From: Perna viridis
Lineage: Eukaryota
Direction: 5' to 3'
NCBI GenBank assembly: GCA_037379345.1
Contig: CM074519.1
Span: 14,796,742-14,860,741 of the forward strand
DNA length: 64,000 nt
Part shown: positions 1 to 64,000 of the stretch, piece after piece
How the letters are laid out: each line of letters begins with the position of its first letter
Position numbering within the stretch: the first letter of the stretch is position 1
Notes under the pieces: generated by a model
Database searches by the model: none
The model's input: the letters and a program-made list of their open reading frames with translations, nothing else
Told to the model about the DNA's origin: nothing
Made by a program: the position numbers and the translations under genes

Positions 1-1340
1 TAATATGCTATCTTTTGGGATGCTGCTTGTAACTGGTGTCCAATTGGAAAACTATTCATGACTCTTGTTTGCTGTTTACGATTACTTCGGAATGATTTTG
101 TCCATCGTATAATATAATTTGAAATACATGTACCATAATAACAAGCGTCGGTGTGGTACTTTATCAAACGCTTTCACGAAGTTTAAATACAGGCATTCAG
201 TGGTTTCCACCTCTGTCTAATACCTGGGTCCAATGCTCTAACACGTATAAAAGTTGTAGTGACGTTGACCGTCCTGAAATAAAACCGAACTGTTTATTAG
301 AGAAAAAGGGGATTACTTCCATGTTATATGGTCTCTGACATAAGTTTAACGCTATGTACATAATATACAGGTGAGGCTCACTGGCCTGTTGTTCGAAGCA
401 CTTTTTCTACTACCTACTTAGAATATAGCTGTCATACAACCCCAACCCTTCCATTCATCTGGCACTGTACATAAATTAATAGTTAAATGTTCTCTCAGTT
501 CATCGCAAAAATGATGAAGGAGTCTCGGTTGAAGATTATATAGGCCCAGAGATGTGCTTATGTTCATGTCTTGTAGCCTTTATTCGCTCCTTTCATTGTT
601 AAATGTCGAGGACAGGCATACATGTTTGTACTGCATTCTATAATTGGTCTTGATAACAATGGATAATCGTCATCGTTTTCCACAGTGAACACATTGAGGA
701 AAATTTTCGACAGTGTATCGACCTTTAATTTCTTTGTCGTTGCTTGTTTATCTCTCTGTGTTATTTTCCTGATTCATCACAAGATCTATCTTAGTTTTTG
801 AGTTTACGTAACACCAGAATTTGTTCGGATTTTTTAAAATATCTGTTGCTATTTCCTTTCTTTATTTTTGGCAGCATTTCTTATCAGGTTTTTAATTTGG
901 TTTCTAGATTTACAGAATTATCGATATCTATCTGTATCTCATGTTTCTGAATATCTTGCCGAACATCGATTTTTTTACTTATAGTTTTCAGTGTCACATG
1001 TTTTCATTTTGTCATTTCGCTTTGGAACATATTTGTCCTAAATGTGTATTTTTTTTAAATAAAAACCATTGATTATATCTTTGCCTTCTAACTCGTCAGC
1101 CCAGTTGATTTCATGCCTGGAAAGTCAGCTTTTGTCGTAGTAATATTTTAATCTTTCGGTGTTTTCTTGCTGAATGTAACAATTTAAGTTTAAGGTTATT
1201 AATGAGTTACCATTCTTGTCTAGGGGGGTACAGTATTTAATGTCTGAATCCATACCCTCTTCGTTTGATAAAACTAGGTCTAGGATATGCGGCTCTTGAT
1301 CAATTCTAGCCCTCATCGGTTTCGTAATGTGCTGAAATGG
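1..1340 (-). mobile_element. Decayed CR1/L2-group non-LTR retrotransposon (end of APE endonuclease plus RT), running off the window start
   Basis: Minus-strand translation gives ILDLVLSNEEGM (endonuclease end, ORF 1125-1316), NRPVSLTC (~370-390), YLNFVKAFDKVPHRRL (~145-195) and WTPVTSSIP (~15-45). Many stops and frameshifts. Confidence 0.8.
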
Positions 1341-1793
1341 GTAACAACAACAACCAAGTATTCCAATATATCCTCTCGAAATTTAAATCACCGATGACTA
1401 ATACGTGGCTATAGTTAGCTCCACTTATCTCAGATAAGTGGAACTAACTAATTTTGCGATTGCTCATAAGTTGGTTTCCCGAATAGACTTTATGATCAGA
1501 ACTAAAGTGTTACAATCCAAAAACATCTTTCGCGTAACTGAAATTTAATAAATAAATCTAAATTCAGTATTTGAGGATATTTTTAAAATGTTTGTTTGTG
1601 TGCAATCATTTTATTTAACAGTCAAGTTTACTTTCTGTTCAGATGACTTTGTCAATTTGCATTTTTGTACCACATTGTTTTGTTTTACTTTTATTTCATC
1701 ATTCTTTTTCGTTTGTTAATTTGTTTAATTTTTGTCTTGTGCCGATTTGAAGTGTAGAAACGATATCGCAATGAAAACCACAAGAGAATATCA

Positions 1794-3251
1794 TTAATGT
1801 TTATTCAACTTTCCTTTCAATGGTTCTAAATTACTAGTAACCTGATGATCGTGTAACCAGTTCATCTTTTGTCGGTTAAGGTAACTCCTAGTCAGTTTGG
1901 AATGGAATTCTGTGTGGTATTTTGCATGAGGAAGAGTATTGAAACGAAACCAATTCAAATCTTCAAGTTTATTTGTCTTAGTACGATTTTTCAAGAATTC
2001 TTCGAGACAGTCAAGTACAATTGGATCACGATCTTTATAAAATTTGTTAGCAAATAATTCATCTCTATGTATTAACCAAGGAAGATCCTTCGCGGTATAA
2101 ACACAAACACCTCTAACGAAGTGACTTTGACAACTGATCCCATTTTCATGGCTCCATATCACTGCACGAGACATAAAAGGTGTTGCATTTTTGTATCCTC
2201 CTGGTGCCCATGGTAACGAGTTAAGCGTTGCCCAAGCACTTTCTTCGGGAGCATATGTCCCATTTAACCATTTAATGAATTCAATGGCAACGTTGTCAGT
2301 CAGGATAAATTCAACAAACGGTCGTGAGAAAGCACCATAAGCAGACCCTTTCCTTAAATGAAACCGTTTTATAAAGGAATGCTTTATAGCTTTAGTTTCA
2401 TATATGTTATTGCCTCGAATTTCATATCGTCTTGTGTATCTTTTCTGTTTTACAAATGGGAAATCGTACGATTCTATATCATTAGCCCCGTTTAGTTTTT
2501 GTAGAATTTTCACGATCTCAAAATTAGTCTTCAAAGGAAATTCTTGGCCTGTCAAATTAATGTAATATTTCCATGACGAATTAGATTTGATTAGCGTCCT
2601 CATACATTCTAACTCAGCTTCCACTATATTAATACTAGAATAAATCACATTTATGCGATTTTCTATGACATGAATGTTGTGAAAACATCTGCCAATACTT
2701 TTCATAATTTCAAAGGTTTTTATATCAGATTTTTTATCAACATAGATACAGTATGTGTTATGCGGTCGGTATATTGTCCGTAACAATTGTTCGGCTTGTA
2801 CAGGGTTAGTATGCATTTTAATCGCAAACGCCAAAGGGAAATTACGTTCCTCTGGTAAAACCATTTCATTCTTCGTTACGTAACCATGAGCAAGTTTTAA
2901 AGTCATACATTTTCTTAAAAGATTAGAAAGATGACATTTACTGCTAATTTTATTATGTTTGATATATACTTGTACTTTCTTAATCTCCTCTTTGTCGCCC
3001 ATCACTAATTTGATACAACTCAGACTACTGTTTTGTCTTGGCAGACATTGCGGAAATGACGGTCTAGTTTCTTCTTCAAATTTTCGATTTAAGTGAAATC
3101 GGTTATCAGATTTACCACAACATTGTATTATATAATTGTTAAATCCGCCGACAAGTAAACAGAATAAAAGAGCCAAGACAGCACCCACAACAAACTGCTT
3201 CCGATTGTTTATCTTGTAAACAGTGATTTTTTTCAATATTCGAGAGAACAT
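1794..3251 (-). CDS. Beta-1,6-N-acetylglucosaminyltransferase, core-2/I-branching family (GT14, GCNT-like), type II membrane protein, 485 aa
   Basis: Intact ORF with N-terminal TM (FVVGAVLALLFCLLVGGF) and GT14 motifs FPLAFAI, LLRTIYRPHNTYCIYVDKKS, WKYYINLTGQEFPLKTN, KGSAY, PEE..WATL, C..HFVRGVC, LFANKF. A polypyrimidine-CAG acceptor at 3372-3390 implies an upstream non-coding exon. The paralogue cannot be assigned. Confidence 0.93.
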   Translation of the reverse strand: MFSRILKKITVYKINNRKQFVVGAVLALLFCLLVGGFNNYIIQCCGKSDNRFHLNRKFEEETRPSFPQCLPRQNSSLSCIKLVMGDKEEIKKVQVYIKHNKISSKCHLSNLLRKCMTLKLAHGYVTKNEMVLPEERNFPLAFAIKMHTNPVQAEQLLRTIYRPHNTYCIYVDKKSDIKTFEIMKSIGRCFHNIHVIENRINVIYSSINIVEAELECMRTLIKSNSSWKYYINLTGQEFPLKTNFEIVKILQKLNGANDIESYDFPFVKQKRYTRRYEIRGNNIYETKAIKHSFIKRFHLRKGSAYGAFSRPFVEFILTDNVAIEFIKWLNGTYAPEESAWATLNSLPWAPGGYKNATPFMSRAVIWSHENGISCQSHFVRGVCVYTAKDLPWLIHRDELFANKFYKDRDPIVLDCLEEFLKNRTKTNKLEDLNWFRFNTLPHAKYHTEFHSKLTRSYLNRQKMNWLHDHQVTSNLEPLKGKLNKH

Positions 3252-6218
3252 GTTTGTTCATGCTTTTAAGAGTCTGGAGTTATGCAATATGATGTATTTC
3301 AATACATATGATTCTCCGCGAGTTGATATGATTTGGTTCTATGCTGTTACTTTGACAAATTGGTCGAATGCCTGTAATGAGAAAAAAAAACCATTACAAG
3401 TCTTAATTGTTTATATAAATATTACCTGAATGGTATAAAAGTACCCCTTATAACAATGTTGTATTATAAACATTTTTATGAGTGGTGTAGACCAATAAGC
3501 TAAGTGGTCGGTGTTTGCTGCTTAACAAATGTTGACTATCTGATTTTAGTAATTTTGGTTCTAACGCACAACAAACGTACGTTTCAAGGGCTTGAAATCC
3601 TTTGTTTTTGTTTATGAAATATACTTCCAACCATGGTAATATTTTCAGGTCCAAGCTGCACATTTACTTTTCGAGTTGTTCTTTAATGATTTGGACTGAT
3701 TTTGTTCTCTTAGTATTGATTTAGTTCTTTGGACTCTGTTAAATGATTACCTTTGTTTATATTTTCATGCCATATAATAGTATACACTATGTTTAATTGT
3801 AGCTGAACCAACATTTTTGAACTAATGTTTATATCATTGAGACAGTAAAATGTGGATACATAGATCCATTTCTGAGTGTTCGTATATAAATCGAAATCAA
3901 TATTGTGTCACCAAGAACGACTAAACAGTTTTTAAACGCCTTCACTTCAATAATGATTAGGGTATTTCCGTTTATAATATGCCCTTCCACCGTTCCGTTC
4001 CGTGTTTCCGTCACAGGCTAGGAATATACGTGTATGTTCATTGAAGTAGGAAGGCTTTTCGAATTTGTGAACAAATTACTCGTACGTTGTAGTCACTTTC
4101 GTATTCAATATTATACTGTCACTCCCATTCGATCAAAATCTTTGTAATGAAGATGATTATAATTAAAGATCTTTTCATGAATGTGAACATATAAGTGGTA
4201 AAACCCTAAAAATTATTATGACGTGAAAAGCGTGGAATTGTTTAGTACACATAATGTATACATATGTATCCATTAGCTACTAACTCCTCTTTCTCAGTTT
4301 CATCGTTTTTGCCGATGTCGTGCTCCCATAATTACCTTAGATGGGTTTTTAATGAACGTTTGATTAGAAAAAATATTTTTATGCTCGTTTGTGTCTTTGG
4401 AAAACAACCCGTGTGATGATTATTTTACTTTACGTTTTGACCTGATATTTTATGTATTCGTTTAAATTTACCCTAAAGCATTTGTACAGGAGTTATGCAT
4501 TTTATACTCATGCTCTATATATGTAGTACATGTTGGTTGTAGGAATTTATTGGAATTAAAGGGAGGGATATTTGTTTGTTTCAATTTGTACAATCACAGA
4601 CGGTGATTAATAGAAAAAAAACAAGGATAAACCATAATATTTGTATCAGACTATGTTAGCTAAACCACGGGGGTGATCACACTGGTTCTAAGTTGAAAAG
4701 GGAAGATTAATTCTTAAAAAGCTACTAATCGACATTGATGAAAATCATTTTTTTTTCAATATTTAAATATTCCCGTTCTCACTATATCATAAGAGCATCA
4801 CATTTCTAAGAACACGTATATATTTTTCCTAATTCATCTTAAAGTCATTCATCCCTTTTATCATGTAACTTGCTACATGTGTACATAAAATATTTTCTTT
4901 ACAAAAGATAAATTATATACTTTGATATGTGAACATTGGCATGACTAAATATTTTTTTCGAACATTACTGACTGCATGTAATTTAACACAAGTTAATGAG
5001 TGTCTATTCAAAAAGCATTTATGGTTTGATTTATGAACATACTTCAAACAACCAGTTTTATCTTACAGATACACTTCACATAGGAAATTTCTGTTTCAAA
5101 AGAAAAAAAATCGTCGACATCAGAAGCATAGCAAAGCTTTAAGCAATCTTTAGACCAATTTATAGGAGACGATATGGTATATTTTTAATTTTTAAGTATT
5201 TTAATTCGATGCCAACATAACTGCATGCTTCACAGTGGATATGATGCACAACATTTCTTGCAGATTAATGTCTTAATTATCAAACAAGATTTATTAAAGC
5301 TTATGAATACACCCACATAAACCGATGGTGCTATGGTTTTATGAAGCGATAGTTTAACATTTACAACTATACTACATTTCCAACGTCGAGTGATGAATCT
5401 TGAACGAAACAGTGTCATTTATATTTATATATGAATTTATTTTATTTGTAAGTTAAAGCCATAGGGGATCGAAGAATAATGTATACAGATATTGTTTACA
5501 AAACTTTTTAAAAAATTGTATACAGAACTTTTTTCTGACTTTATTCATATTTCAGGACGAAAACTGGGGATCGCAGAACTTTTTAAAAATTGCTTGTGTA
5601 ATATTTAAAACGACTGAAATTCCAATTACAATTCTATAGAACATTTTCTCGCAAATTAGCTCTTCCTTGAAAGAGCGTCTTTAAAAACAGTGTTTGTAAT
5701 TTTTCCATATATAAGGTTATGCCTTATTTTTTTTTACAATTTTTTACATCATTTTAAATACCATTTTCGTGTTGATAATAGATACTCCTGTGTGATTTTG
5801 CAAAATGACAGAAAAGAATGTTCCGTGTAATAGATTCGATCTACCTTAATGAAAAAGACTTTTAAAAGAGCTCGAGGCATTGTTCTCAAATTGATTAAAC
5901 ATGATTAGAGACAAATATCTTACTCAAGAATTTATACTTTATTTTTTTCATAATAGCAGCAAGACTGTGGTCGTAATTTAAGTTTTAAAACAGATATTGT
6001 CTTGTCCATTAGTTCAATTTGGTTCTACCTATATGTGAAAATTAATGGTTATGGTCTATACCCTTACCAGGATCCAAAGAGGGAGACAACAAATTTTGTT
6101 GATTTTATAAGGGGGGACTGGAAAACCCCTTTTTATGGATTTTTTTACCCGCCACTGCTATCCATAAATTTCTTGCAGAACAACATTGATAAACTGTATA
6201 TGATAATATATATATATA

Positions 6219-6585
6219 AGGTCTGAAAAATTCCCAACGATGTTAGAACTGTCAAATTTGCGATGCAAATTTTTGGTCGTTCCCTCCGCGGGACTCGAAC
6301 TCGTACTGCTGTGACATCTATGGCAACACCGCCTGCACAAAGTCCAGCGCCCTAGACCACTCGGCCAGCTAGGCTATAAAATACAGCTTTCGCTGGCCGG
6401 GTCATTCCTCCTCGTATGATTAATCTAGGGCTGTAACTTAGTACACGATGTATGGTGGTACGGGACAGTTCATTTAGATGTTAATATGTAGGATAGAGGA
6501 TCAAATTAATGATGCATTTGTCACAACAAATCAATATTATACAACGTCTCAGAATGTGACGACTCTATTTGCTACACTGCTCCAT

Positions 6586-6622
<37 letters not shown>

Positions 6623-7035
6623 CTAGCCTATATACATAGCCTAGCTGGCCGAGTGGTCTAGGGCGTTGGAGTTTGTGTTGCCATAGATGTCACAGCGGTA
6701 CGAGTTCGAGTCCAGCGGAGGGAACGACCAAAAATTTGCATCGCAAATTTGACAGTTCTAACATCGTTGGGAACTTTTCAGACCTTTCTAAACGTTTACA
6801 TAACTTCTCTGTATCAATTTGATCCGATGGAGCAGTGTAGTGAATAGAGTCGCCATATTCTGAGGCGTATATATATATAGAAAGGCCTGAAAAATTTCCC
6901 AATGATGTTAGAATTGTCAAATTTGCAATGCAAATTTTTGGTCGTTCCCTCTGCGGCACTCGAACTGTCCTGCTGCATCTATGGCAATACCACCTGCACG
7001 AAGTCCATCGCCCTAGACCACTTGGTCAGCTAGAC
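6219..7035. mobile_element. Three alternately oriented copies (-,+,-) of a tRNA-headed short repeat separated by (TA)n tracts
   Basis: Copies at 6219-6590(-), 6637-6867(+) and 6881-7035(-). A-box TGGCCGAGTGG and B-box GTTCGAGTCC; shared body ...GACCAAAAATTTGCATCGCAAATTTGACAGTTCTAACATCGTTGGG. (TA)n at ~6205-6218, 6590-6620, 6868-6879 and 7037-7058. Confidence 0.8.
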
Positions 7036-10000
7036 GATATATATATATATATATATATTCTGAATAATAATATTTAGAGAAAATATTTAATTAAGCAACC
7101 TTTCTCCATTTTATTTTGCTCCATATGAATTGGAAATCATCTATACTACATATTGATAATAATAGTAATAAAACTGATGACAGTGATGCTTGACAAAAAA
7201 ATGGAACTGTTTTAACTTGAATAATTTGCTATTATTTTTCGAAGCATTTTCAAGCAAAAATCAGAAATAGTTACCGAAATTTAGTTCAGATCAAAGATAA
7301 TTGAACATATGTACCATGCATGTTGTAGTATTCGTTATCAAGAACACCTGTTAGTCTTTGTAGTCTGTTATAAACACGTGGTTACAAATAAGAAATGCGG
7401 TTAATTCAATTGATGTTAATGAGGCATGTCTACTTAAAGACAAAACTTAAGGAATGAAATAGATTTTGTACCACCAATCCAGTCATTTATAAATTCGATA
7501 TCGAATGATTAGGTATCATTATACACGAAAGAACTCTTTAAATACTTGTTTATTTGTCTATTGTCTGCATATTTGGCATTCTTATGCGAACCATATAAAT
7601 ATATTTTTTAAAATAATAATTCCCTCACGTTTATAATATCTAATTTAACCCCACTTGCAAAGTGGACAGCAAACAATAATACATGTATGAGTGTCCAGCA
7701 TTCCTTCACACAGAGGGGTTCCCATCTCTTATCCGTACTCCTTTACACCACTAAATGGATTTTAATGAAACTTCCAACAAATTTTTATTAAACTTTCAAG
7801 GGTGCATTTTGAACCCCTTGCAAAGCTGGAAGTATAAATTGATAGGGATGTCAGTCCTACAGTCTCACAGAGTGAGTGGTGTCCATCTCTAATCTGTTAC
7901 TCATTTTACATCGCCGATTTTGAACATAATGAAACTTTTACAGATTCTTTATAACACAGCCCCATTGTGTACCTCTCATTTCAAATTTCCATAAAAACAA
8001 TTTGGAGGTTAAAAGGTGCATGTTATCAAATTGGGACAACGGTATCAGTTAAATCAAGTTTTTTTTTCTCATTTACTATAAATTTAATTGTGTCTTGTTA
8101 AATATTAATTTATGTACTTATTCTTATAATAGTAATATGTTATATTTGTTTGAGTCGCATTGAAAATAAAGTTTTTGACTAAATTTGCCTTCCTATTTTT
8201 CAACTGTTGAGGCGATTACAACATTATTATTATAATTATATCTATTCATTTTACCTATAATTAATTAATGTGATCAGATTGATAACCAATAAATATATTA
8301 TTATATCTGTCTTTTATCAAGTGTTTTGTTACAACAAGCAGTAGTACATAAAGTTAAACTATATATTTTGAAAATAGGGATTTTAAAAAACAGGCTTTCA
8401 AGCGTTCCCAACACCATCTTAACTGGAACATAAAGTATAGTACTAAACTACCAATCACCAATAAATATTCTTACAATAGCCCTAATCTATAAACAATACA
8501 GAAAACAATCCTTAAATAGGTTGGTTAATGTAATTATATTTTCTAATAAATATTGTTTTATTAAACAAACAAAACAAAATTCTAAGTTGCCCCAAAAGGT
8601 CTCCATAACATAATTATCAATAAATTTTAGATACCTTACGTTAACTCATTTAAAATTCTTTATCATTGTTATTTAGTCAATGAAACTTTCTTAATTGTAG
8701 AATCAGAAGACATACCTTCACTGCCGAAGAACTATCCATTATAATTATGTTACCATCCTTATTTATGCTATTTTTGTAACATTATAAACAGCTGTCCAAT
8801 GAGTACTGGGATACCCTTGTGTTAACTCGTGGTCAGGTTTTATTCTTTACGTTTACATTAAAGTTGCGTGGTAAATAAAACCGGATGGACGTAGTGTTGC
8901 ACCTGTTAATGATTATTTATGAAAGGGAATGGCCAATAAAACAAGCACCATGTATATGGTTGGTTAATTGATATTAACTGAATGTGATATCTAAAGATTT
9001 GGAAAAGTCGACATTTAAATGCATTGTGAATGATAAAGATCTTTAAAACATAAGAAAAATTGTACTATAAAGTTAAATAATATGTAACTATTTACATGTT
9101 AAATGGTCAAAACAATTATGACTTTAAAATTAAAAAAAAATTGTTAAAGTTTTCTTGTGCAGTTATGTACCACTATTCTAACTTTTTAATGCGCCGTGAT
9201 AGCCTGAGAGACGGACCTCCGGACAAAGATTATAAGACAAAACGTATTAAAACTTATTAAGAAATATTATGTTTCCGGAAAACAGATTTTCATAATATCA
9301 ACAAATGTACTTTTTAATGTATTTTTACTTATTTTGTTATTTTTATGTTGAAATTGACGCGTCATCCCAATAACGTACAGGACTTATATAAAGGTTGGTG
9401 TTTTCACTTGTATTTTACTTGTATTCAGTGCCTTTTATTTGCACTTTTTCATCATTCATATCTTCTGCATTGTTGATTTTTTCCACGTTTGACTCTGGCA
9501 TTTTATGCTGCAAGTTAATACACTGTAATGAAAGCGGGAGGCTTTGTGCGCTTTAAAACCTGGTTTAACCCACCACGTCCACCACAAATGCTTGCTAAGT
9601 TAGGACTACTGCGATAGTTTCCATCTTTTCGTTTTTTACCTTGATGATGCCATTTATTATATGGACTTTTGACTATTGTCTTACCTTTGCATGCTGATTA
9701 TACGTATGTTGTTGTTGTTTTGTGTGTTTGTTTCGATTTTTTTATTGACCAATTAATGACAATTGCAATTTAACTTGACAATTACACCTTTGATTAGATG
9801 ATATCATTTTACACAAGCAAAAAACATGCCAGTTAATTATGCAACAAAAATTGGCAAACACAGCGTGATCAATTTTTTCAAACTGCGTTTCAACAATATT
9901 TTAGTTAATGCATGCCTTGTTTAATGCTTTGTTCAATTGCCTTCGTTATATCTCATATTAATTACAAGAAGACATACCTGTCAATAACAATATACATAAT

Positions 10001-10705
10001 CCGTTTAAATCGTAAAAGTCCACTCGATCCCGCTACTGTGTTCTGCTACTGGTATGTGAAGTATATGAAGTGTTTGAGTTCATGTAGTGATTTTCCGGTC
10101 AGAGGTTGCAATAACTTTCTAACTTCTTGACGTTGAATGTCAAGAGTTCAGACACTAACGTGGTGCCCTAAGCTTAGCGTTGTATGATACTGACAGACAA
10201 GGTCAACTGTAAATTGATTTATTTATTGTATCTATTTTATCCTTAAAATAAAGATAAATGCCTGGTTATTGATAATTTTGAATAGTATGAATAGCAGGGG
10301 TGAACATGCCTTAAAGGATTTAGTTATATACATGATTGAAACACAATTCATTCCTAAAGCAAAATTGTTTGTATTATGCGCGTTTTTTTATTTTATTTCT
10401 AGAATGATTTTAAGAAGTAACGAGCTTTCTGATTGGATAAATAAGTCCATCATCTCAAACACCAAATGTGACTGTAACGTCGTCAACCTTACTTGATACT
10501 AGTAATAAACTCGTTGAATTATTATTATTTTTTATCTATTTGAAATAACAACACTGCCGTGGTACAGTCATTCTTTAATTACACAGAAGTTGATTGGTGG
10601 ATCTAAAAATTTACAAAGGTGTGGTGGTCAACATGGGTCCCAATCTTTTCCTCCAGAAAGAGGTGGAAATGCATTTTATTTACACTCCGTGCAGGTCCGG
10701 GTGTC

Positions 10706-10918
10706 AAAAAGAGTAATCAAGGGAACCAAGGTTATAGCGGTAATCAAAAGAATGTAATCCAGAGACAAAGACCCGACATGGAAAACAGACATACACAACA
10801 AAGAACATAAAGTAACTAAAATCATACATACAAAGTAACAAAAGCAAATGAGCAAATCGGACTCCACTAAAAACTGGGAGCATGGACCAGGTGCACCGGT
10901 AGGGTAAGCGTCTTCTGC
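10706..10918 (-). mobile_element. 3'-terminal fragment of the Naiad-like Penelope family
   Basis: Near-identical to the 3' UTR of the copies at 16160-17045 and 21225-22570 (GACGCTTACCCTACCGGTGCACCTGGTCCATGCTCCC...CCTTGGTTCCCTTGATTAC). Confidence 0.85.
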
Positions 10919-11150
10919 GCTCCGCCACAGGAGACTTAATTGCCCGACCCTACCCATGCTCCTTTTTCTAGTGGCAATCAAAGTTTGTCGGCCCTATTAT
11001 CCTTGTGTCCCATCCCTTGTTTCTTTTCATCATCATTCATGTTCATTGTATCATCCACTTCATGTTCATCGCCTGAATACAGCTGCAATATTGCTGCTCG
11101 GGCGTTAAACCCCCAACAATCAATCAATCGATCAATCATTTTATTTACTT
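10919..11150 (+). mobile_element. Probable 5'-truncated SINE 3' portion abutting the Penelope fragment
   Basis: Ends in ...AGCTGCAATATTGCT...GGCGTTAAAC...CAATCAATCAATC, a tail type typical of mollusc SINEs. No tRNA head is visible. Confidence 0.5.
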
Positions 11151-13934
11151 GCATGGTGATATTACATTAACTACTCTTTAATGATGTAACAATTTGAAAC
11201 GTTGTATTGATTCAATTCAATGTTAAAAATACTTATAATAAATCTTTAAGGAAAGGAATGGAAGAAAGGGAAACCAAGGGAACCAGTAATTAAAATCAAT
11301 AAAAAATATTTTTCAAACGCAAAAATACTTCATAAATAAGGTGTACATGTGTCTAACCCTTTTTTGAAGTATAATCTACAAATACTGTATGTTTAAACTA
11401 AACAAAAAAAAAACTGAGATAAACCGACACTAAATCCCTGATAGAGTAGGATTAACGGTTTACTAAAGGATGTAAGTTCTTGATGCATAAACTCACTGCA
11501 GACAGTCATGTCGTTCCCATCCCTACCAAAAAGATTTGAAATATCGTTTCAAAAGAAAGCTATGTCTATACATCTGAAATATGAGAAGGCTTTTTAGATT
11601 CGAAGATTTAAACTATGCGTAATGTATGGTTGTATTTGATGTAAAGAAAAATGTGCATGTTACACAACATTCGTGGATGATTATTGACTTTAATTATAAA
11701 ACATCATTTTATTTGTGTTAACGCCTACCTAAATCATGTTGTATTTAATGTAATCAAAAACGCTTTCCTCTAGAAAAAAATGCAACCATTTCCTTTAGGA
11801 ATTTTAAAGAGAAAAAAAACGGATTTCTAGAGAAGTACATGAATGCAGTATGCTCTGTATTGCAAACACTTTTAGCCATTAATGAGCTGACCATGTCCAC
11901 CAAACTGGCCATAATGAGTAGCTGTCCATCTTTGTATCGAAGCAGCAATTGGACTTGGTCGGACAAACAGAGCTCGATATTGTCTTCATTGGTATATCTA
12001 AAATATTTTTTTTAAATTGTTTATGAGCTTACCACCTGACTATCACTTAAACATTTCCTCATATATGTATATTTCGTGCACATTGGTTCTGTTATTTTTT
12101 AAATTTGACTACCTCGCCGTTAGTATCAATTGATTCCCGAGCAATTTCATTGCCAGTCACTGCTTCAAAGTATTAATATACGATATTTGATACTTTTGAG
12201 TATTTTTTTTCTTCATGTTGGGGTATATGTATATGAGCTTAATACGTCTAAGTACAATTTTGTATATCATATCATTTAAACTTCTCTACCTTATTACATA
12301 TTGCTCAAAAGGGGGTACTTCTGCAATCATTACTCCAATTATTTGGGCAGAGGAAGAGCGACGCGCACAACTGTTACATTGCACAAAAACTATTCGGTCA
12401 TCTTGAAACCATACACGTTCGTCCCTACAACCTGATTAATTGCCAGTTTAAAATATGACAAATATCATAGGTTTTCTTCCTCTTTCAGGCGGCAGTACGT
12501 TGAGTGACTTTCAGGAAATGACAACTGCTCGCCTTTTCGAAACGCAAGATCATTTCAGATTTTTTTCGTTTCTTTGTGTATGCATTTTTTTTTCGGTTGC
12601 GTCATATCTTCAGATTTCCCCTCACTTGACTCTTCAGTTTTTTTTTATAATTTTCTCCACCCCTTACATCTGTGTATTTTGTTGCATCGTGTTTATCATT
12701 CTAATAAATCACCCAAACATAAATAAGATGGCCAAGAATGACATAACTCATAAACATATTCTTGTCAATAGTTCTAACAAAGATGGTCGTAGAAAAATAA
12801 CTTGGATGTTGTAAACAATGCGATAATTTCAAGAAATGTTTGGTTTTTTGGAAAATTATATAACTCAACATATACTTGTCCATCAAATAATCATTAATGT
12901 TTGGCCTATTACTATCTACCACCTTCAACATTTGCATGCATTTCTCGAGTAACGAATCCATATTAACAAACGCCACAATGCTTGTTAAGCATATCTTTAA
13001 ATTGGATCAAAATACACTTAGTAAAGGAAACTTTGACTTTTCCACCTTGATGTTCAAGGTTAGCAAGCTAACCATTTTACAACATTGTCATAGATCAGTC
13101 CAGTCAAAGATTGTAATCATCGCCAAAAGCGTCAATAAGTCATTTTCGCCGTTTATTGTCATATAAAAAGCTCCAATAATTTTCATATATAATCGATTTG
13201 AACGGTTCTGAATAACTTCTTAAATCTCGAGCTTGGATATAATCTTGAAGGAAGCAGCATTAAAAGGACTTTACAAATAAAGTTCTCCAAATGTCCCTAC
13301 GAAAACAAAAGTACGGATTCATTCCTGACGACTTTTGTATCCAGCACTGATTTTTTGGTCCAATATGCTCCTTACTTTCGCTGATACTTAAAGTTTTTAG
13401 AGTAATGCATACGTAAATATCCCAAAGGTTGTTAAAATGTAACGCTGACCATTTTAGTTTTATATGCTTGAAAAATACTTACATCTCGGATACCGCAGAA
13501 TGGACGAGAAGAAGATATTTAATTTATTGCATATAACTGATACAGGGTTTGTTGTATGTATATGTATTTTAGTCTATAGAACTCGTGCCATATGCCTAGT
13601 TTTTTTTAATACGGAAATCAGGAAAATGTCTTTATAATTAACCGCTCTGTAAACACTGAAATAGTCTTGCTATCAGAGAGACGTACAAAATCAGTGAACT
13701 TTGTTTTTGTTTTTAAATCTTACAAGAAAGATTTATTATATAGATAGCAGTGTTTTATCAAATATTCCCAGTGTAATTGAATTTCGATAATTCACACTGT
13801 GAAATAAATTCGGCAATTTTACTTTCGGACTTTCTCGCACCAAAACGTCACAACTTTGATATCAATCCGCCAATCACCTAATTTTAAATTCATGTTTAAA
13901 ATATCGATACATTATGAAGAAAATCTATATAATA

Positions 13935-14100
13935 AATAGGATAATCAATTGGTTATCGTGAATAACCAAAATATGATCACTCGTTCCAAGAACGCTTGGG
14001 GATTTAATTTAACTTGAGTTTCGCACACTCGTTAAAGCTAGGTGTTCTTCGGCATTCGGGTAGTTTTGGTTGTTCAATCTTTACAATTAATTATCCTATT
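13935..14100. repeat. Short fold-back (MITE/Crypton-like) element
   Basis: Termini AATAGGATAAT / ATTATCCTATT and inner arms AACCAAAA / TTTTGGTT. A partial related copy (GTGAATAACCAAAATATGATCA) lies at ~45356. Confidence 0.5.
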
Positions 14101-16159
14101 ATTATTAGTTGTATGAATTACGTAGTAAATATTTGAATTTATCACAAATTTAAAAACAATTCTTAGATATCAGAAAAGCTTATAATTGCTTTATATATTA
14201 CCTACACTTTTGTAAATAATTTATTCTACTAAAACTATACAATAAGACATATTTAGACATTCCCAATTGCAAGTTCATGTATTTTCGCAACATTCGCAGT
14301 TGACTCGATACAGGAAAAATAAGATACTGCGTAAAGGTCTGAGTATCGTATTAAATTTCCCATAGACTTCTACAGTGAAGTGCATATTTTTAGGATTTTT
14401 TTTTAAAAATATGTAAATTGATTCAATAAAACTTTCACTTATGTAGCATTTCTAAGGACATATGAAAAAATAATTTCCTGCAAAGAAAATAGGGTGAGTC
14501 CACGAAGATCGGGCAGAAAAGTAGTCTTGAATTATAAATAGCCATTTTCCCTATTTTCACGTTCGTTTTGCACTCACCAAACCAACCTTTTCAGTGGAAC
14601 ATTTTTATGTTATTATGTTAGATTTTCTTTTAAAAAGTTCTTCACCAAACAGTGTGATGTTTGCTCTATTTTATAAGTCATCGTTCATATCTTTTGACAA
14701 TACATTAGTTTGTAGAGAGGCAAAAAGAAAATACACTATATTTTTTATAGCAGCCATGTTTTGACGTACACCCGCTCAGGGATATGCAATACGATACTGG
14801 TACCTAAATTGCCAACCGTTTGTAAGAGCATAGCATTGAATCGTTTGTATATTTAATTTTCATGCCAGCGAAATCTAATCAAGATAATAGATAACATCCG
14901 GGGTCAACATGCATGTCTAGTATTCAGTTAGGATAATAAAACCAATTATACATGAATGAGTCATTAGGATTTTCTTTTAGCAGTATGTATCTATGGTACT
15001 GCATACATTTCAGATTATGCAATGAAACAAATAAATGGTGTCTCATTTAATTTATCACACATCAAACTAGAAAATTATAGTTCATTATATTTCTTGTTGT
15101 ACTCTTAAACTCCAAGCTTACTACAACTAAAACCTTTTGGTAATGAAATGTAGCTTTAAATTGTTCATCTACTAAACTCGATCTAGTGTTATCACATGGT
15201 GACCTATGTCACCATGGCAATTAACGTAAAAAAAACACTATTTTATGAAACTAATTGGGGTCAAAACTAAAGCGGTATGTTCGGTTTATACCTTAAATGA
15301 ACTTAAGTCATCGAAAAGGTAAGCTTTTTTTGTCGAAAAAAATCTTTTATGCTGTTCACCTATGCACTTTATGGAAGCCTTAGCTCAAAGAGAAACAAAA
15401 TTGTGTAAAATTGTGAAAATATTTGATTTCATTACATTTATTCCAAAAATTAATGCCGATAGTATCAAGACATTTTTTGTGTAATATTGTGCTTGTCGAA
15501 TCATGTCTACCGATAAGTTTGGATCGAAAAACTACCAGCAAACCTTCAAATATCGTAAGAAATCATTGAACGTTAAATTCACGAAATCATCTAGCTCAGA
15601 GGTAGAATAACAGAAATAATACCTTTTGGTTTCATACATTTATTCAGGCTCTTTATAAATAAACGCTGCAAGATACAACATATAATAAATATCACAGAAT
15701 TCATAGTCATATCTAAAATACATGGAATACGAGTAAAGAAACATATACGAGTTATAATTAGGACAGTGAACAGGATCGAATAAACAAGTTACAGTATGTA
15801 CATTTTAATTGTGCTAATCCAATGTTCAATCAGCATTGATAAATTACATCCATTGATTTCCATAGGCAATAAACATCATTAGTAATGCATATTCTTTACT
15901 ATTCTTACCAATTTATGGAATTGGGTTTACAGAAAACTTCCACTCATTCCATCAGCCCAGACTAGTGTAAAGGTACTATGAAAATAATGTAATAATTATA
16001 ATAAAAGGGATACAGACATATATGATCCCATAATTATTATTTATAAATATCATTTATAGATCAAATGTAACCTGACAATAGGAATTGCATATTGATTATG
16101 CAAATCAGAATCTAAATACAACTGATTTTGATTATGTGACTTTAATAAACGTTCGACAT

Positions 16160-17045
16160 TCTAATGGGAACAAATTGTGCTCCTCTACTTGCTGACCTAT
16201 TCCTTCACTCTTATGAGGCTGACTTTATAGCTGATCTGATCAGAAAGAAAGAATAGCCTTTAGCTAAATCCTTTAATCTCAGTTTCCGCTATATATGTAT
16301 GACGTATTATCTTTAAAAAATATTTATTTTGGAGATTTGATACATCGCACCTTCCAAAAGAACTTGAGATAAAGGATACTACAGACACTGTGAAGTCAGC
16401 CTCATATCTTGACCTACACTTAGAAATTGATGGTAAAGGAAAACTATTGACCAAATTTTACGACAAACGTGATGACCTTTCAGTCAAAATTGTCAACTTT
16501 CCTTTCATCTGTGGCAACATCCTTTCAACACCTGCATAAGGAGTGTTCATATCACAACTCATACGTTATGCCAGAGTTTGCCGAGACTACGCAGACTTTT
16601 TGTATCGCGCTAGATTTCTAACAAATAGGCTTCTGGAGCAGGGTTATGTTGCTACAAGATTGAAGTCATCACCACAAAAGTATTTTGGTCGTCATCATGA
16701 AATCGTGGATCGTTAGGGTGTATCCATTTGCGTCATAAAAACTGATTTGTTCAACGGGTCATAGTTTTCCTTTCCTCTTTCGTCTACCCCAGACTTTACT
16801 TTTTATGGGCAACTCGGCGGGTGTTTCTAGAAAAGCAGAGGACGCTTACCCTACCGGTGCACCTGGTCCATGCTCCCAGTTTTTAGTGGAGTCCGAGTTG
16901 CTCATTTGCTTTTGTTACTTTGTATGTATGATTTTAGTTACTTTATGTTCTTTGTTGTGTATGTCTGTTTTCCATGTCTGGTCTTTGTCCCTGGATCATT
17001 ACATTCTTTTGATTACCGCTATAACCTTGGTTCCCTTGATTATTC
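16160..17045 (+). mobile_element. Naiad-like Penelope-like element, 5'-truncated and decayed (RT C-terminal half plus 3' UTR)
   Basis: Translates to MGTNCAPLLADLFLHSYEADFIADL...KELEIKDTTDTVKSASYLDLHLEIDGKGKLLTKFYDKRDD with frameshifts; same 3' UTR as the other copies. Confidence 0.9.
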
Positions 17046-19545
17046 GTTACTCTTTATTTATTTAACATATAAATAGACCCACAACTGTAGAAGTCACGGT
17101 CCCTATCAGAATAACTGTATGTATAAAATATATCATTATACAAACAAACTACATATCTATACCATCAAACATCCACAGAATCAGAAATTTCTCTCTCCTA
17201 ACTTAACATACAGGCCAAAAGACATACTCACCTATAGAGGAAAGAAAACAATAGTATTCACTTCAAACGACATTCATACACCTCAAGTAAAGTGGGAAAC
17301 CTACAAGATAAAGAAATGGCTATAGTTCCAAAAGTACATTATGCTCTAACACTCTGTTACAACATATGCTAATTTTTCGTTATAGTCTGAGTTTTACAAA
17401 TGTCCAAACTAGTCACCATATCAAATCTCCGCAAAAGTGAAAACTGACCAATAAGAACTAATCATAAAAACTTACCTAGGTGTGACATTTGTCTTTAATT
17501 GCTAAACTGGACAGGTAGAAAAAAACTACAACCCAGAAGAATTAAGAATCAACTGACTACACCAAAAAAAATACTGAGCACATTGAATAGCAGATGATAA
17601 TATAATAAAGACTATGTACTATCCGGCAGGTAATAGGCAATAAAATACACTTTGTCACATAGATACGATACTTTGTGAGTTCATTTTGACACTTTAAGAT
17701 TCTAACAACTGTGAATTTGTTTGTAATTGTTAAAGTTATTCTTTTAACGCAAGAAAAATAGCCGAACAAGTATTTTCATGTGGTTAGTTTAACTTTTCAC
17801 TAAATACAGTCTGGACAGGAAACCAATTAGTATATACGAATGTATCCCTTGGTTGCTTTAAAAACTGTTTGATTTCAACAAAATATTAGATATATATTCA
17901 TTGTAATGAGGTTGTGAAAAACATGGATTAAAAAATAATCACCGAAAGTCGTCTCTGGGTCAAAGCTATATGAGAACTCCTTTTAAGAGTGTACTCAATT
18001 TAAGTGCTTTTTGGTGGCTTACTTTCTGATAAAAAAAAATGTTTTGGTGAGACGCAGAGACCAGAACATCTTTGACACCAAAATTAGGGTCATTTCTACA
18101 AAAAACCAACAAAAATTCTAAATGTTTACATCAATGACAACTCATATATGAGCAGTAGGAAGACTTGTGTGAAGTAATTAAAATACTACTTGAATAAAAT
18201 GGATAAAAGGTATTACAATTATTTCAGTTAAAGGATTTTTATAGTTATCATATTAAACAAAATCACTTTGACCGTTTATGAATAATTATCATATTCATAT
18301 ATAATTACAGATCGAGTATATAATTTATTCATTTAACATACAATACCTTTTCACATGTTAGTCGGAGATATAGAAGTAGGGTTATCATATAAAAGATATA
18401 CGCAGTGACCGTATTTTCAAAAGCAATAGAGTATATTCTCCAAAAAAATGACCTGTTCTTATTTTCTGATCGAGTATTCATTTATTTCCCTTCTGTTAAC
18501 ATACAATACATCTTCATATGTCAATCGGAGATGTTGTAATGCAGATATCATATTAAAAAGTTTATGATCGAGTATTCATTTATTCTCTTCCCGTAAACAT
18601 ACCATATCTCTTAGTGGATACATCGGAGCTTCAAGTGTTTGCAATCGATGAAAAATCGAAACTGTTGATAAACAATTGTCTCGTTTGTAACTTTTTAACG
18701 TAAAAATAATACGAAATTGTAATGAATATGAGGTTATTAAATAGAAATGGTTGCGAAATTTAAACATCCGATATTTTTTCTTGCAAAGTAGTTTATTGAT
18801 TATTGTTTATTTATTGTTTTTGATAAGATTTTGTTCATGATCATTGCCAGTTGTTGTTCCGGGTGATTGAAAGCATTCGGGTCAAAACGGTTACGAAAGA
18901 GTACGCCATAACATCAAGGGAAGCAAGATATTAGCGGAAGTTACCCGATTTTAGAGCATATCGCATTTGTACCATTTCGGATGTTGAAAGTAAGCTAAAA
19001 TCTGTGGCAGTGAATATTTGACGATTAGCGACTTTGAAGACTTCAGTCTTTGATTATATATATATATATGTTTTGCACGATTGTTTTCCATTCGTTCTTA
19101 ACTTGTTTAAATGTATGGCTTAGAAATTGCTGAAATAGCTAAATAAAAAGGTTTTAACGAGTTAAACATGATGATAACAACGGATGACCCATTGATGAAT
19201 AACAGTAACCTTATTTTGCTTCATCTTGGTTTCCTATATTCACGTTCAGGCCATGCTTTTGGATTTTGACATATTTGAATTACTCCACTGGCCTGCTGAC
19301 GCTTCGGAATGTTTTTATCGATATTTCGATTTAAATTCAATCAGAAGTTAATAAGGAATGCTATTTCAATATGTATCACGATTTACAGATGTAGATATTA
19401 AACTACGTATTCCTACTTTTTTGTCCCACTTACTGACAACAATATCAGGGATTGTCTTATCTTCACAGTAGGTCAAATATTGGAGAGTTGCTATCGCAGA
19501 GGTTGTGGTTTTGTAGAACATATAGCTGAAAAAATTTATTTTGAA

Positions 19546-21069
19546 ATGTTTTGTCATTGTTTTCTTGCTTTACTTTGTATCGTTGGAGTAAAGGGCACCG
19601 TCCTGAATGATGATAGTCTTTTGCAAGAGTTTGAGGATGAATTCGAAACACTACGAGATTTAGTGAAAGATTTGGAATCAAGATTGGAGGACAACGAGAG
19701 GACGAACTCCGACTATGCTGACAGGATAGAGGAAGCAGAACACATTATTAAAGGCTATGCAAATGATCACAAAGGTATGAAAAAAGAGTGACTTTCTATA
19801 ATTAGTAAGGTCTGTGTTTATTACTTTATCATTCGAAAGAATTTCTGAAGTAGTCTTATCACAATAACAAATGACCGAATATGAGGTCAATGATCTATGC
19901 TTACTATTTGTTTTTTTAAGCATTAATATATTAAAGTACTTATAATTATTGTTTATGAGTAAATCGTCTTGGGGCGATATGTTATGTAAGGAACGTGCTA
20001 AATGTCTGCAAAATGTTTTTTCACGCTATTTATGTTTCCAGTCAACAGAAGAGCTTACACAGAAGCGCAAGTAGCATTTTATGCCAAGCTGTCTGGTAGT
20101 TTACACGGTCTCAGTCCCCATCAAACCGTTATTTTTGATGAAGTAAGTTGAAATATCTTCATACGATAAATGTATAGAAATTCTGTTTCGATTTCAATTG
20201 TCTAATATATTGTGTATTTGAAAGAGATATTGAACCTGGAAAAGAAACACAATTTTCAAAAATATTATCTTTTATGACGGCAACAATTCTACTCCGACTT
20301 CATTCGATCACTAGAGCAATTGTCTTTACAGTTTCAAAAAAGACCTTCAGAGAAATTAGCAACTGATCACTGTTGTGTGTAGTTTTTCTGCACAAGTACT
20401 TTTTAATTCTGTAGTTATATAACAATTAAGAACTTCTAAAGCTAGATTTCAATGTAACTTTTGCAGCTTGTGACAAACACATCGTCGTCGTTGTATGATA
20501 CCTCTACCGGAATTTTCACACCTCCTACTTCCGGTATGTACGTCATTTCGTGGACAGCAAACGTAAACCATCAAGAGAACCAGGCTACAGAACTAATGGT
20601 GAACGGTAGAGCACAGGCTTGGGCATACGCTGATACAGCAGGGAGTGGTGACGGTGATTACGGAAGCGCGTCCCAAACTGTTGTTCTACAGGTAAAAAGC
20701 CAATGTTCAATGTACCCTGCTTTTTATATTACAATATACACTCCCTGATTAATGTACTCATCAGTATTTCTAAGAAATCTTGAAATAAATTTCATCTCAA
20801 TAGCAACTAAATAATACAGAGTACTATTTATTTTTCCCACATATACATGTACCTGCACAATGCATTAATATGTAAACAATATCAACCTTTGGAATGACAT
20901 TTCGTTCTATTTCCTTTTTCCTCTTCCTCTTCATATTGCACTGTTCTTTTTCCTCCAGGTCAACCGAAATGATAAAGTTTGGGTCCGAACTGGCACCAAT
21001 GGGAAAGGCGATGTCCATGGCGCCGACTACAGCACATTTTCTGCCTTCCTTTTATTTCCGCATTCATAG
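19546..21069 (+). CDS. Secreted C1q-domain-containing protein (signal peptide, coiled coil, gC1q), 221 aa
   Basis: Exons 19546-19774, 20042-20142, 20467-20691 and 20959-21069 (666 nt, GT-AG, phases 1/0/0). Signal peptide MFCHCFLALLCIVGVKG; acidic heptad segment; C1q motifs VAFYA, TVIFD, YDTSTGIFTPPTSGMYVISW, SQTVVLQV..NDKVWVR, YSTFSAFLL. AATAAA at ~21077. Confidence 0.93.
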
Positions 21070-21224
21070 ATTATGAAATAAACTTTTTTTATAAATTTAT
21101 ATGTTTACTCTTATTATGTGTAACTGTTCGATGCACTCAAAACATAAGTGTTTAATTATTTAATTAGGAAGAATCTGTTCACAACCTCATTTGAAACATA
21201 TATATTGTAATTTTCAAGAGGAAA

Positions 21225-22570
21225 GTGTGATCAAGGGAACCAAGGTTATAGCGGTAATCAAAAATGTAATCCAGGGACAAAGACCAGACATGGAAAACAG
21301 ACATACACAACAAAGAACATAAAGTAACTAAAATCATACATACAAAGTAACAAAAGTAAATGAGCAACTCGGACTCCACTAAAAACTGGGAGCATGGACC
21401 AGGTGCACCGGTAGGGTAAGCGTCCTCTGCTTTTCTAGAAACACCCGCCGAGTTGCTCATAAAAAGTCAAGTCCGGGATAGACAAACGACGAAAGGAAAA
21501 CTATGACCCGTTGAATAAATCAGTTTTCATGGTGCAGATGGATACATCATAACGATCCACGAGTTCATGAAGACGACCATAAAACTTCTGTAGTGATGAC
21601 TTCAATCTTAAAGCAACATAATCCTGTTCCAGAAGCCTATTTGTAAGAGTTCTAGTGCGATACAAAAAGTCTGCGTAGTTTCGGCAAGCTCTGGCATAAC
21701 GTATGAGTTGTGATGTGAACACTCCATACGCAGGTGCTGAAGGAATGTTGCCACAGATGAAAGGAAAGTTGACAATTCTAAATGAAAAGTCATCACGTTT
21801 GTCGTAAAGTTTGGTCAATAGTTTTCCTTTACCATCAATTTCTAAGTGTAGGTCAAAATATGAGGCTGACTTCACAGTGTCTGTAGTATCCTTTATCTCA
21901 AGTTCTTTTGGGTAGATGCGATGTATCAAATCCCCGAAATTAGGATTGTTTAAAGATAATATGTCATCTATATAGCGGAAACTGAGATTGAAGGATCTAG
22001 CCAAACGATATTCTTTCTTTCTGATCAGATCAGCTATAAAGTCAGCCTCATAAGAGTGAAGGAATAGGTCAGCAAGTAAAGGAGCACAATTTGTTCCCAT
22101 TGGAATGCCGACCGTTTGTTGAAAAACACGTCCACCACACTTGACAAATATGTTGTCGATTAAAAATTCCAGCATTTTTTAAACATATTCCCCTGTATAT
22201 TTGGAAGATGATTTTGCATTATTTCTTACAAAGTATGAGGAATCTCTACCAAGAACTATAGATTTGTATCTAGGTGTACCATCTTTTTTGAAAAAAACAA
22301 CGATGTATGACGTTTTTAAGTCGGGATTTTAACTGAGTATGGGGAATAGAAGTATACAGTATTGAAAAATCATAGGTTTTAATGCTATTATATTCAGATA
22401 ATAGTCTTGAACTAATTGTTTCCAAAAGATCTTTCGAATTTTTCAGGATTCACATTGAATTAATACCACTACGAGAGTAACAAGTGTTGTGGTATGACTG
22501 CAGACCCTCTTTGACAGTTGTGAGTATAGAAGTTAAAAGTTTTGAAAGAGGATTGTTGGTACATTTTGCT
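21225..22570 (-). mobile_element. Naiad-like Penelope-like element: RT core with the ORF ending after the thumb (no C-terminal GIY-YIG), plus 3' UTR
   Basis: ORF 21501-22175 contains QQTVGIPMGTNCAPLLADLFL, FRYIDD, YDKRDDF and SQLIRYARAC. Upstream broken frames give PLSKLLTSIL...YSRSGINSM*ILKNSKDLL and IKTYDFSILYTSIPH. An RT at the C-terminus fits the N-terminal-endonuclease Naiad clade (inference; the endonuclease itself is not present here). Confidence 0.9.
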
Positions 22571-22951
22571 ATTCCTAAACTTGTAACTCGTAGTTAAACG
22601 ATATATATAATTACATACTTAAGTACGAAGTATTTGATTATTTTAGAACAAGAAACAATCACCAATTTGAATTTAAAGGGGAAACATGAAGTCTTCTAAA
22701 ATTTACTGAAAAAATCAAAGCCTCTGTCCACAAAAGAGTTAGACTAATGAATCTCTACACACACAACAGATGAATGAACTTGAGTTGTTGGATCATTTGA
22801 TTTTTTTTACCGCAAAGTAGAAAACCATAAAACTTCAAAAGCAACCAAAACGAAAGCAACATAAGCTACATTTACCCACATTCTCCGCTTCGAACATTCT
22901 ATTTTTAGTTTTCCGTTATTGACACAGTTTAAAATAAAAGAGTAGTCAAGG

Positions 22952-23348
22952 AAAGTGTAATCAGGGGAACCAAGGTTATAGCGGTAATCAAAAGAATGTA
23001 ATCCAGGGACAAAGACCAGACATGGAAAATAGACATACATAACAAAGAACATAAAGTAACTAAAATCATACATACACAGTAACAAAAGTAAATGAGCAAC
23101 TCGGACTCCACTAAAATCTGGGAGCATGGACCAGGTGCACCGGTAGGGTAAGCGTCCTCTGCTTTTCTAGAAACACCCGCCGAGTTGCTCATAAAAAGTC
23201 AAGTCCGGGATAGACAAACGACGAAAGGAAAACTATGACCCGTTGAATAAATCAGTTTTCATGGTGCAGATGGATACATCATAACGATCCACGAGTTCAT
23301 GATGACGACCATAAAACTTCTGTAGTGATGACTTCAATCTTGTAGCAA
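22952..23348 (-). mobile_element. Second copy of the Penelope 3' end (RT tail plus 3' UTR) upstream of the previous copy; pseudo-LTR
   Basis: Near-identical to 21225-21615, including private variants not seen in the 16 kb and 38 kb copies. Confidence 0.88.
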
Positions 23349-23716
23349 ATTAGCAAAAACCGGCACTTGGCATATATTACCAACCAAATACTTTCAATGA
23401 AAACCTGTTGGAAACTACATGTATGATATGTATACAATTATTGTTTTCAATGAAAGGCATCCACGCTTGTTTCAATTCAAAATATATCAACAGTATTATG
23501 ACATCTAGGACACTGTAGGTGGGACCTATGATCTGAAATTTAAACAATTAAACAAACGCAATAAAACAAAACATATAAAGATGGGAATAACGCAAATCCG
23601 GTTTTCCGACTTATGTTTCCAGTGTAAACATATCTTTTTCCTACAAAAAAAGTAATTACAAAATAAACAGAAATGTCCATCCGATTTCTATTTCCCGTAC
23701 ATGATTTTATTTTCAA

Positions 23717-23724
23717 TATAAAAG
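23717..23724 (+). promoter_or_regulatory. Putative TATA box of the small secreted protein gene
   Basis: TATAAAAG 43 nt upstream of a good Kozak ATG (GCCATGG) at 23760. Confidence 0.5.
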
Positions 23725-23759
23725 ATCAACTAGCTACCTCAGCGTAAACTGCAATAGCC

Positions 23760-25707
23760 ATGGCATCGACAGTCATCTTTGTTGTGTTATTGATGGCGGG
23801 GATTGCTTGGTCACAGAATGTTATATATGATATCAATACTCAAGTAAGTTGGGTTTTTTTTTAAGATTTATCAGTCAATCAGTCACTGTAGGTTGTTGCC
23901 TTAAGAAACAGTTCTAAACGGAATTCCATTTATAAATCATGATCAATAGATTATGTTTCAATGGACAAACTGCGAAACCACATTCGCGAACCAGTAGTTT
24001 GCGGTTGTTTCAGTAAAATATTTTTCAATTTTTCATTCACCGCGGATGTGCAGTGGTTTTAACTTAATCAGACAGGTTCTTAGAGTAAAAGTAATTAATT
24101 TCAACGAACCAAGTCTTTGTTTATTTATTTACAAGTTTGACCGTTTATTCAAATATACGAAATATTTCTTGGTTTAGAAAGTCATTTTTATTCTTAATTC
24201 AATAATGAATTTGTTTCGAATCATCTTTCGGTATTTCTGATATTTGTTTATCAACCGTGTCGCAAATGCGGCAGAAAGATGTGGTGGGACGTGTAACATA
24301 TTATTTAATTAAAAACAGTTTAAATCCTAATTTTCACACGCCATAGTAGTTATAATTTCCCGCGTTACAGCGTATTGAGGGATGTTTTGCGTTTAGTGAT
24401 CGCGTAGACCCAATAGTATATTGGTCATGTGACAAGTTATTGGCACTTCTACACCAGTTCAGACGGTTTTAAATTAATTTTATATGTCAAACATGAGGTA
24501 TCCTCCCAAGTCAGGGATTTGTTAGTCCACTTTCGCTCCCTTACCATGACATGCGGCGTTTCTGTCCGTAAATTAAAGCTAAAAAATTGGGGATATTTTT
24601 TTCATAAATTTTTCAGAAGCCTTCCTAAGCTTTAAGTGTCCCATAAAACATACTTATATCGGCTGTTAACTTTCAGATTAGATACTTTTGGTTCCTTAAT
24701 TACTTTTTATTATCCACCAATCGTAAATGTTTTTGTACTTACTCCTTGGCTTCATATTAGTGTAAAGATCTGGCTGAATACCGAGGAGACATTATTGCGC
24801 TATTGTAACCACAAAATGAGCCTGGCTTTCAATTCGGCACTCTCGTCGCTTTTTCGTATACAAATAGGAATCATTCGTTTCGTACTAAAAAGACTTTTCT
24901 TTGTGTGTTCTGTAAATATTGTTAGGTAATCCCACTATGCACGAGACGTACGTGTCCCTTTAAACAACTTCAAGGACGGTAAATATGTTAATCGCATTCC
25001 TCGGCTTTAAAAATAGTCTAAACCAGACGCAATAAGACAAACTTCGATGCGACTAAATATAGTCTTAATTTAACGGCATAATGCGTTTTCGACCATCGAG
25101 GCAAAGTTTCAGCTATTCCACCATTTTGACCAGAAAATTTTCCAGGCTGCGTGATTAATAGGAGTTGGGAAAATTTTAAAATTTCACCGAAAAATGTTTC
25201 TATTTTCTCAATAAACTCTTTTTACAGTTCAAAAACATAAACATCTAAACAATGGATTGTGAGAGCATTGATGTTGTGGTCATTTTGGACTGTGAATGAT
25301 GCCTTAATCTCTTAATAAGGGCGTACATTAAATGTTTTCAGACAAAAAATTATTTATATGTATATTTATATATAATAATATCACAAGAACTTTCAAAATC
25401 TAATCTTTTTGCCTGACAGGCAAGCTGCAGAGAAGTGACCCGAGGCCCATCCAGGGATTGTAGATGGGCTGCAGGGCTCAATATGGTAGATCAAGACATT
25501 ACTGATGGACGCATCATCGCATACAAGATAAGGTGGTTTAATGGAAGATGGTCTGGCTGGTTTGTTCCTGGTGTAAATGACCTGGATATCAAATACAACA
25601 GCAGCGGAAGATCATGTTCAGTCCCATATAAGGCTAACACCCTTAGGAGAAGATGGTCTAATTTCTACGATCATAGACATAAATATGTTGTTTGTAAATT
25701 GAAGTAA
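23760..25707 (+). CDS. Small secreted cationic Trp/Arg-rich protein of unknown family, 123 aa
   Basis: Exon 1 23760-23843 (MASTVIFVVLLMAGIAWSQNVIYDINTQ, then GTAAGT). Exon 2 25420-25707 (acceptor TCTTTTTGCCTGACAG; ASCREV...AYKIRWFNGRWSGWFVPGVNDLDIKYN...RRRWSNFYDHRHKYVVCKLK*). Phase 0 intron; AATAAA at ~25713. Confidence 0.85.
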
Positions 25708-26526
25708 ATATAAATAAACCTAATTTGCTTGATTCAGTCGCATTGTTTTGATTTTGTTAAATGATTTTTGACAACTGGAAAAAAAAAGCAAGAGAGGGAA
25801 TGAAATAGTTACATAATGCTTATTTCATTGTAAATGAAAGAAATCTCAACTGTAATTTTTAAAAAGTTCAATACACCTGTTTTACTGATTAGATATACTA
25901 GGTTTACAATGTACAATGTAGCTTAAAGGTCAGGTTCGTTATGATACCTGTAACGGCAAATCTGTCAAAAATAAAATGACAATCCTGTTATCTTGAATTC
26001 CAAACACATGGCCTAACCGTACAAAAACTGGATACATAGACGATATGAATACGCAATGTGACGAATAGAATAAAATGCAATTACATGTATATATAACAAT
26101 GGATTTGACTGGTGTTTGAGGCACAGCGATACTACCAATGACATGTAAAAATCAAAGTAGAACGACAAATTCTAAATGAATATATGCTCATTACGACCTC
26201 ACCTGGACCCCTCACTGATCAATTACACATAAAAAGACAAGCGTGTTATTATTTGTTTTCCTTTTTTCACCTCCTCCTCCATGCATGCTTTCATATCCTG
26301 TGGTAGTTTAAAATAAAACGCAGTAATATTTTTTTCTGTCTGTTGCGTGGCTACTGGTTTTTATGACGATTATCACTAATTTACTTATAAATTACTTGAA
26401 TCTACATACATCAAGGATTAGAAAAATATGTACGTCGTTATGAAAAAAGCACTTGAAACTTCTGTGTGGACTGCCTCAAAACCACTTTATTTCAACAAAA
26501 TGAGACCAAATTTTCAGAATTGTATA

Positions 26527-26597
26527 TGCGTTGGCCGGGAATCGAACCCGGATCGCTTGCTTGAAAGCAACCATGCTAACCGTTACAGCACCGACAC
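26527..26597 (-). pseudogene. tRNA-Gly(TCC)-derived pseudogene
   Basis: GTGTCGGTGCTGTAACGGTTAGCATGGTTGCTTTCAAGCAAGCGATCCGGGTTCGATTCCCGGCCAACGCA closely follows metazoan tRNA-Gly-TCC. The anticodon loop is 6 nt (TTTCAA rather than CTTCCAA), and the acceptor and D stems carry substitutions. Confidence 0.75.
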
Positions 26598-26863
26598 TAC
26601 ATGACACATTGGTTTTGACGAAACGAAATCCGGGATATAAAAATATCGATCTATGACCGTTCAAATTATAGGCAAATGGTGTGTAAATAATGTGCCTGGG
26701 ACATACGAAGATTTTCCTTTTGTTCAGCGAGAAATGCTGAGTACTTATGATTTCCACGTGGTAATCTTGTTGCGGTTACTGACCATTAATTTACGTACGT
26801 TTGTGACGTTCCGTCTCAACGTTGACAACGAGAGTCGTTTAGTGAGAAGGAAAGGTTGTTTAC

Positions 26864-26928
26864 TTAGACAAGGTAAAATATGTATTTACTTTTTCGTTTT
26901 TGTCAAGTTCTATGTCTATTATAGTAGT
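26864..26928 (+). repeat. 65-bp direct repeat, copy 1 (copy 2 at 29885-29949)
   Basis: TTAGACAAGGTAAAATATGTATTTACTTTT(T/A)CGTTTTTGTCAAGTTCT(A/C)TGTCTATTATAGTAGT; two mismatches between copies. Confidence 0.9.
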
Positions 26929-27039
26929 TGATATGATTCATAAATAGAAGCACCGCAGCGTACTTGTAGTTTCCATTTGTTTTAACACTATTTTTTAAGT
27001 GATTTTTACGAATGAATTATACACATTTTCTTACAACCC

Positions 27040-29475
27040 AATGAATGGTTTAATACTGAGTGCAAACAAAAGAGGGACACTTTTCATAGGGCTAGAAAAA
27101 TATATTATAGATTTAAAACCGATCACAATCGTGAATGTCTAGCTAAAGCTAGTCAAGCATATAAAAGGGCTCTTAACAGTAGTTTTGAAAACTACCAAAA
27201 CAAAGTCCTGAATGAAATACGTACTGCAAATTCATCGGAACCTAAAAAATTCTGGAGTATTTTAAATCGTATGACAAAGATGAAAAAGCAATCAGTCGAT
27301 GTATCATTATCTGATCTTTACGATTACTTCAAAGATGTAAATGATACCGACGAGGAGGCTGACGATCTAAATTTTAACTTGAACGAAAATGTAATGCAAG
27401 ATAATGAAAGTTTAAATGCTCCTATATCTCAGTCTGAAATAAGACATGTTATAATGAATTTACACAATAATAAATCACGTGGTCTCGATAATGTGTATAA
27501 TGAGTACCTTAAACATTATGATTGAAATTTATGCTAAACTTTTCAATTATATTTTTGATACTGGTATTATACCGGAAAGCTGGTCAGTTGGTGTTATAAC
27601 CCCTATATTTAAAAATAAGGGTTCATCAAATGACCCTACAAATTACAGGCCTATCACGTTTATGAGCTGTTTTGGAAAGGTGTTTACTGGTATACTGAAT
27701 AATAGACTTACTAAATTTTCGGATGAGGTTGGACTGATATCGCAAGTCCAGTCTGGGTTTAGGAAATCGCACTCTACAGTTGACAATATTTTTAAATTAC
27801 ATAGTCTTATTAATTTTTATATTTCAAAAAAGAAGAAACTCTTTTGTACTTTTATTGATTTCAGTCGAGCTTTTGATACTATTTCGAGGGCTGGACTATG
27901 GCAAAAGTTACTACAAAATAACATTAATGGAAAATGTTTCAGAATCATCAAAAATCTTTATCAGAATGTAAAATCCTGTGTTACAAAAATGGTCAAAATT
28001 CTGATTTCTTTGCTTGCAACATAGGTGTCAGACAGGGTGAAAACCTTTCTTATTTTCCTTATTTATAATTGATATGGAACAACATTTAGACCAAAATGGA
28101 GCTGATGGTCTGAGTTTATTGGGTAACATTTCTGAAGAGTATCTTGATATTTATTTGAAAATTTTTCTTTTATTATACGCCGACGACAGAGTTTTAATGT
28201 CAGAGAGTGTTGAAGGTATGCAAGCTATGTTAGATATTTTTCATGACTATTGTAATACTTGGAAATTGCATGTCAATGTTGCTAAAACAAAAGTTGTTGC
28301 GTTTACAAAAAGAAGATGCAATGACAATGTTGTACTTACTTTTAATGGTAATATTTTGGAAGTTTGTGAATCATATACTTACTTGGGAATTCTTTTTAAT
28401 TTTAATAATAGTTTCGTAAATGCAAAGAAAAGGTTGGTTGAGCAAGCATAAAAAGCATTATATTCTGTGTATTTTAAGATAAGGAACTTAAATTTGCCTA
28501 TTGATCTCCAACTGAAAACTTTTGATACATTGGTGAAACCCATATTGTTATACTCATGTGAAGTCATAGGTTTTGATAAAAACGACAACATAGAGAAAGT
28601 ACACCTGCAGTTTCTCAAAAGAATAATTCGGGTTCGAACAACCGCACAAAATTACTTGGTGTATGGTGAATTGGGTCGTTACCCACTTGATATCGATGTT
28701 AAATGTCGCATGATTACATTTTGGAACAGGCTTGTATCATCAAAAACTTTACCTTCTAAAATATATGAAAGTCTATCTAGGCACTATATGTATGAGGAAA
28801 ATAGTTTTAAGTGGATGAAATTCATAAAATCTATTTTGAATGATACAGGGTTTAGTTTCCTTTTTACCGAAAACATACATGTAAGTAATGAATGGCTTAA
28901 AATACATGTAAGACAGGTTCTTAGGGATCAGTTTGTTCAAAAATGGTGATCTGATCTTCTCAGCACATCTAGAGGATTATTTTATCTCACTTTTAAAGAG
29001 GAGTTTAAACTTGAGCCATATCTACTTAGACTTCATCAAGAAAGTAGAATTCATTTTACTAAACTGCGACTGTCAAATTTAAAAATTCCAGTCGAGACTG
29101 GTCGTTGGTACGATATACAGAGAGAAAATAGAATATGTCATAAATGTAATACCAATGCTGTGAGATGAATTCCATTACTTATTTATTTGCAAAAATGTTG
29201 ATATTACAGACATTAGAAACAAATTCATTCCAAGCTATTATACCACACACCCAAACGAAATTAAGATGATAGGTATGCTTCAGATATGTAACAAAAGGTT
29301 GATCATGAATGTATCAAAATTTATTACAAAATTGTGCTCTTTGTTATAGTCAAATGTACTCACTATCCCCATGTTTTTCATTATTTCATGGCTAGTATAT
29401 GCATTTGTAGTTATTACCATGTTTAATTTCATGCTTATGTAGCGCTTCGGCGCCTGAGTTTAATTAATAAAATCT
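27040..29475 (+). mobile_element. 5'-truncated, decayed non-LTR retrotransposon (RTEX-like ORF2: RT plus C-terminal CCHC)
   Basis: Broken ORFs carry WFNTECK, NNKSRGLDNVYNEYLK, NYRPITFMSCFGKVF, QSGFRK, FIDFSRAFD, GVRQGE, LLYADD, ELGRYPL and ETGRW...CHKC...EFHYLFIC. A 3' hairpin and AATAAA lie at ~29440-29471. Confidence 0.88.
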
Positions 29476-31846
29476 TCTTTTTCCTAAATGTTTGATGCAT
29501 GTATATATATTAAGGTGATACAGTATAATTATACAAAGCTTCAACTCTTTCGGAATAGGAGATTTAGAGCTGTATATCTTTTTCCGCAATGACAAAGGAA
29601 ACAGTGGATACAGAGAATGAAAATTATGCCAAACATGTTAGTCTAATGTACATACCATATACATAAGCTTCAATATCCTCCTCTATCGCTATCGCAAAAA
29701 TATTTATGTGGAAGCTACATATTGGCATGACTCTCTATAAGTCGTGATAATTAACTCGAACGGTCGACATAATTATCCTTACTATCATGAAAAATTATCG
29801 CGACTTTTTGAGATAAAATTATCATTTATGTCGACAAAAAAAAACAATTATCACGACTTTTATTTATCTTGATGACAGAAATAGTTAGACAAGGTAAAAT
29901 ATGTATTTACTTTTACGTTTTTGTCAAGTTCTCTGTCTATTATAGTAGTCGGCGAAGTGTGGATTTGCGGGGGTATTGATTTCTTTTCTCAAGGGAAGCT
30001 CAAGGATGTTGATAAAAGCACGTATTTGTAACTTTGAAAAGAAATCGGCGTTTTTTATATCGCAAGCAATGAAATCAAAGACATGTCATCTTTAACGTGA
30101 CAGAGATCTGGGCCTCTGCCTTCAATGATGACTGTCCTTTTTGAATACGTCGGTCGTTCAGAGACCTAACTTCTGCATAAAAGTGTATATGCAAAGGTTT
30201 CTTATTTTTTTACTTTTGCAAAATATTCAAAAATGCTTATTTATTAGATTTACGATCTATTTATTTGAAAGGGTTATAGTTTTCTTAAGTTATTTCAACT
30301 ATAATCACTGAGTGAAGTTAAGTGTTAACAACAAAAAGGCAATTCCAAAAGTACAGTTTTAAGTTCAACTGTCTCCAGATATCATTGACCAATCAAAAAA
30401 GAGATACGTACAGCAAACGTTTTAAAGCCTCGAATTTCAGGATTTACCATGATAATCGTTCCTGACTGAAATGACAGGTATAAATACAACTCAGGTCCCT
30501 CTACAATTAACAATCCCAGTTTACGCGGATGTATTGCACTTTTATTTAGCTAGAATATTTTTTGTAGTTTTTGAAAATGTTTGGGTTCTTAAATTTATTT
30601 TTTAATTGACGTGGACGGGATGTCTTTTCCTATCTGAAAATGAAACGTTTAGATGGATACAAGAGTGTAATTCTTCACAACGCTATTTCTGTATGGGGGG
30701 TCCCCACTTCCACTAAGGTCTAAAATAGATGTGGGTGATTTTTTTTCGATTTTAACGCAATATTGCCAAAACACCCCCTAAACAACCACCGTTGTTTCTG
30801 TCCGTAAATGAAGACTCAAAAAAGGGAATAATTTTTCAAACATCAATTTTTTTTTCAGTAGCCACCCTGAGCCAGCTTTAAGTGCCCCATGAACAGGGGC
30901 GGATCCAGGCTTTTATGAAGGGGGGTCGTAATAACGAGAATCAGGATAAAGGAAACCAAATTATGACATGTTTAATGAACAAATATGATTTATTGCCAAA
31001 CTCAATACAACATTTAGCAGACGACGATAGATTTGTTTTTTTGGTTTTTTTTTGGTTTTTTTTGTTTTTTGCTAACAAGAAATTGCTACATGTATGTCAG
31101 GATACAGTTTAATTTTGGTAACCTATCAGTAAATATGTCGAAAACACTGTAGTGATTGAATAGTACTTGCAGTATACAGAATAGAGGACATTTTTAAGAG
31201 AAACGCAATTGTAGCATGTCAGTATAAATGTGTTAACGTATTCAAATCTTGTCAAGTTTTCAAATTTTATTAAAAATATCACAAAGTTACTTCACCATAT
31301 TAGACACGGACCCTTTTCTTCTTGGGGATTCTGGTATTCATTATTGGGTTTTGTTTTACAAAATCGAAAAATTTGAAAATATTGTTTTCAGCATTAGCTG
31401 GAGTTGCTTTAAAAATCTACATATTGGGGTTATGTTTTGTCCATGGCTGAAATAAATATTTTGCTAAAATTTGTAAGCAATTTCTATTTTATTTCAATGC
31501 CCACCCCTTCTCTAGTATAAGTTGATGCCTTAAAAACTGAGCTCGAAAAATGATAGACCGCCAAAAATGTGAGAAATGAGGTTGCAAAATCTGCTATTCG
31601 GTATCATAAAGGTTACAGCCGTTTGTCTTGGGAACAATTATTTTATTTACTAGTTGGCTCGAGTACATTTTAATGATATTGTATTTTACAAATCGGCTAC
31701 AATAAGAGCTAGCATATTTTTGATCTAATATAAAACTATGCTTTTTTAACATAACATCACATCAGATACAGTATAATAGGTCGACACATTATTCCCTAGT
31801 CACACAGATCGTGAGTACATCCAGATCCTTACAGATTAACAACATG

Positions 31847-34800
31847 TCATAATTGTGTAGATGAGTATGAACTCTTAGGTTCTTCTACATCGACTTCGTC
31901 ATCTCTCCGAACAGTTTTCCCACACATACAAGATCCTTCCTCAAAAAGTTGTTGCACTTCCTCAAGTTTTAAACCTTTAGTTTCTGGTAATGTTATAAAC
32001 AAAAATAGAAAAGCGACTGCCACAATTCCAACAAACAACCAGTATGTACCTATAAACGTGAAAAAAATGTTATTTTACAATAATTTAATTTTCGATATCT
32101 TATCTCTCCTGGCTGTTTGATATTTTATAGTTTACTATATTATACATGGGTGTCTTCCTCGAATGCCAACATTTATATGTTACCTATTCCTTGAATGCCA
32201 ACAAAAATATTTCAATTGATGTTTATATTATAACAGTAGGAGTTTTTATAACAATTCAAATGTGTTATAACTATTTAACTGTTGCGATTAATCAGTGAAG
32301 TCGATAAATGGAACATTATACCTTTTTTATATGGAAAACAGCAGAATTTTAAAAATATGTTAGAATATAATAAACCTGAATTATTAAAATTTGTAAAAAA
32401 ATAATAAAATTTTAACATTTTTTTACTTTTATTTTAAGAAATGTATAGATTATATTTAAAAATATTAATGAAATTCAGAAATTTAACATTGATAAACAAA
32501 GTCATGTGATATCAAATTACGGTAAAAAGAGCATAGTCCTTAAACAACTTACAGCAAAACTGATCTTCTACATTGTGTAGCAATTACAAATATTTTATTA
32601 AATAAAAAAATTGTACTTAGTAACTATTCTAGTACTAGTATTCTTGTGGTGAATTGAAATATCTTCAAGTTATTGGACTACAAAAATAATTCAAAAGTCT
32701 ATCGCGCTATACATGTACATCTATGATTTTGTGAAGAAAAATTAAGTAGAAACAGCAAAAAAACAATAATATTAAGATTTTAACAACTGGAATAACTATC
32801 TGAAATATGAACTGAAATAAGTCACCTGTAAATAACCTATCTGTTAATTAGTATAGATGTTTTGATAAGCATGCAACTTTGTTGTTATAACCACTGGCAC
32901 CATTCCTTGAATGCCAACAAAATTTTACAGGTAAATTGTCGGTAGATCAAAGGATGTTGGCATTCGAGGAATAAACCCATACATGTATTTTCACCATGAG
33001 ATTGACGTCATATAGTGTTGTTAGCCGATTTACTTTTTTTTTAAATCATAAACTGAAAATTAAATTACAAGAACTAATAATAACATTTTTGTGTCAATAT
33101 AACCTCAATGCATGTGGTGCACAATAAATAACTCGTGTAATTTATTTTTACAACTTTAATGTATACACTCCGCTTGGATTACTGATTTATTGTTATCATT
33201 ATTTCACTCTAATATCAATAATAAATACACTGTAATATATTAAAAAGTTGGGTTTTTTTTGTTTTGCATTGCAATATGATATACATGTACATAAAATATA
33301 CCATAAAGACACCGTAAACATTTACTTGCATGATTATGCTCTCGACCTAGTCATTAAAATTCGACAATTATTTTGCAGAGCTCATACACCAAAATAAAAT
33401 ACCCTCAACATTTTTTTAAAACTAAAACTGATTAGGTAAACTGTTTTACGAAGCAGATTTATTTATATGTGATGCAATGTTTATCTCCGTTTAAACAAAA
33501 TGAAATAACTGAAGTGTCCAATAAAAGAAATTCCGTGGGCAAATAACATGAACAATCTCTATATAGCCCCGCCGGGCAAACGGGGGTATAATGATTCCTT
33601 AACGAACAGACAGACAGATATCCATATTACACTTACCATATGAAGTTATTTTTTCGATTAAAGTGAGAAATGTGAGAGAAACTATTAAATTAAACATCCA
33701 ATTAGTAGATGTTGCCATGGCAGTACAAGCACTCCTTGCCCAGAGCGGATAGATCTCTGAATTAACTGTCCATGGAACTGGACCAAGACCTACAAAACAA
33801 ATGACTATCGGTAACGAACAACTTTGGTCGGCAGGTTCTGCCCTTAGTTTTCTTCTACTGGTTTCCATCCTGATGCAATTAATAAATCATTTGTAGTGTT
33901 TGTTAAACTTAAGTAAATACTTTGAAGTAAAGCAGCTGCGTTTTTTTACTATTTCAGACTTAACTGTGGTATACACGGAAAAATGGGTCTTCAGAGGAAC
34001 CCAAATGCTACAGTTTTATAAAAGTTGTGGACGTTTTATTGTTAAAATTAGAAAAAAATGAAGTCATTTGTTTTGTTTGAAATTGGGCGTTTTCTGACTT
34101 GGGTGTTGCATTTTTTTTTTAAAATGGTGTCTGAAGTTGCAATTTCATAGTTCCTTTTCTTGCATTACTATGTTTTCGTTCTAGTAATTAAAATTAGGTC
34201 ATTTTTTTTAAAAGTCCCAATAACTATATTACTATACTATTTTTTATATCTATTGACAATATTTAATACCTGAAACATTTTTAGAAAATGTTCCATGTTT
34301 GCCATTCATACCTGGTGCAAATGCCATCAAGTACAGAACTAATCCTAATAATCCCATCCACGAATACTTTGATGGGCAGAAATTATCTGCCCACACCAGG
34401 CTTGATGGCAGTGTTGTGGAGTTACAACGACCCACTGTGGAGTAAGTTGACTCTGTGTATGGTAGACAGGATCCGTTGGCAGCAGATTTACCAACTTCTG
34501 TATAACAAAATCCACAACCCGCTTCTTGAATACAAGATTGACAGGAACTGTAAAAATGAATAGTTTGAGATGTAATAATGGTAAATTAAAAAGGACAACA
34601 GAAGAAAAATAAATCGCACAATACATAGAAACAAATACAAGTACAAACAGAAAAACGAACTGCACCAACCAAAAAACCATGGGTGACCTCAAGAATAATT
34701 ACAAGAGGTGGGGGTAGTTTGTCAGATTGAAAACAAGGTCCATTCAAATCACGGTGATGACCGTAGAACTTTTGAAATGAAGACCAAAATTTATGGGCAT

Positions 34801-37800
34801 TATATCAATATTCCAGTATTTTTGTGTAATTGTCTATTCTGACCTATTTAGAAAATTGTGTAGTTGTCGCATTTTCTTTCAAAGTGCATAAGGAAGAGAC
34901 AAAAACTCAAGAAAGGATAGATGACAGTTAGGCAAACGAAGTCGTTGCGCTTGCCATCGTCGGAAACTTCCCTAATTTGTCAATTTCGAGAACTTATACA
35001 AGGTAAGGATAAGTGGCAGACTTCCATGTGTGTAAGTTGTACTCTTTTTTAAGCTAGGCGAAGGAAGTCCAAAGCCTTACTTAATAGATTCTACTTAGTG
35101 ATACTCGTCTCTGTAGAGTAGTTGTAGAGTGAACTATCCATGCCTAAGTAGAGTTTGTAAAATTTATAAAACGGCGTAATGATCGCAATGTCTTAGCGAA
35201 AGTGTCGTTCAATATAATTTATACCTTACTGTTGAACATGTACTATTATCGGCCATCTCAGTAAAAGTTATTGGTGGAGAATCGTTGGCAGATAGCTGAA
35301 ACCCAATAGCTAACACAGCCAGGCTTATAAGAATACCTGTTAATGAAAGAAATCAAGAATACTGAATGTTACATTTCTTCCTTGGAGAAACTGACGCTAC
35401 CGATATTTGAAGCGCGCCGGACACAAAATATGGGAATGAAGGAAATGAAACTTTGATCGAGTGAATAATTTTTCGCCTGACATATTTGTATACTTTAAAA
35501 ACAATGGTCGAGAATATGCTGGTGAACCGTACTAGTTGTTCGGAGTTTGGTGTAAACTGTCGTTTTGCTGAAGAACATGTAATGGTATCCGGGCTCGGCT
35601 AAATTGCCACTGAGTGACATATAAAAGGGTATAACTCCCTTTTTGTACGCTGGATTCGACCCGTTTGTAAAGCGAATACAGTTCTCCCGCATGCGCGTTT
35701 CGGACGCAAGAGATTTCTTACACTGAACTCGGACGCAGAGTTGTGAAATAAATTGGGACTCGGTCCAAAATTTAGGCCGTACGCTGGACTCGCCACCATT
35801 TTAGAGCGTACGGTGGACTCAAGTGGAAAGGGGTCCCAGGCAGTGATATTGTATTTGGGTAATAAACCAGGGGCGGATTCAGGATTTGAGTGTGTGTGTG
35901 TGGGGGGGGGCGTTAATTGAATTAAAGGCCATGCAAAGCAAGGCAAAAATATTATGGGGTGAAACTTGTGGTGAAATTATTTTTCTTGCCGATTTTAGAG
36001 GGGCGTTGGGCTAGCATGCCAGTCCTTGGATCCGCGCCTGTAGACGTTTATAGGTATAAATTGTACCAATTCAAACATCGACATAATTATCAGATTACTG
36101 TCTAGTTAATATTACCTAATAAACTTAGAAGGCAAAGTAACCGTCTTCCAAGCTTCTCAACTAACCACATACCAACCAATGAGAAGACAAAATTGACGAA
36201 TGCTGTAGCTGCTGACATCCAGATAGCAGTGGAATTGTCACGGACACCTGTCATCTTTATTATACTGGCACTGTAGTACCTGCAGGCAATAAAGTTCCCA
36301 GTGTTAAGATCAGAACCCCTTTACCTATATTGGGCTAGATAAACAACATGCATTAAATAACGCTTTATACGACCGGTATATCAAACACACATGTATTGTG
36401 TATGATCAGTTTTACCCATGGAAAGGAACCACTTCTATGTGGTTATTTTCCTTAATATTAACCATGATTTATTATCTGTTCCGCTTAAGTTGGAAAAAAA
36501 ATGCCCACGAACAAATACTCATAAGTACATTTGTAATTATTTGACCAATTCTGCAAGGGATCTATGATCTGTGATTTAAGTTGAACGATGTCAGTATTTG
36601 TGTGTTGCGTTTCTTTTGTACTGTTGTAATTGTACGTTATTTGCCGATTTCATATTGCATACATCACAGAAATGGAATTGCTATACATGTATTGTCTAAT
36701 TTGTTAAGAACCACTTTAATTGCTTTTAAGTATTAGTCTTTCTAAAAATCAGACAGAAGGTGATTCATGCATGTTAAAAACCCACCGAATTCAGTCTTAT
36801 TTCTTGTTCAGAAACAATTTATGATCACATAACCAGTCTTAGCTTTTCATTAGGTTGTTGCGCTTTTGAGATAAAAATCATATAGATTGTACATGAATTT
36901 GCACTTTGGAAGAGTTATCGTTCTTGATTTGGCTTCATTTGGTTGATTTCAGTGGGAGATGAATGTATGATTTTCTTAAAAGTGCAGATCTGAATGCAGA
37001 AATGGTTATTGTTCTGTGAAAATATAGCATATGTAGACTGAAAAAGCATCATTTGTTTGGTGGGTTTTTCTTCACCATGAATCACTTTACCATTGGCAAT
37101 GTCTGAATTTTATGTGGACTGGTACTTAAGACGAACAATTTCATTCGTGGAGCACTATAGTTCTATGGTACAGTGTCAGTATACATTAACATGCATTTTT
37201 TCTGTGTTGTTCAACTGAAGCGTTAGTTGTAATACGTAATGGTATAAGCTATTATTTTCAGTACCAACGTTTGAACAAAATAAGAATAAAACAATGCATC
37301 AATCCGGTTCCGACGTACATGACTGTGTTAATCCCACTTAGCTGTTGGAATAATTGAAGACCACATCCTAGTATCAGAGCTCTCCGAACAGACGGCGTCG
37401 TCATAATCCTCTTCAATATAAACTCATCTGTAAAAGAACTGTACAATTCTTATCTACATTGGAAATATCATTCTATCATAAGACATATGATATTCGTTTT
37501 GCTGAGTCTCTGAATCAACGTGATCTTCAAAACTTTCTAGCCTATAATTCAACAATTTAAAAATAAATGTATCTACAATTGCAGGATCTTATAACCAGAT
37601 GTAGTTACATGTGCAACACACTTGTAGGAAGAGTAATCAAGGGAACCAAGATTCTAGCGGAGCGGAAACCAAAAAAATACAATCCAGGGACAAAGACTAG
37701 ACAAAGAAAACAGACAAACACAACAAAGAACATAATTAACCAATAAGAGACACCTAGAAATTCCTTGCTGAAAAGTCTTTGAAACCTCGAACAACACGGC

Positions 37801-40757
37801 CTCTTGAATACCTTACTCCTCAAACTTCATGGCTCAAACATTTCAGTTCTCGCGTAGTAATAAAGTACACACTTCATCAACTTTAAAGTTTAATGTTCAC
37901 ATTAGGCAGACATTTTTGTGTGTTTTGTATAATTAGTAAGAGAGCCCATTTTATATGATCTAATACACGGTCATGTACATTGTCCCCCAGTTAACTACAA
38001 GAACTTGGATTACCCCCTCAAAAAGCAACGTCAAAATTATATCTAAAAAAATACTGGCAACTGCAATATTTATTCATTGGCACGGTATAAATACATGAAC
38101 ATTTAAATTTAACTTTACCATTGCTGTTTAGTTCAACTTGCTCTTTAAATCTTGCTTTGACATCTAATATTTCATCTTCGACGTCATCGGTTCCCCGAAT
38201 TTTCCGTAAGATCGTCCTAGCTGCATCATCAGATCCTTTACTAAGTAACCATCTTGGACTTTCTGGTAAAAATATGAACCCTATAAACTGTATAGCAGAT
38301 GGAATTCCAGCTAGTCCAAGCATGTACCTACAATGTATAATATTACATGTTAAAGGAATGTAATGGATGCTATAAGCTCAGTTGGGCTGAATACTAGGAG
38401 ACAGTGCATGATTAGACCAACAATCTCTGCAAATTCGTCATAGCTAGCAAGTTAAACAATTATGCTTCATGCTCTCTTTTACATATATATGTATACCTTA
38501 AAAATGTTAAGCGGAAAGGGGTAATAATAAAAAAAGTTCAACAATTGTATATCTGATCAGTCATATCAGTCCTATATCCGGTAATTTATAATTACATAAG
38601 GCATTAAAAAATCCTCACCAATCTATCATGGGCAAATATTGCACACTTCTCTATGACTGAATGTATTTTGTTCTATAGTTTTGCCGAAACTACGCAGACT
38701 TTTTGTATCGCACTAGAACTCTAATAGGCTTCTGGAACAGGATTATGTTGCTACAAGATTGAAGTCATCACTACAGAAGTTTTATGGTCGTTATCATGAA
38801 CTCGTGGATCGTTATGGTGTATCCATCAGCACCATGAAAACTGATTTATTTAACGGGTCATAGTTTTCCTTTCCTCGTTTGTCTACCCCGGACTTGACTT
38901 TTTATGAGCACCTCGGCGGGTGTTTCTAGAGAAACAGAGGACGCTTACCCTACCGGTGCACCTGGTTCATGCTCCCAGTTTTTAGTGGGAACCAAGATGT
39001 TCATTTACTTTTGTTACTTTGTATGTATGATTTTAGTAACTTTATGTTCTTTGTTGTGTATGTCTGTTTTCCATGTCTGGTCTTTGTCCCTGGATTACAT
39101 TCTTTTGATTACCGTTATGGCCTTGGTTCCCTTGATTATTCTTTCGTCTCTTCGGCGGTTGCTTAACTGGCTTTAAATGTCATGCTCTCCATACTTACCT
39201 CCAACCGTTCTTTTCATCGTAACTAAAAGCTCCATCTACAACACTGGCAATAAACTGTCCAGAAGTTATAGAAGCATTGTTCAGAGCTACAAGTCGCCCT
39301 CTCATGCTAGGTGGGGCACATTCTGCGATGTATACAGGCACTGTCATTGATGTAATACCTGTTGAAGATAACTTTTATTTATGTTAATGTCATTTTGATT
39401 TGATAAATACGTCACTGACGTCACTTACACTTCGTAGTCAAAATTGTGATAAACTGTATTATGTGTAACTAGGGTCAATGTCACTTTAAAAAGGTTACAC
39501 GTCATTAAATTCAATGTCATTTGTGATATACGTCATTGAAGTGTAATCGAAGCCTTCCTTTGGTTATGCTATTAGTACTGCAGTAAAACCTCTCTAAACC
39601 CACTCCTTAACGGTTAAAGTGTTCGTTCTAATCATACTGGCATTCCGTTATATGTATTGACAATGTTTTGTGGTAATGGTTTTTGACGTTTTTTGACATA
39701 TTGAAGTTGTGCATTCGAGGATGTGTCGAAGTAAGAAATCTGCCCAAACTTTTGTTAGAATATTTTTCAATTTTGCCAGTGAAAATTTACGGTAAAAATG
39801 ATCGAGTGAGTGATAGCCTGGAACCCCCTCCCCGTTATAAATTTCTAGATCCACCCTTAAATTCAAGGTTCAAACAAAAAGTATCCAACAAAGTTATATC
39901 ACCCTTGCAAATGGTAAGAAATCGACTATAAATGATAACGAGGCTGCTGTTAATTCTAAATATATAAAGTACCAGTCAACACGAAAATCAGACACTGCGA
40001 ATGGTAAAGTGAATCATAGTGTAGAAAACCCCCATCAAACACTGCTTTCTCGGTCTACATATGCTATATTTTTACGTAACAATAGCCCATTGTGTATTCA
40101 GATCTGTATTTGTGAGAAAATCAAACATTCATCAAACCAGGAAACGAAAACTCTTGAAAAATGCAAATTTCATGGAAAATTATATATTTTTTTTTTCAAC
40201 CAAATGAAAACTAAGACTGATTTTGTGACCAGTAATTGTTTCTGAACAAGAAATAAAAGTAGGTTTCTTGTCTGATTTTTTAAAAACTGCTACTTATTTC
40301 ATTTGAGACTTGACTTCGTAAAGGTCATATGTATCAGTGATATAAAATTTTGTACCAAAATAGGAGGAAAAAAACAAAAATTAGAACCCCACTTACCAAT
40401 TCCGATTCCCAAAATACCTCTACCGACTATCAGCATCATTGTATTCTGGGCAACACCAAGAACTATGGCTCCAACTGTGAACACCACGCTCCCGATTAGA
40501 GTTGTGATTTTCCTTCCAAAAAGTGAATTTAAGAACCCACTTACAAGCGCGAAAATAATGGCAGTTGCAATCGTAACACTCACAATTATTTCCTGAGAAA
40601 ATGAATCGAGATTAAACTCGTCCTTCAATAATAGCATAGCACCAGAAACGACTCCCGTGTCGTACCCGAATAAAAATCCCCCAATCGCCGCAAAAAATGT
40701 CAAAGTGTACAAGAAGCATGATCCGCTGTTTTCTTTTTCTGATTCTAGGCCTTTCAT
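31847..40757 (-). CDS. SLC2A13: Proton myo-inositol cotransporter (HMIT/GLUT13), MFS sugar porter, 568 aa
   Basis: Nine exons: 40397-40757, 39199-39358, 38119-38327, 37319-37427, 36116-36279, 35225-35336, 34312-34547, 33637-33789, 31847-32049 (1707 nt, all GT-AG, phases consistent). Motifs [40 protein letters not shown], the HMIT Cys-rich loop ([13 protein letters not shown]), [20 protein letters not shown]. Confidence 0.95.
32146..32980. mobile_element. MITE with ~27-bp terminal inverted repeats in the last SLC2A13 intron
   Basis: ATGGGTGTCTTCCTCGAATGCCAACAT ... ATGTTGGCATTCGAGGAATAAACCCAT; subterminal TTCCTTGAATGCCAACAAAA at ~32188 and ~32903; no ORF. Confidence 0.75.
35868..36040. mobile_element. 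Short TIR element (CAGGGGCGGAT-type MITE)
   Basis: CAGGGGCGGATTC ... GGATCCGCGCCTG; a related end occurs at ~30894. Confidence 0.55.
37630..37740 (-). mobile_element. Diverged 3'-tail fragment of the Penelope family
   Basis: GAGTAATCAAGGGAACCAAG...AATCCAGGGACAAAGAC...ACAACAAAGAACATAA matches the terminus of the other copies. Confidence 0.7.
38678..39143 (+). mobile_element. Penelope (Naiad-like) 3' fragment in SLC2A13 intron 2, antisense to the gene
   Basis: RT tail ([10 protein letters not shown]...[12 protein letters not shown]...) plus the shared 3' UTR; ends ~55 bp from the exon-2 donor. Confidence 0.88.
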
Positions 40758-42755
40758 TTTCTATTTTCGAAATGTACTGTCAACTTTGATATGACGAGTA
40801 TTTGTGATATAAAATGAACAAAATTTAAAGTTATTGTTAAATAACTACGGCATACAATGTGAAACCTTAGAGATACATATGAGGTATTTCTTTTGGGAGA
40901 TAACAGTTTTATCAGCGTATACTATTCATTTTAAGTGAGATTACATAAATGGGATGACGCTCACTTGGAGTATAAAAAATCTAGGTCATTTTAACATGAT
41001 ATATACACACTCAAAGTCCAATTGCAGATCAAGTATGGTACTGATCAGCATATTTTTTTCAATGAAACACCACGCGACTGGAAACTGTTCTACATCAGCT
41101 TAACACATGGCAGGCCAAGGAAGGACAAATACACAGTAAGACTGCCATTCCTCCCTACATCAGCTCAACACATGGCATATCACAGAAGGACATAGAGGAT
41201 AATACGACACGGACAGCCGTTCCTTTATAATACAGGTCTGTGTTGAATGATGCAAAATTTCCGTCAGACATACTAAATGCCTTGCCTAGTAAAGAAAATA
41301 ACCATTTTCTATAAAGATAATCAGCACTTAAATATAAATTTGTTTTTGTATATTTCGGACAGGTGTTTCCGTTGCTTTGCAATCATCTTTTGGTTTCCGA
41401 GGATGGTACACGCCTTGAATCTGTTCTCGAACAAGGGTTAATGAATTAAAACAAAACAAAAACTGCTGTTTTACTGCAAAAAGCATAACCTAAAATCGCT
41501 TACAACGTATGTCCTATCTATATAAAGACACATCAAATTTAAAATCAATTTGGAAATGAGATGATTACGACGAAATCGGATGACCGGAATGACAGACGGA
41601 CAGACAAGTGATTCCAACATACCACCAACTCGTTAATTGGGGGTATGAAATATCGTCCTACAACTGCGACCTAATGGAGACTTTTATAGGTCTTACCATA
41701 AGGATATTAAATTCAACATCAGCAATTTCTTTCTATCTATTATGGTTTTCAAGTTTCTGCAAACTAATGACACAAGACAAAATTGTTCGCCTTTAAAGGG
41801 CCATTACTCTACAAAATGTAACCTTGACCCAAAGAAACTTTCTTAGGCTTTATCATAAGAACTACTTCATAAATGGGATGTTCTTTTCTATCAATTACGG
41901 GTTTTATTTTAAATTGAAAAAAAAAAAACAACAAAAACAACAAAAAACAACAAAAAACATAGTTCACCTTTCAAGTTACAACAACTATAACAAAATGTTG
42001 TCCTTCAACTTTGAACTAACATAGACTTGAAGCAAAATAGTGGAATAGTGGCTTTACTTATATGTTCTATAATCAAACACTGCAATCACATTTGTTTCCC
42101 CATAATCAACACAATATTTAAAGTAACCCATTTAAATAATGCTGATGACTAAATTTGGTAACAATCCACTCAGTAATTTCAGGAGAGAAGATTTTTTTTT
42201 AGAAATGTAAACAACCACAGATGCTAAGAAATGGCAAAATGACAATTGTGTTATCTCCCTTCACAATATGTTTTGTATTTAATGAAAATGATTTGTAAAA
42301 TCCTTAACTTTGTGTGGTTTCAACATAGGTACTTTGGAATAATCTTTTAACCTTCTTTTATTGTTTGGAACCTTGTGGTCAGATTTTATAAAGATCAACC
42401 AACTAATACTCAAAGTTGTTATCACATCAAATCCAAGTGTCCCTGGACAATAACACAAACAAAGACTTGAATAACTGACAACCACAACAAGCACCATACA
42501 ATCATATGACAATTTTCTTTGCAATCATTGAAAAATTCCAGATCCCTGAACTTTATTTTAACTCAGTTTTTGTGACAAAATATGGACAATAATGTATTGC
42601 AAAAAAAAGCTATTTATATTCATTTGATGTTACAGTTTGGGTTAATAAGGAACTGCAAACAGCTGTCCGAGTTGTAAGCCATGATACAAATTACCATTCT
42701 TTCCTCATTTCCAAAAACTTTGTAAAGAAAACTCGAATAAAAGGAAAAAAAGAAA

Positions 42756-44668
42756 AACAAGAGGCTCCCAGGAACCTGAATCGCTCACCTGGTTGAATTT
42801 TGCCTTTCAAGGGCAATAAATCAAACAAGAAGTCCAACAATTTTGACCCAAGAAAACTTTGATATGACTTATCATATGGATCATTTCAGTAAATGAAAGT
42901 CTAAATCTATTATAGTTTTCAAGACATTGGCTGAAAACTGTAAAAAAAGAAAAACCTGTCATTTTCCCCTGTCAAGGGCAATAACTCCTATAAGGTGTCT
43001 GAAAAATTTTATGCCTGAAGACTTTTGTAGTCCTAAAAATAAGGATCATTTCAGCTATTGAAAGAATTTGGCTAAACCTAACTGTTTTGGAGATATATGC
43101 GAAAAACTACTGTCTGACCCTTGTGTTCTATTTTTAGTAACAGTGGCCATGTTTTTCGACGGATCAAAAAACCCCACTAAAATTCAATGCAGGATACCCC
43201 AAGGTACACTTATATCGAGTTTTGTTTCAATTGATAAAATAGTGTCAGAGGAGGAGATTTTAGAAAGAAATAACATTAAATAGCAAAAAACTTTGAATAG
43301 AAAAAGGGCAATAACTCCAACATGGCTTAATAGATTAAAATGAAAATTTGACCGCAGATAGATCTCATCATGCTGAACACTTTTACCTCTTTCAAAATGG
43401 GCTAAACCTAACCATTTTGGAGATATGTGCAAAAAACTATTGTCTGACCCCTATGTTCTATTTTTAGTAACAGCCGCCATACTTTTCAATGGATCAAAAA
43501 AAATCCCCACTTCAGTTCTATGCAGGATACCCTAAGGAACATTAATACTAAGTTTGGTTCCAATTGGTCAAGTAGTGTCAGAGGAGAAGACTTTTGAAAG
43601 AAATTAAAAAAAGCAAAAAAACATCGAAAAAGGGCAATAACTCCAACGTGGCAGTACAGATTAATATGAAAATTTGACTGCAGATAGATCTCATTATGTT
43701 GAACATTTTCACCTGGTCAGGATTGGGCTTAACCTAACCCTTTTGGAGATATATGCAAAAAACTCTTGTCCGACCCCTATGCTCTATTTTTAGTAACTGC
43801 AGCCATGTTTTTCAACGGATCAGAAATCCCTACAACAATTCTATGCAGGATACCCTAAGGAACATCAATACCAAGTTTTGTTCCAATTGGTCAAGTAGTG
43901 TCAGAGTAGAAGATTTTTGAAAGAAATAACATTAAAAATAGCAAAAAAACGTTGAAAAAGGGCAATAACTCCAACCTGTCTAAATAGATTAAAATGAAAA
44001 TTAGACCGCAGATAGATCTCATCATGCTGAACACTTTTACCCCCCCCCCCTCCATGTTAAAATTTAGCTAAACCTAACCGTTTTAGAGATGTATGTAAAA
44101 AACTAGTCTGACCCCTATGTTCTATTTTTAGTAACAGTGGCCATGTTTTTCGACAAATCAAAAATCCCCACATTGGTTCTATGCAGGATACCCCAAGGAA
44201 CGTTCATACCAAGTTTGGTTCCAATTGGTGAAGTAGTGTCTGAGGAGAAGATTTTTGAAAGAAATAACATAAAAAACAGCAAAAAACGTTGAAAAAGGGC
44301 AATAACTCCAACATGGCTTAATAGATTAAAATGAAAATTTGACTGCAGATAGATCTCATCATTCTGAACACTTTTACCTCAATAAGAATTGGCTAAACCT
44401 AACCGTTTTGGAGGTATATGTAAAAAAACTACTGTTTGACCCCTATGTTCTATTTTCAGTAATGGCAGCCATGTTTTTTGACGGACCAAAAATCCCCACT
44501 TCAGTTCTATGCAGGATACCCCATGAACTATTCATACCAAGTTTGGTTCCAAATGGTCCAGTAGTTTCAGAGGATAAGAAATTTGAAAAATTGTTAACGA
44601 TGACGGATGATGATGGACGCTTAGTGATGGCAATAGCTCACATGGCCTTCGGCCAGGTGAGCTAAAAA
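42756..44668 (+). mobile_element. Helentron-associated non-autonomous element (HINE-like) with an internal ~330-bp satellite array
   Basis: Begins AACAAGAGG...CGCTCACCTGG and ends with the hairpin AGCTCACATGGCCTTCGGCCAGGTGAGCTAAAAA. AAGGGCAATAACTCC recurs at ~42974, 43305, 43630, 43958 and 44296. Confidence 0.8.
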
Positions 44669-44942
44669 GGGAAAGGAAAGTGAATGTTCATTAATCCAGA
44701 CTAACATCTTACCAAACTACACTTTGTATCATTGAAACACAAAAATATTTTTTTTAGTTATACAAGGTGTAGATGGATAGACTGATAGAAAAATAGACCA
44801 TAGTATACATTCTACTGGAAGATGGGTGTAAAAATACAGGTAAGTCCACATAATGTTTTAATAAGTCTATCACAGATTCATTCAGCATGTGATTAACATC
44901 TATTACTGTTACAACATGTACTAAAGAGTCCAATGTAGGTTA

Positions 44943-47900
44943 CTACGGTGACTGTCGTCTGCTGGACCATAACACCCATACACATAACCCACCAGATAAT
45001 ACCGTTCCAGCTCTACAAACAGGAAAACAATAATTAATGTATATGAATAGTTTCATCCATTCTTAGCCAGTGAAAAAAATGCATGTGACTATATAACCAC
45101 TGGATGGTGCTAAAATTTCTGTGAGAGTTTTCCTGCCATATTACATTTCCAAGTTTTCTACAGATTTCATGGGAGAAACAGATTCTAACTCCAATGCTCT
45201 CGGGGATTACAAGATTGCTCCACTCTCAATAGTTAAATTTTAGAATTCAACCCACAAGCTTTAGTGAGTGGGTTAATCTAAAATTTAACTATTGAAAGTG
45301 ATGAGATCTAGTAATCCCCTTCACACTGAAGGATAATCTATTTAAACTGGAGTGAGTGAATAACCAAAATATGATCATGCGTGTTGAAGGATGCCAAGAT
45401 TTAATGAGTACCCTATGCTTTGTATCATGGTTTATCCAAACTATCGCCTCATTTCCCTATTTATAATATATAAAAAGATTTTCTGAATAATCATTATTAG
45501 TTTTATAAAATAAATTTCAATTTTGTGGTTGATATTCCAAATCATCAATTATGTCAATTATAGTTATTTGATCATTTCGGATGAAGGAGAAAAACACCTG
45601 TTCATATGCACTGATATCGACCTGTTACATTGACTTAAGCTTCAGTAAATATAATCTGAATGGGTCCAAATATTATGTACTGAATTTGTCAAAAAAGTCC
45701 AAATTGATAAATATACTGTAATTACCATAAAAATAATTAGAAGGTATTGCCGACTTTGATACTACCCACAACAAAATTTCTAAATTAACATGTATGTCTG
45801 TAGCAAAAACTTCCTTTTTTTAACTAAGCATCATATTTTTTTCCCTTTTAGTTAATGATCCAACACCAAACCACCAAAAATTAAAATAAATATAAAGTAC
45901 ATTGTCTAACTTATGTTAAATTTCAAAATTGCACACATTTTTAAAATCAATGACATTTTCTCACCCCAAAACCCCACTATTATTTAGTGTTACTTACAAA
46001 TGGTATTTTGAACTCTATTGAGAAGAAAAATACTTAAAAAGTTTTCTGACATAGGTTCCTTAAATGCTTAAATATTTACGTACAATCTGAAAAAAAAAGA
46101 CTTACAACAGAACATTCTTTATCCCTGGAGAATGTCTCCATATACTGTACTTAGCTACTGATATTCTCTCATGTTGTCTAAAATTCTTCAGTATATCTTT
46201 GGCACTGAAAAAGGAATGATAGTAGAGTTATTCTTCTTTGTATGAACAAGATCACAGAAATAGAACAACTTCTTTACTTAGACATATGAAATATCAAACA
46301 AAAAAAAACAGAAACTAATATATCAGTGAAGAAAGATGTATAGTCCTGAGAAATTTCTTATTCTAACATTTTCTAACAAAATAGAGCAAATTAGGCAGCC
46401 TTACAAACAAGAGGTTTCAAGGAGCCTGAATCAATCATCTGGTTAAATTTTGCCTTTCAATGGTAAAAAAATTGAACAAGGAGTTGTCCAACAATTTTGA
46501 CTCAAGATTACTTTTTTCACCTTTCAAGGACGATAACTCTTACAACGAGTTGTGTGACAACTTTGATCCCTGGAGACTTTTGTAGGCCTTATAATAAGGA
46601 TCATTTCAAAATTGAAAGAATTTGGCTAAACCTAACAGTTTTGGAGATATAATATGTAAAAAAACTATTGTCTGACCCCTATGTTCTATTTTTAGTAAGC
46701 CATGTTTATTGACCAATCAAAAATCCCCACATCTGTTCTGTGCAGGATACCACAAGAAACATTCATACAAAGTTTTTGATTCCAATTGGTGTAGTGTCAG
46801 AGGAGAAGATTTTTTAAAGAAATAACATTAAAAATAGCAAAAAACGTCGAAGAAGGGTAATAACTTCAACATGGCTTAACAGATTAAAAATGAATATTTG
46901 ACCACAGACAGATCCCATCATGCTGAACACTTTTACCAAGTCAGAATTTGACTAAATCTAACAATTACCAAGATATATGCGAAAACTACTGACTGACCCC
47001 CTCATTCTATTTTTATTAATGGTGGTCATGTTTTTCACAGAGCAAAAATCTCCACACCAAGCTCGATTCCAATTGGTGAAGTAGTGTCAGAGAAGAGTCT
47101 TGAAAAATTGTTAACAATGACAACGGACACCATGTGATGGCAATAGCTTACATTGCCTTGGGCGAAGGTGAGCTAAAAAGTATCTTACCAGCCATAATTA
47201 GAAGTGGCCACCAATGCTGTTGTAGGTCCTCTTATCCTGACATCAACAGAACCATACTTAGAAAACCATCTGGCTATCTAAAGAGATACATGTGCATAAG
47301 ATGTATGTCTTATATATTAAGGATACTTTTCTTTTCTTCAGAATCTATCATGTGTAAAAACTTCTGTTGGGGAACCTATTTTAATGGGTTTCTTTGTTGA
47401 CCATACATGCATTTCACATCACTGTATAATAATTTTATAACAAGAGGCTGTAAAATACCTACCAACCAGATTTTTTTTTAATTGAAATTAGAATTGTGAG
47501 TGATTAACTTAAGGAAGTATTATTGAGTGTTCTTACAAAGATACATGTACATTCACCAATTCATAGAAAAGAATTCAAAATCAACTGAAAGAATGAACTT
47601 TTTGTCACAGATGCTATAGCATTTGTTGCATTTCAAGATATCAGTTCTTTGTATTAAATGGAATTCAAATAAATCTTTAAAATAAACATAACATTAAATG
47701 CTATTGGAAAATATGCAATTAGCATTGACCTTGACCTTTAACTTAAGTTATTTAAAAGCCCTTGATAATTTTTGTCAATGTCAAAATCTCTACAGTACAC
47801 CCTTCCTAAACTGCCACTGTTCATTCAAACAACTGAATGGCTGTATAACACATTTAGCAATAAAGTGAGGAACGACATAACTACGGTAGGAGTGAAAGTG

Positions 47901-50900
47901 TAAAAACAATGATCCATTTTTACAAAATAAAATTGTTGTAAAACATGTAAGTGTATTAAGCCTCTTGTAAGTGTAAAACCAATTATTGTGACACTATCAA
48001 TCCCATTGGAACTACTCAGACATTCTGGTTGTTTGCAGAGTAGTTCCAATTGGCTATTGATTAAAAATTGACCATTAAGATCACAGATGATTATGCCACT
48101 ACCCCAAAAATCAATCCATGTCTTTCTCTTGTGATATGACTCCTTGTAGTAAAAATCATACCAGATCAATTCATTTTTACTCAAGTTATTATTCCAACAT
48201 AGTGAAAATGCTTATTTCAGGCTCCTTTTGGCCCCTAATTCATACGGGATTTAAGTCTAAACTCCAAAATTGAGCACTGCAGACATGGACTACAATGCTG
48301 AAAAGAAGGTAGCCTTATAGATCATCATTGACAAACAGCAGGAAATCATTTCACTTGAGCTGGTACAGAGGGAGAAAAAAAAACACTGTACAGGAATTGC
48401 CAATCTGTAACTTCTATTTATAGCCCTTTGTTGTTAATAAAAAGATCATTATCTATATTGAGGAATGAAAAGAAAAAAAAGACCAGTAAAATCAAGATGA
48501 CTTCGCAACAGTGAAAAATAAATCTCTGAATGTCCAATAGGTGAAATAAAAAATCAATATACATGTACATGAAACCAAACCTCAATCTATACCTGTCCTG
48601 CTTCTAGTTTATAAGAAGATTTCCGTGACTTAACATAAAGTAAATCTGGTCTCTGGGATTCTGGATCTTCACCGTCAATACACTACAAGTATATTCAATA
48701 TATTTCTATAATCTGTGTAAAAATTCAATTCTCAAGTTATAGAAGATTACAGCTACCAGTCACACTATAAAAGATGAAAAGTAGAGAAAAGAAATGGGGT
48801 AGTTTTAATGAGACAACTATCTTGGCAGTCAAATACAAATTAATAATATTGTGAGAGATTTCAATAAAAAGCTTCGCCAAGTTCAGCACGATACTACCAC
48901 AGCCAGTTGAACAGTGTCCACTTAAGGCAATTGTGGACACAATATTAGTTTTTGACACACATAACATAAGAACTCACAGTTTATTATGGACACATCAACT
49001 CATCCAGATACAATATTGCACAATATTTTGAAATTCAATTTAAGTAAAAATGTCTGCTTCATGGATCACTTTGCACCTCACTATCTTCCTCTTGTGATAT
49101 GTCACTTTGTAATACATTTTCAAAATGATTCATTCACTAATAGCCAAGTTATTGTCTGGACATCAAGAAAATGCATGTTTCTGGCTTCCTTTTTGGCCCC
49201 TAATTACTGCAAAGTTCCAAGTTTTTACCTAAAAAATCAATCCAAGTCTGACCATCCTTGTATAGAATACTGTGGAACAATATCATAGACATTCCTATGC
49301 TTTTGATAGTGTGTTTATAGTTTATTTCCATGAACTGCTCGTCTTATGCCCTCTTTTTCCCCCTTTTTCTAAAACAGTTGGGGCCATAACTCCTAAAATC
49401 AATACCACCTACTTTTTGTGGTTTGGAACCTTGTTATAAAATTTAATCACGATCAACCTACTAATACTCAAGTTATCGCATGAATACCAAGTGTCTAGGG
49501 TCAACGAAACAACAATTCCAGTGCCATATCAATATTCCCTACTTGCGGAGCTCGTGATGCAGCCATATTTTATCCTGTTTTTGCAGAGTTACCTCCCGTA
49601 AGAGCAGGTATAATTTTCGAAGTCCCTCTAATCGATGTTTGGATTCAGGTGCAGAAAAAAGAGGTAACTCGAATGAAAACGGAATTCCCAGCAGACAAAC
49701 ACAACGGTGTATCTAAAATTTACAGGGTGTTTCATTTTGTTGGTAGGTTACATAAGGATGATTTTCATTTGTATCCCGGGTAAAGAAAATTTATGGCAGG
49801 GTCAGTAGAATGAGAAATTCCCTTTTGACTTTCGAGATTTGCTAAAGTATCGTCGATATCGGATGGAAAATCTTACATGTTACGATTAGACACCTGCTCC
49901 AAAGGGAGATAAATGTTGACAGAATGTTGGTCCGCAAGTCGGGAATCAGACTGCAATTTTTTGTGGTTGTAGAAAAAGAAAATACCCTTTGCTTAATGTG
50001 GACTTCTTGAAAACAATAATCTGATCCCCTTGCAGAGACATTAATCATCTTCCTCTATGAACATCTACATATGTTGCCTTGTCCCATATAAAATTTCATA
50101 AAAAAATATTTTGAGCAGTTAAGTTGCATTGATATTGTGGGTAGTATAATAAAATAAACAAGACCAAGACATGTTTGTTTAGAAGAAAATACTTGCAACA
50201 TTATAAAATTTATAATAATTAATTCAAAATAATAAATAAATTGGGTGTTAAGTAATAATATTACGATCTAAGAAGCAGAAATCATTTCCACAAAAGACAT
50301 AACTATTAAATCAAGCATAAATTACAGTCCAAGTATCACCATCTTTCCAAATTTTTTGCTCATCACTTGTAAGTCATTGCTCAATCACTCATGGTTCATT
50401 TTTTATCTTGCAGTGCTCATGGCTCAATCCATGACTCAAATGGGAAAATGAAGCATTACAGGGACTGTATGATGTAACAATGCTAAATTCTATTGTGTGA
50501 TGTGATAATTTACTTTTACTAAAACAAGATTTTGAGAAATTGACACCAGTTGTATGACTTGGTTAACTTACTATATGGTTAATGTTGGCCCTGATTACAT
50601 TGACTTTATTTACATATTGTGAAAAGGAATGTACATATCTTCTGAATGAACATGGTACAACATCTGAAGATCTAAAAATATATAAATATTATTAGAAAGT
50701 TGGTCTTATCATATAATGAAATCATGATAAAAGAAAACAAAACATAGCTTAAAAACGTACTTTTAAAACAAAAAACTTCTTAATGTACAACAATAAATGG
50801 AGATTAGTATCAATTGTTTCAAGTTAACAATGGTCTCCAGAATATATAATGTCTTGTTTTTTATTGTTTCAAGTTAACATTGGTCTCCAGAATATATAAT

Positions 50901-53900
50901 GTCTTGCTTTTATTGTTTAAAGATGAATTTTTTTACAGTGCCATATACTACACAAAAACATACTGCATTTTTATAATGAAAACTAGAAAAGCTGTGAGCA
51001 AAACTCACTCGGTGATACCCTTGCTCCCCTCCATAGAAACCATATGGACACCCCAAAATGTCATTCAGATGGAAAAACAAAACAAAAAGAGATGCACAAT
51101 GACAACAAGTGATAAAGAATGTGTGAAACATTTAGCAAATTCCATACAGCAGTTCAAGAGGAAATGTGGATTGTAAAGAACAATTAAAATCCATGGGTAG
51201 TATAAGAGAAATTGGGGCACCAGATATGTGGTTAGATGAAGAGACTGATAGACAAATAGGATGATTCATATGAATGTGACATGAATGAAATCAAAACTTG
51301 ACTGAAGTTATCTCTATTTTATATTTGTTTAATACTTACAAAGTATCTTTAAATGTCTCTATGTGAGCTATTCTTAGAAAAACTGTAAATACATATACAT
51401 GTATCATTATATAAACACATTCAAAAGATTCCGAAGTGAATAGGATTTAGAAACATTATCATAGTAATATACAAATATTTCAATTTACCATCAAAAGAAA
51501 GTCTACTTCCTCATAGCCTTATGTATTTGCATGAAACCTGTTACATGTATTCATTTTTCTGAAAAGAACCTATGCATTCCAAAATAGACTCCAATAACAC
51601 TGTTGTTTTGTACACACAAAATGGGGATGCCGATCATTCCAACAATAATGAAAGAAATGGATGAGTGGATAAGGAGTAAGGAAGCAAGATACATATATAT
51701 TAGACTGATTGATGATTGATATTAGAATTAGTGCAGTATAACTCAGCAAAATAATGCATTTTGCTCATGCAACACTGTTTTAGTGTCTAAACTTTTATTA
51801 CTATATTAACAGGGTTATTCCATTATGTTATTTAAAACAATGTAGAAGACCATCTGATCACCAACTAGATACCCCCCCAATCATCCATTTGATAAAATGC
51901 AACTTTTGATCTCCAAACTGATTTGGATCATACTCTAAAATAAGAGGTGTACAATGGGGAACATGAAAAGATGTTATAAAAATTTTGTGAAAGTTCCATT
52001 AAATTGCATTAAGTGGTGTAGAAAGAGAAGGGATAAGAGATAAGTAGCCCTCTGCTTAATGGAAAAAAGGAAGTATGGCAGTACAGACTGAAGGAGGGAA
52101 ACCCCCAATCACTATATACCCCTACTTCCTGGGGAAAAGAAATTTGGTTGACCCCAAGAAACAATATAGAAATGGGAGGATGAAATAATATGTGTTTGAA
52201 TACATACCATAACCACACATGTATGAATCATAACCTGCTTGATGTGGTAGATCTTCTGACACTGTCAATATAAATAATTCATATACAACATAACATAGTG
52301 GTAAAAAAAATGATACATAAATAACGAGTCAACATTCTATGACTTCATATTAATGGCAACTGGATTCAAACTCCATGAAAAAATACTACACAGTAAATGT
52401 AGAAGTGTAAACTTAAAATAACTTTCACAGCCTGGTCCCACCTCATTACTGGTCAAGTGTAAACTTACAATAATTTTCACAGCCTCGTCCTAGCTCAATA
52501 CTGGTCAAGTGTAAACTAACAACTTTCACAGCCTCGTCATAGCTCAATACTGGGGGAGTGTAAACTGACAATAACTTTCACAGCCTGGTCCCAGCTCAAT
52601 ACTGGGGGAGTGTAAACTAACAATAACTTTCACAGCCTGGTCCCAGCTCAATACTTGGGAAGTGTAAACTAACAATAACTTTCACAGCCTCGTCCTAGCT
52701 CAATACTGGGGGAGTGTAAACTAACAATAACTTTCACAGACTCATCCTAGCTCAATACTGGGGGAGTGTAAACTACTAATAACTTTCACAGCCTCGTCCT
52801 AGCTCAATACTGGGGGAGTGTAAACTAACAATAGCTTTCACAGCCTGGTCCTCTCAATACTGGGGGAGATTAAACTTACAATAACTTTCACAGCCTGGTC
52901 CCAGCTCAATACTTGGGGAGTGAATCACATGTTGCTGTCCCTTCTGGCTAACACAATAGAAAAAGATCATATAAAACTCTGTGGTAAAGTTTGTATCTTA
53001 TTATCATTTCATCCAACAAACTCCATTTCATTTAATCTTATATCTAAAAAGATCATTAACTAGTTTTACAGATAGTGTTTCCTGTTTAAATAAACCACTC
53101 ATTTCTTCCCTTTCCTATTTCAATGGTTTAGACAGATATGTGTTTACCTAACAAAAGCTTATAAGGTCAAGTAACACTTCTTGGTTCTCATGCCAAATAG
53201 GGGAGGTAAGCATATCTTTTCACCTCCTTATTGCCTAAAAGATTGATGAGGGTCTTTTTAACTTTGTATGTATTGATATAGTTATCTGGGATGATTTTAC
53301 GAGGTTGTCAAAAAATGAGGAATTGGTAAAATTGGAAATAAATAAACAGTAAAAAAAAAAGAATCGTAATGGTAAAATTAGGATTTCAATTAGCATAATT
53401 CCGCTAAAAAACGGAAAAAAATTCTCCCCGGGTTATACAAGTGGATAAGGAGGCACCATTAAGGATATAAGGGAGGGCTAAGAACCAAGACATCCTTTCT
53501 AATTGTTTATGGTGTACCAATTTAAATGATTTTATGAATTATTACTTGTATAATCCAAACTAGATGTAAAATTTCCATTAAAAACAATAATATTACAGTT
53601 TCTCCATATATATATAACTACACAAATGAATAAAATTTTAAACCAATAAAAATTGTAAAAAAGCCTTTAGCAATTGGATTAATTTTTCTTTTAATCTTCT
53701 GTCAGGAGACAATGATATTACAGAATCTTCAATATTATACCAAATATATAATTGACCTATTACCTATGTAGTGACTGGTATAAACTTGACAATGCTGTGG
53801 ACTCAAATAACCCTGTCTGCTCCAATGGCTACAAAATAAAAAAAAATACATAGGATATATTTTTGTGCTTAAATTTAATCCTTTCAGGTTAGAAACGAGT

Positions 53901-56900
53901 ATTCTTTTTTTTATACATAATGAAATTTCAAATTCCAGGTCAAACCTTGAATAAATTTACAGTCTTTATGAAAAAGTATACTTTGAGAATATCTTGGCTC
54001 CTGCTGCTACAAGTCAATTTTGTTTAATTGTGGGGTATGTCGTATCAATCATTATCCTTTAAGGTAGAGCAAGTTGTGTAAAACTTTCATCTTTATGTTC
54101 CACAAAGAAGGGTTTAACAGTTCCTTTCTTTGTTTTAGAGGCAACAACCTTTCATTACAGACCTTTTTCAATGTACAGCTGATGTGTTTTGTATCAATGA
54201 TTACTGGGAACAACTTGTGTAGTTCTGATTTGAATTCTCTGTAACTACCTACAATATAGCAATCAAAAGGTTCATATGTTGATTGTTATTCATATTTATA
54301 GCCATATGATATTTCCTTATCTCACCCATGTCACAATTAAACATATCATGTCTTACCAATATGAAGAAATAACGGCAAGCAGGGCATCCTGCGGCATTAA
54401 AAAACTAATACTGGTTTTAAAAATGAGAAAAAGAATCAAACACTGCCAAATATTGCAAGACTACAAAATCTCTGACACTTTAGAGAACTTGATATCTTAC
54501 TGTTGGGTGTCTGAGATTTCCAGTCTCAGGGGTGTTAGATTCTGACATTAATAATTCAGTGGGAGACCATCAGCTTCAAAACTCAGTACTTAATCCAATG
54601 AAAAAAACTCTTCCGTGCTGAATGAAAATTTTTTACTAACTTTGCATATTAATACCTTAAATCTTATGAAAATGAATAAAAATGCATAAAAATTATTATT
54701 AATAAGTGTCACAATATTTATGTTTTAATCACATTCTTGCAACAAAAAGTGCATTGTAACGATTCCTAAATTTACAGTTCACTTAAGTTCAAGGAAAATG
54801 TCTAAGACTTACTAATAGTTGGCCACTGTATATAAACCTCATTATTTTTTCATTGTATAAGAAACACAAGTCTAAAGGTGTAATAAATTTTTTTTATCAA
54901 CATAACTTTATAGAGTTGAAAAATCATAAAAAGAGTTACTTACGAGGCAAAGGTTTGTAGAATTTGTCATAATACAACAGAAGGTCCATTAACATATTGT
55001 GGCCTAAAATTGGCTGAAAAAGATAAACTTAATTCACTAGAATATATTTTCAAGGAAAAAATCTATTCCTGACACCTGTCCTCCATTTTGTATGTTTGTT
55101 TGTCAAATTATTTCCTCTCTCTTCAAAAATGTATTATATACTGGGAAACATAATTTTTATTTCTTAATTGTAAATGACAAACAAACAGGGGTAAAACACA
55201 AAATGTCAACTATTTTTTTTTAATAGTTGTGAAAGCATAAAAATTATTCGCCCTATATTTTCTGAGTTTACTTGTTAATGTTTGACAATTCATTTCACAG
55301 AAGGTTTATACACTATATTATATTATAGGTTTATAATTCATACCTACCTTTTTGGCTTGGGTTAATAATCTGAAAATTCTTGTGAACCCTATTAAGCTGT
55401 CTTTTAAGCTGCAAATAGATCATTACATGCACTACTTTTCAAAATTGTCCAATTACAAAAAAGATCAAATTGAAAATGAATGTCTATCAGGAAGTAAGCA
55501 ATAGGTGATAATGTGCACAAAGTACACATAAATTATATCCTCTATAAAAGTCAAATCCATATAAAATCTGAGGCTTGCTATTTTAAATATTATCGGTCCT
55601 AAATAAATATTTAACCAAGTGTATACAAAGAAAAGTTCTATCTACGCATAAAAAAAATTTCAAAGGAACTCTCCTTTTCAATTTTCTTGACATTTTATTT
55701 CAAAAGCACATGGTAATACATAGCTGATGTTAGAATATTGGCCTAAATATGATCAAAATTGCCAATACAATACAAAATACAAAAGTGTGCCAATACGGAA
55801 TTTAGCTGTCCAATACATCATATTGACCTGATTAAAATTCATATTGGCCTAGTCAGTCAATAATTGTGTAAGGTTTTGCATATTAGCTGAGTTATGTTAT
55901 TATACTTTATTGAGTAACCAGTCCAATACATAAAAAAGTATTGTGTAAGGTTTTCTGTATTGGTTAATTTGATTGGTCCAAGGCAAGCAATACTAGACTG
56001 AGGCGTAGTTCAAATCTACTATGGCTAACCAAGGACCAATAACTAAGTCATTATGGAAACCTGCAATTGTATCTATACAATATGTTCTTATTGTCTATTC
56101 TAATATGGATTTCCAATATTGGACTGGTCAGAACAGGGCCAAAATGGATATTAGAAAGGTAGTTGTCATATTGGCATACTCATAAATTTGTATAATATTG
56201 AAGATTGAAGGTTATTTCTATTGTTAGTTAATAATTATAGTATCATTATGTAAGGACCAGAAATGTATTGGCACAGGTAAAAGCTGTATTGGATGGCTAA
56301 ATCCCATAATGGTGCACTTGCATATTTTGTACAGTATTGGCAGTTTTAATCATATTTAGGCTATTGATATTCAAATGTTTATCAATTTTGCAAGCTCTTA
56401 AAAAAATATGATAAAGTTGAAAACTTATTTAAAAATGTATCTGCATTTAAAGCTTACGATGTTGTTTGTTCTGATTTTGATTTCAATTCTTCATTTTCCA
56501 ACTTTTTTCTTGTTTCTTTATCTACTCTTTCTATCTTTATCTGAAAATAAATTACTACCTTATTACCTACAAAACATGAAAACAATGAAAGTTTTCATAT
56601 TTTTGAACATTAAAATTTATATTTGCATAGCAATATTAAAGGATTACATGATAAAATAGTTACTCTGTACATCAGGGTATGTTTTTATTAACCAAAAGCC
56701 ACAAACAATTGAAACTACAATTTGGACAAGTAAAAGTTACCCATACTTCATACTTACTCAGGGGACAATCAAATCTTACTTATTTTTCAAAATGCATTCA
56801 CTAAAGGACAACCTAGGTTTCAATTTGGGCAAGTAGAATTTTCATCAAATTGTCCAATAGGACAAGGGTCATAAAAGTTAAATGTCATATTGTCACATCC

Positions 56901-59900
56901 TTTACATGTACATCAATAATAGGTCATACCCATGGGAACATGTATTCATGGAGGCTATTTCAGCCATTGGTAATGCCTTATGTTGTTTTTATTACAATAG
57001 AAAACATTGCAAAATATCTTAGAAGTAACACAATTACACATTTTACCAGTAAAAAAAATTGTCAGCCTTAAAAATTCATGAAAAGGTTTTCCATTCCTCA
57101 TAGAACTAAATTTTGACATTACTCACAGTATCTTTCTCTATGGTTGTCCATATATCAGAAAATCTATTCCGTAATTCTGAATGAATTATATAATCTTGTA
57201 TTCCATCAAAATCTGAAACAAATCGAACTATGATATTACACAATTGAAGTAAAAGTATATCATTATATTTTAAGTATGACAGTTTATAATATACAATTAA
57301 ACCTGTATTAAACAGTCACCTCTGGGGAATACTTAAAGTGACCTTTATAGAGAGGTGACCTTTGGAATGAGGTTACCAATAGTGATGTAGAAAGACTTTG
57401 ATGTCAGCATATAATCCCATATTCCTTTAGATTGTACTATCTCTGATTGTCATAATATTACTTGTAGTTGTCTATCATTTTCAGAAGTAGATTCATGTAT
57501 TTAAAAATGTATTCATTCAAAATATCATTCAGATAAAAATATATGACAATAAAAAACAAAGTATTTCCTCATTTCCCGTTTTATGTTGTTTTCACCATCT
57601 ATGTTATTTTCAATGTCCTCTATAATTTCTGCTTTTCTTTTCGGCAATTTTAGTGATTTGTGTTTTTACGACATCCATTTCCTTTAAAACAGCACTTTTT
57701 TTTTTGGTTTTTGCTACAAAATGTCTTGTATAGTAAGAAATTATCTTTGACATATACTATGAAAACTGGTATCAGATTTACAATCAGGACTTTTTAATTA
57801 CTCTAAAAATTATTTAATGAGGAAAACAAAAGAGTCTAAAATGATGAAAGCTTCAATCAGTACCAAGGTCTCTGACTTCTCATATACAAAGTTTAACATT
57901 TGATTTGTTGATGAAACACCACCCTGGCTCATAAAAACGGTGGCCTTAACTTAAGGGCTGTTCCATTAAAACATATGAGGTACCCAGGGAGGGTATTTTT
58001 TCATCAGGGGAATCACCAATAGAAGTTCTATTGATGTTTTGTATAAAACTTCATATTTTGTCAAGAGACCTGAACACCCACCCATATTCAAAGAATTTGA
58101 AAAGTGTCTTCCCACTGTCCCTCACATGTTTTACTGGAACAGCACTTAGTAGATTACTTAAATTTGTACTTGGTAAATAACTGATGTGTATAGATAACTA
58201 TACTTATTGAATGGATAAAAATACGCCAAGTATGTATACAATCACGCAATTTTATAATTTGTGAGTTAAATAAAATCAACCATGTTACCAATAAGAAAGA
58301 ATGGTGTCAACTTAGTGTTAGCAGGTACCTTCATCATTTTTAGATATTTCTAAAGGACTGTTAGACTGGAGTCCAAACATCCATTCAGCAACAATAGAAC
58401 ACAATCTCTGTATGGCAGACTCATCTACTTCCCTAGAGTTAAAATAATGGGGAAAAAACATAACTAAACTTTTTTCATTTTTAAATTTATAAAGTTAAAA
58501 CCAAATGTATTTGTTACCTACATGTAAGTTCATCACTAAAATAAAAATTTTATACAACTAAACATGGTATTAATTTCCTTTATAACTACAAAACACCTAA
58601 AAAACTGTCATAGTGGGAGGTAAATATATTGAAAAATGAATTGCAATGGGAAAATTAAGATTTGAAAAAAGTGGAATAATGCTTAAGCATGTTAAGAGTG
58701 TAAAAAATAAGATCTGAAATATAGCTTTTTCTTCATTAAGTGGAGGTTTAGCTTTCTCCATTCAGCTTTTTTAAATGTATCTCTCACTTTGAGAGTAGTC
58801 TTGCTTACACTACTTAAGTAAATTCAGACAATGTCAATGGTATAGGTGATTCATGGAACAGAAAAAAAAAACCACCAATAATATCTACAAGTCTACATTA
58901 TGTAATATTTTTATATATCTATAGACTTTTTTGCATACAGATCTGCATTTTTGAGAAAACCATGCATTCAACTCAAATCAACCAAGTCAAGAAGGAAAAT
59001 CAATGCAAACCATCAATTTCCTGTACAATCTACGGTATGCAACAACCAAATGAAAAACCAAGACATGTTATGTGGTCTATAACTGTTTCTGAATTAAAAA
59101 AAACAAATTTTGCAGGTTTTTGCATGAATAACCTTATGTATGATATTATTAAAGAACGCAACGTAATTGTATTTAAATTGGTATTTGATTTTTTAACAAA
59201 TATTCTGGTTAAGTGATAACAAGAGTTGACGGGAAAAACATGTAAAATAAAAAGCTTTACCTTATGCAGCATAATTTGACAACAGCTGGTTGAACTCTGT
59301 TCATTTGAGGCAAGTGTAAACACAATATTAATTTTTGACACACTACATATTTGGACTTACAGTTCATTATGAACGCAACAACTCATTTGGACACAATATT
59401 GCACAATAAAAATTTGAAATTCAATTTTAGTATAAAGGTTTGCTTCATGGATCAATTTGTACCTCATTATCTCAAAACACAGTAAATGATAGGGTTAATT
59501 TTGTTAGCAAACTTCTTTAAGCTCTTGTATTTTGGCTGGGATTTTCAAATGAAATCCATTTTTTTTTTAAATCACACCAATAATTTTTAAGTCAATTTTT
59601 TAAAGTTTGGTCCCTTTTGGCCCCTTATAACTCAAAAACTGAATATGTGAAATCCGAAAAATGCAGGTAGGGATTGTCATGAAGAATCTAAATCAGACCA
59701 GAAATTAAGAAGCTATCCACAAGAAATCAGAAAAAATACTTGTTTTGGGCACCTTCATGCCCCATTATTATTACTTTGCCCTCGTCATAACCCCAAAAAT
59801 CAATCCCAGTCTTTCTTTTGTGATGTGGCACTTTGAAATACAATTTCAAAAAGTTTTCACTAGTAGTCAAGTTATTGTTTGGACATCAGGAAAATGCATG

Positions 59901-62900
59901 TTTCCTGCCCCCTTTTTTTGGGACCCAAATTTCATTAATTGCTTGTTTCAGGCCCCTTTTTGGGCACTAATTCTAAAATAGATGGGGCTATAACTTCTGA
60001 AATCAATACCAACCTTCCTTTTGCAGTTTGGAACCTTGTTGCATGAAACATACCACAGCAAGTTTTTTGCAGTCATATAACAAAAATATTTATGGCAGAT
60101 AAGAACAAATTCACTGGCTAACATTGTAAACTTCAGTATGTATTTCACTACTGAACCAATAAATACCTTAAAACATGCATATGCCTAGGTGTCATTTAAA
60201 AAGATTTTCTACAACCTTTTTCATAGATATTTTCTAAAGTTGCAGTGTTATTAAATCACTCAAATTGAGCCTTTTCAACTCAAACATTGACCAATCAGAT
60301 CACTTGAAATTGAAGATATGAGGAAAAACTAGAGATTTGAGGAAATTCTTAACTTACGGTTGTTTTTTTTTTTAATCCAGGCCTGATGACACTGTATCAG
60401 ACTTTAAGGTTGTTTGAGGGTAAATGCAAAGAACATCTGATATGAACAACCTTGATTAGCCACAGAGGATAGGAGGAAATGAAGCATAGCTTTTTTGTCC
60501 AGGTAAATAGAAGACAAATCTTTGGAATAATTAGTTGAAATATCACACTTGATTTACTTTAAAAATAAATACTGAAGTAAAATAAAATTGTTAACGTGAA
60601 ATTTTTGCTGAAGTAGTGACTTAATCAACAAAGCATGAGAAGCCAGATACTGGTCTGACAACCTGATTTCTATATTGGGAAAGTTCATTTTTCTAAAGGA
60701 AATCAGAATCTTTTAAATTCTTAAGTACTATTGTATACTTACCTCTCTAAACCTTGAAATAAGTCTTTCCTTTCTAAGTACAGTGATAACTGCTGTTCTT
60801 GTTCTTCATTCATATAAGATATCCCATTGTATATAAACTGAAAAGATACTGCATTAAATATAAACAGAAAAGATACCTCATTTGTATATATATAAAATGA
60901 AAAGATATCCTATTAAATTTGTACATATAACTGAAAAGATATCCTATTAAATATAATCTGTTTTCAGTTTAGATAACCCATTATATATGAACTAAAAAGA
61001 TACCCATATTATATACAGACTGAAAAGACATCCTATCACATGTATACATAAACTTCATTTATTCATTCATGTCTTTATTTCTTCTTAAAGAGGTATCAGT
61101 TTAGCTGAATCACCAACATGGTAATTTAACTGTACACCCATACTTTTTAACTTCATTTAATTGAATTGGCATTGAATACTGGTAATTTCTGTGCTACATC
61201 TCAAAACAAACTTAACAACTGGCATAACAAATCATACATACAGTTTCTAGCACTTCAAACCTCTCTTAAAGTCTGTCAGAATCTGTCAGGAAAACTGTTC
61301 TACGACAGCAAATAAAACAGAAATCCTGACCAGGTCTGACAGAAGCTGTCCTGGGTCAGAACACATTTTCCCCTATTTCCCGACAGATCCTGCCAGAAAC
61401 TGTTCTGGGTTGTGACAATGAAATACAAAAAGCTGTTCTTAACTGCCATACCCCTAGACAGTTCCCGACACTAAATCTATCTACACTGTGTTAAGTAATT
61501 TAGTACAGCAATTAATAATGGAAACAAATTAGCAAATCCGATAAGAAAAAAAAATCTTGATTTCAAAATTTACATTGAATAATTTCCAGATTTTATAGAG
61601 CTGATCATGATCATCATCTGACAATCACTCGATCGTGGTTCATTTTCCAACATTCGGCGCTCATCGTTCAGAAATTATTATTGTTTACATATATAATTTT
61701 AAACATTCTGTCATAGACCTGTAATTAAATTCTGTTTTTTATATTACAGGTCTATGATTCTGTTCTAAGTGTAAAAACGGTAACCGATAACTTTCAGGTG
61801 TTTGGTAATTTTCACACCAAGTTCAAGACTGATAAAGTAATATTTGAGTGAAAGTACTTTTAAAATTACATTCAAAATAGGGTCTCAAATCATTCTATAA
61901 AATGTTCAAATTGACAATATTAGCTTAAAGGTGACTGCTATCAATATATTTCAGTCAAAATTCTTTAAAATGCCATTTAATATAAATATAAGTATCATAT
62001 GGGTACCTTACAACATATATATTTCAAACAAAATTCTTAAAATTGACATATTTTTTGCAAATGTATATGAGTGCTAGCACTTTTGAAATTCTTTAAAGCC
62101 AGGGGCGTAGCACCTGGTAAGGCCTGGACGGTACCAATAATTTTTGTTGGTACATCATGCCGTTCATAAGTTTTGTCAAAAATTGAAAAAAAAGAGTTCA
62201 AAAATAATAAGCTAAGCCCTGAAAGACCCTGACAAGATGTATCAGGGATCAGAACAGTTTAGACTTGTTTTATGACAGCAAACCCTGATAAAATCAAAGA
62301 AAGGTTAGAAGTGATCGCAACTGTACACAGTATAAACCTTGTGTTAGAATATCAAGTGGTTGTGTTATGTTCCAGTAGTAGCAAAGAAAATTATCAAATC
62401 CCACAATATGGTACAGTTCTATAAAGCTTGTGTCAAAATATCATGTGGCTGTGACAAGTACCAGTAGTAACACAGAAAATCAACAAATCTCACAATATGG
62501 TACAGTTATATAAACCTTGTGTCCAAATATCAAGTGGCTGTGACAAGTACCAGTAGCAACACAGAAAATTATCAGACCTCACAGTATGATACACTTGTAT
62601 AAACCTTGTGTCCAAATATCAAGTGTTTGTGACAAGTACCAATAGAAGCACAGAAAATTATCAAATCTCACAATATGGTACACTTACATAAACCTTGTGT
62701 CCAAATATCAAGAGGCTGTGACAAGTACCGATAGCAGCACAGAAAATTATCAAATCTCACAATATGGCACACTTATATAAACCTTGTGTTAGAATATCAA
62801 GTGGCTGTGACAAGTAGCTGCTCCTCAGAAAATCAGTTATAACAAAAGTATGACAGATATACGAGAGGCTACAGCATACTACACTCATTTGGAGAAGGGA

Positions 62901-63077
62901 TATAACAATAACTTCATTGAATATCCAAAGTACCCATGACAGACAGACAGACAGACAACATACACAATAATATCTCACATCTGTATTGATTGGCAAAATG
63001 AATGATCCAGTATTTCTAGTGAAACTTACCTTATTAAAATCAAATTTATATTTACACAAGAATCTGAGACTACTTGC
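44943..63077 (-). CDS. PNLDC1: PARN-like ribonuclease PNLDC1 (piRNA 3' Trimmer; CAF1/DEDDh nuclease with C-terminal TM anchor); 5'-partial, 436 aa in window
   Basis: 17 exons: 63030-63077, 60743-60837, 58329-58432, 57127-57212, 56458-56540, 55348-55408, 54944-55013, 54163-54248, 53764-53828, 52880-52947, 52208-52261, 51340-51382, 50572-50671, 48593-48682, 47189-47277, 46106-46204, 44943-45012 (1311 nt, all GT-AG, phases consistent). Motifs ASSLRFL..YKFDFNK, NGISYMNEEQE, GFTRIF, PILGHNMLMDLL, FPVIIDTK, HQAGYDSYMCG. The C-terminal WRHSP plus hydrophobic tail (VLLAGTVLSGGLCVWVLW) distinguishes PNLDC1 from PARN. Confidence 0.92.
45202..45319. repeat. Long imperfect palindrome (fold-back element) in the last PNLDC1 intron
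   Basis: TCAATAGTTAAATTTTAGA ... TCTAAAATTTAACTATTGA, with outer arms GGGGATTAC / GTAATCCCC. Confidence 0.7.
46406..47179 (+). mobile_element. Second, shorter copy of the HINE-like family, in a PNLDC1 intron
   Basis: Same AACAAGAGG start, same internal units and same GGCAATAGCT...GGTGAGCTAAAAA end as 42756-44668. Confidence 0.8.
48950..49545 (+). mobile_element. Another interspersed HINE-like family (second copy at ~59217-60040)
   Basis: Shared blocks TTTGAAATTCAATTT...TGCTTCATGGATCA, CAAGTTATTGT.TGGACATCA.GAAAATGCATGTTTC and TTTGGAACCTTGTT. Boundaries are approximate. Confidence 0.6.
50813..50918 (+). repeat. 50-bp tandem duplication
   Basis: ATTGTTTCAAGTTAACA(A/T)TGGTCTCCAGAATATATAATGTCTTG occurs twice. 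Confidence 0.85.
52403..52922. repeat. 52-bp minisatellite, 10 copies, overlapping PNLDC1 exon 52880-52947 and its donor site
   Basis: Unit AATAACTTTCACAGCCTGGTCCCAGCTCAATACTGGGGGAGTGTAAACTAAC, with copies starting near 52420, 52471, 52521, 52571, 52623, 52675, 52727, 52779, 52831 and 52880. Confidence 0.95.
55739..56363. mobile_element. MITE with ~45-bp imperfect TIRs in a PNLDC1 intron
   Basis: GCCTAAATATGATCAAAATTGCCAATACAATACAAAATA ... TATTTTGTACAGTATTGGCAGTTTTAATCATATTTAGGC; interior rich in CAATAC/GTATTG. Confidence 0.75.
60816..61055. repeat. Degenerate ~26-34-bp tandem repeat overlapping the acceptor of PNLDC1 exon 60743-60837
   Basis: About 8 units resembling AAGATATCCCATTGTATATAAACTGAA. 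Confidence 0.75.
62325..62817. repeat. 89-bp tandem repeat, ~5.5 copies, intronic
   Basis: ATAAA(C/G)CTTGTGT recurs at ~62332, 62421, 62510, 62599, 62688 and 62777. Confidence 0.9.
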
Positions 63078-63576
63078 CTACAAAATATGAAAATAGGGCA
63101 TTAATGTTAGTGATTTTATGCAGTTTTGTATGGTACATGTACTTAACAACTGTGTAAAGTTTAAAACAATTTAATTGATCGGTTTTCAAGTTTTCATCTG
63201 GAAACCATCAGGGATAAATAGACTGTCAGATGGACTGACATGCACCTTTTTGAAGGGTATCACATAATACCTCACCACTTCATGTCGTGGTATACAAGAA
63301 TTTATATGTTCTAGCAGAGAGTCAAATATTATACATAGATAAAGGAACAAATGCACCATGGTATTAAAAAAATTGTAAATACTTACAGAGATCACCAAAT
63401 GACTTCAACACACTTTTAAGTAAGCTCTGAAAGGCCCTGACAATGCAGTAATAAAATCTAAGATAACAGAACAAGTACATTTCTTTAAAATAAACTAAAG
63501 AGTCAACAACATAAAGACACATTATTGACCAACATCTTACATGTCTGTGTTGGGGTTAAACTAGTTTATAACTACT

Positions 63577-63675
63577 CCCCTTAAATGTAAGGTCAAACTA
63601 TCTCCCTTAAATGTAAAGTCAAACTATCCCTCTTAGATGTCAGGTCAAACTATCCCCCTTAAATGTAAGGTCAAA
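63577..63675. repeat. ~26-bp tandem repeat, ~4 copies
   Basis: CCCTTAAATGTAAGGTCAAACTATC units. Confidence 0.85.
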
Positions 63676-64000
63676 AATAAACTGAAACAAAAAACAAACA
63701 CATCATAAATTTACTAAGTAATACATCCAATTCACTTCATGGAATACATCAACATACAACATACAGACACAATGAGAATCCTCTCAGCAATTGAAAGCTA
63801 GCTCTGAACATATTAAAGAATTACAATACCATCAATTACCAGCATTAAAAACAATTGGTCACTACAATTCCAGTGGACTGGATTTGGAGTAGTAACATTA
63901 GGTACTAAATAGGTAAGATTTGATGTAGTGCAACACTAAAAAAGGACAAGTTTTTTTACAAAGGGATGCAATTCGGGGTCGAAATATCTGTTTTTGTGAC

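Follow-up and report, generated by a model that had tools for sequence, protein, structure and literature searches.

The window, by which we mean the whole 64,000-nt stretch of DNA that was analyzed, contains three pieces of F1, a dispersed non-coding repeat with a 410-nt unit and a tRNALeu-like promoter of A and B boxes at its head. F1 is a real, abundant and recently active family. With moderate confidence, we propose that Pol III makes an F1 RNA one unit long, that the ends of this RNA pair as predicted, and that the RNA, closed or held end to end, is copied round into (TA)n by the reverse transcriptase (RT) of a Neptune-type Penelope-like element (PLE). When all PLE-based explanations are taken together, mobilization by a PLE is very likely. 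We describe the architecture of F1, its ends, the homogeneity of its repeats, the covariation between two families and the co-location with PLEs, and from these we infer Pol III transcription, the RNA ends, their ligation and the identity of the enzyme.

Results

The pieces were mapped on a 410-nt reference unit that is an actual head-to-head repeat at locus L023. As the first-pass annotation had noted, every junction is (TA)n and the orientations alternate: pieces A, B and C lie on the −, + and − strands between four (TA)n tracts. Piece A (6219–6590, − strand) runs from unit position 199 to 410, crosses the tail-to-head junction and stops at position 163, at end site 1. This site (6220–6230, − strand), an AGAC motif, serves as the 3′ end beside a (TA)6 target tract (6207–6218) and would be an internal start for RT, while end site 2 (6544–6553, − strand) lies inside the piece and was read through. 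Piece A has a Pol III B box at 6291–6300 and, in its tRNALeu-like head, an A box at 6357–6367 (both − strand). Its tail-to-head junction (6372–6391, − strand) is a non-canonical variant with a T4 run, the predicted Pol III terminator, abutting the predicted start. Around it lies a conserved fold, P1–P4 (6349–6431, − strand), a predicted panhandle between the last ~55 nt of the unit and the first ~30 nt of the head.

A (TA)16 tract (6590–6621) separates the 5′ ends of pieces A and B. Piece B (6633–6868, + strand) extends from the head to end site 2 (unit position ~250) and contains an A box (6646–6656), a B box (6704–6713), end site 1, which was read through (6774–6784), a short GATCC stem (6811–6825) and end site 2 (6859–6868), which serves as the 3′ end although its motif is mutated here. 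The segment with which piece A starts is the one with which piece B ends (6590–6544 and 6822–6868; 89% identity over 47 nt), and from it piece A continues ~166 nt further to the tRNA head. A (TA)6 tract (6868–6879) separates the 3′ ends of pieces B and C. Piece C (6878–7040, − strand), an older copy that runs from the head to end site 1 (unit position ~169), has an A box at 7018–7028, a B box at 6956–6965, end site 1 at 6884–6894 and, at its 5′ end, (TA)10 (7038–7057). Since pieces A and B are 91% alike and piece C 86%, the three probably inserted one after another into TA tracts. The A and B boxes were assigned by the Pol III consensus, which fits both F1 and a sister family, F2, and both families retain them. 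Intact boxes and a tRNALeu-like head bear out the earlier description of a tRNA-promoter unit.

Elsewhere the window holds a Core-2/I-branching glycosyltransferase domain in a single open frame of 487 aa (1794–3257, − strand; E = 1e-43), exons of a sugar/MFS transporter gene (38018–40760, − strand) and a broken non-LTR-type reverse transcriptase with RVT_1 hits in two frames (27016–28949, + strand) that by eye is not PLE-like. A tRNA-like gene at 26527–26597 (− strand) has a Glu-like look and was given the undetermined anticodon ttca by ARAGORN. There are tandem arrays at 43065–44588 (period 328), 52404–52922 (period 52) and 62331–62816 (period 89), and the 328-bp unit has relatives at 46405–47180.

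The 723-Mb genome, which from its repeat content may be that of a marine invertebrate, comprises 46 contigs, in which two DNA searches returned 1642 and 1271 F1 candidates, 40 from each being scored. A 34-nt pattern spanning the tail-to-head junction has 829 exact matches, and its reversed control has 0. The permutation is thus not local to the window: the copies are, genome-wide, permuted cuts through a single ~410-nt monomer, as the first-pass annotation had claimed. The head-to-tail multimers that it had suggested looking for are also present, with insertions of 1–3.6 units, the longest seen being 1486 nt with four junctions (L328). By exact matching, which gives a lower bound, two junctions 410 apart were found 69 times, including four adjacent pairs; this search revealed no exact run longer than the adjacent pairs and no satellite array. 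F1 segments (at least 40 nt, 80% identity) occur as 15 clusters in 13 of 97 round-coordinate 10-kb windows and make up ~0.5% of the sampled DNA, from which we extrapolate ~11,000 loci, with a wide error.

By eye, the D arm and anticodon side of a genomic tRNALeu(TAG) gene align with the F1 head. A tandem array with a period of ~1087 bp at ~6.66–6.71 Mb of contig G000:C6 (L297) contains tRNALeu(TAG) and, on the opposite strand, an intron-bearing tRNALeu-like gene, the anticodon of which we take to be CAA; ARAGORN called only TAG genes there. The junction pattern had 0 matches in metagenome contigs. Contigs of four sequencing runs cover the F1 unit and are uninformative on ends, strand and circles; in run X6, labelled organism B, 46% of the words of the unit are present and 28 of 30 bins are covered. 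The sequence matches suggest that the F1 family may be present in a close relative of the source organism.

Mapping copy endpoints on the unit bears out the permuted cuts but shows that they are not random. F1 3′ ends fall at two sites, unit positions 158–186 and 240–262 when alignment into TA is allowed for, in 14 of 25 random-window, 39 of 60 junction-selected and 31 of 53 PLE-flank segments, compared with 12.7% expected; these counts omit duplicate loci and segments touching locus edges. Each site consists of AGAC, five bases and TATA, and the spacing is 83 nt. TA follows 70 of 84 two-site ends versus 11 of 54 other ends. The 5′ ends are scattered; they are enriched at the head beside PLEs (15/53), less clearly so in random windows (5/25, p = 0.08). 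Many copies span exactly from the head to the second site (570–680 nt). Inverted 5′-to-5′ joins number 36 in 138 segments, often with a few overlapping bases, and 3′-to-3′ joins number eight.

The SINE layout of a 5′ head, a LINE-derived or simple-repeat 3′ tail and TSDs was not found in F1, where (TA)n makes TSDs unreadable. Copies instead cross the tail-to-head junction and end at internal AGAC sites, in line with the earlier view that these are not ordinary SINEs. The traits of non-autonomous PLEs, namely partial tandems, truncated 5′ ends, inversion of 5′ pieces and an optional tail, are all present.

F2, which was reached from a diverged random hit, has 1648 candidates and units of 443–469 nt, with the head and junction of F1 and a different body. 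One AGAC-TA site ends 19 of the 29 best F2 segments, and a second AGAC, 124 nt on, ends 0 of these 29. In both families four helices lie across the junction: 90% of cells in an alignment of three F1 and 13 F2 rows are paired, versus 32–42% when the fold is slid, and four compensatory double changes are fixed between F1 and F2, although this covariation is in effect a single two-family comparison, not sixteen. When monomers are cut at the junction T-run, the ends pair in five of five predicted folds (four F1, one rotated F2), joining the first ~30 nt to the last ~60 so that base 1 faces the base preceding a U4 overhang. The junction is the only place in F2 with a T4 run (p = 0.02 by shuffling). 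In F1 a T5 run lies at unit position 151, immediately before site 1, and argues against a clean terminator: Pol III must pass this run and might pass the junction too. Transcription by Pol III is inferred from the A and B boxes and the placement of the T-runs. RNAalifold detected no common structure in the tails between the two sites (−1.9 kcal/mol).

The fold could instead be a self-cleaving ribozyme, either remodelled or of a kind not yet described, which would cut multimers to monomers for ligation, as in a retrozyme, although we consider this improbable. F1 (410 nt) and F2 (~468 nt) are short dispersed tandems at or slightly above the 170–400 nt of retrozymes, resembling non-LTR retrozymes in size and tandem form (PMC7229834); in the fold GAAA stays unpaired and a loop of six bases is conserved; and F2 has one hammerhead-core hit with one mismatch. 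However, an exact core is absent from both strands of F1 and F2, while the same kind of scan detects the cores of the two PLE families described below; helix II is absent; and the best match to a PLE hammerhead region is not significant (p = 0.08). An Rfam search of eight loci gave no ribozyme, only sub-threshold hairpin hits, and is a weak test, since it missed the PLE hammerhead cores too. Two candidates noticed by eye were dropped: an HDV-like antisense loop motif, which has no P1/P2 partners, and a relic hammerhead derived from PLE-B, which did not reach significance (p = 0.08).

Fourteen polymorphic sites divide F1 into three main subfamilies, each uniform across units. Diagnostic variants mismatch in 12% of comparisons among repeats of one insertion versus 45% between loci (33 multimers), and in 29 further two-junction loci 21 of 232 diagnostic sites differ between repeats. 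As divergence of the first from the second unit would be expected without homogenization, the likeness of repeats points to a single template copied round. Rare variants common to repeats (23/98, nine from a single locus) are weak evidence, and data on linkage across the junction versus within the unit are sparse and confounded by distance. Some copies are mosaics among F1 subfamilies or of F1 and F2, so template switching between RNAs also happens; in two F2/F1 chimeras, at L212 and L229, the switch lies inside the common tRNA head.

The junction varies far more than the internal run: its T-run has five T in 54 of 76 cases, whereas the internal T5 keeps that length in 125 of 127 (Fisher 6e-9), and identical junction variants recur across all three subfamilies. 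Of 29 loci, 17 carry two identical junctions (10.6 expected by permutation, p = 0.0005), and in five loci the two are identical and non-canonical, versus 0.6 expected. Since four of these five loci have diverged by 3.4–5.8%, their identical junctions are not fresh duplications. Among 17 loci with a non-canonical junction, 12 have two unlike junctions, which either background divergence (5.4%) or independent crossing would allow; T and TA tracts slip easily. The pattern fits repeated copying of a junction that has been rebuilt from RNA ends, the alternative being slippage plus inheritance. Overall, the DNA evidence leans toward one template copied round rather than a multimer.

It is possible, though rather unlikely, that the same element and a Neptune-type partner use a linear read-through transcript of 1.4–3 units from tandem masters. 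LTR-like strand transfer between heads would then keep repeats alike, and the fold would serve RNA stability or protein binding. The internal T5 of F1 shows that read-through is needed, the many copies running exactly from the head to the second site would suit such a transcript, as would the mosaic copies, and PLEs are described as forming partial tandems themselves (PMC8557442). Yet this explanation does not account for the sole T4 run of F2 being at the junction, for the excess variation of the junction T-run or for a fold that joins exactly the predicted transcript ends, and no long masters were seen in the exact two-junction search.

Homogeneous repeats of more than one unit would suit any rolling circle, including one at the DNA level, Helitron-like or extrachromosomal, that carries the tRNA-like segment by chance. 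We judge this even less probable than a hidden ribozyme, as the polarity of F1 is that of the tRNA sense strand, its ends are like those of RT-encoding PLEs, inverted 5′ joins are frequent and G-U pairs favor a fold of sense-strand RNA.

Which PLE could supply the RT? The first-pass annotation had looked to the PLE RT that is abundant in the window and to Naiad elements. The RT at 21501–22178 and its copies are indeed Naiad-type, with a DKA motif and an ORF that stops after RT; DKA lies in the displayed open frame of three of four translated Naiad loci, and the fourth carries DKA too. The window has six 5′-truncated Naiad-type copies (10708–10918, 16141–17054, 21217–22178, 22945–23348, 37629–37735 and 38680–39149); their 3′ UTR is long and hairpin-like, and their 3′ end is fixed and unlinked to TA. 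A Naiad partner would be consistent with the great abundance of Naiad-type RT (66219 genome candidates, from which one family was examined) and with the (TA)n bias published for Naiads (PMC8557442). However, in none of 30 copies does TA follow the single fixed 3′ end of the examined family, which does not match the F1 unit in sequence and is adjoined by F1 or F2 in only 1 of 29 loci. The proposal of a PLE RT finds support, but its assignment to Naiad, with neither the ends nor the target of the unit, does not, and is the explanation to which we give the least credence.

Two further PLE families, PLE-A and PLE-B, both Neptune-type and better suited as the likely partner, were found, one by clustering upstream of 90 TA-run sides and the second by a scan for hammerhead cores. 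PLE-A encodes an 897-aa ORF with RT (E = 4e-6), a linker with cysteines, and GIY-YIG at the C terminus (E = 1.5e-4), and judged by the criteria in PMC8557442 its sequence fits Neptune or Nematis. PLE-B is ~30–60% identical to PLE-A, depending on the segment. Both contain hammerhead cores, that of PLE-A in its terminal repeat. Like F1, both are inserted in (TA)n and have paired AGAC end sites, 88 nt apart in PLE-A and 83 in PLE-B. Among 26 readable PLE-A ends from 29 loci, nine are at site 1, 14 at site 2 and three between, with TA following 19 of the 23 two-site ends.

F1 or F2 is present in 15 of 29 PLE-A and 11 of 24 PLE-B loci, 26 of 53 in total, versus 19 of 240 random pieces (Fisher 3e-11); the loci were picked by PLE sequence alone, and query loci were removed. 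The 3′ ends of F1/F2 and a PLE meet across a TA tract in 8 of 53 loci (three other listed loci are internal matches). A common target alone can suffice for this co-location. F1 and the PLEs share the AGAC motif, the 83–88-nt spacing and the short GATCC stem. Since alignment of F1/F2 with PLE-A or PLE-B gave p < 0.02 in 0 of 24 tests (three PLE families compared), it is motif, spacing, target and architecture that support the link. At L286 in G000:C9, an F1 copy extending from head to site 2 lies immediately upstream of the start of a PLE-A copy with an uninterrupted 897-aa frame (1703–4396, − strand), and a second, inverted F1 precedes that F1 copy.

Discussion

How might a repeat that ends in the middle of its own unit persist? 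An RT that starts internally drops everything 3′ of its start, so such a SINE needs a tandem or ring template, and the terminal fold would give a ring. In the copying-round model that we prefer, Pol III would start at the A after a junction T-run and halt at the next junction T-run, making an RNA of ~410 nt. Its first ~30 nt and last ~60 nt are predicted, with support from covariation, to pair and place the U tail next to the 5′ end. The RNA ends would then be ligated, which we favor, or crossed by the RT. As the common ends suggest, the PLE protein would cut (TA)n and start within the RNA at either AGAC site, as at its own tail. In the DNA, the 3′ end of the product is seen to be fixed and its 5′ end to vary, up to 3.6 units are present and a 5′ piece is frequently inverted. 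A whole promoter-to-terminator unit would be regained only if the copy is at least 573 nt, once round or more. More tentatively, at somewhat below even confidence, we suggest a ribozyme-free covalent circle, in which the fold holds the terminator tail and start together, a host enzyme ligates them and the Neptune RT rolls from the mimicked AGAC.

If this is true, F1 would be the first tRNA SINE with a named PLE partner that we have found in print, its RNA would belong to a new and abundant class of circular RNAs made by Pol III, and small genomic parasites would have a ribozyme-free route of multiplication. In the literature that we covered, the partners described for SINEs are all LINEs, and hammerheads define the retro-circles of animals, while F1 has neither a LINE tail nor a hammerhead. 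Titles and the openings of abstracts held no PLE-mobilized tRNA SINE or ribozyme-free retro-circle; supplements, Repbase or Dfam may already include F1 or F2. F1 also offers a minimal, 410-nt substrate for asking whether the partial tandems of PLEs come from circular RNA, as proposed in PMC4209133. A short start signal is indicated, AGAC before TA, twice, 83–88 nt apart, in a Neptune PLE and its putative parasite.

PLEs provide precedents for these ends. In a Poseidon PLE, reverse transcription begins at two positions within the RNA, which delimit the genomic tail, and both strands of the target are extended (PMC11167929), and the published PLE pattern includes truncation, partial tandems, an inverted 5′ copy and an optional tail (PMC8557442). 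Neptune and Poseidon resemble F1 in having a choice of two 3′ ends and targets rich in AT, and in their 5′ truncation and inversion (PMC11167929; PMC8557442), although the tail described for them is 30–40 nt, compared with 83–88 here, and F1 is non-coding. Chlamys MRC1-type non-autonomous PLEs likewise form pLTR-like partial tandems and multicopy head-to-tail insertions; however, they have 3′ sequence in common with their partner, and the available text of PMC8557442 mentions no tRNA head, whereas F1 has only short motifs and spacing in common with its candidate partner.

Bivalve tRNA SINEs also have a tRNA-derived head with A and B boxes and form some tandems, but theirs have LINE-derived tails and TSD-linked arrays, and the main text describing them does not contain the word "Penelope" (PMC11481361). 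Non-LTR retrozymes are non-coding short tandems of 170–400 nt with a circular RNA stage and a proposed dependence on PLEs (PMC7229834; bioRxiv 10.64898/2026.07.22.740005), while F1 and F2 are known from DNA; as described there, retrozymes have a type I hammerhead and originate from a PLE pLTR, whereas F1 and F2 have a tRNA promoter, no hammerhead core and no pLTR homology. F1 thus lacks the defining features of both an ordinary SINE and a retrozyme and would work like the latter. The nearest precedent is Schistosoma Sm-alpha, which has a Pol III promoter and tandem units and requires more than one unit to propagate (PMC6765202). Although Sm-alpha is described as hammerhead-processed, in F1 a T-run within a terminal fold marks the unit boundary, and its fixed ends are those that it has in common with PLEs.

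What the first reader, a model, noticed from the sequence alone, without database searches (positions are those of the whole stretch)
52403..52947. Minisatellite built from a PNLDC1 exon end plus its 5' splice site: an array of decoy donors before the catalytic exon
Seen: the 52-bp unit is the last ~43 nt of coding exon 52880-52947 (HSPSIELGPGCESY) plus the first ~9 intron nt, amplified to 10 copies into the intron. The true donor is TATT|GTAAGT. Most copies carry weakened GTTAGT/GTCAGT, two have lost the GT, and one (52463-52468) has a perfect GTAAGT. Reading past the true donor hits TGA within 9 codons, so using any downstream donor would truncate the protein before the catalytic HQAGYD exon. 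Inference: either selection has dampened the decoys, or copy number tunes productive splicing/NMD of a piRNA-pathway gene.
Basis: partly seen in the sequence, partly recalled or inferred. Interest (0 to 1): 0.7.

Follow-up and report, generated by a model that had tools for sequence, protein, structure and literature searches.

The report
Repeated splice donor in mussel PNLDC1
A 52-base piece covering the end of one exon and its splice signal is repeated ten times in a mussel gene related to the piRNA-trimming enzyme PNLDC1, but the assembled transcripts leave the exon at the first, genuine signal, so it is likely a harmless example of a repeat type already known from human and lancelet genes.

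Summary
The array is real: 10 copies of a 52-bp unit (52404-52922), made of the last 43 nt of exon 14 and the first 9 intron nt of a 21-exon PNLDC1-like gene. The gene is 74% identical to a Mytilus protein. In 3 of 3 RNA-type contig sets laid on it, the exon joins the catalytic exon from the first donor only; contigs drop rare forms. Only copy 9 pairs with U1 as well as the real donor. Donor changes are modestly enriched (4 of 19 difference blocks in +1..+6, P=0.17), and one amplified change explains most weakened copies. The arrangement is common here: at least 4 of 40 arrays in 483 kb sit on exon boundaries. These include an acceptor array in this gene and donor arrays in SARM1-like and EFCAB5-like genes that keep 4 of 5 and 21 of 29 full-strength decoys. 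This is the known F7-IVS7 / amphioxus 'mirage' type, and the scan noted it before (25 findings, at least 11 genomes). There is no evidence for tuning of splicing or NMD. One untested possibility is an in-frame 81-nt cassette inside the array.

The parts
52404..52922 (-). Minisatellite, 10 x 52 bp; unit = 43 nt exon end + 9 nt intron start
52880..52947 (-). Exon 14 of the PNLDC1-like gene (68 nt); its 3' 43 nt are copy 1
   Evidence: tblastn with P0002, 69% identity over the HSP; joints 52947-53764 and 52261-52880 in 3 of 3 RNA-type contig sets
52874..52879 (-). Authentic donor GTAAGT (ATT|GTAAGT), U1 duplex -5.4 kcal/mol
52854..52856 (-). TGA met on read-through, inside copy 2; lies upstream of every in-register downstream donor
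52515..52829 (-). Copies 2-8: weakened or lost donors (GTTAGT x5, GTCAGT, AGTAGT), U1 duplex -1.3 to -1.8
52463..52468 (-). Copy 9: the only intact decoy donor, 411 nt downstream of the real one
52469..52549 (-). Hypothetical in-frame, stop-free 81-nt cassette (CCCCCAG acceptor-like site to copy-9 donor); not seen in RNA contigs
   Evidence: computed; no such joint
52411..52416 (-). Copy 10: GT lost (TTAAGT)
52208..52261 (-). Exon 15 with HQAGYD (catalytic His and last Asp of the DEDDh motif, by alignment)
60823..61031 (-). Second, more diverged boundary array in the same gene: 27-34-bp unit of intron end + start of exon 6, six copies upstream of the true acceptor at 60837; the two nearest have lost the AG
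44940..63077 (-). Exons 5-21 of the PNLDC1-like gene; exons 1-4 lie beyond the window end (in L007/L008)

Best explanation
This is a minisatellite whose 52-bp unit spans the exon 14/intron 14 boundary of a mussel PNLDC1-like gene; the assembled transcripts splice from the first donor, and the nine intronic copies are likely drifting by-products that are removed with the intron. A local tandem duplication likely copied the boundary, and slippage or unequal exchange likely amplified it. One early A>T change at donor +3 was likely amplified into copies 2-8, which explains most of the 'dampened' donors in a single step. The real donor likely wins because it is the most upstream, closes a 68-nt exon, and is the only full-strength site within 400 nt. 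Any rare leak would carry a stop with six junctions downstream and would likely be removed by NMD.
For: Shown: joint 52261-52880 in 3 of 3 RNA-type contig sets (depth 23.8, 35.8, 7.3), each as one contig across exons 12-16. No joint to any other donor, and no RNA contig over 52512-52814. U1 pairing, with this genome's own U1: copies 1 and 9 -5.4; the other eight -1.3 to -2.6, weaker than all 20 authentic donors. The +3 A>T change is one block shared by five copies; 4 of 19 difference blocks touch +1..+6 against 2.2 expected, P=0.17. In 483,258 bases around the window, 40 arrays were found, and at least 4 sit on a verified exon boundary. The SARM1-like exon keeps 4 of 5 decoys at full U1 strength. 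The EFCAB5-like exon keeps 21 of 29, the three nearest included. Within the PNLDC1 gene, 2 of 7 arrays are on boundaries against 0.40 expected by random birth, P=0.056. Precedent: in human F7 only the most upstream of identical donors is used (PMC1557585), and amphioxus mirages do not disturb splicing (PMC3087553).
Against: Contigs drop rare variants, and the tissues are unknown, so minor or gonad-specific use of a decoy is not excluded. NMD would also hide such forms. Donor positions +1..+3 are the most changed 3-column window of the unit (1 of 50 windows; P 0.006 by columns, 0.02 by blocks, both post hoc). The copies next to the real site are the disabled ones in both arrays of this gene and in the SARM1-like array, which fits some purifying selection. 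PMC1557585 (Introduction) reports use of the two nearest pseudo-sites in human 6-16 and CBS.
Confidence: 0.7

Rival explanations
1. Purifying selection shaped the array: alleles with intact donors close to the exon leaked into truncated PNLDC1 and were lost, so only arrays with disabled proximal copies spread. The array still has no function, but its sequence is filtered.
For: 8 of 9 intronic copies are weaker than every authentic donor. +1..+3 holds 5.8 of 29 column changes (expected 1.7) and 4 of 19 blocks (expected 1.1). The two acceptor copies nearest exon 6 have each lost AG by different changes. The nearest SARM1-like copy is the only weakened one of five. The authentic donor is among the four weakest of 20 in the gene, so it may tolerate little competition (inference).
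Against: The +1..+3 window was chosen after looking; +1..+6 gives P 0.11-0.17. Only two changes (A>T at +3, G>T in copy 10) hit an intact donor; the other two fell on already weak copies. The EFCAB5-like array keeps full-strength donors in its three nearest copies and in 21 of 29 overall. Copy 9 is intact.
Confidence: 0.2
2. The array is a regulatory element: the copy-9 donor, by exon extension to NMD or by an in-frame 81-nt cassette just before the catalytic His, diverts part of the transcripts, and copy number sets PNLDC1 dose and piRNA trimming.
For: Copy 9 matches the authentic donor over 11 nt. Extension introduces a stop after residue 370. An in-frame cassette exists on paper. In humans, repeat length is associated with splicing at many loci (PMC10078293, passages) and at ABCA7 (PMC5954066, search listing only).
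Against: No alternative joint in 3 of 3 RNA-type contig sets. Copy 9 is 411 nt away, and in F7 use of pseudo-sites fell with distance. The cassette's acceptor tract is C/A-rich, unlike the T-rich acceptors of this gene. No length variation is shown. The same design occurs in unrelated neighbouring genes.
Confidence: 0.07
3. The array is an assembly artefact.
For: None found; no single record spans the whole array.
Against: Copies differ by 2-13 columns in a nested pattern. DNA run X3 matches 51993-52597 (copy 10 to part of copy 7) without a difference, and contigs of X11, X12 and X13 cover the 3' end of the array. X3 may be the source of the assembly.
Confidence: 0.02

Closest known systems
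Human F7 intron 7 37-bp VNTR (Borensztajn et al. 2006, PMC1557585; seen: abstract, Introduction, first Results section, Discussion)
   Same: First unit spans the exon-intron boundary; the donor is reiterated in the intron; only the most upstream donor is used.
   Different: The F7 unit is 4 nt exon + 33 nt intron with identical pseudo-sites and 5-9 copies shown polymorphic. Here the unit is 43 nt exon + 9 nt intron, 8 of 9 decoys are degraded, and polymorphism is untested.
Amphioxus 'mirage' minisatellites at Adh3 and globins BflGb6/BflGb9 (PMC3087553; seen: passages; supplements not seen)
   Same: Invertebrate; tandem copies of donor or acceptor boundaries; many but not all copies keep the signal; regular splicing is not disturbed. 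The paper's model of a copy becoming a new exon matches the hypothetical 81-nt cassette.
   Different: Length differences between haplotypes and somatic instability are reported there and untested here. I found no report for mussels or PNLDC1 in the listings.
Human 6-16 (IFI6) intron 2, CBS intron 13, LMNB2 and PDGF boundary minisatellites (as summarised in the Introduction of PMC1557585; originals not read)
   Same: Same architecture; LMNB2 and PDGF use only the authentic donor.
   Different: In 6-16 and CBS two pseudo-sites are also used (in 6-16 the two nearest). Here the nearest seven copies are weakened, and no such use appears in contigs.
PNLDC1 (PARN-like DEDDh exonuclease; PMC5062988, passages)
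   Same: CAF1 domain, DEDDh residues and a hydrophobic C-terminal segment; 74% identity over 541 aa, without gaps, to Mytilus californianus PNLDC1-like.
   Different: piRNA trimming is inferred from homology, not tested; no tree against PARN was built.

Membership tests
Boundary-spanning minisatellite (F7 IVS7 type / mirage) | Terminal unit contains a real exon-intron boundary | tested here: met
   Exon homologous to P0002; joint at 52880 in 3 of 3 RNA-type contig sets; unit = 43 + 9 nt
Boundary-spanning minisatellite (F7 IVS7 type / mirage) | Head-to-tail copies extend into the intron and reiterate the splice signal in some or all copies | tested here: met
   10 copies; 7 of 9 intronic copies keep GT in register, 1 of 9 keeps the full donor
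Boundary-spanning minisatellite (F7 IVS7 type / mirage) | The authentic site dominates splicing | tested here: met
   Only joint 52261-52880; shown for the dominant form only
Boundary-spanning minisatellite (F7 IVS7 type / mirage) | Copy number varies between alleles (VNTR) | tested here: inconclusive
   DNA contigs of X3 break inside the array, and summed contig depth is no copy number
Boundary-spanning minisatellite (F7 IVS7 type / mirage) | Pseudo-sites become active when the first site is mutated | not testable with these tools
   needs a minigene
PNLDC1 | CAF1 nuclease domain with DEDDh residues | tested here: met
   CAF1 hits on exons of this gene and on P0002; DAEF at 29, HNMLMD at 271, HQAGYD at 369; P0002 aligns to PARN 2A1R/3D45
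PNLDC1 | C-terminal hydrophobic (putative membrane) segment and no long PARN C-terminal domain | tested here: met
   543 aa; most hydrophobic 19-mer starts at residue 519, mean Kyte-Doolittle 1.83; feature from PMC5062988
PNLDC1 | Orthology shown by a tree against PARN | not tested
   rests on 74% identity to a protein that NCBI names PNLDC1-like, and on 14 of 15 own-genome matches of that protein lying at this locus
PNLDC1 | pre-piRNA trimming activity | not testable with these tools
   biochemical
Regulated unproductive splicing (poison exon / AS-NMD) | An alternative, stop-bearing junction is present in RNA | tested here: inconclusive
   none in 3 of 3 contig sets, but contigs drop rare forms; raw-read run X21 had depth 0-0.04 here
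Regulated unproductive splicing (poison exon / AS-NMD) | The element is conserved across species | not testable with these tools
   no related genomes are held

The most novel reading that the evidence does not exclude
The array is giving birth to a new exon in a piRNA-trimming nuclease: copies 8-9 form an in-frame, stop-free 81-nt cassette (52549-52469, made in frame by the 3-nt deletion in copy 8) that inserts 27 residues just before the catalytic His. With leak from the copy-9 donor to NMD, array length would set the dose of active PNLDC1 in the gonad, and so piRNA length. It would be a live case of the mirage-to-exon model.
Probability: 0.07. Interest if true: 0.55.

Novelty: new member of a known kind. 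Interest (0 to 1): 0.15.

Why it matters
As it stands, little: one more boundary-spanning minisatellite, in a genome region where at least 4 of 40 arrays are of this kind. The wider point is that mussel genomes may hold very many natural donor and acceptor ladders (extrapolated from one 483-kb region). These would allow a genome-wide test of first-site selection, and of selection against nearby decoys, in an invertebrate. It also matters for practice. Copies 6 and 7 share 38 and 34 nt with the exon end, so short junction reads cannot tell these donors from the real one. If the novel case held, it would link a repeat polymorphism to piRNA maturation and show exon birth from a duplicated boundary.

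Tried and rejected
1) RNA evidence: the look-up of sequencing runs listed no holder on record as RNA ('no RNA holder listed'). Raw-read run X21 (about 19 in 100 read) had depth 0-0.04 over 52012-53013, so it says nothing on rare donors. That first lay over 15 kb was swamped by dispersed repeats, and 177 joints were not shown. X13 and X14 have identical intronic pieces and may be one data set, so I count them once. 2) Copy number from DNA contigs: X3 summed depth was 23-33 over the middle of the array against about 5-10 beside it, rejected as a measure because unitig depths are summed. 3) Survey: the splice-site heuristic flagged 27 exon-array pairs at 14 of 40 arrays. I sent 7 translations from 6 arrays to Pfam and 1 hit; one more array was verified by homology. 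Eleven flagged arrays remain unverified, and several look false. The heuristic missed the exon-6 acceptor array, so 4 of 40 is a floor. 4) A single 41-aa exon found nothing meaningful in the PDB. 5) Weak tblastn matches of the HEAGFD region to the 89-bp array at 62331-62816 (E 2.5-25) are taken as chance. 6) Two first gene models had wrong exon bounds and were corrected; the donor positions used for U1 scoring were already the final ones. 7) Two papers recalled as relevant were not held and were not read: a 2023 human VNTR study with splicing effects, and the original 6-16 report. 8) The protein Atlas gave no answer.

Full report
Observation. Tandem Repeats Finder reports 52404-52922, period 52, 10.1 copies, 88% matches. 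On the minus strand the first copy is the last 43 nt of a 68-nt exon (52947-52880) plus 9 intron nt, and nine more copies follow. The donor positions read GTAAGT (copy 1, 52879), GTTAGT (copies 2, 4, 5, 6, 8), GTCAGT (7), AGTAGT (3), GTAAGT (9, at 52468) and TTAAGT (10). Reading through the real donor meets TGA at the ninth codon, and every in-register downstream donor lies beyond that stop. A DNA search of the own genome matched only this locus (6 of 6 matches), so the unit does not look like a dispersed element; that search can miss matches.

The gene. A 41-aa exon from just beyond the window found 2 proteins among 10 candidates, both named PNLDC1-like from Mytilus. With P0002 as guide, the gene has 21 exons and 543 codons and is 74% identical over 541 residues without gaps. 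The DEDDh motifs lie at DAEF 29, HNMLMD 271 and HQAGYD 369; P0002 aligns to PARN structures across them. A hydrophobic segment starts at residue 519, as described for PNLDC1 (PMC5062988, passages). The array follows exon 14, and exon 15 holds HQAGYD. Since the exon-derived part of the unit matches the Mytilus protein, the unit came from the exon and not the reverse (inference). No tree against PARN was built, and a piRNA role is inferred from homology.

Which donor is used. No holder was on record as RNA, but three contig sets proved to be spliced. In X11, X12 and X13 (3 of 3) one contig runs across exons 12-16 with four CT..AC joints, among them 52261-52880, at depths 23.8, 35.8 and 7.3. No other joint is listed, and no contig of these runs covers 52512-52814; only pieces of depth 2-3 cover the 3' end of the intron. 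The DNA run X3 shows no joint. Limits: contigs drop rare forms, tissues are unknown, and NMD would deplete the products in question. The one raw-read run had depth 0-0.04 here. X13 may be the same data as X14.

How strong the decoys are. With the 5' end of this genome's U1 snRNA, the authentic donor and copy 9 both give -5.4 kcal/mol. The other eight copies give -1.3 to -2.6, weaker than all 20 authentic donors of the gene (weakest -4.6). GTTAGT itself is not dead: it is the predicted donor of exon 1, where a G at -1 helps. Behind ATT it loses the pairing. So the ladder has one real competitor, 411 nt downstream.

Was it selected? By parsimony there are 29 column changes, 5.8 of them in +1..+6 (3.3 expected, P=0.11). 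All of these lie in +1..+3, the most changed of 50 three-column windows (1.7 expected, P=0.006, chosen after looking). Counted as distinct blocks against the exon copy, 4 of 19 touch +1..+6 (P=0.17) and the same 4 touch +1..+3 (P=0.02). The A>T at +3 is one block shared by five copies, and the changes in copies 3 and 7 most likely arose on top of it (inference). That leaves two changes that struck an intact donor. This hints at filtering but does not show it.

How common it is. Scanning all 40 exon boundaries of this gene gave two with local copies: this donor, and the acceptor of exon 6. That acceptor has six diverged 27-34-bp copies upstream; the two nearest have lost the AG, and three more distant ones keep TCTTTTYAG. 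Seven arrays lie in the gene; two on boundaries compares with 0.40 by chance (P=0.056). In 483,258 bases around the window TRF gave 40 arrays of period 20-250. Two more were verified as donor arrays on coding exons. One is a SARM1-like SAM exon with a 52-bp unit, where 4 of 5 intronic copies keep the authentic -8.0 donor and the nearest is weakened to -5.1. The other is an EFCAB5-like exon with a 47-bp unit, where 21 of 29 copies score -8.0 to -8.2 against -8.0 for the real donor, the three nearest included. Their splicing was not examined in RNA. Intact decoys therefore persist in this genome, and PNLDC1 is not singled out. Eleven other flagged arrays stayed unverified.

Most intronic copies carry CTCCCCCAG where the exon has CTCCCCAAG, an acceptor-like motif. 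From the one at 52550 to the copy-9 donor is 81 nt, in frame and without a stop; it would add 27 residues just before the catalytic exon. No contig shows it, and the tract is unlike the T-rich acceptors of this gene. It is the most novel reading left open.

Mechanism. Shown: the structure, the dominant splice form, the stop on extension, and the computed weakness of eight decoys. Inferred: birth by local tandem duplication and amplification by slippage or unequal exchange; choice of the first donor by position and exon definition; removal of any leak by NMD (six junctions lie downstream of the 14/15 junction; the NMD rule is from my own knowledge). I give 0.7 to a near-neutral array, 0.2 to an array filtered by purifying selection, 0.07 to a regulatory role and 0.02 to an artefact.

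What is known. PMC1557585 (abstract, Introduction, first Results section, Discussion) describes this architecture in human F7. It lists 6-16, CBS, LMNB2 and PDGF, and shows that the most upstream functional donor is chosen. It also notes that two further sites are used in 6-16 and CBS. PMC3087553 (passages; supplements not seen) names such arrays 'mirages' in amphioxus, reports undisturbed splicing, and proposes that a copy may become a new exon. PMC10078293 (passages) shows that repeat length can associate with splicing in humans. The listings of six searches showed no paper on such an array in PNLDC1 or in mussels; the library lacks most subscription journals. The scan's index holds 25 findings with these words in at least 11 genomes; they are unchecked notes and not used as support.

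Verdict. A real, correctly described, new member of a known kind. The regulatory reading is unsupported, and the selection reading is weakly supported. Interest 0.15.

Noticed in passing
window 60823-61031 (minus): Acceptor-type boundary array before exon 6 of the same PNLDC1-like gene: six diverged copies; the two nearest have lost AG by different changes.
   Followed up: yes
L029:3777-4354 (minus): SARM1-like SAM exon followed by a 52-bp donor array; 4 of 5 intronic copies keep GATG|GTAAGA, the nearest is GTAATA. Splicing not checked in RNA.
   Followed up: partly
L039:1958-3420 (plus): EFCAB5-like exon followed by a 47-bp x 30 donor array that fills most of a 1.7-kb intron; 21 of 29 decoys are as strong as the real donor. 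Splicing not checked in RNA.
   Followed up: partly
L035:6226-6339 (plus): 36-bp x 2.9 array that may duplicate an acceptor before a 37-nt exon-like stretch ending in AAG|GTAAGC; exon unverified.
   Followed up: no
window 62331-62816, 63570-63675, 50813-50922; L007:2578-3005 and 4453-5523: Five more intronic minisatellites (89, 26, 50, 27 and 27 bp units) in the same gene, not on exon boundaries; the two 27-bp arrays share a unit.
   Followed up: partly
window 43065-44588 and 46430-47100: 328-bp x 4.6 array and a related piece of a dispersed repeat family that draws many reads with other letters in RNA runs.
   Followed up: no
window 1794-3257 (minus): 487-aa single open frame that looks like a core-2/I-branching glycosyltransferase (name recalled from the sequence, not searched).
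   Followed up: no
window 33599-40760 (minus): Exons that look like a sugar/myo-inositol transporter of the major facilitator family (name recalled, not searched).
   Followed up: no
window 21501-22178 (minus) and 27016-28949 (plus): Open frames that look like reverse-transcriptase pieces of non-LTR or Penelope-type elements, the second in several frames (recalled resemblance, not searched).
   Followed up: no
exon 1 donor of the PNLDC1-like gene (L008, 9,751 bases beyond the window end): Predicted authentic donor TTG|GTTAGT, the same hexamer as the weakened decoys; not checked in RNA.
   Followed up: partly
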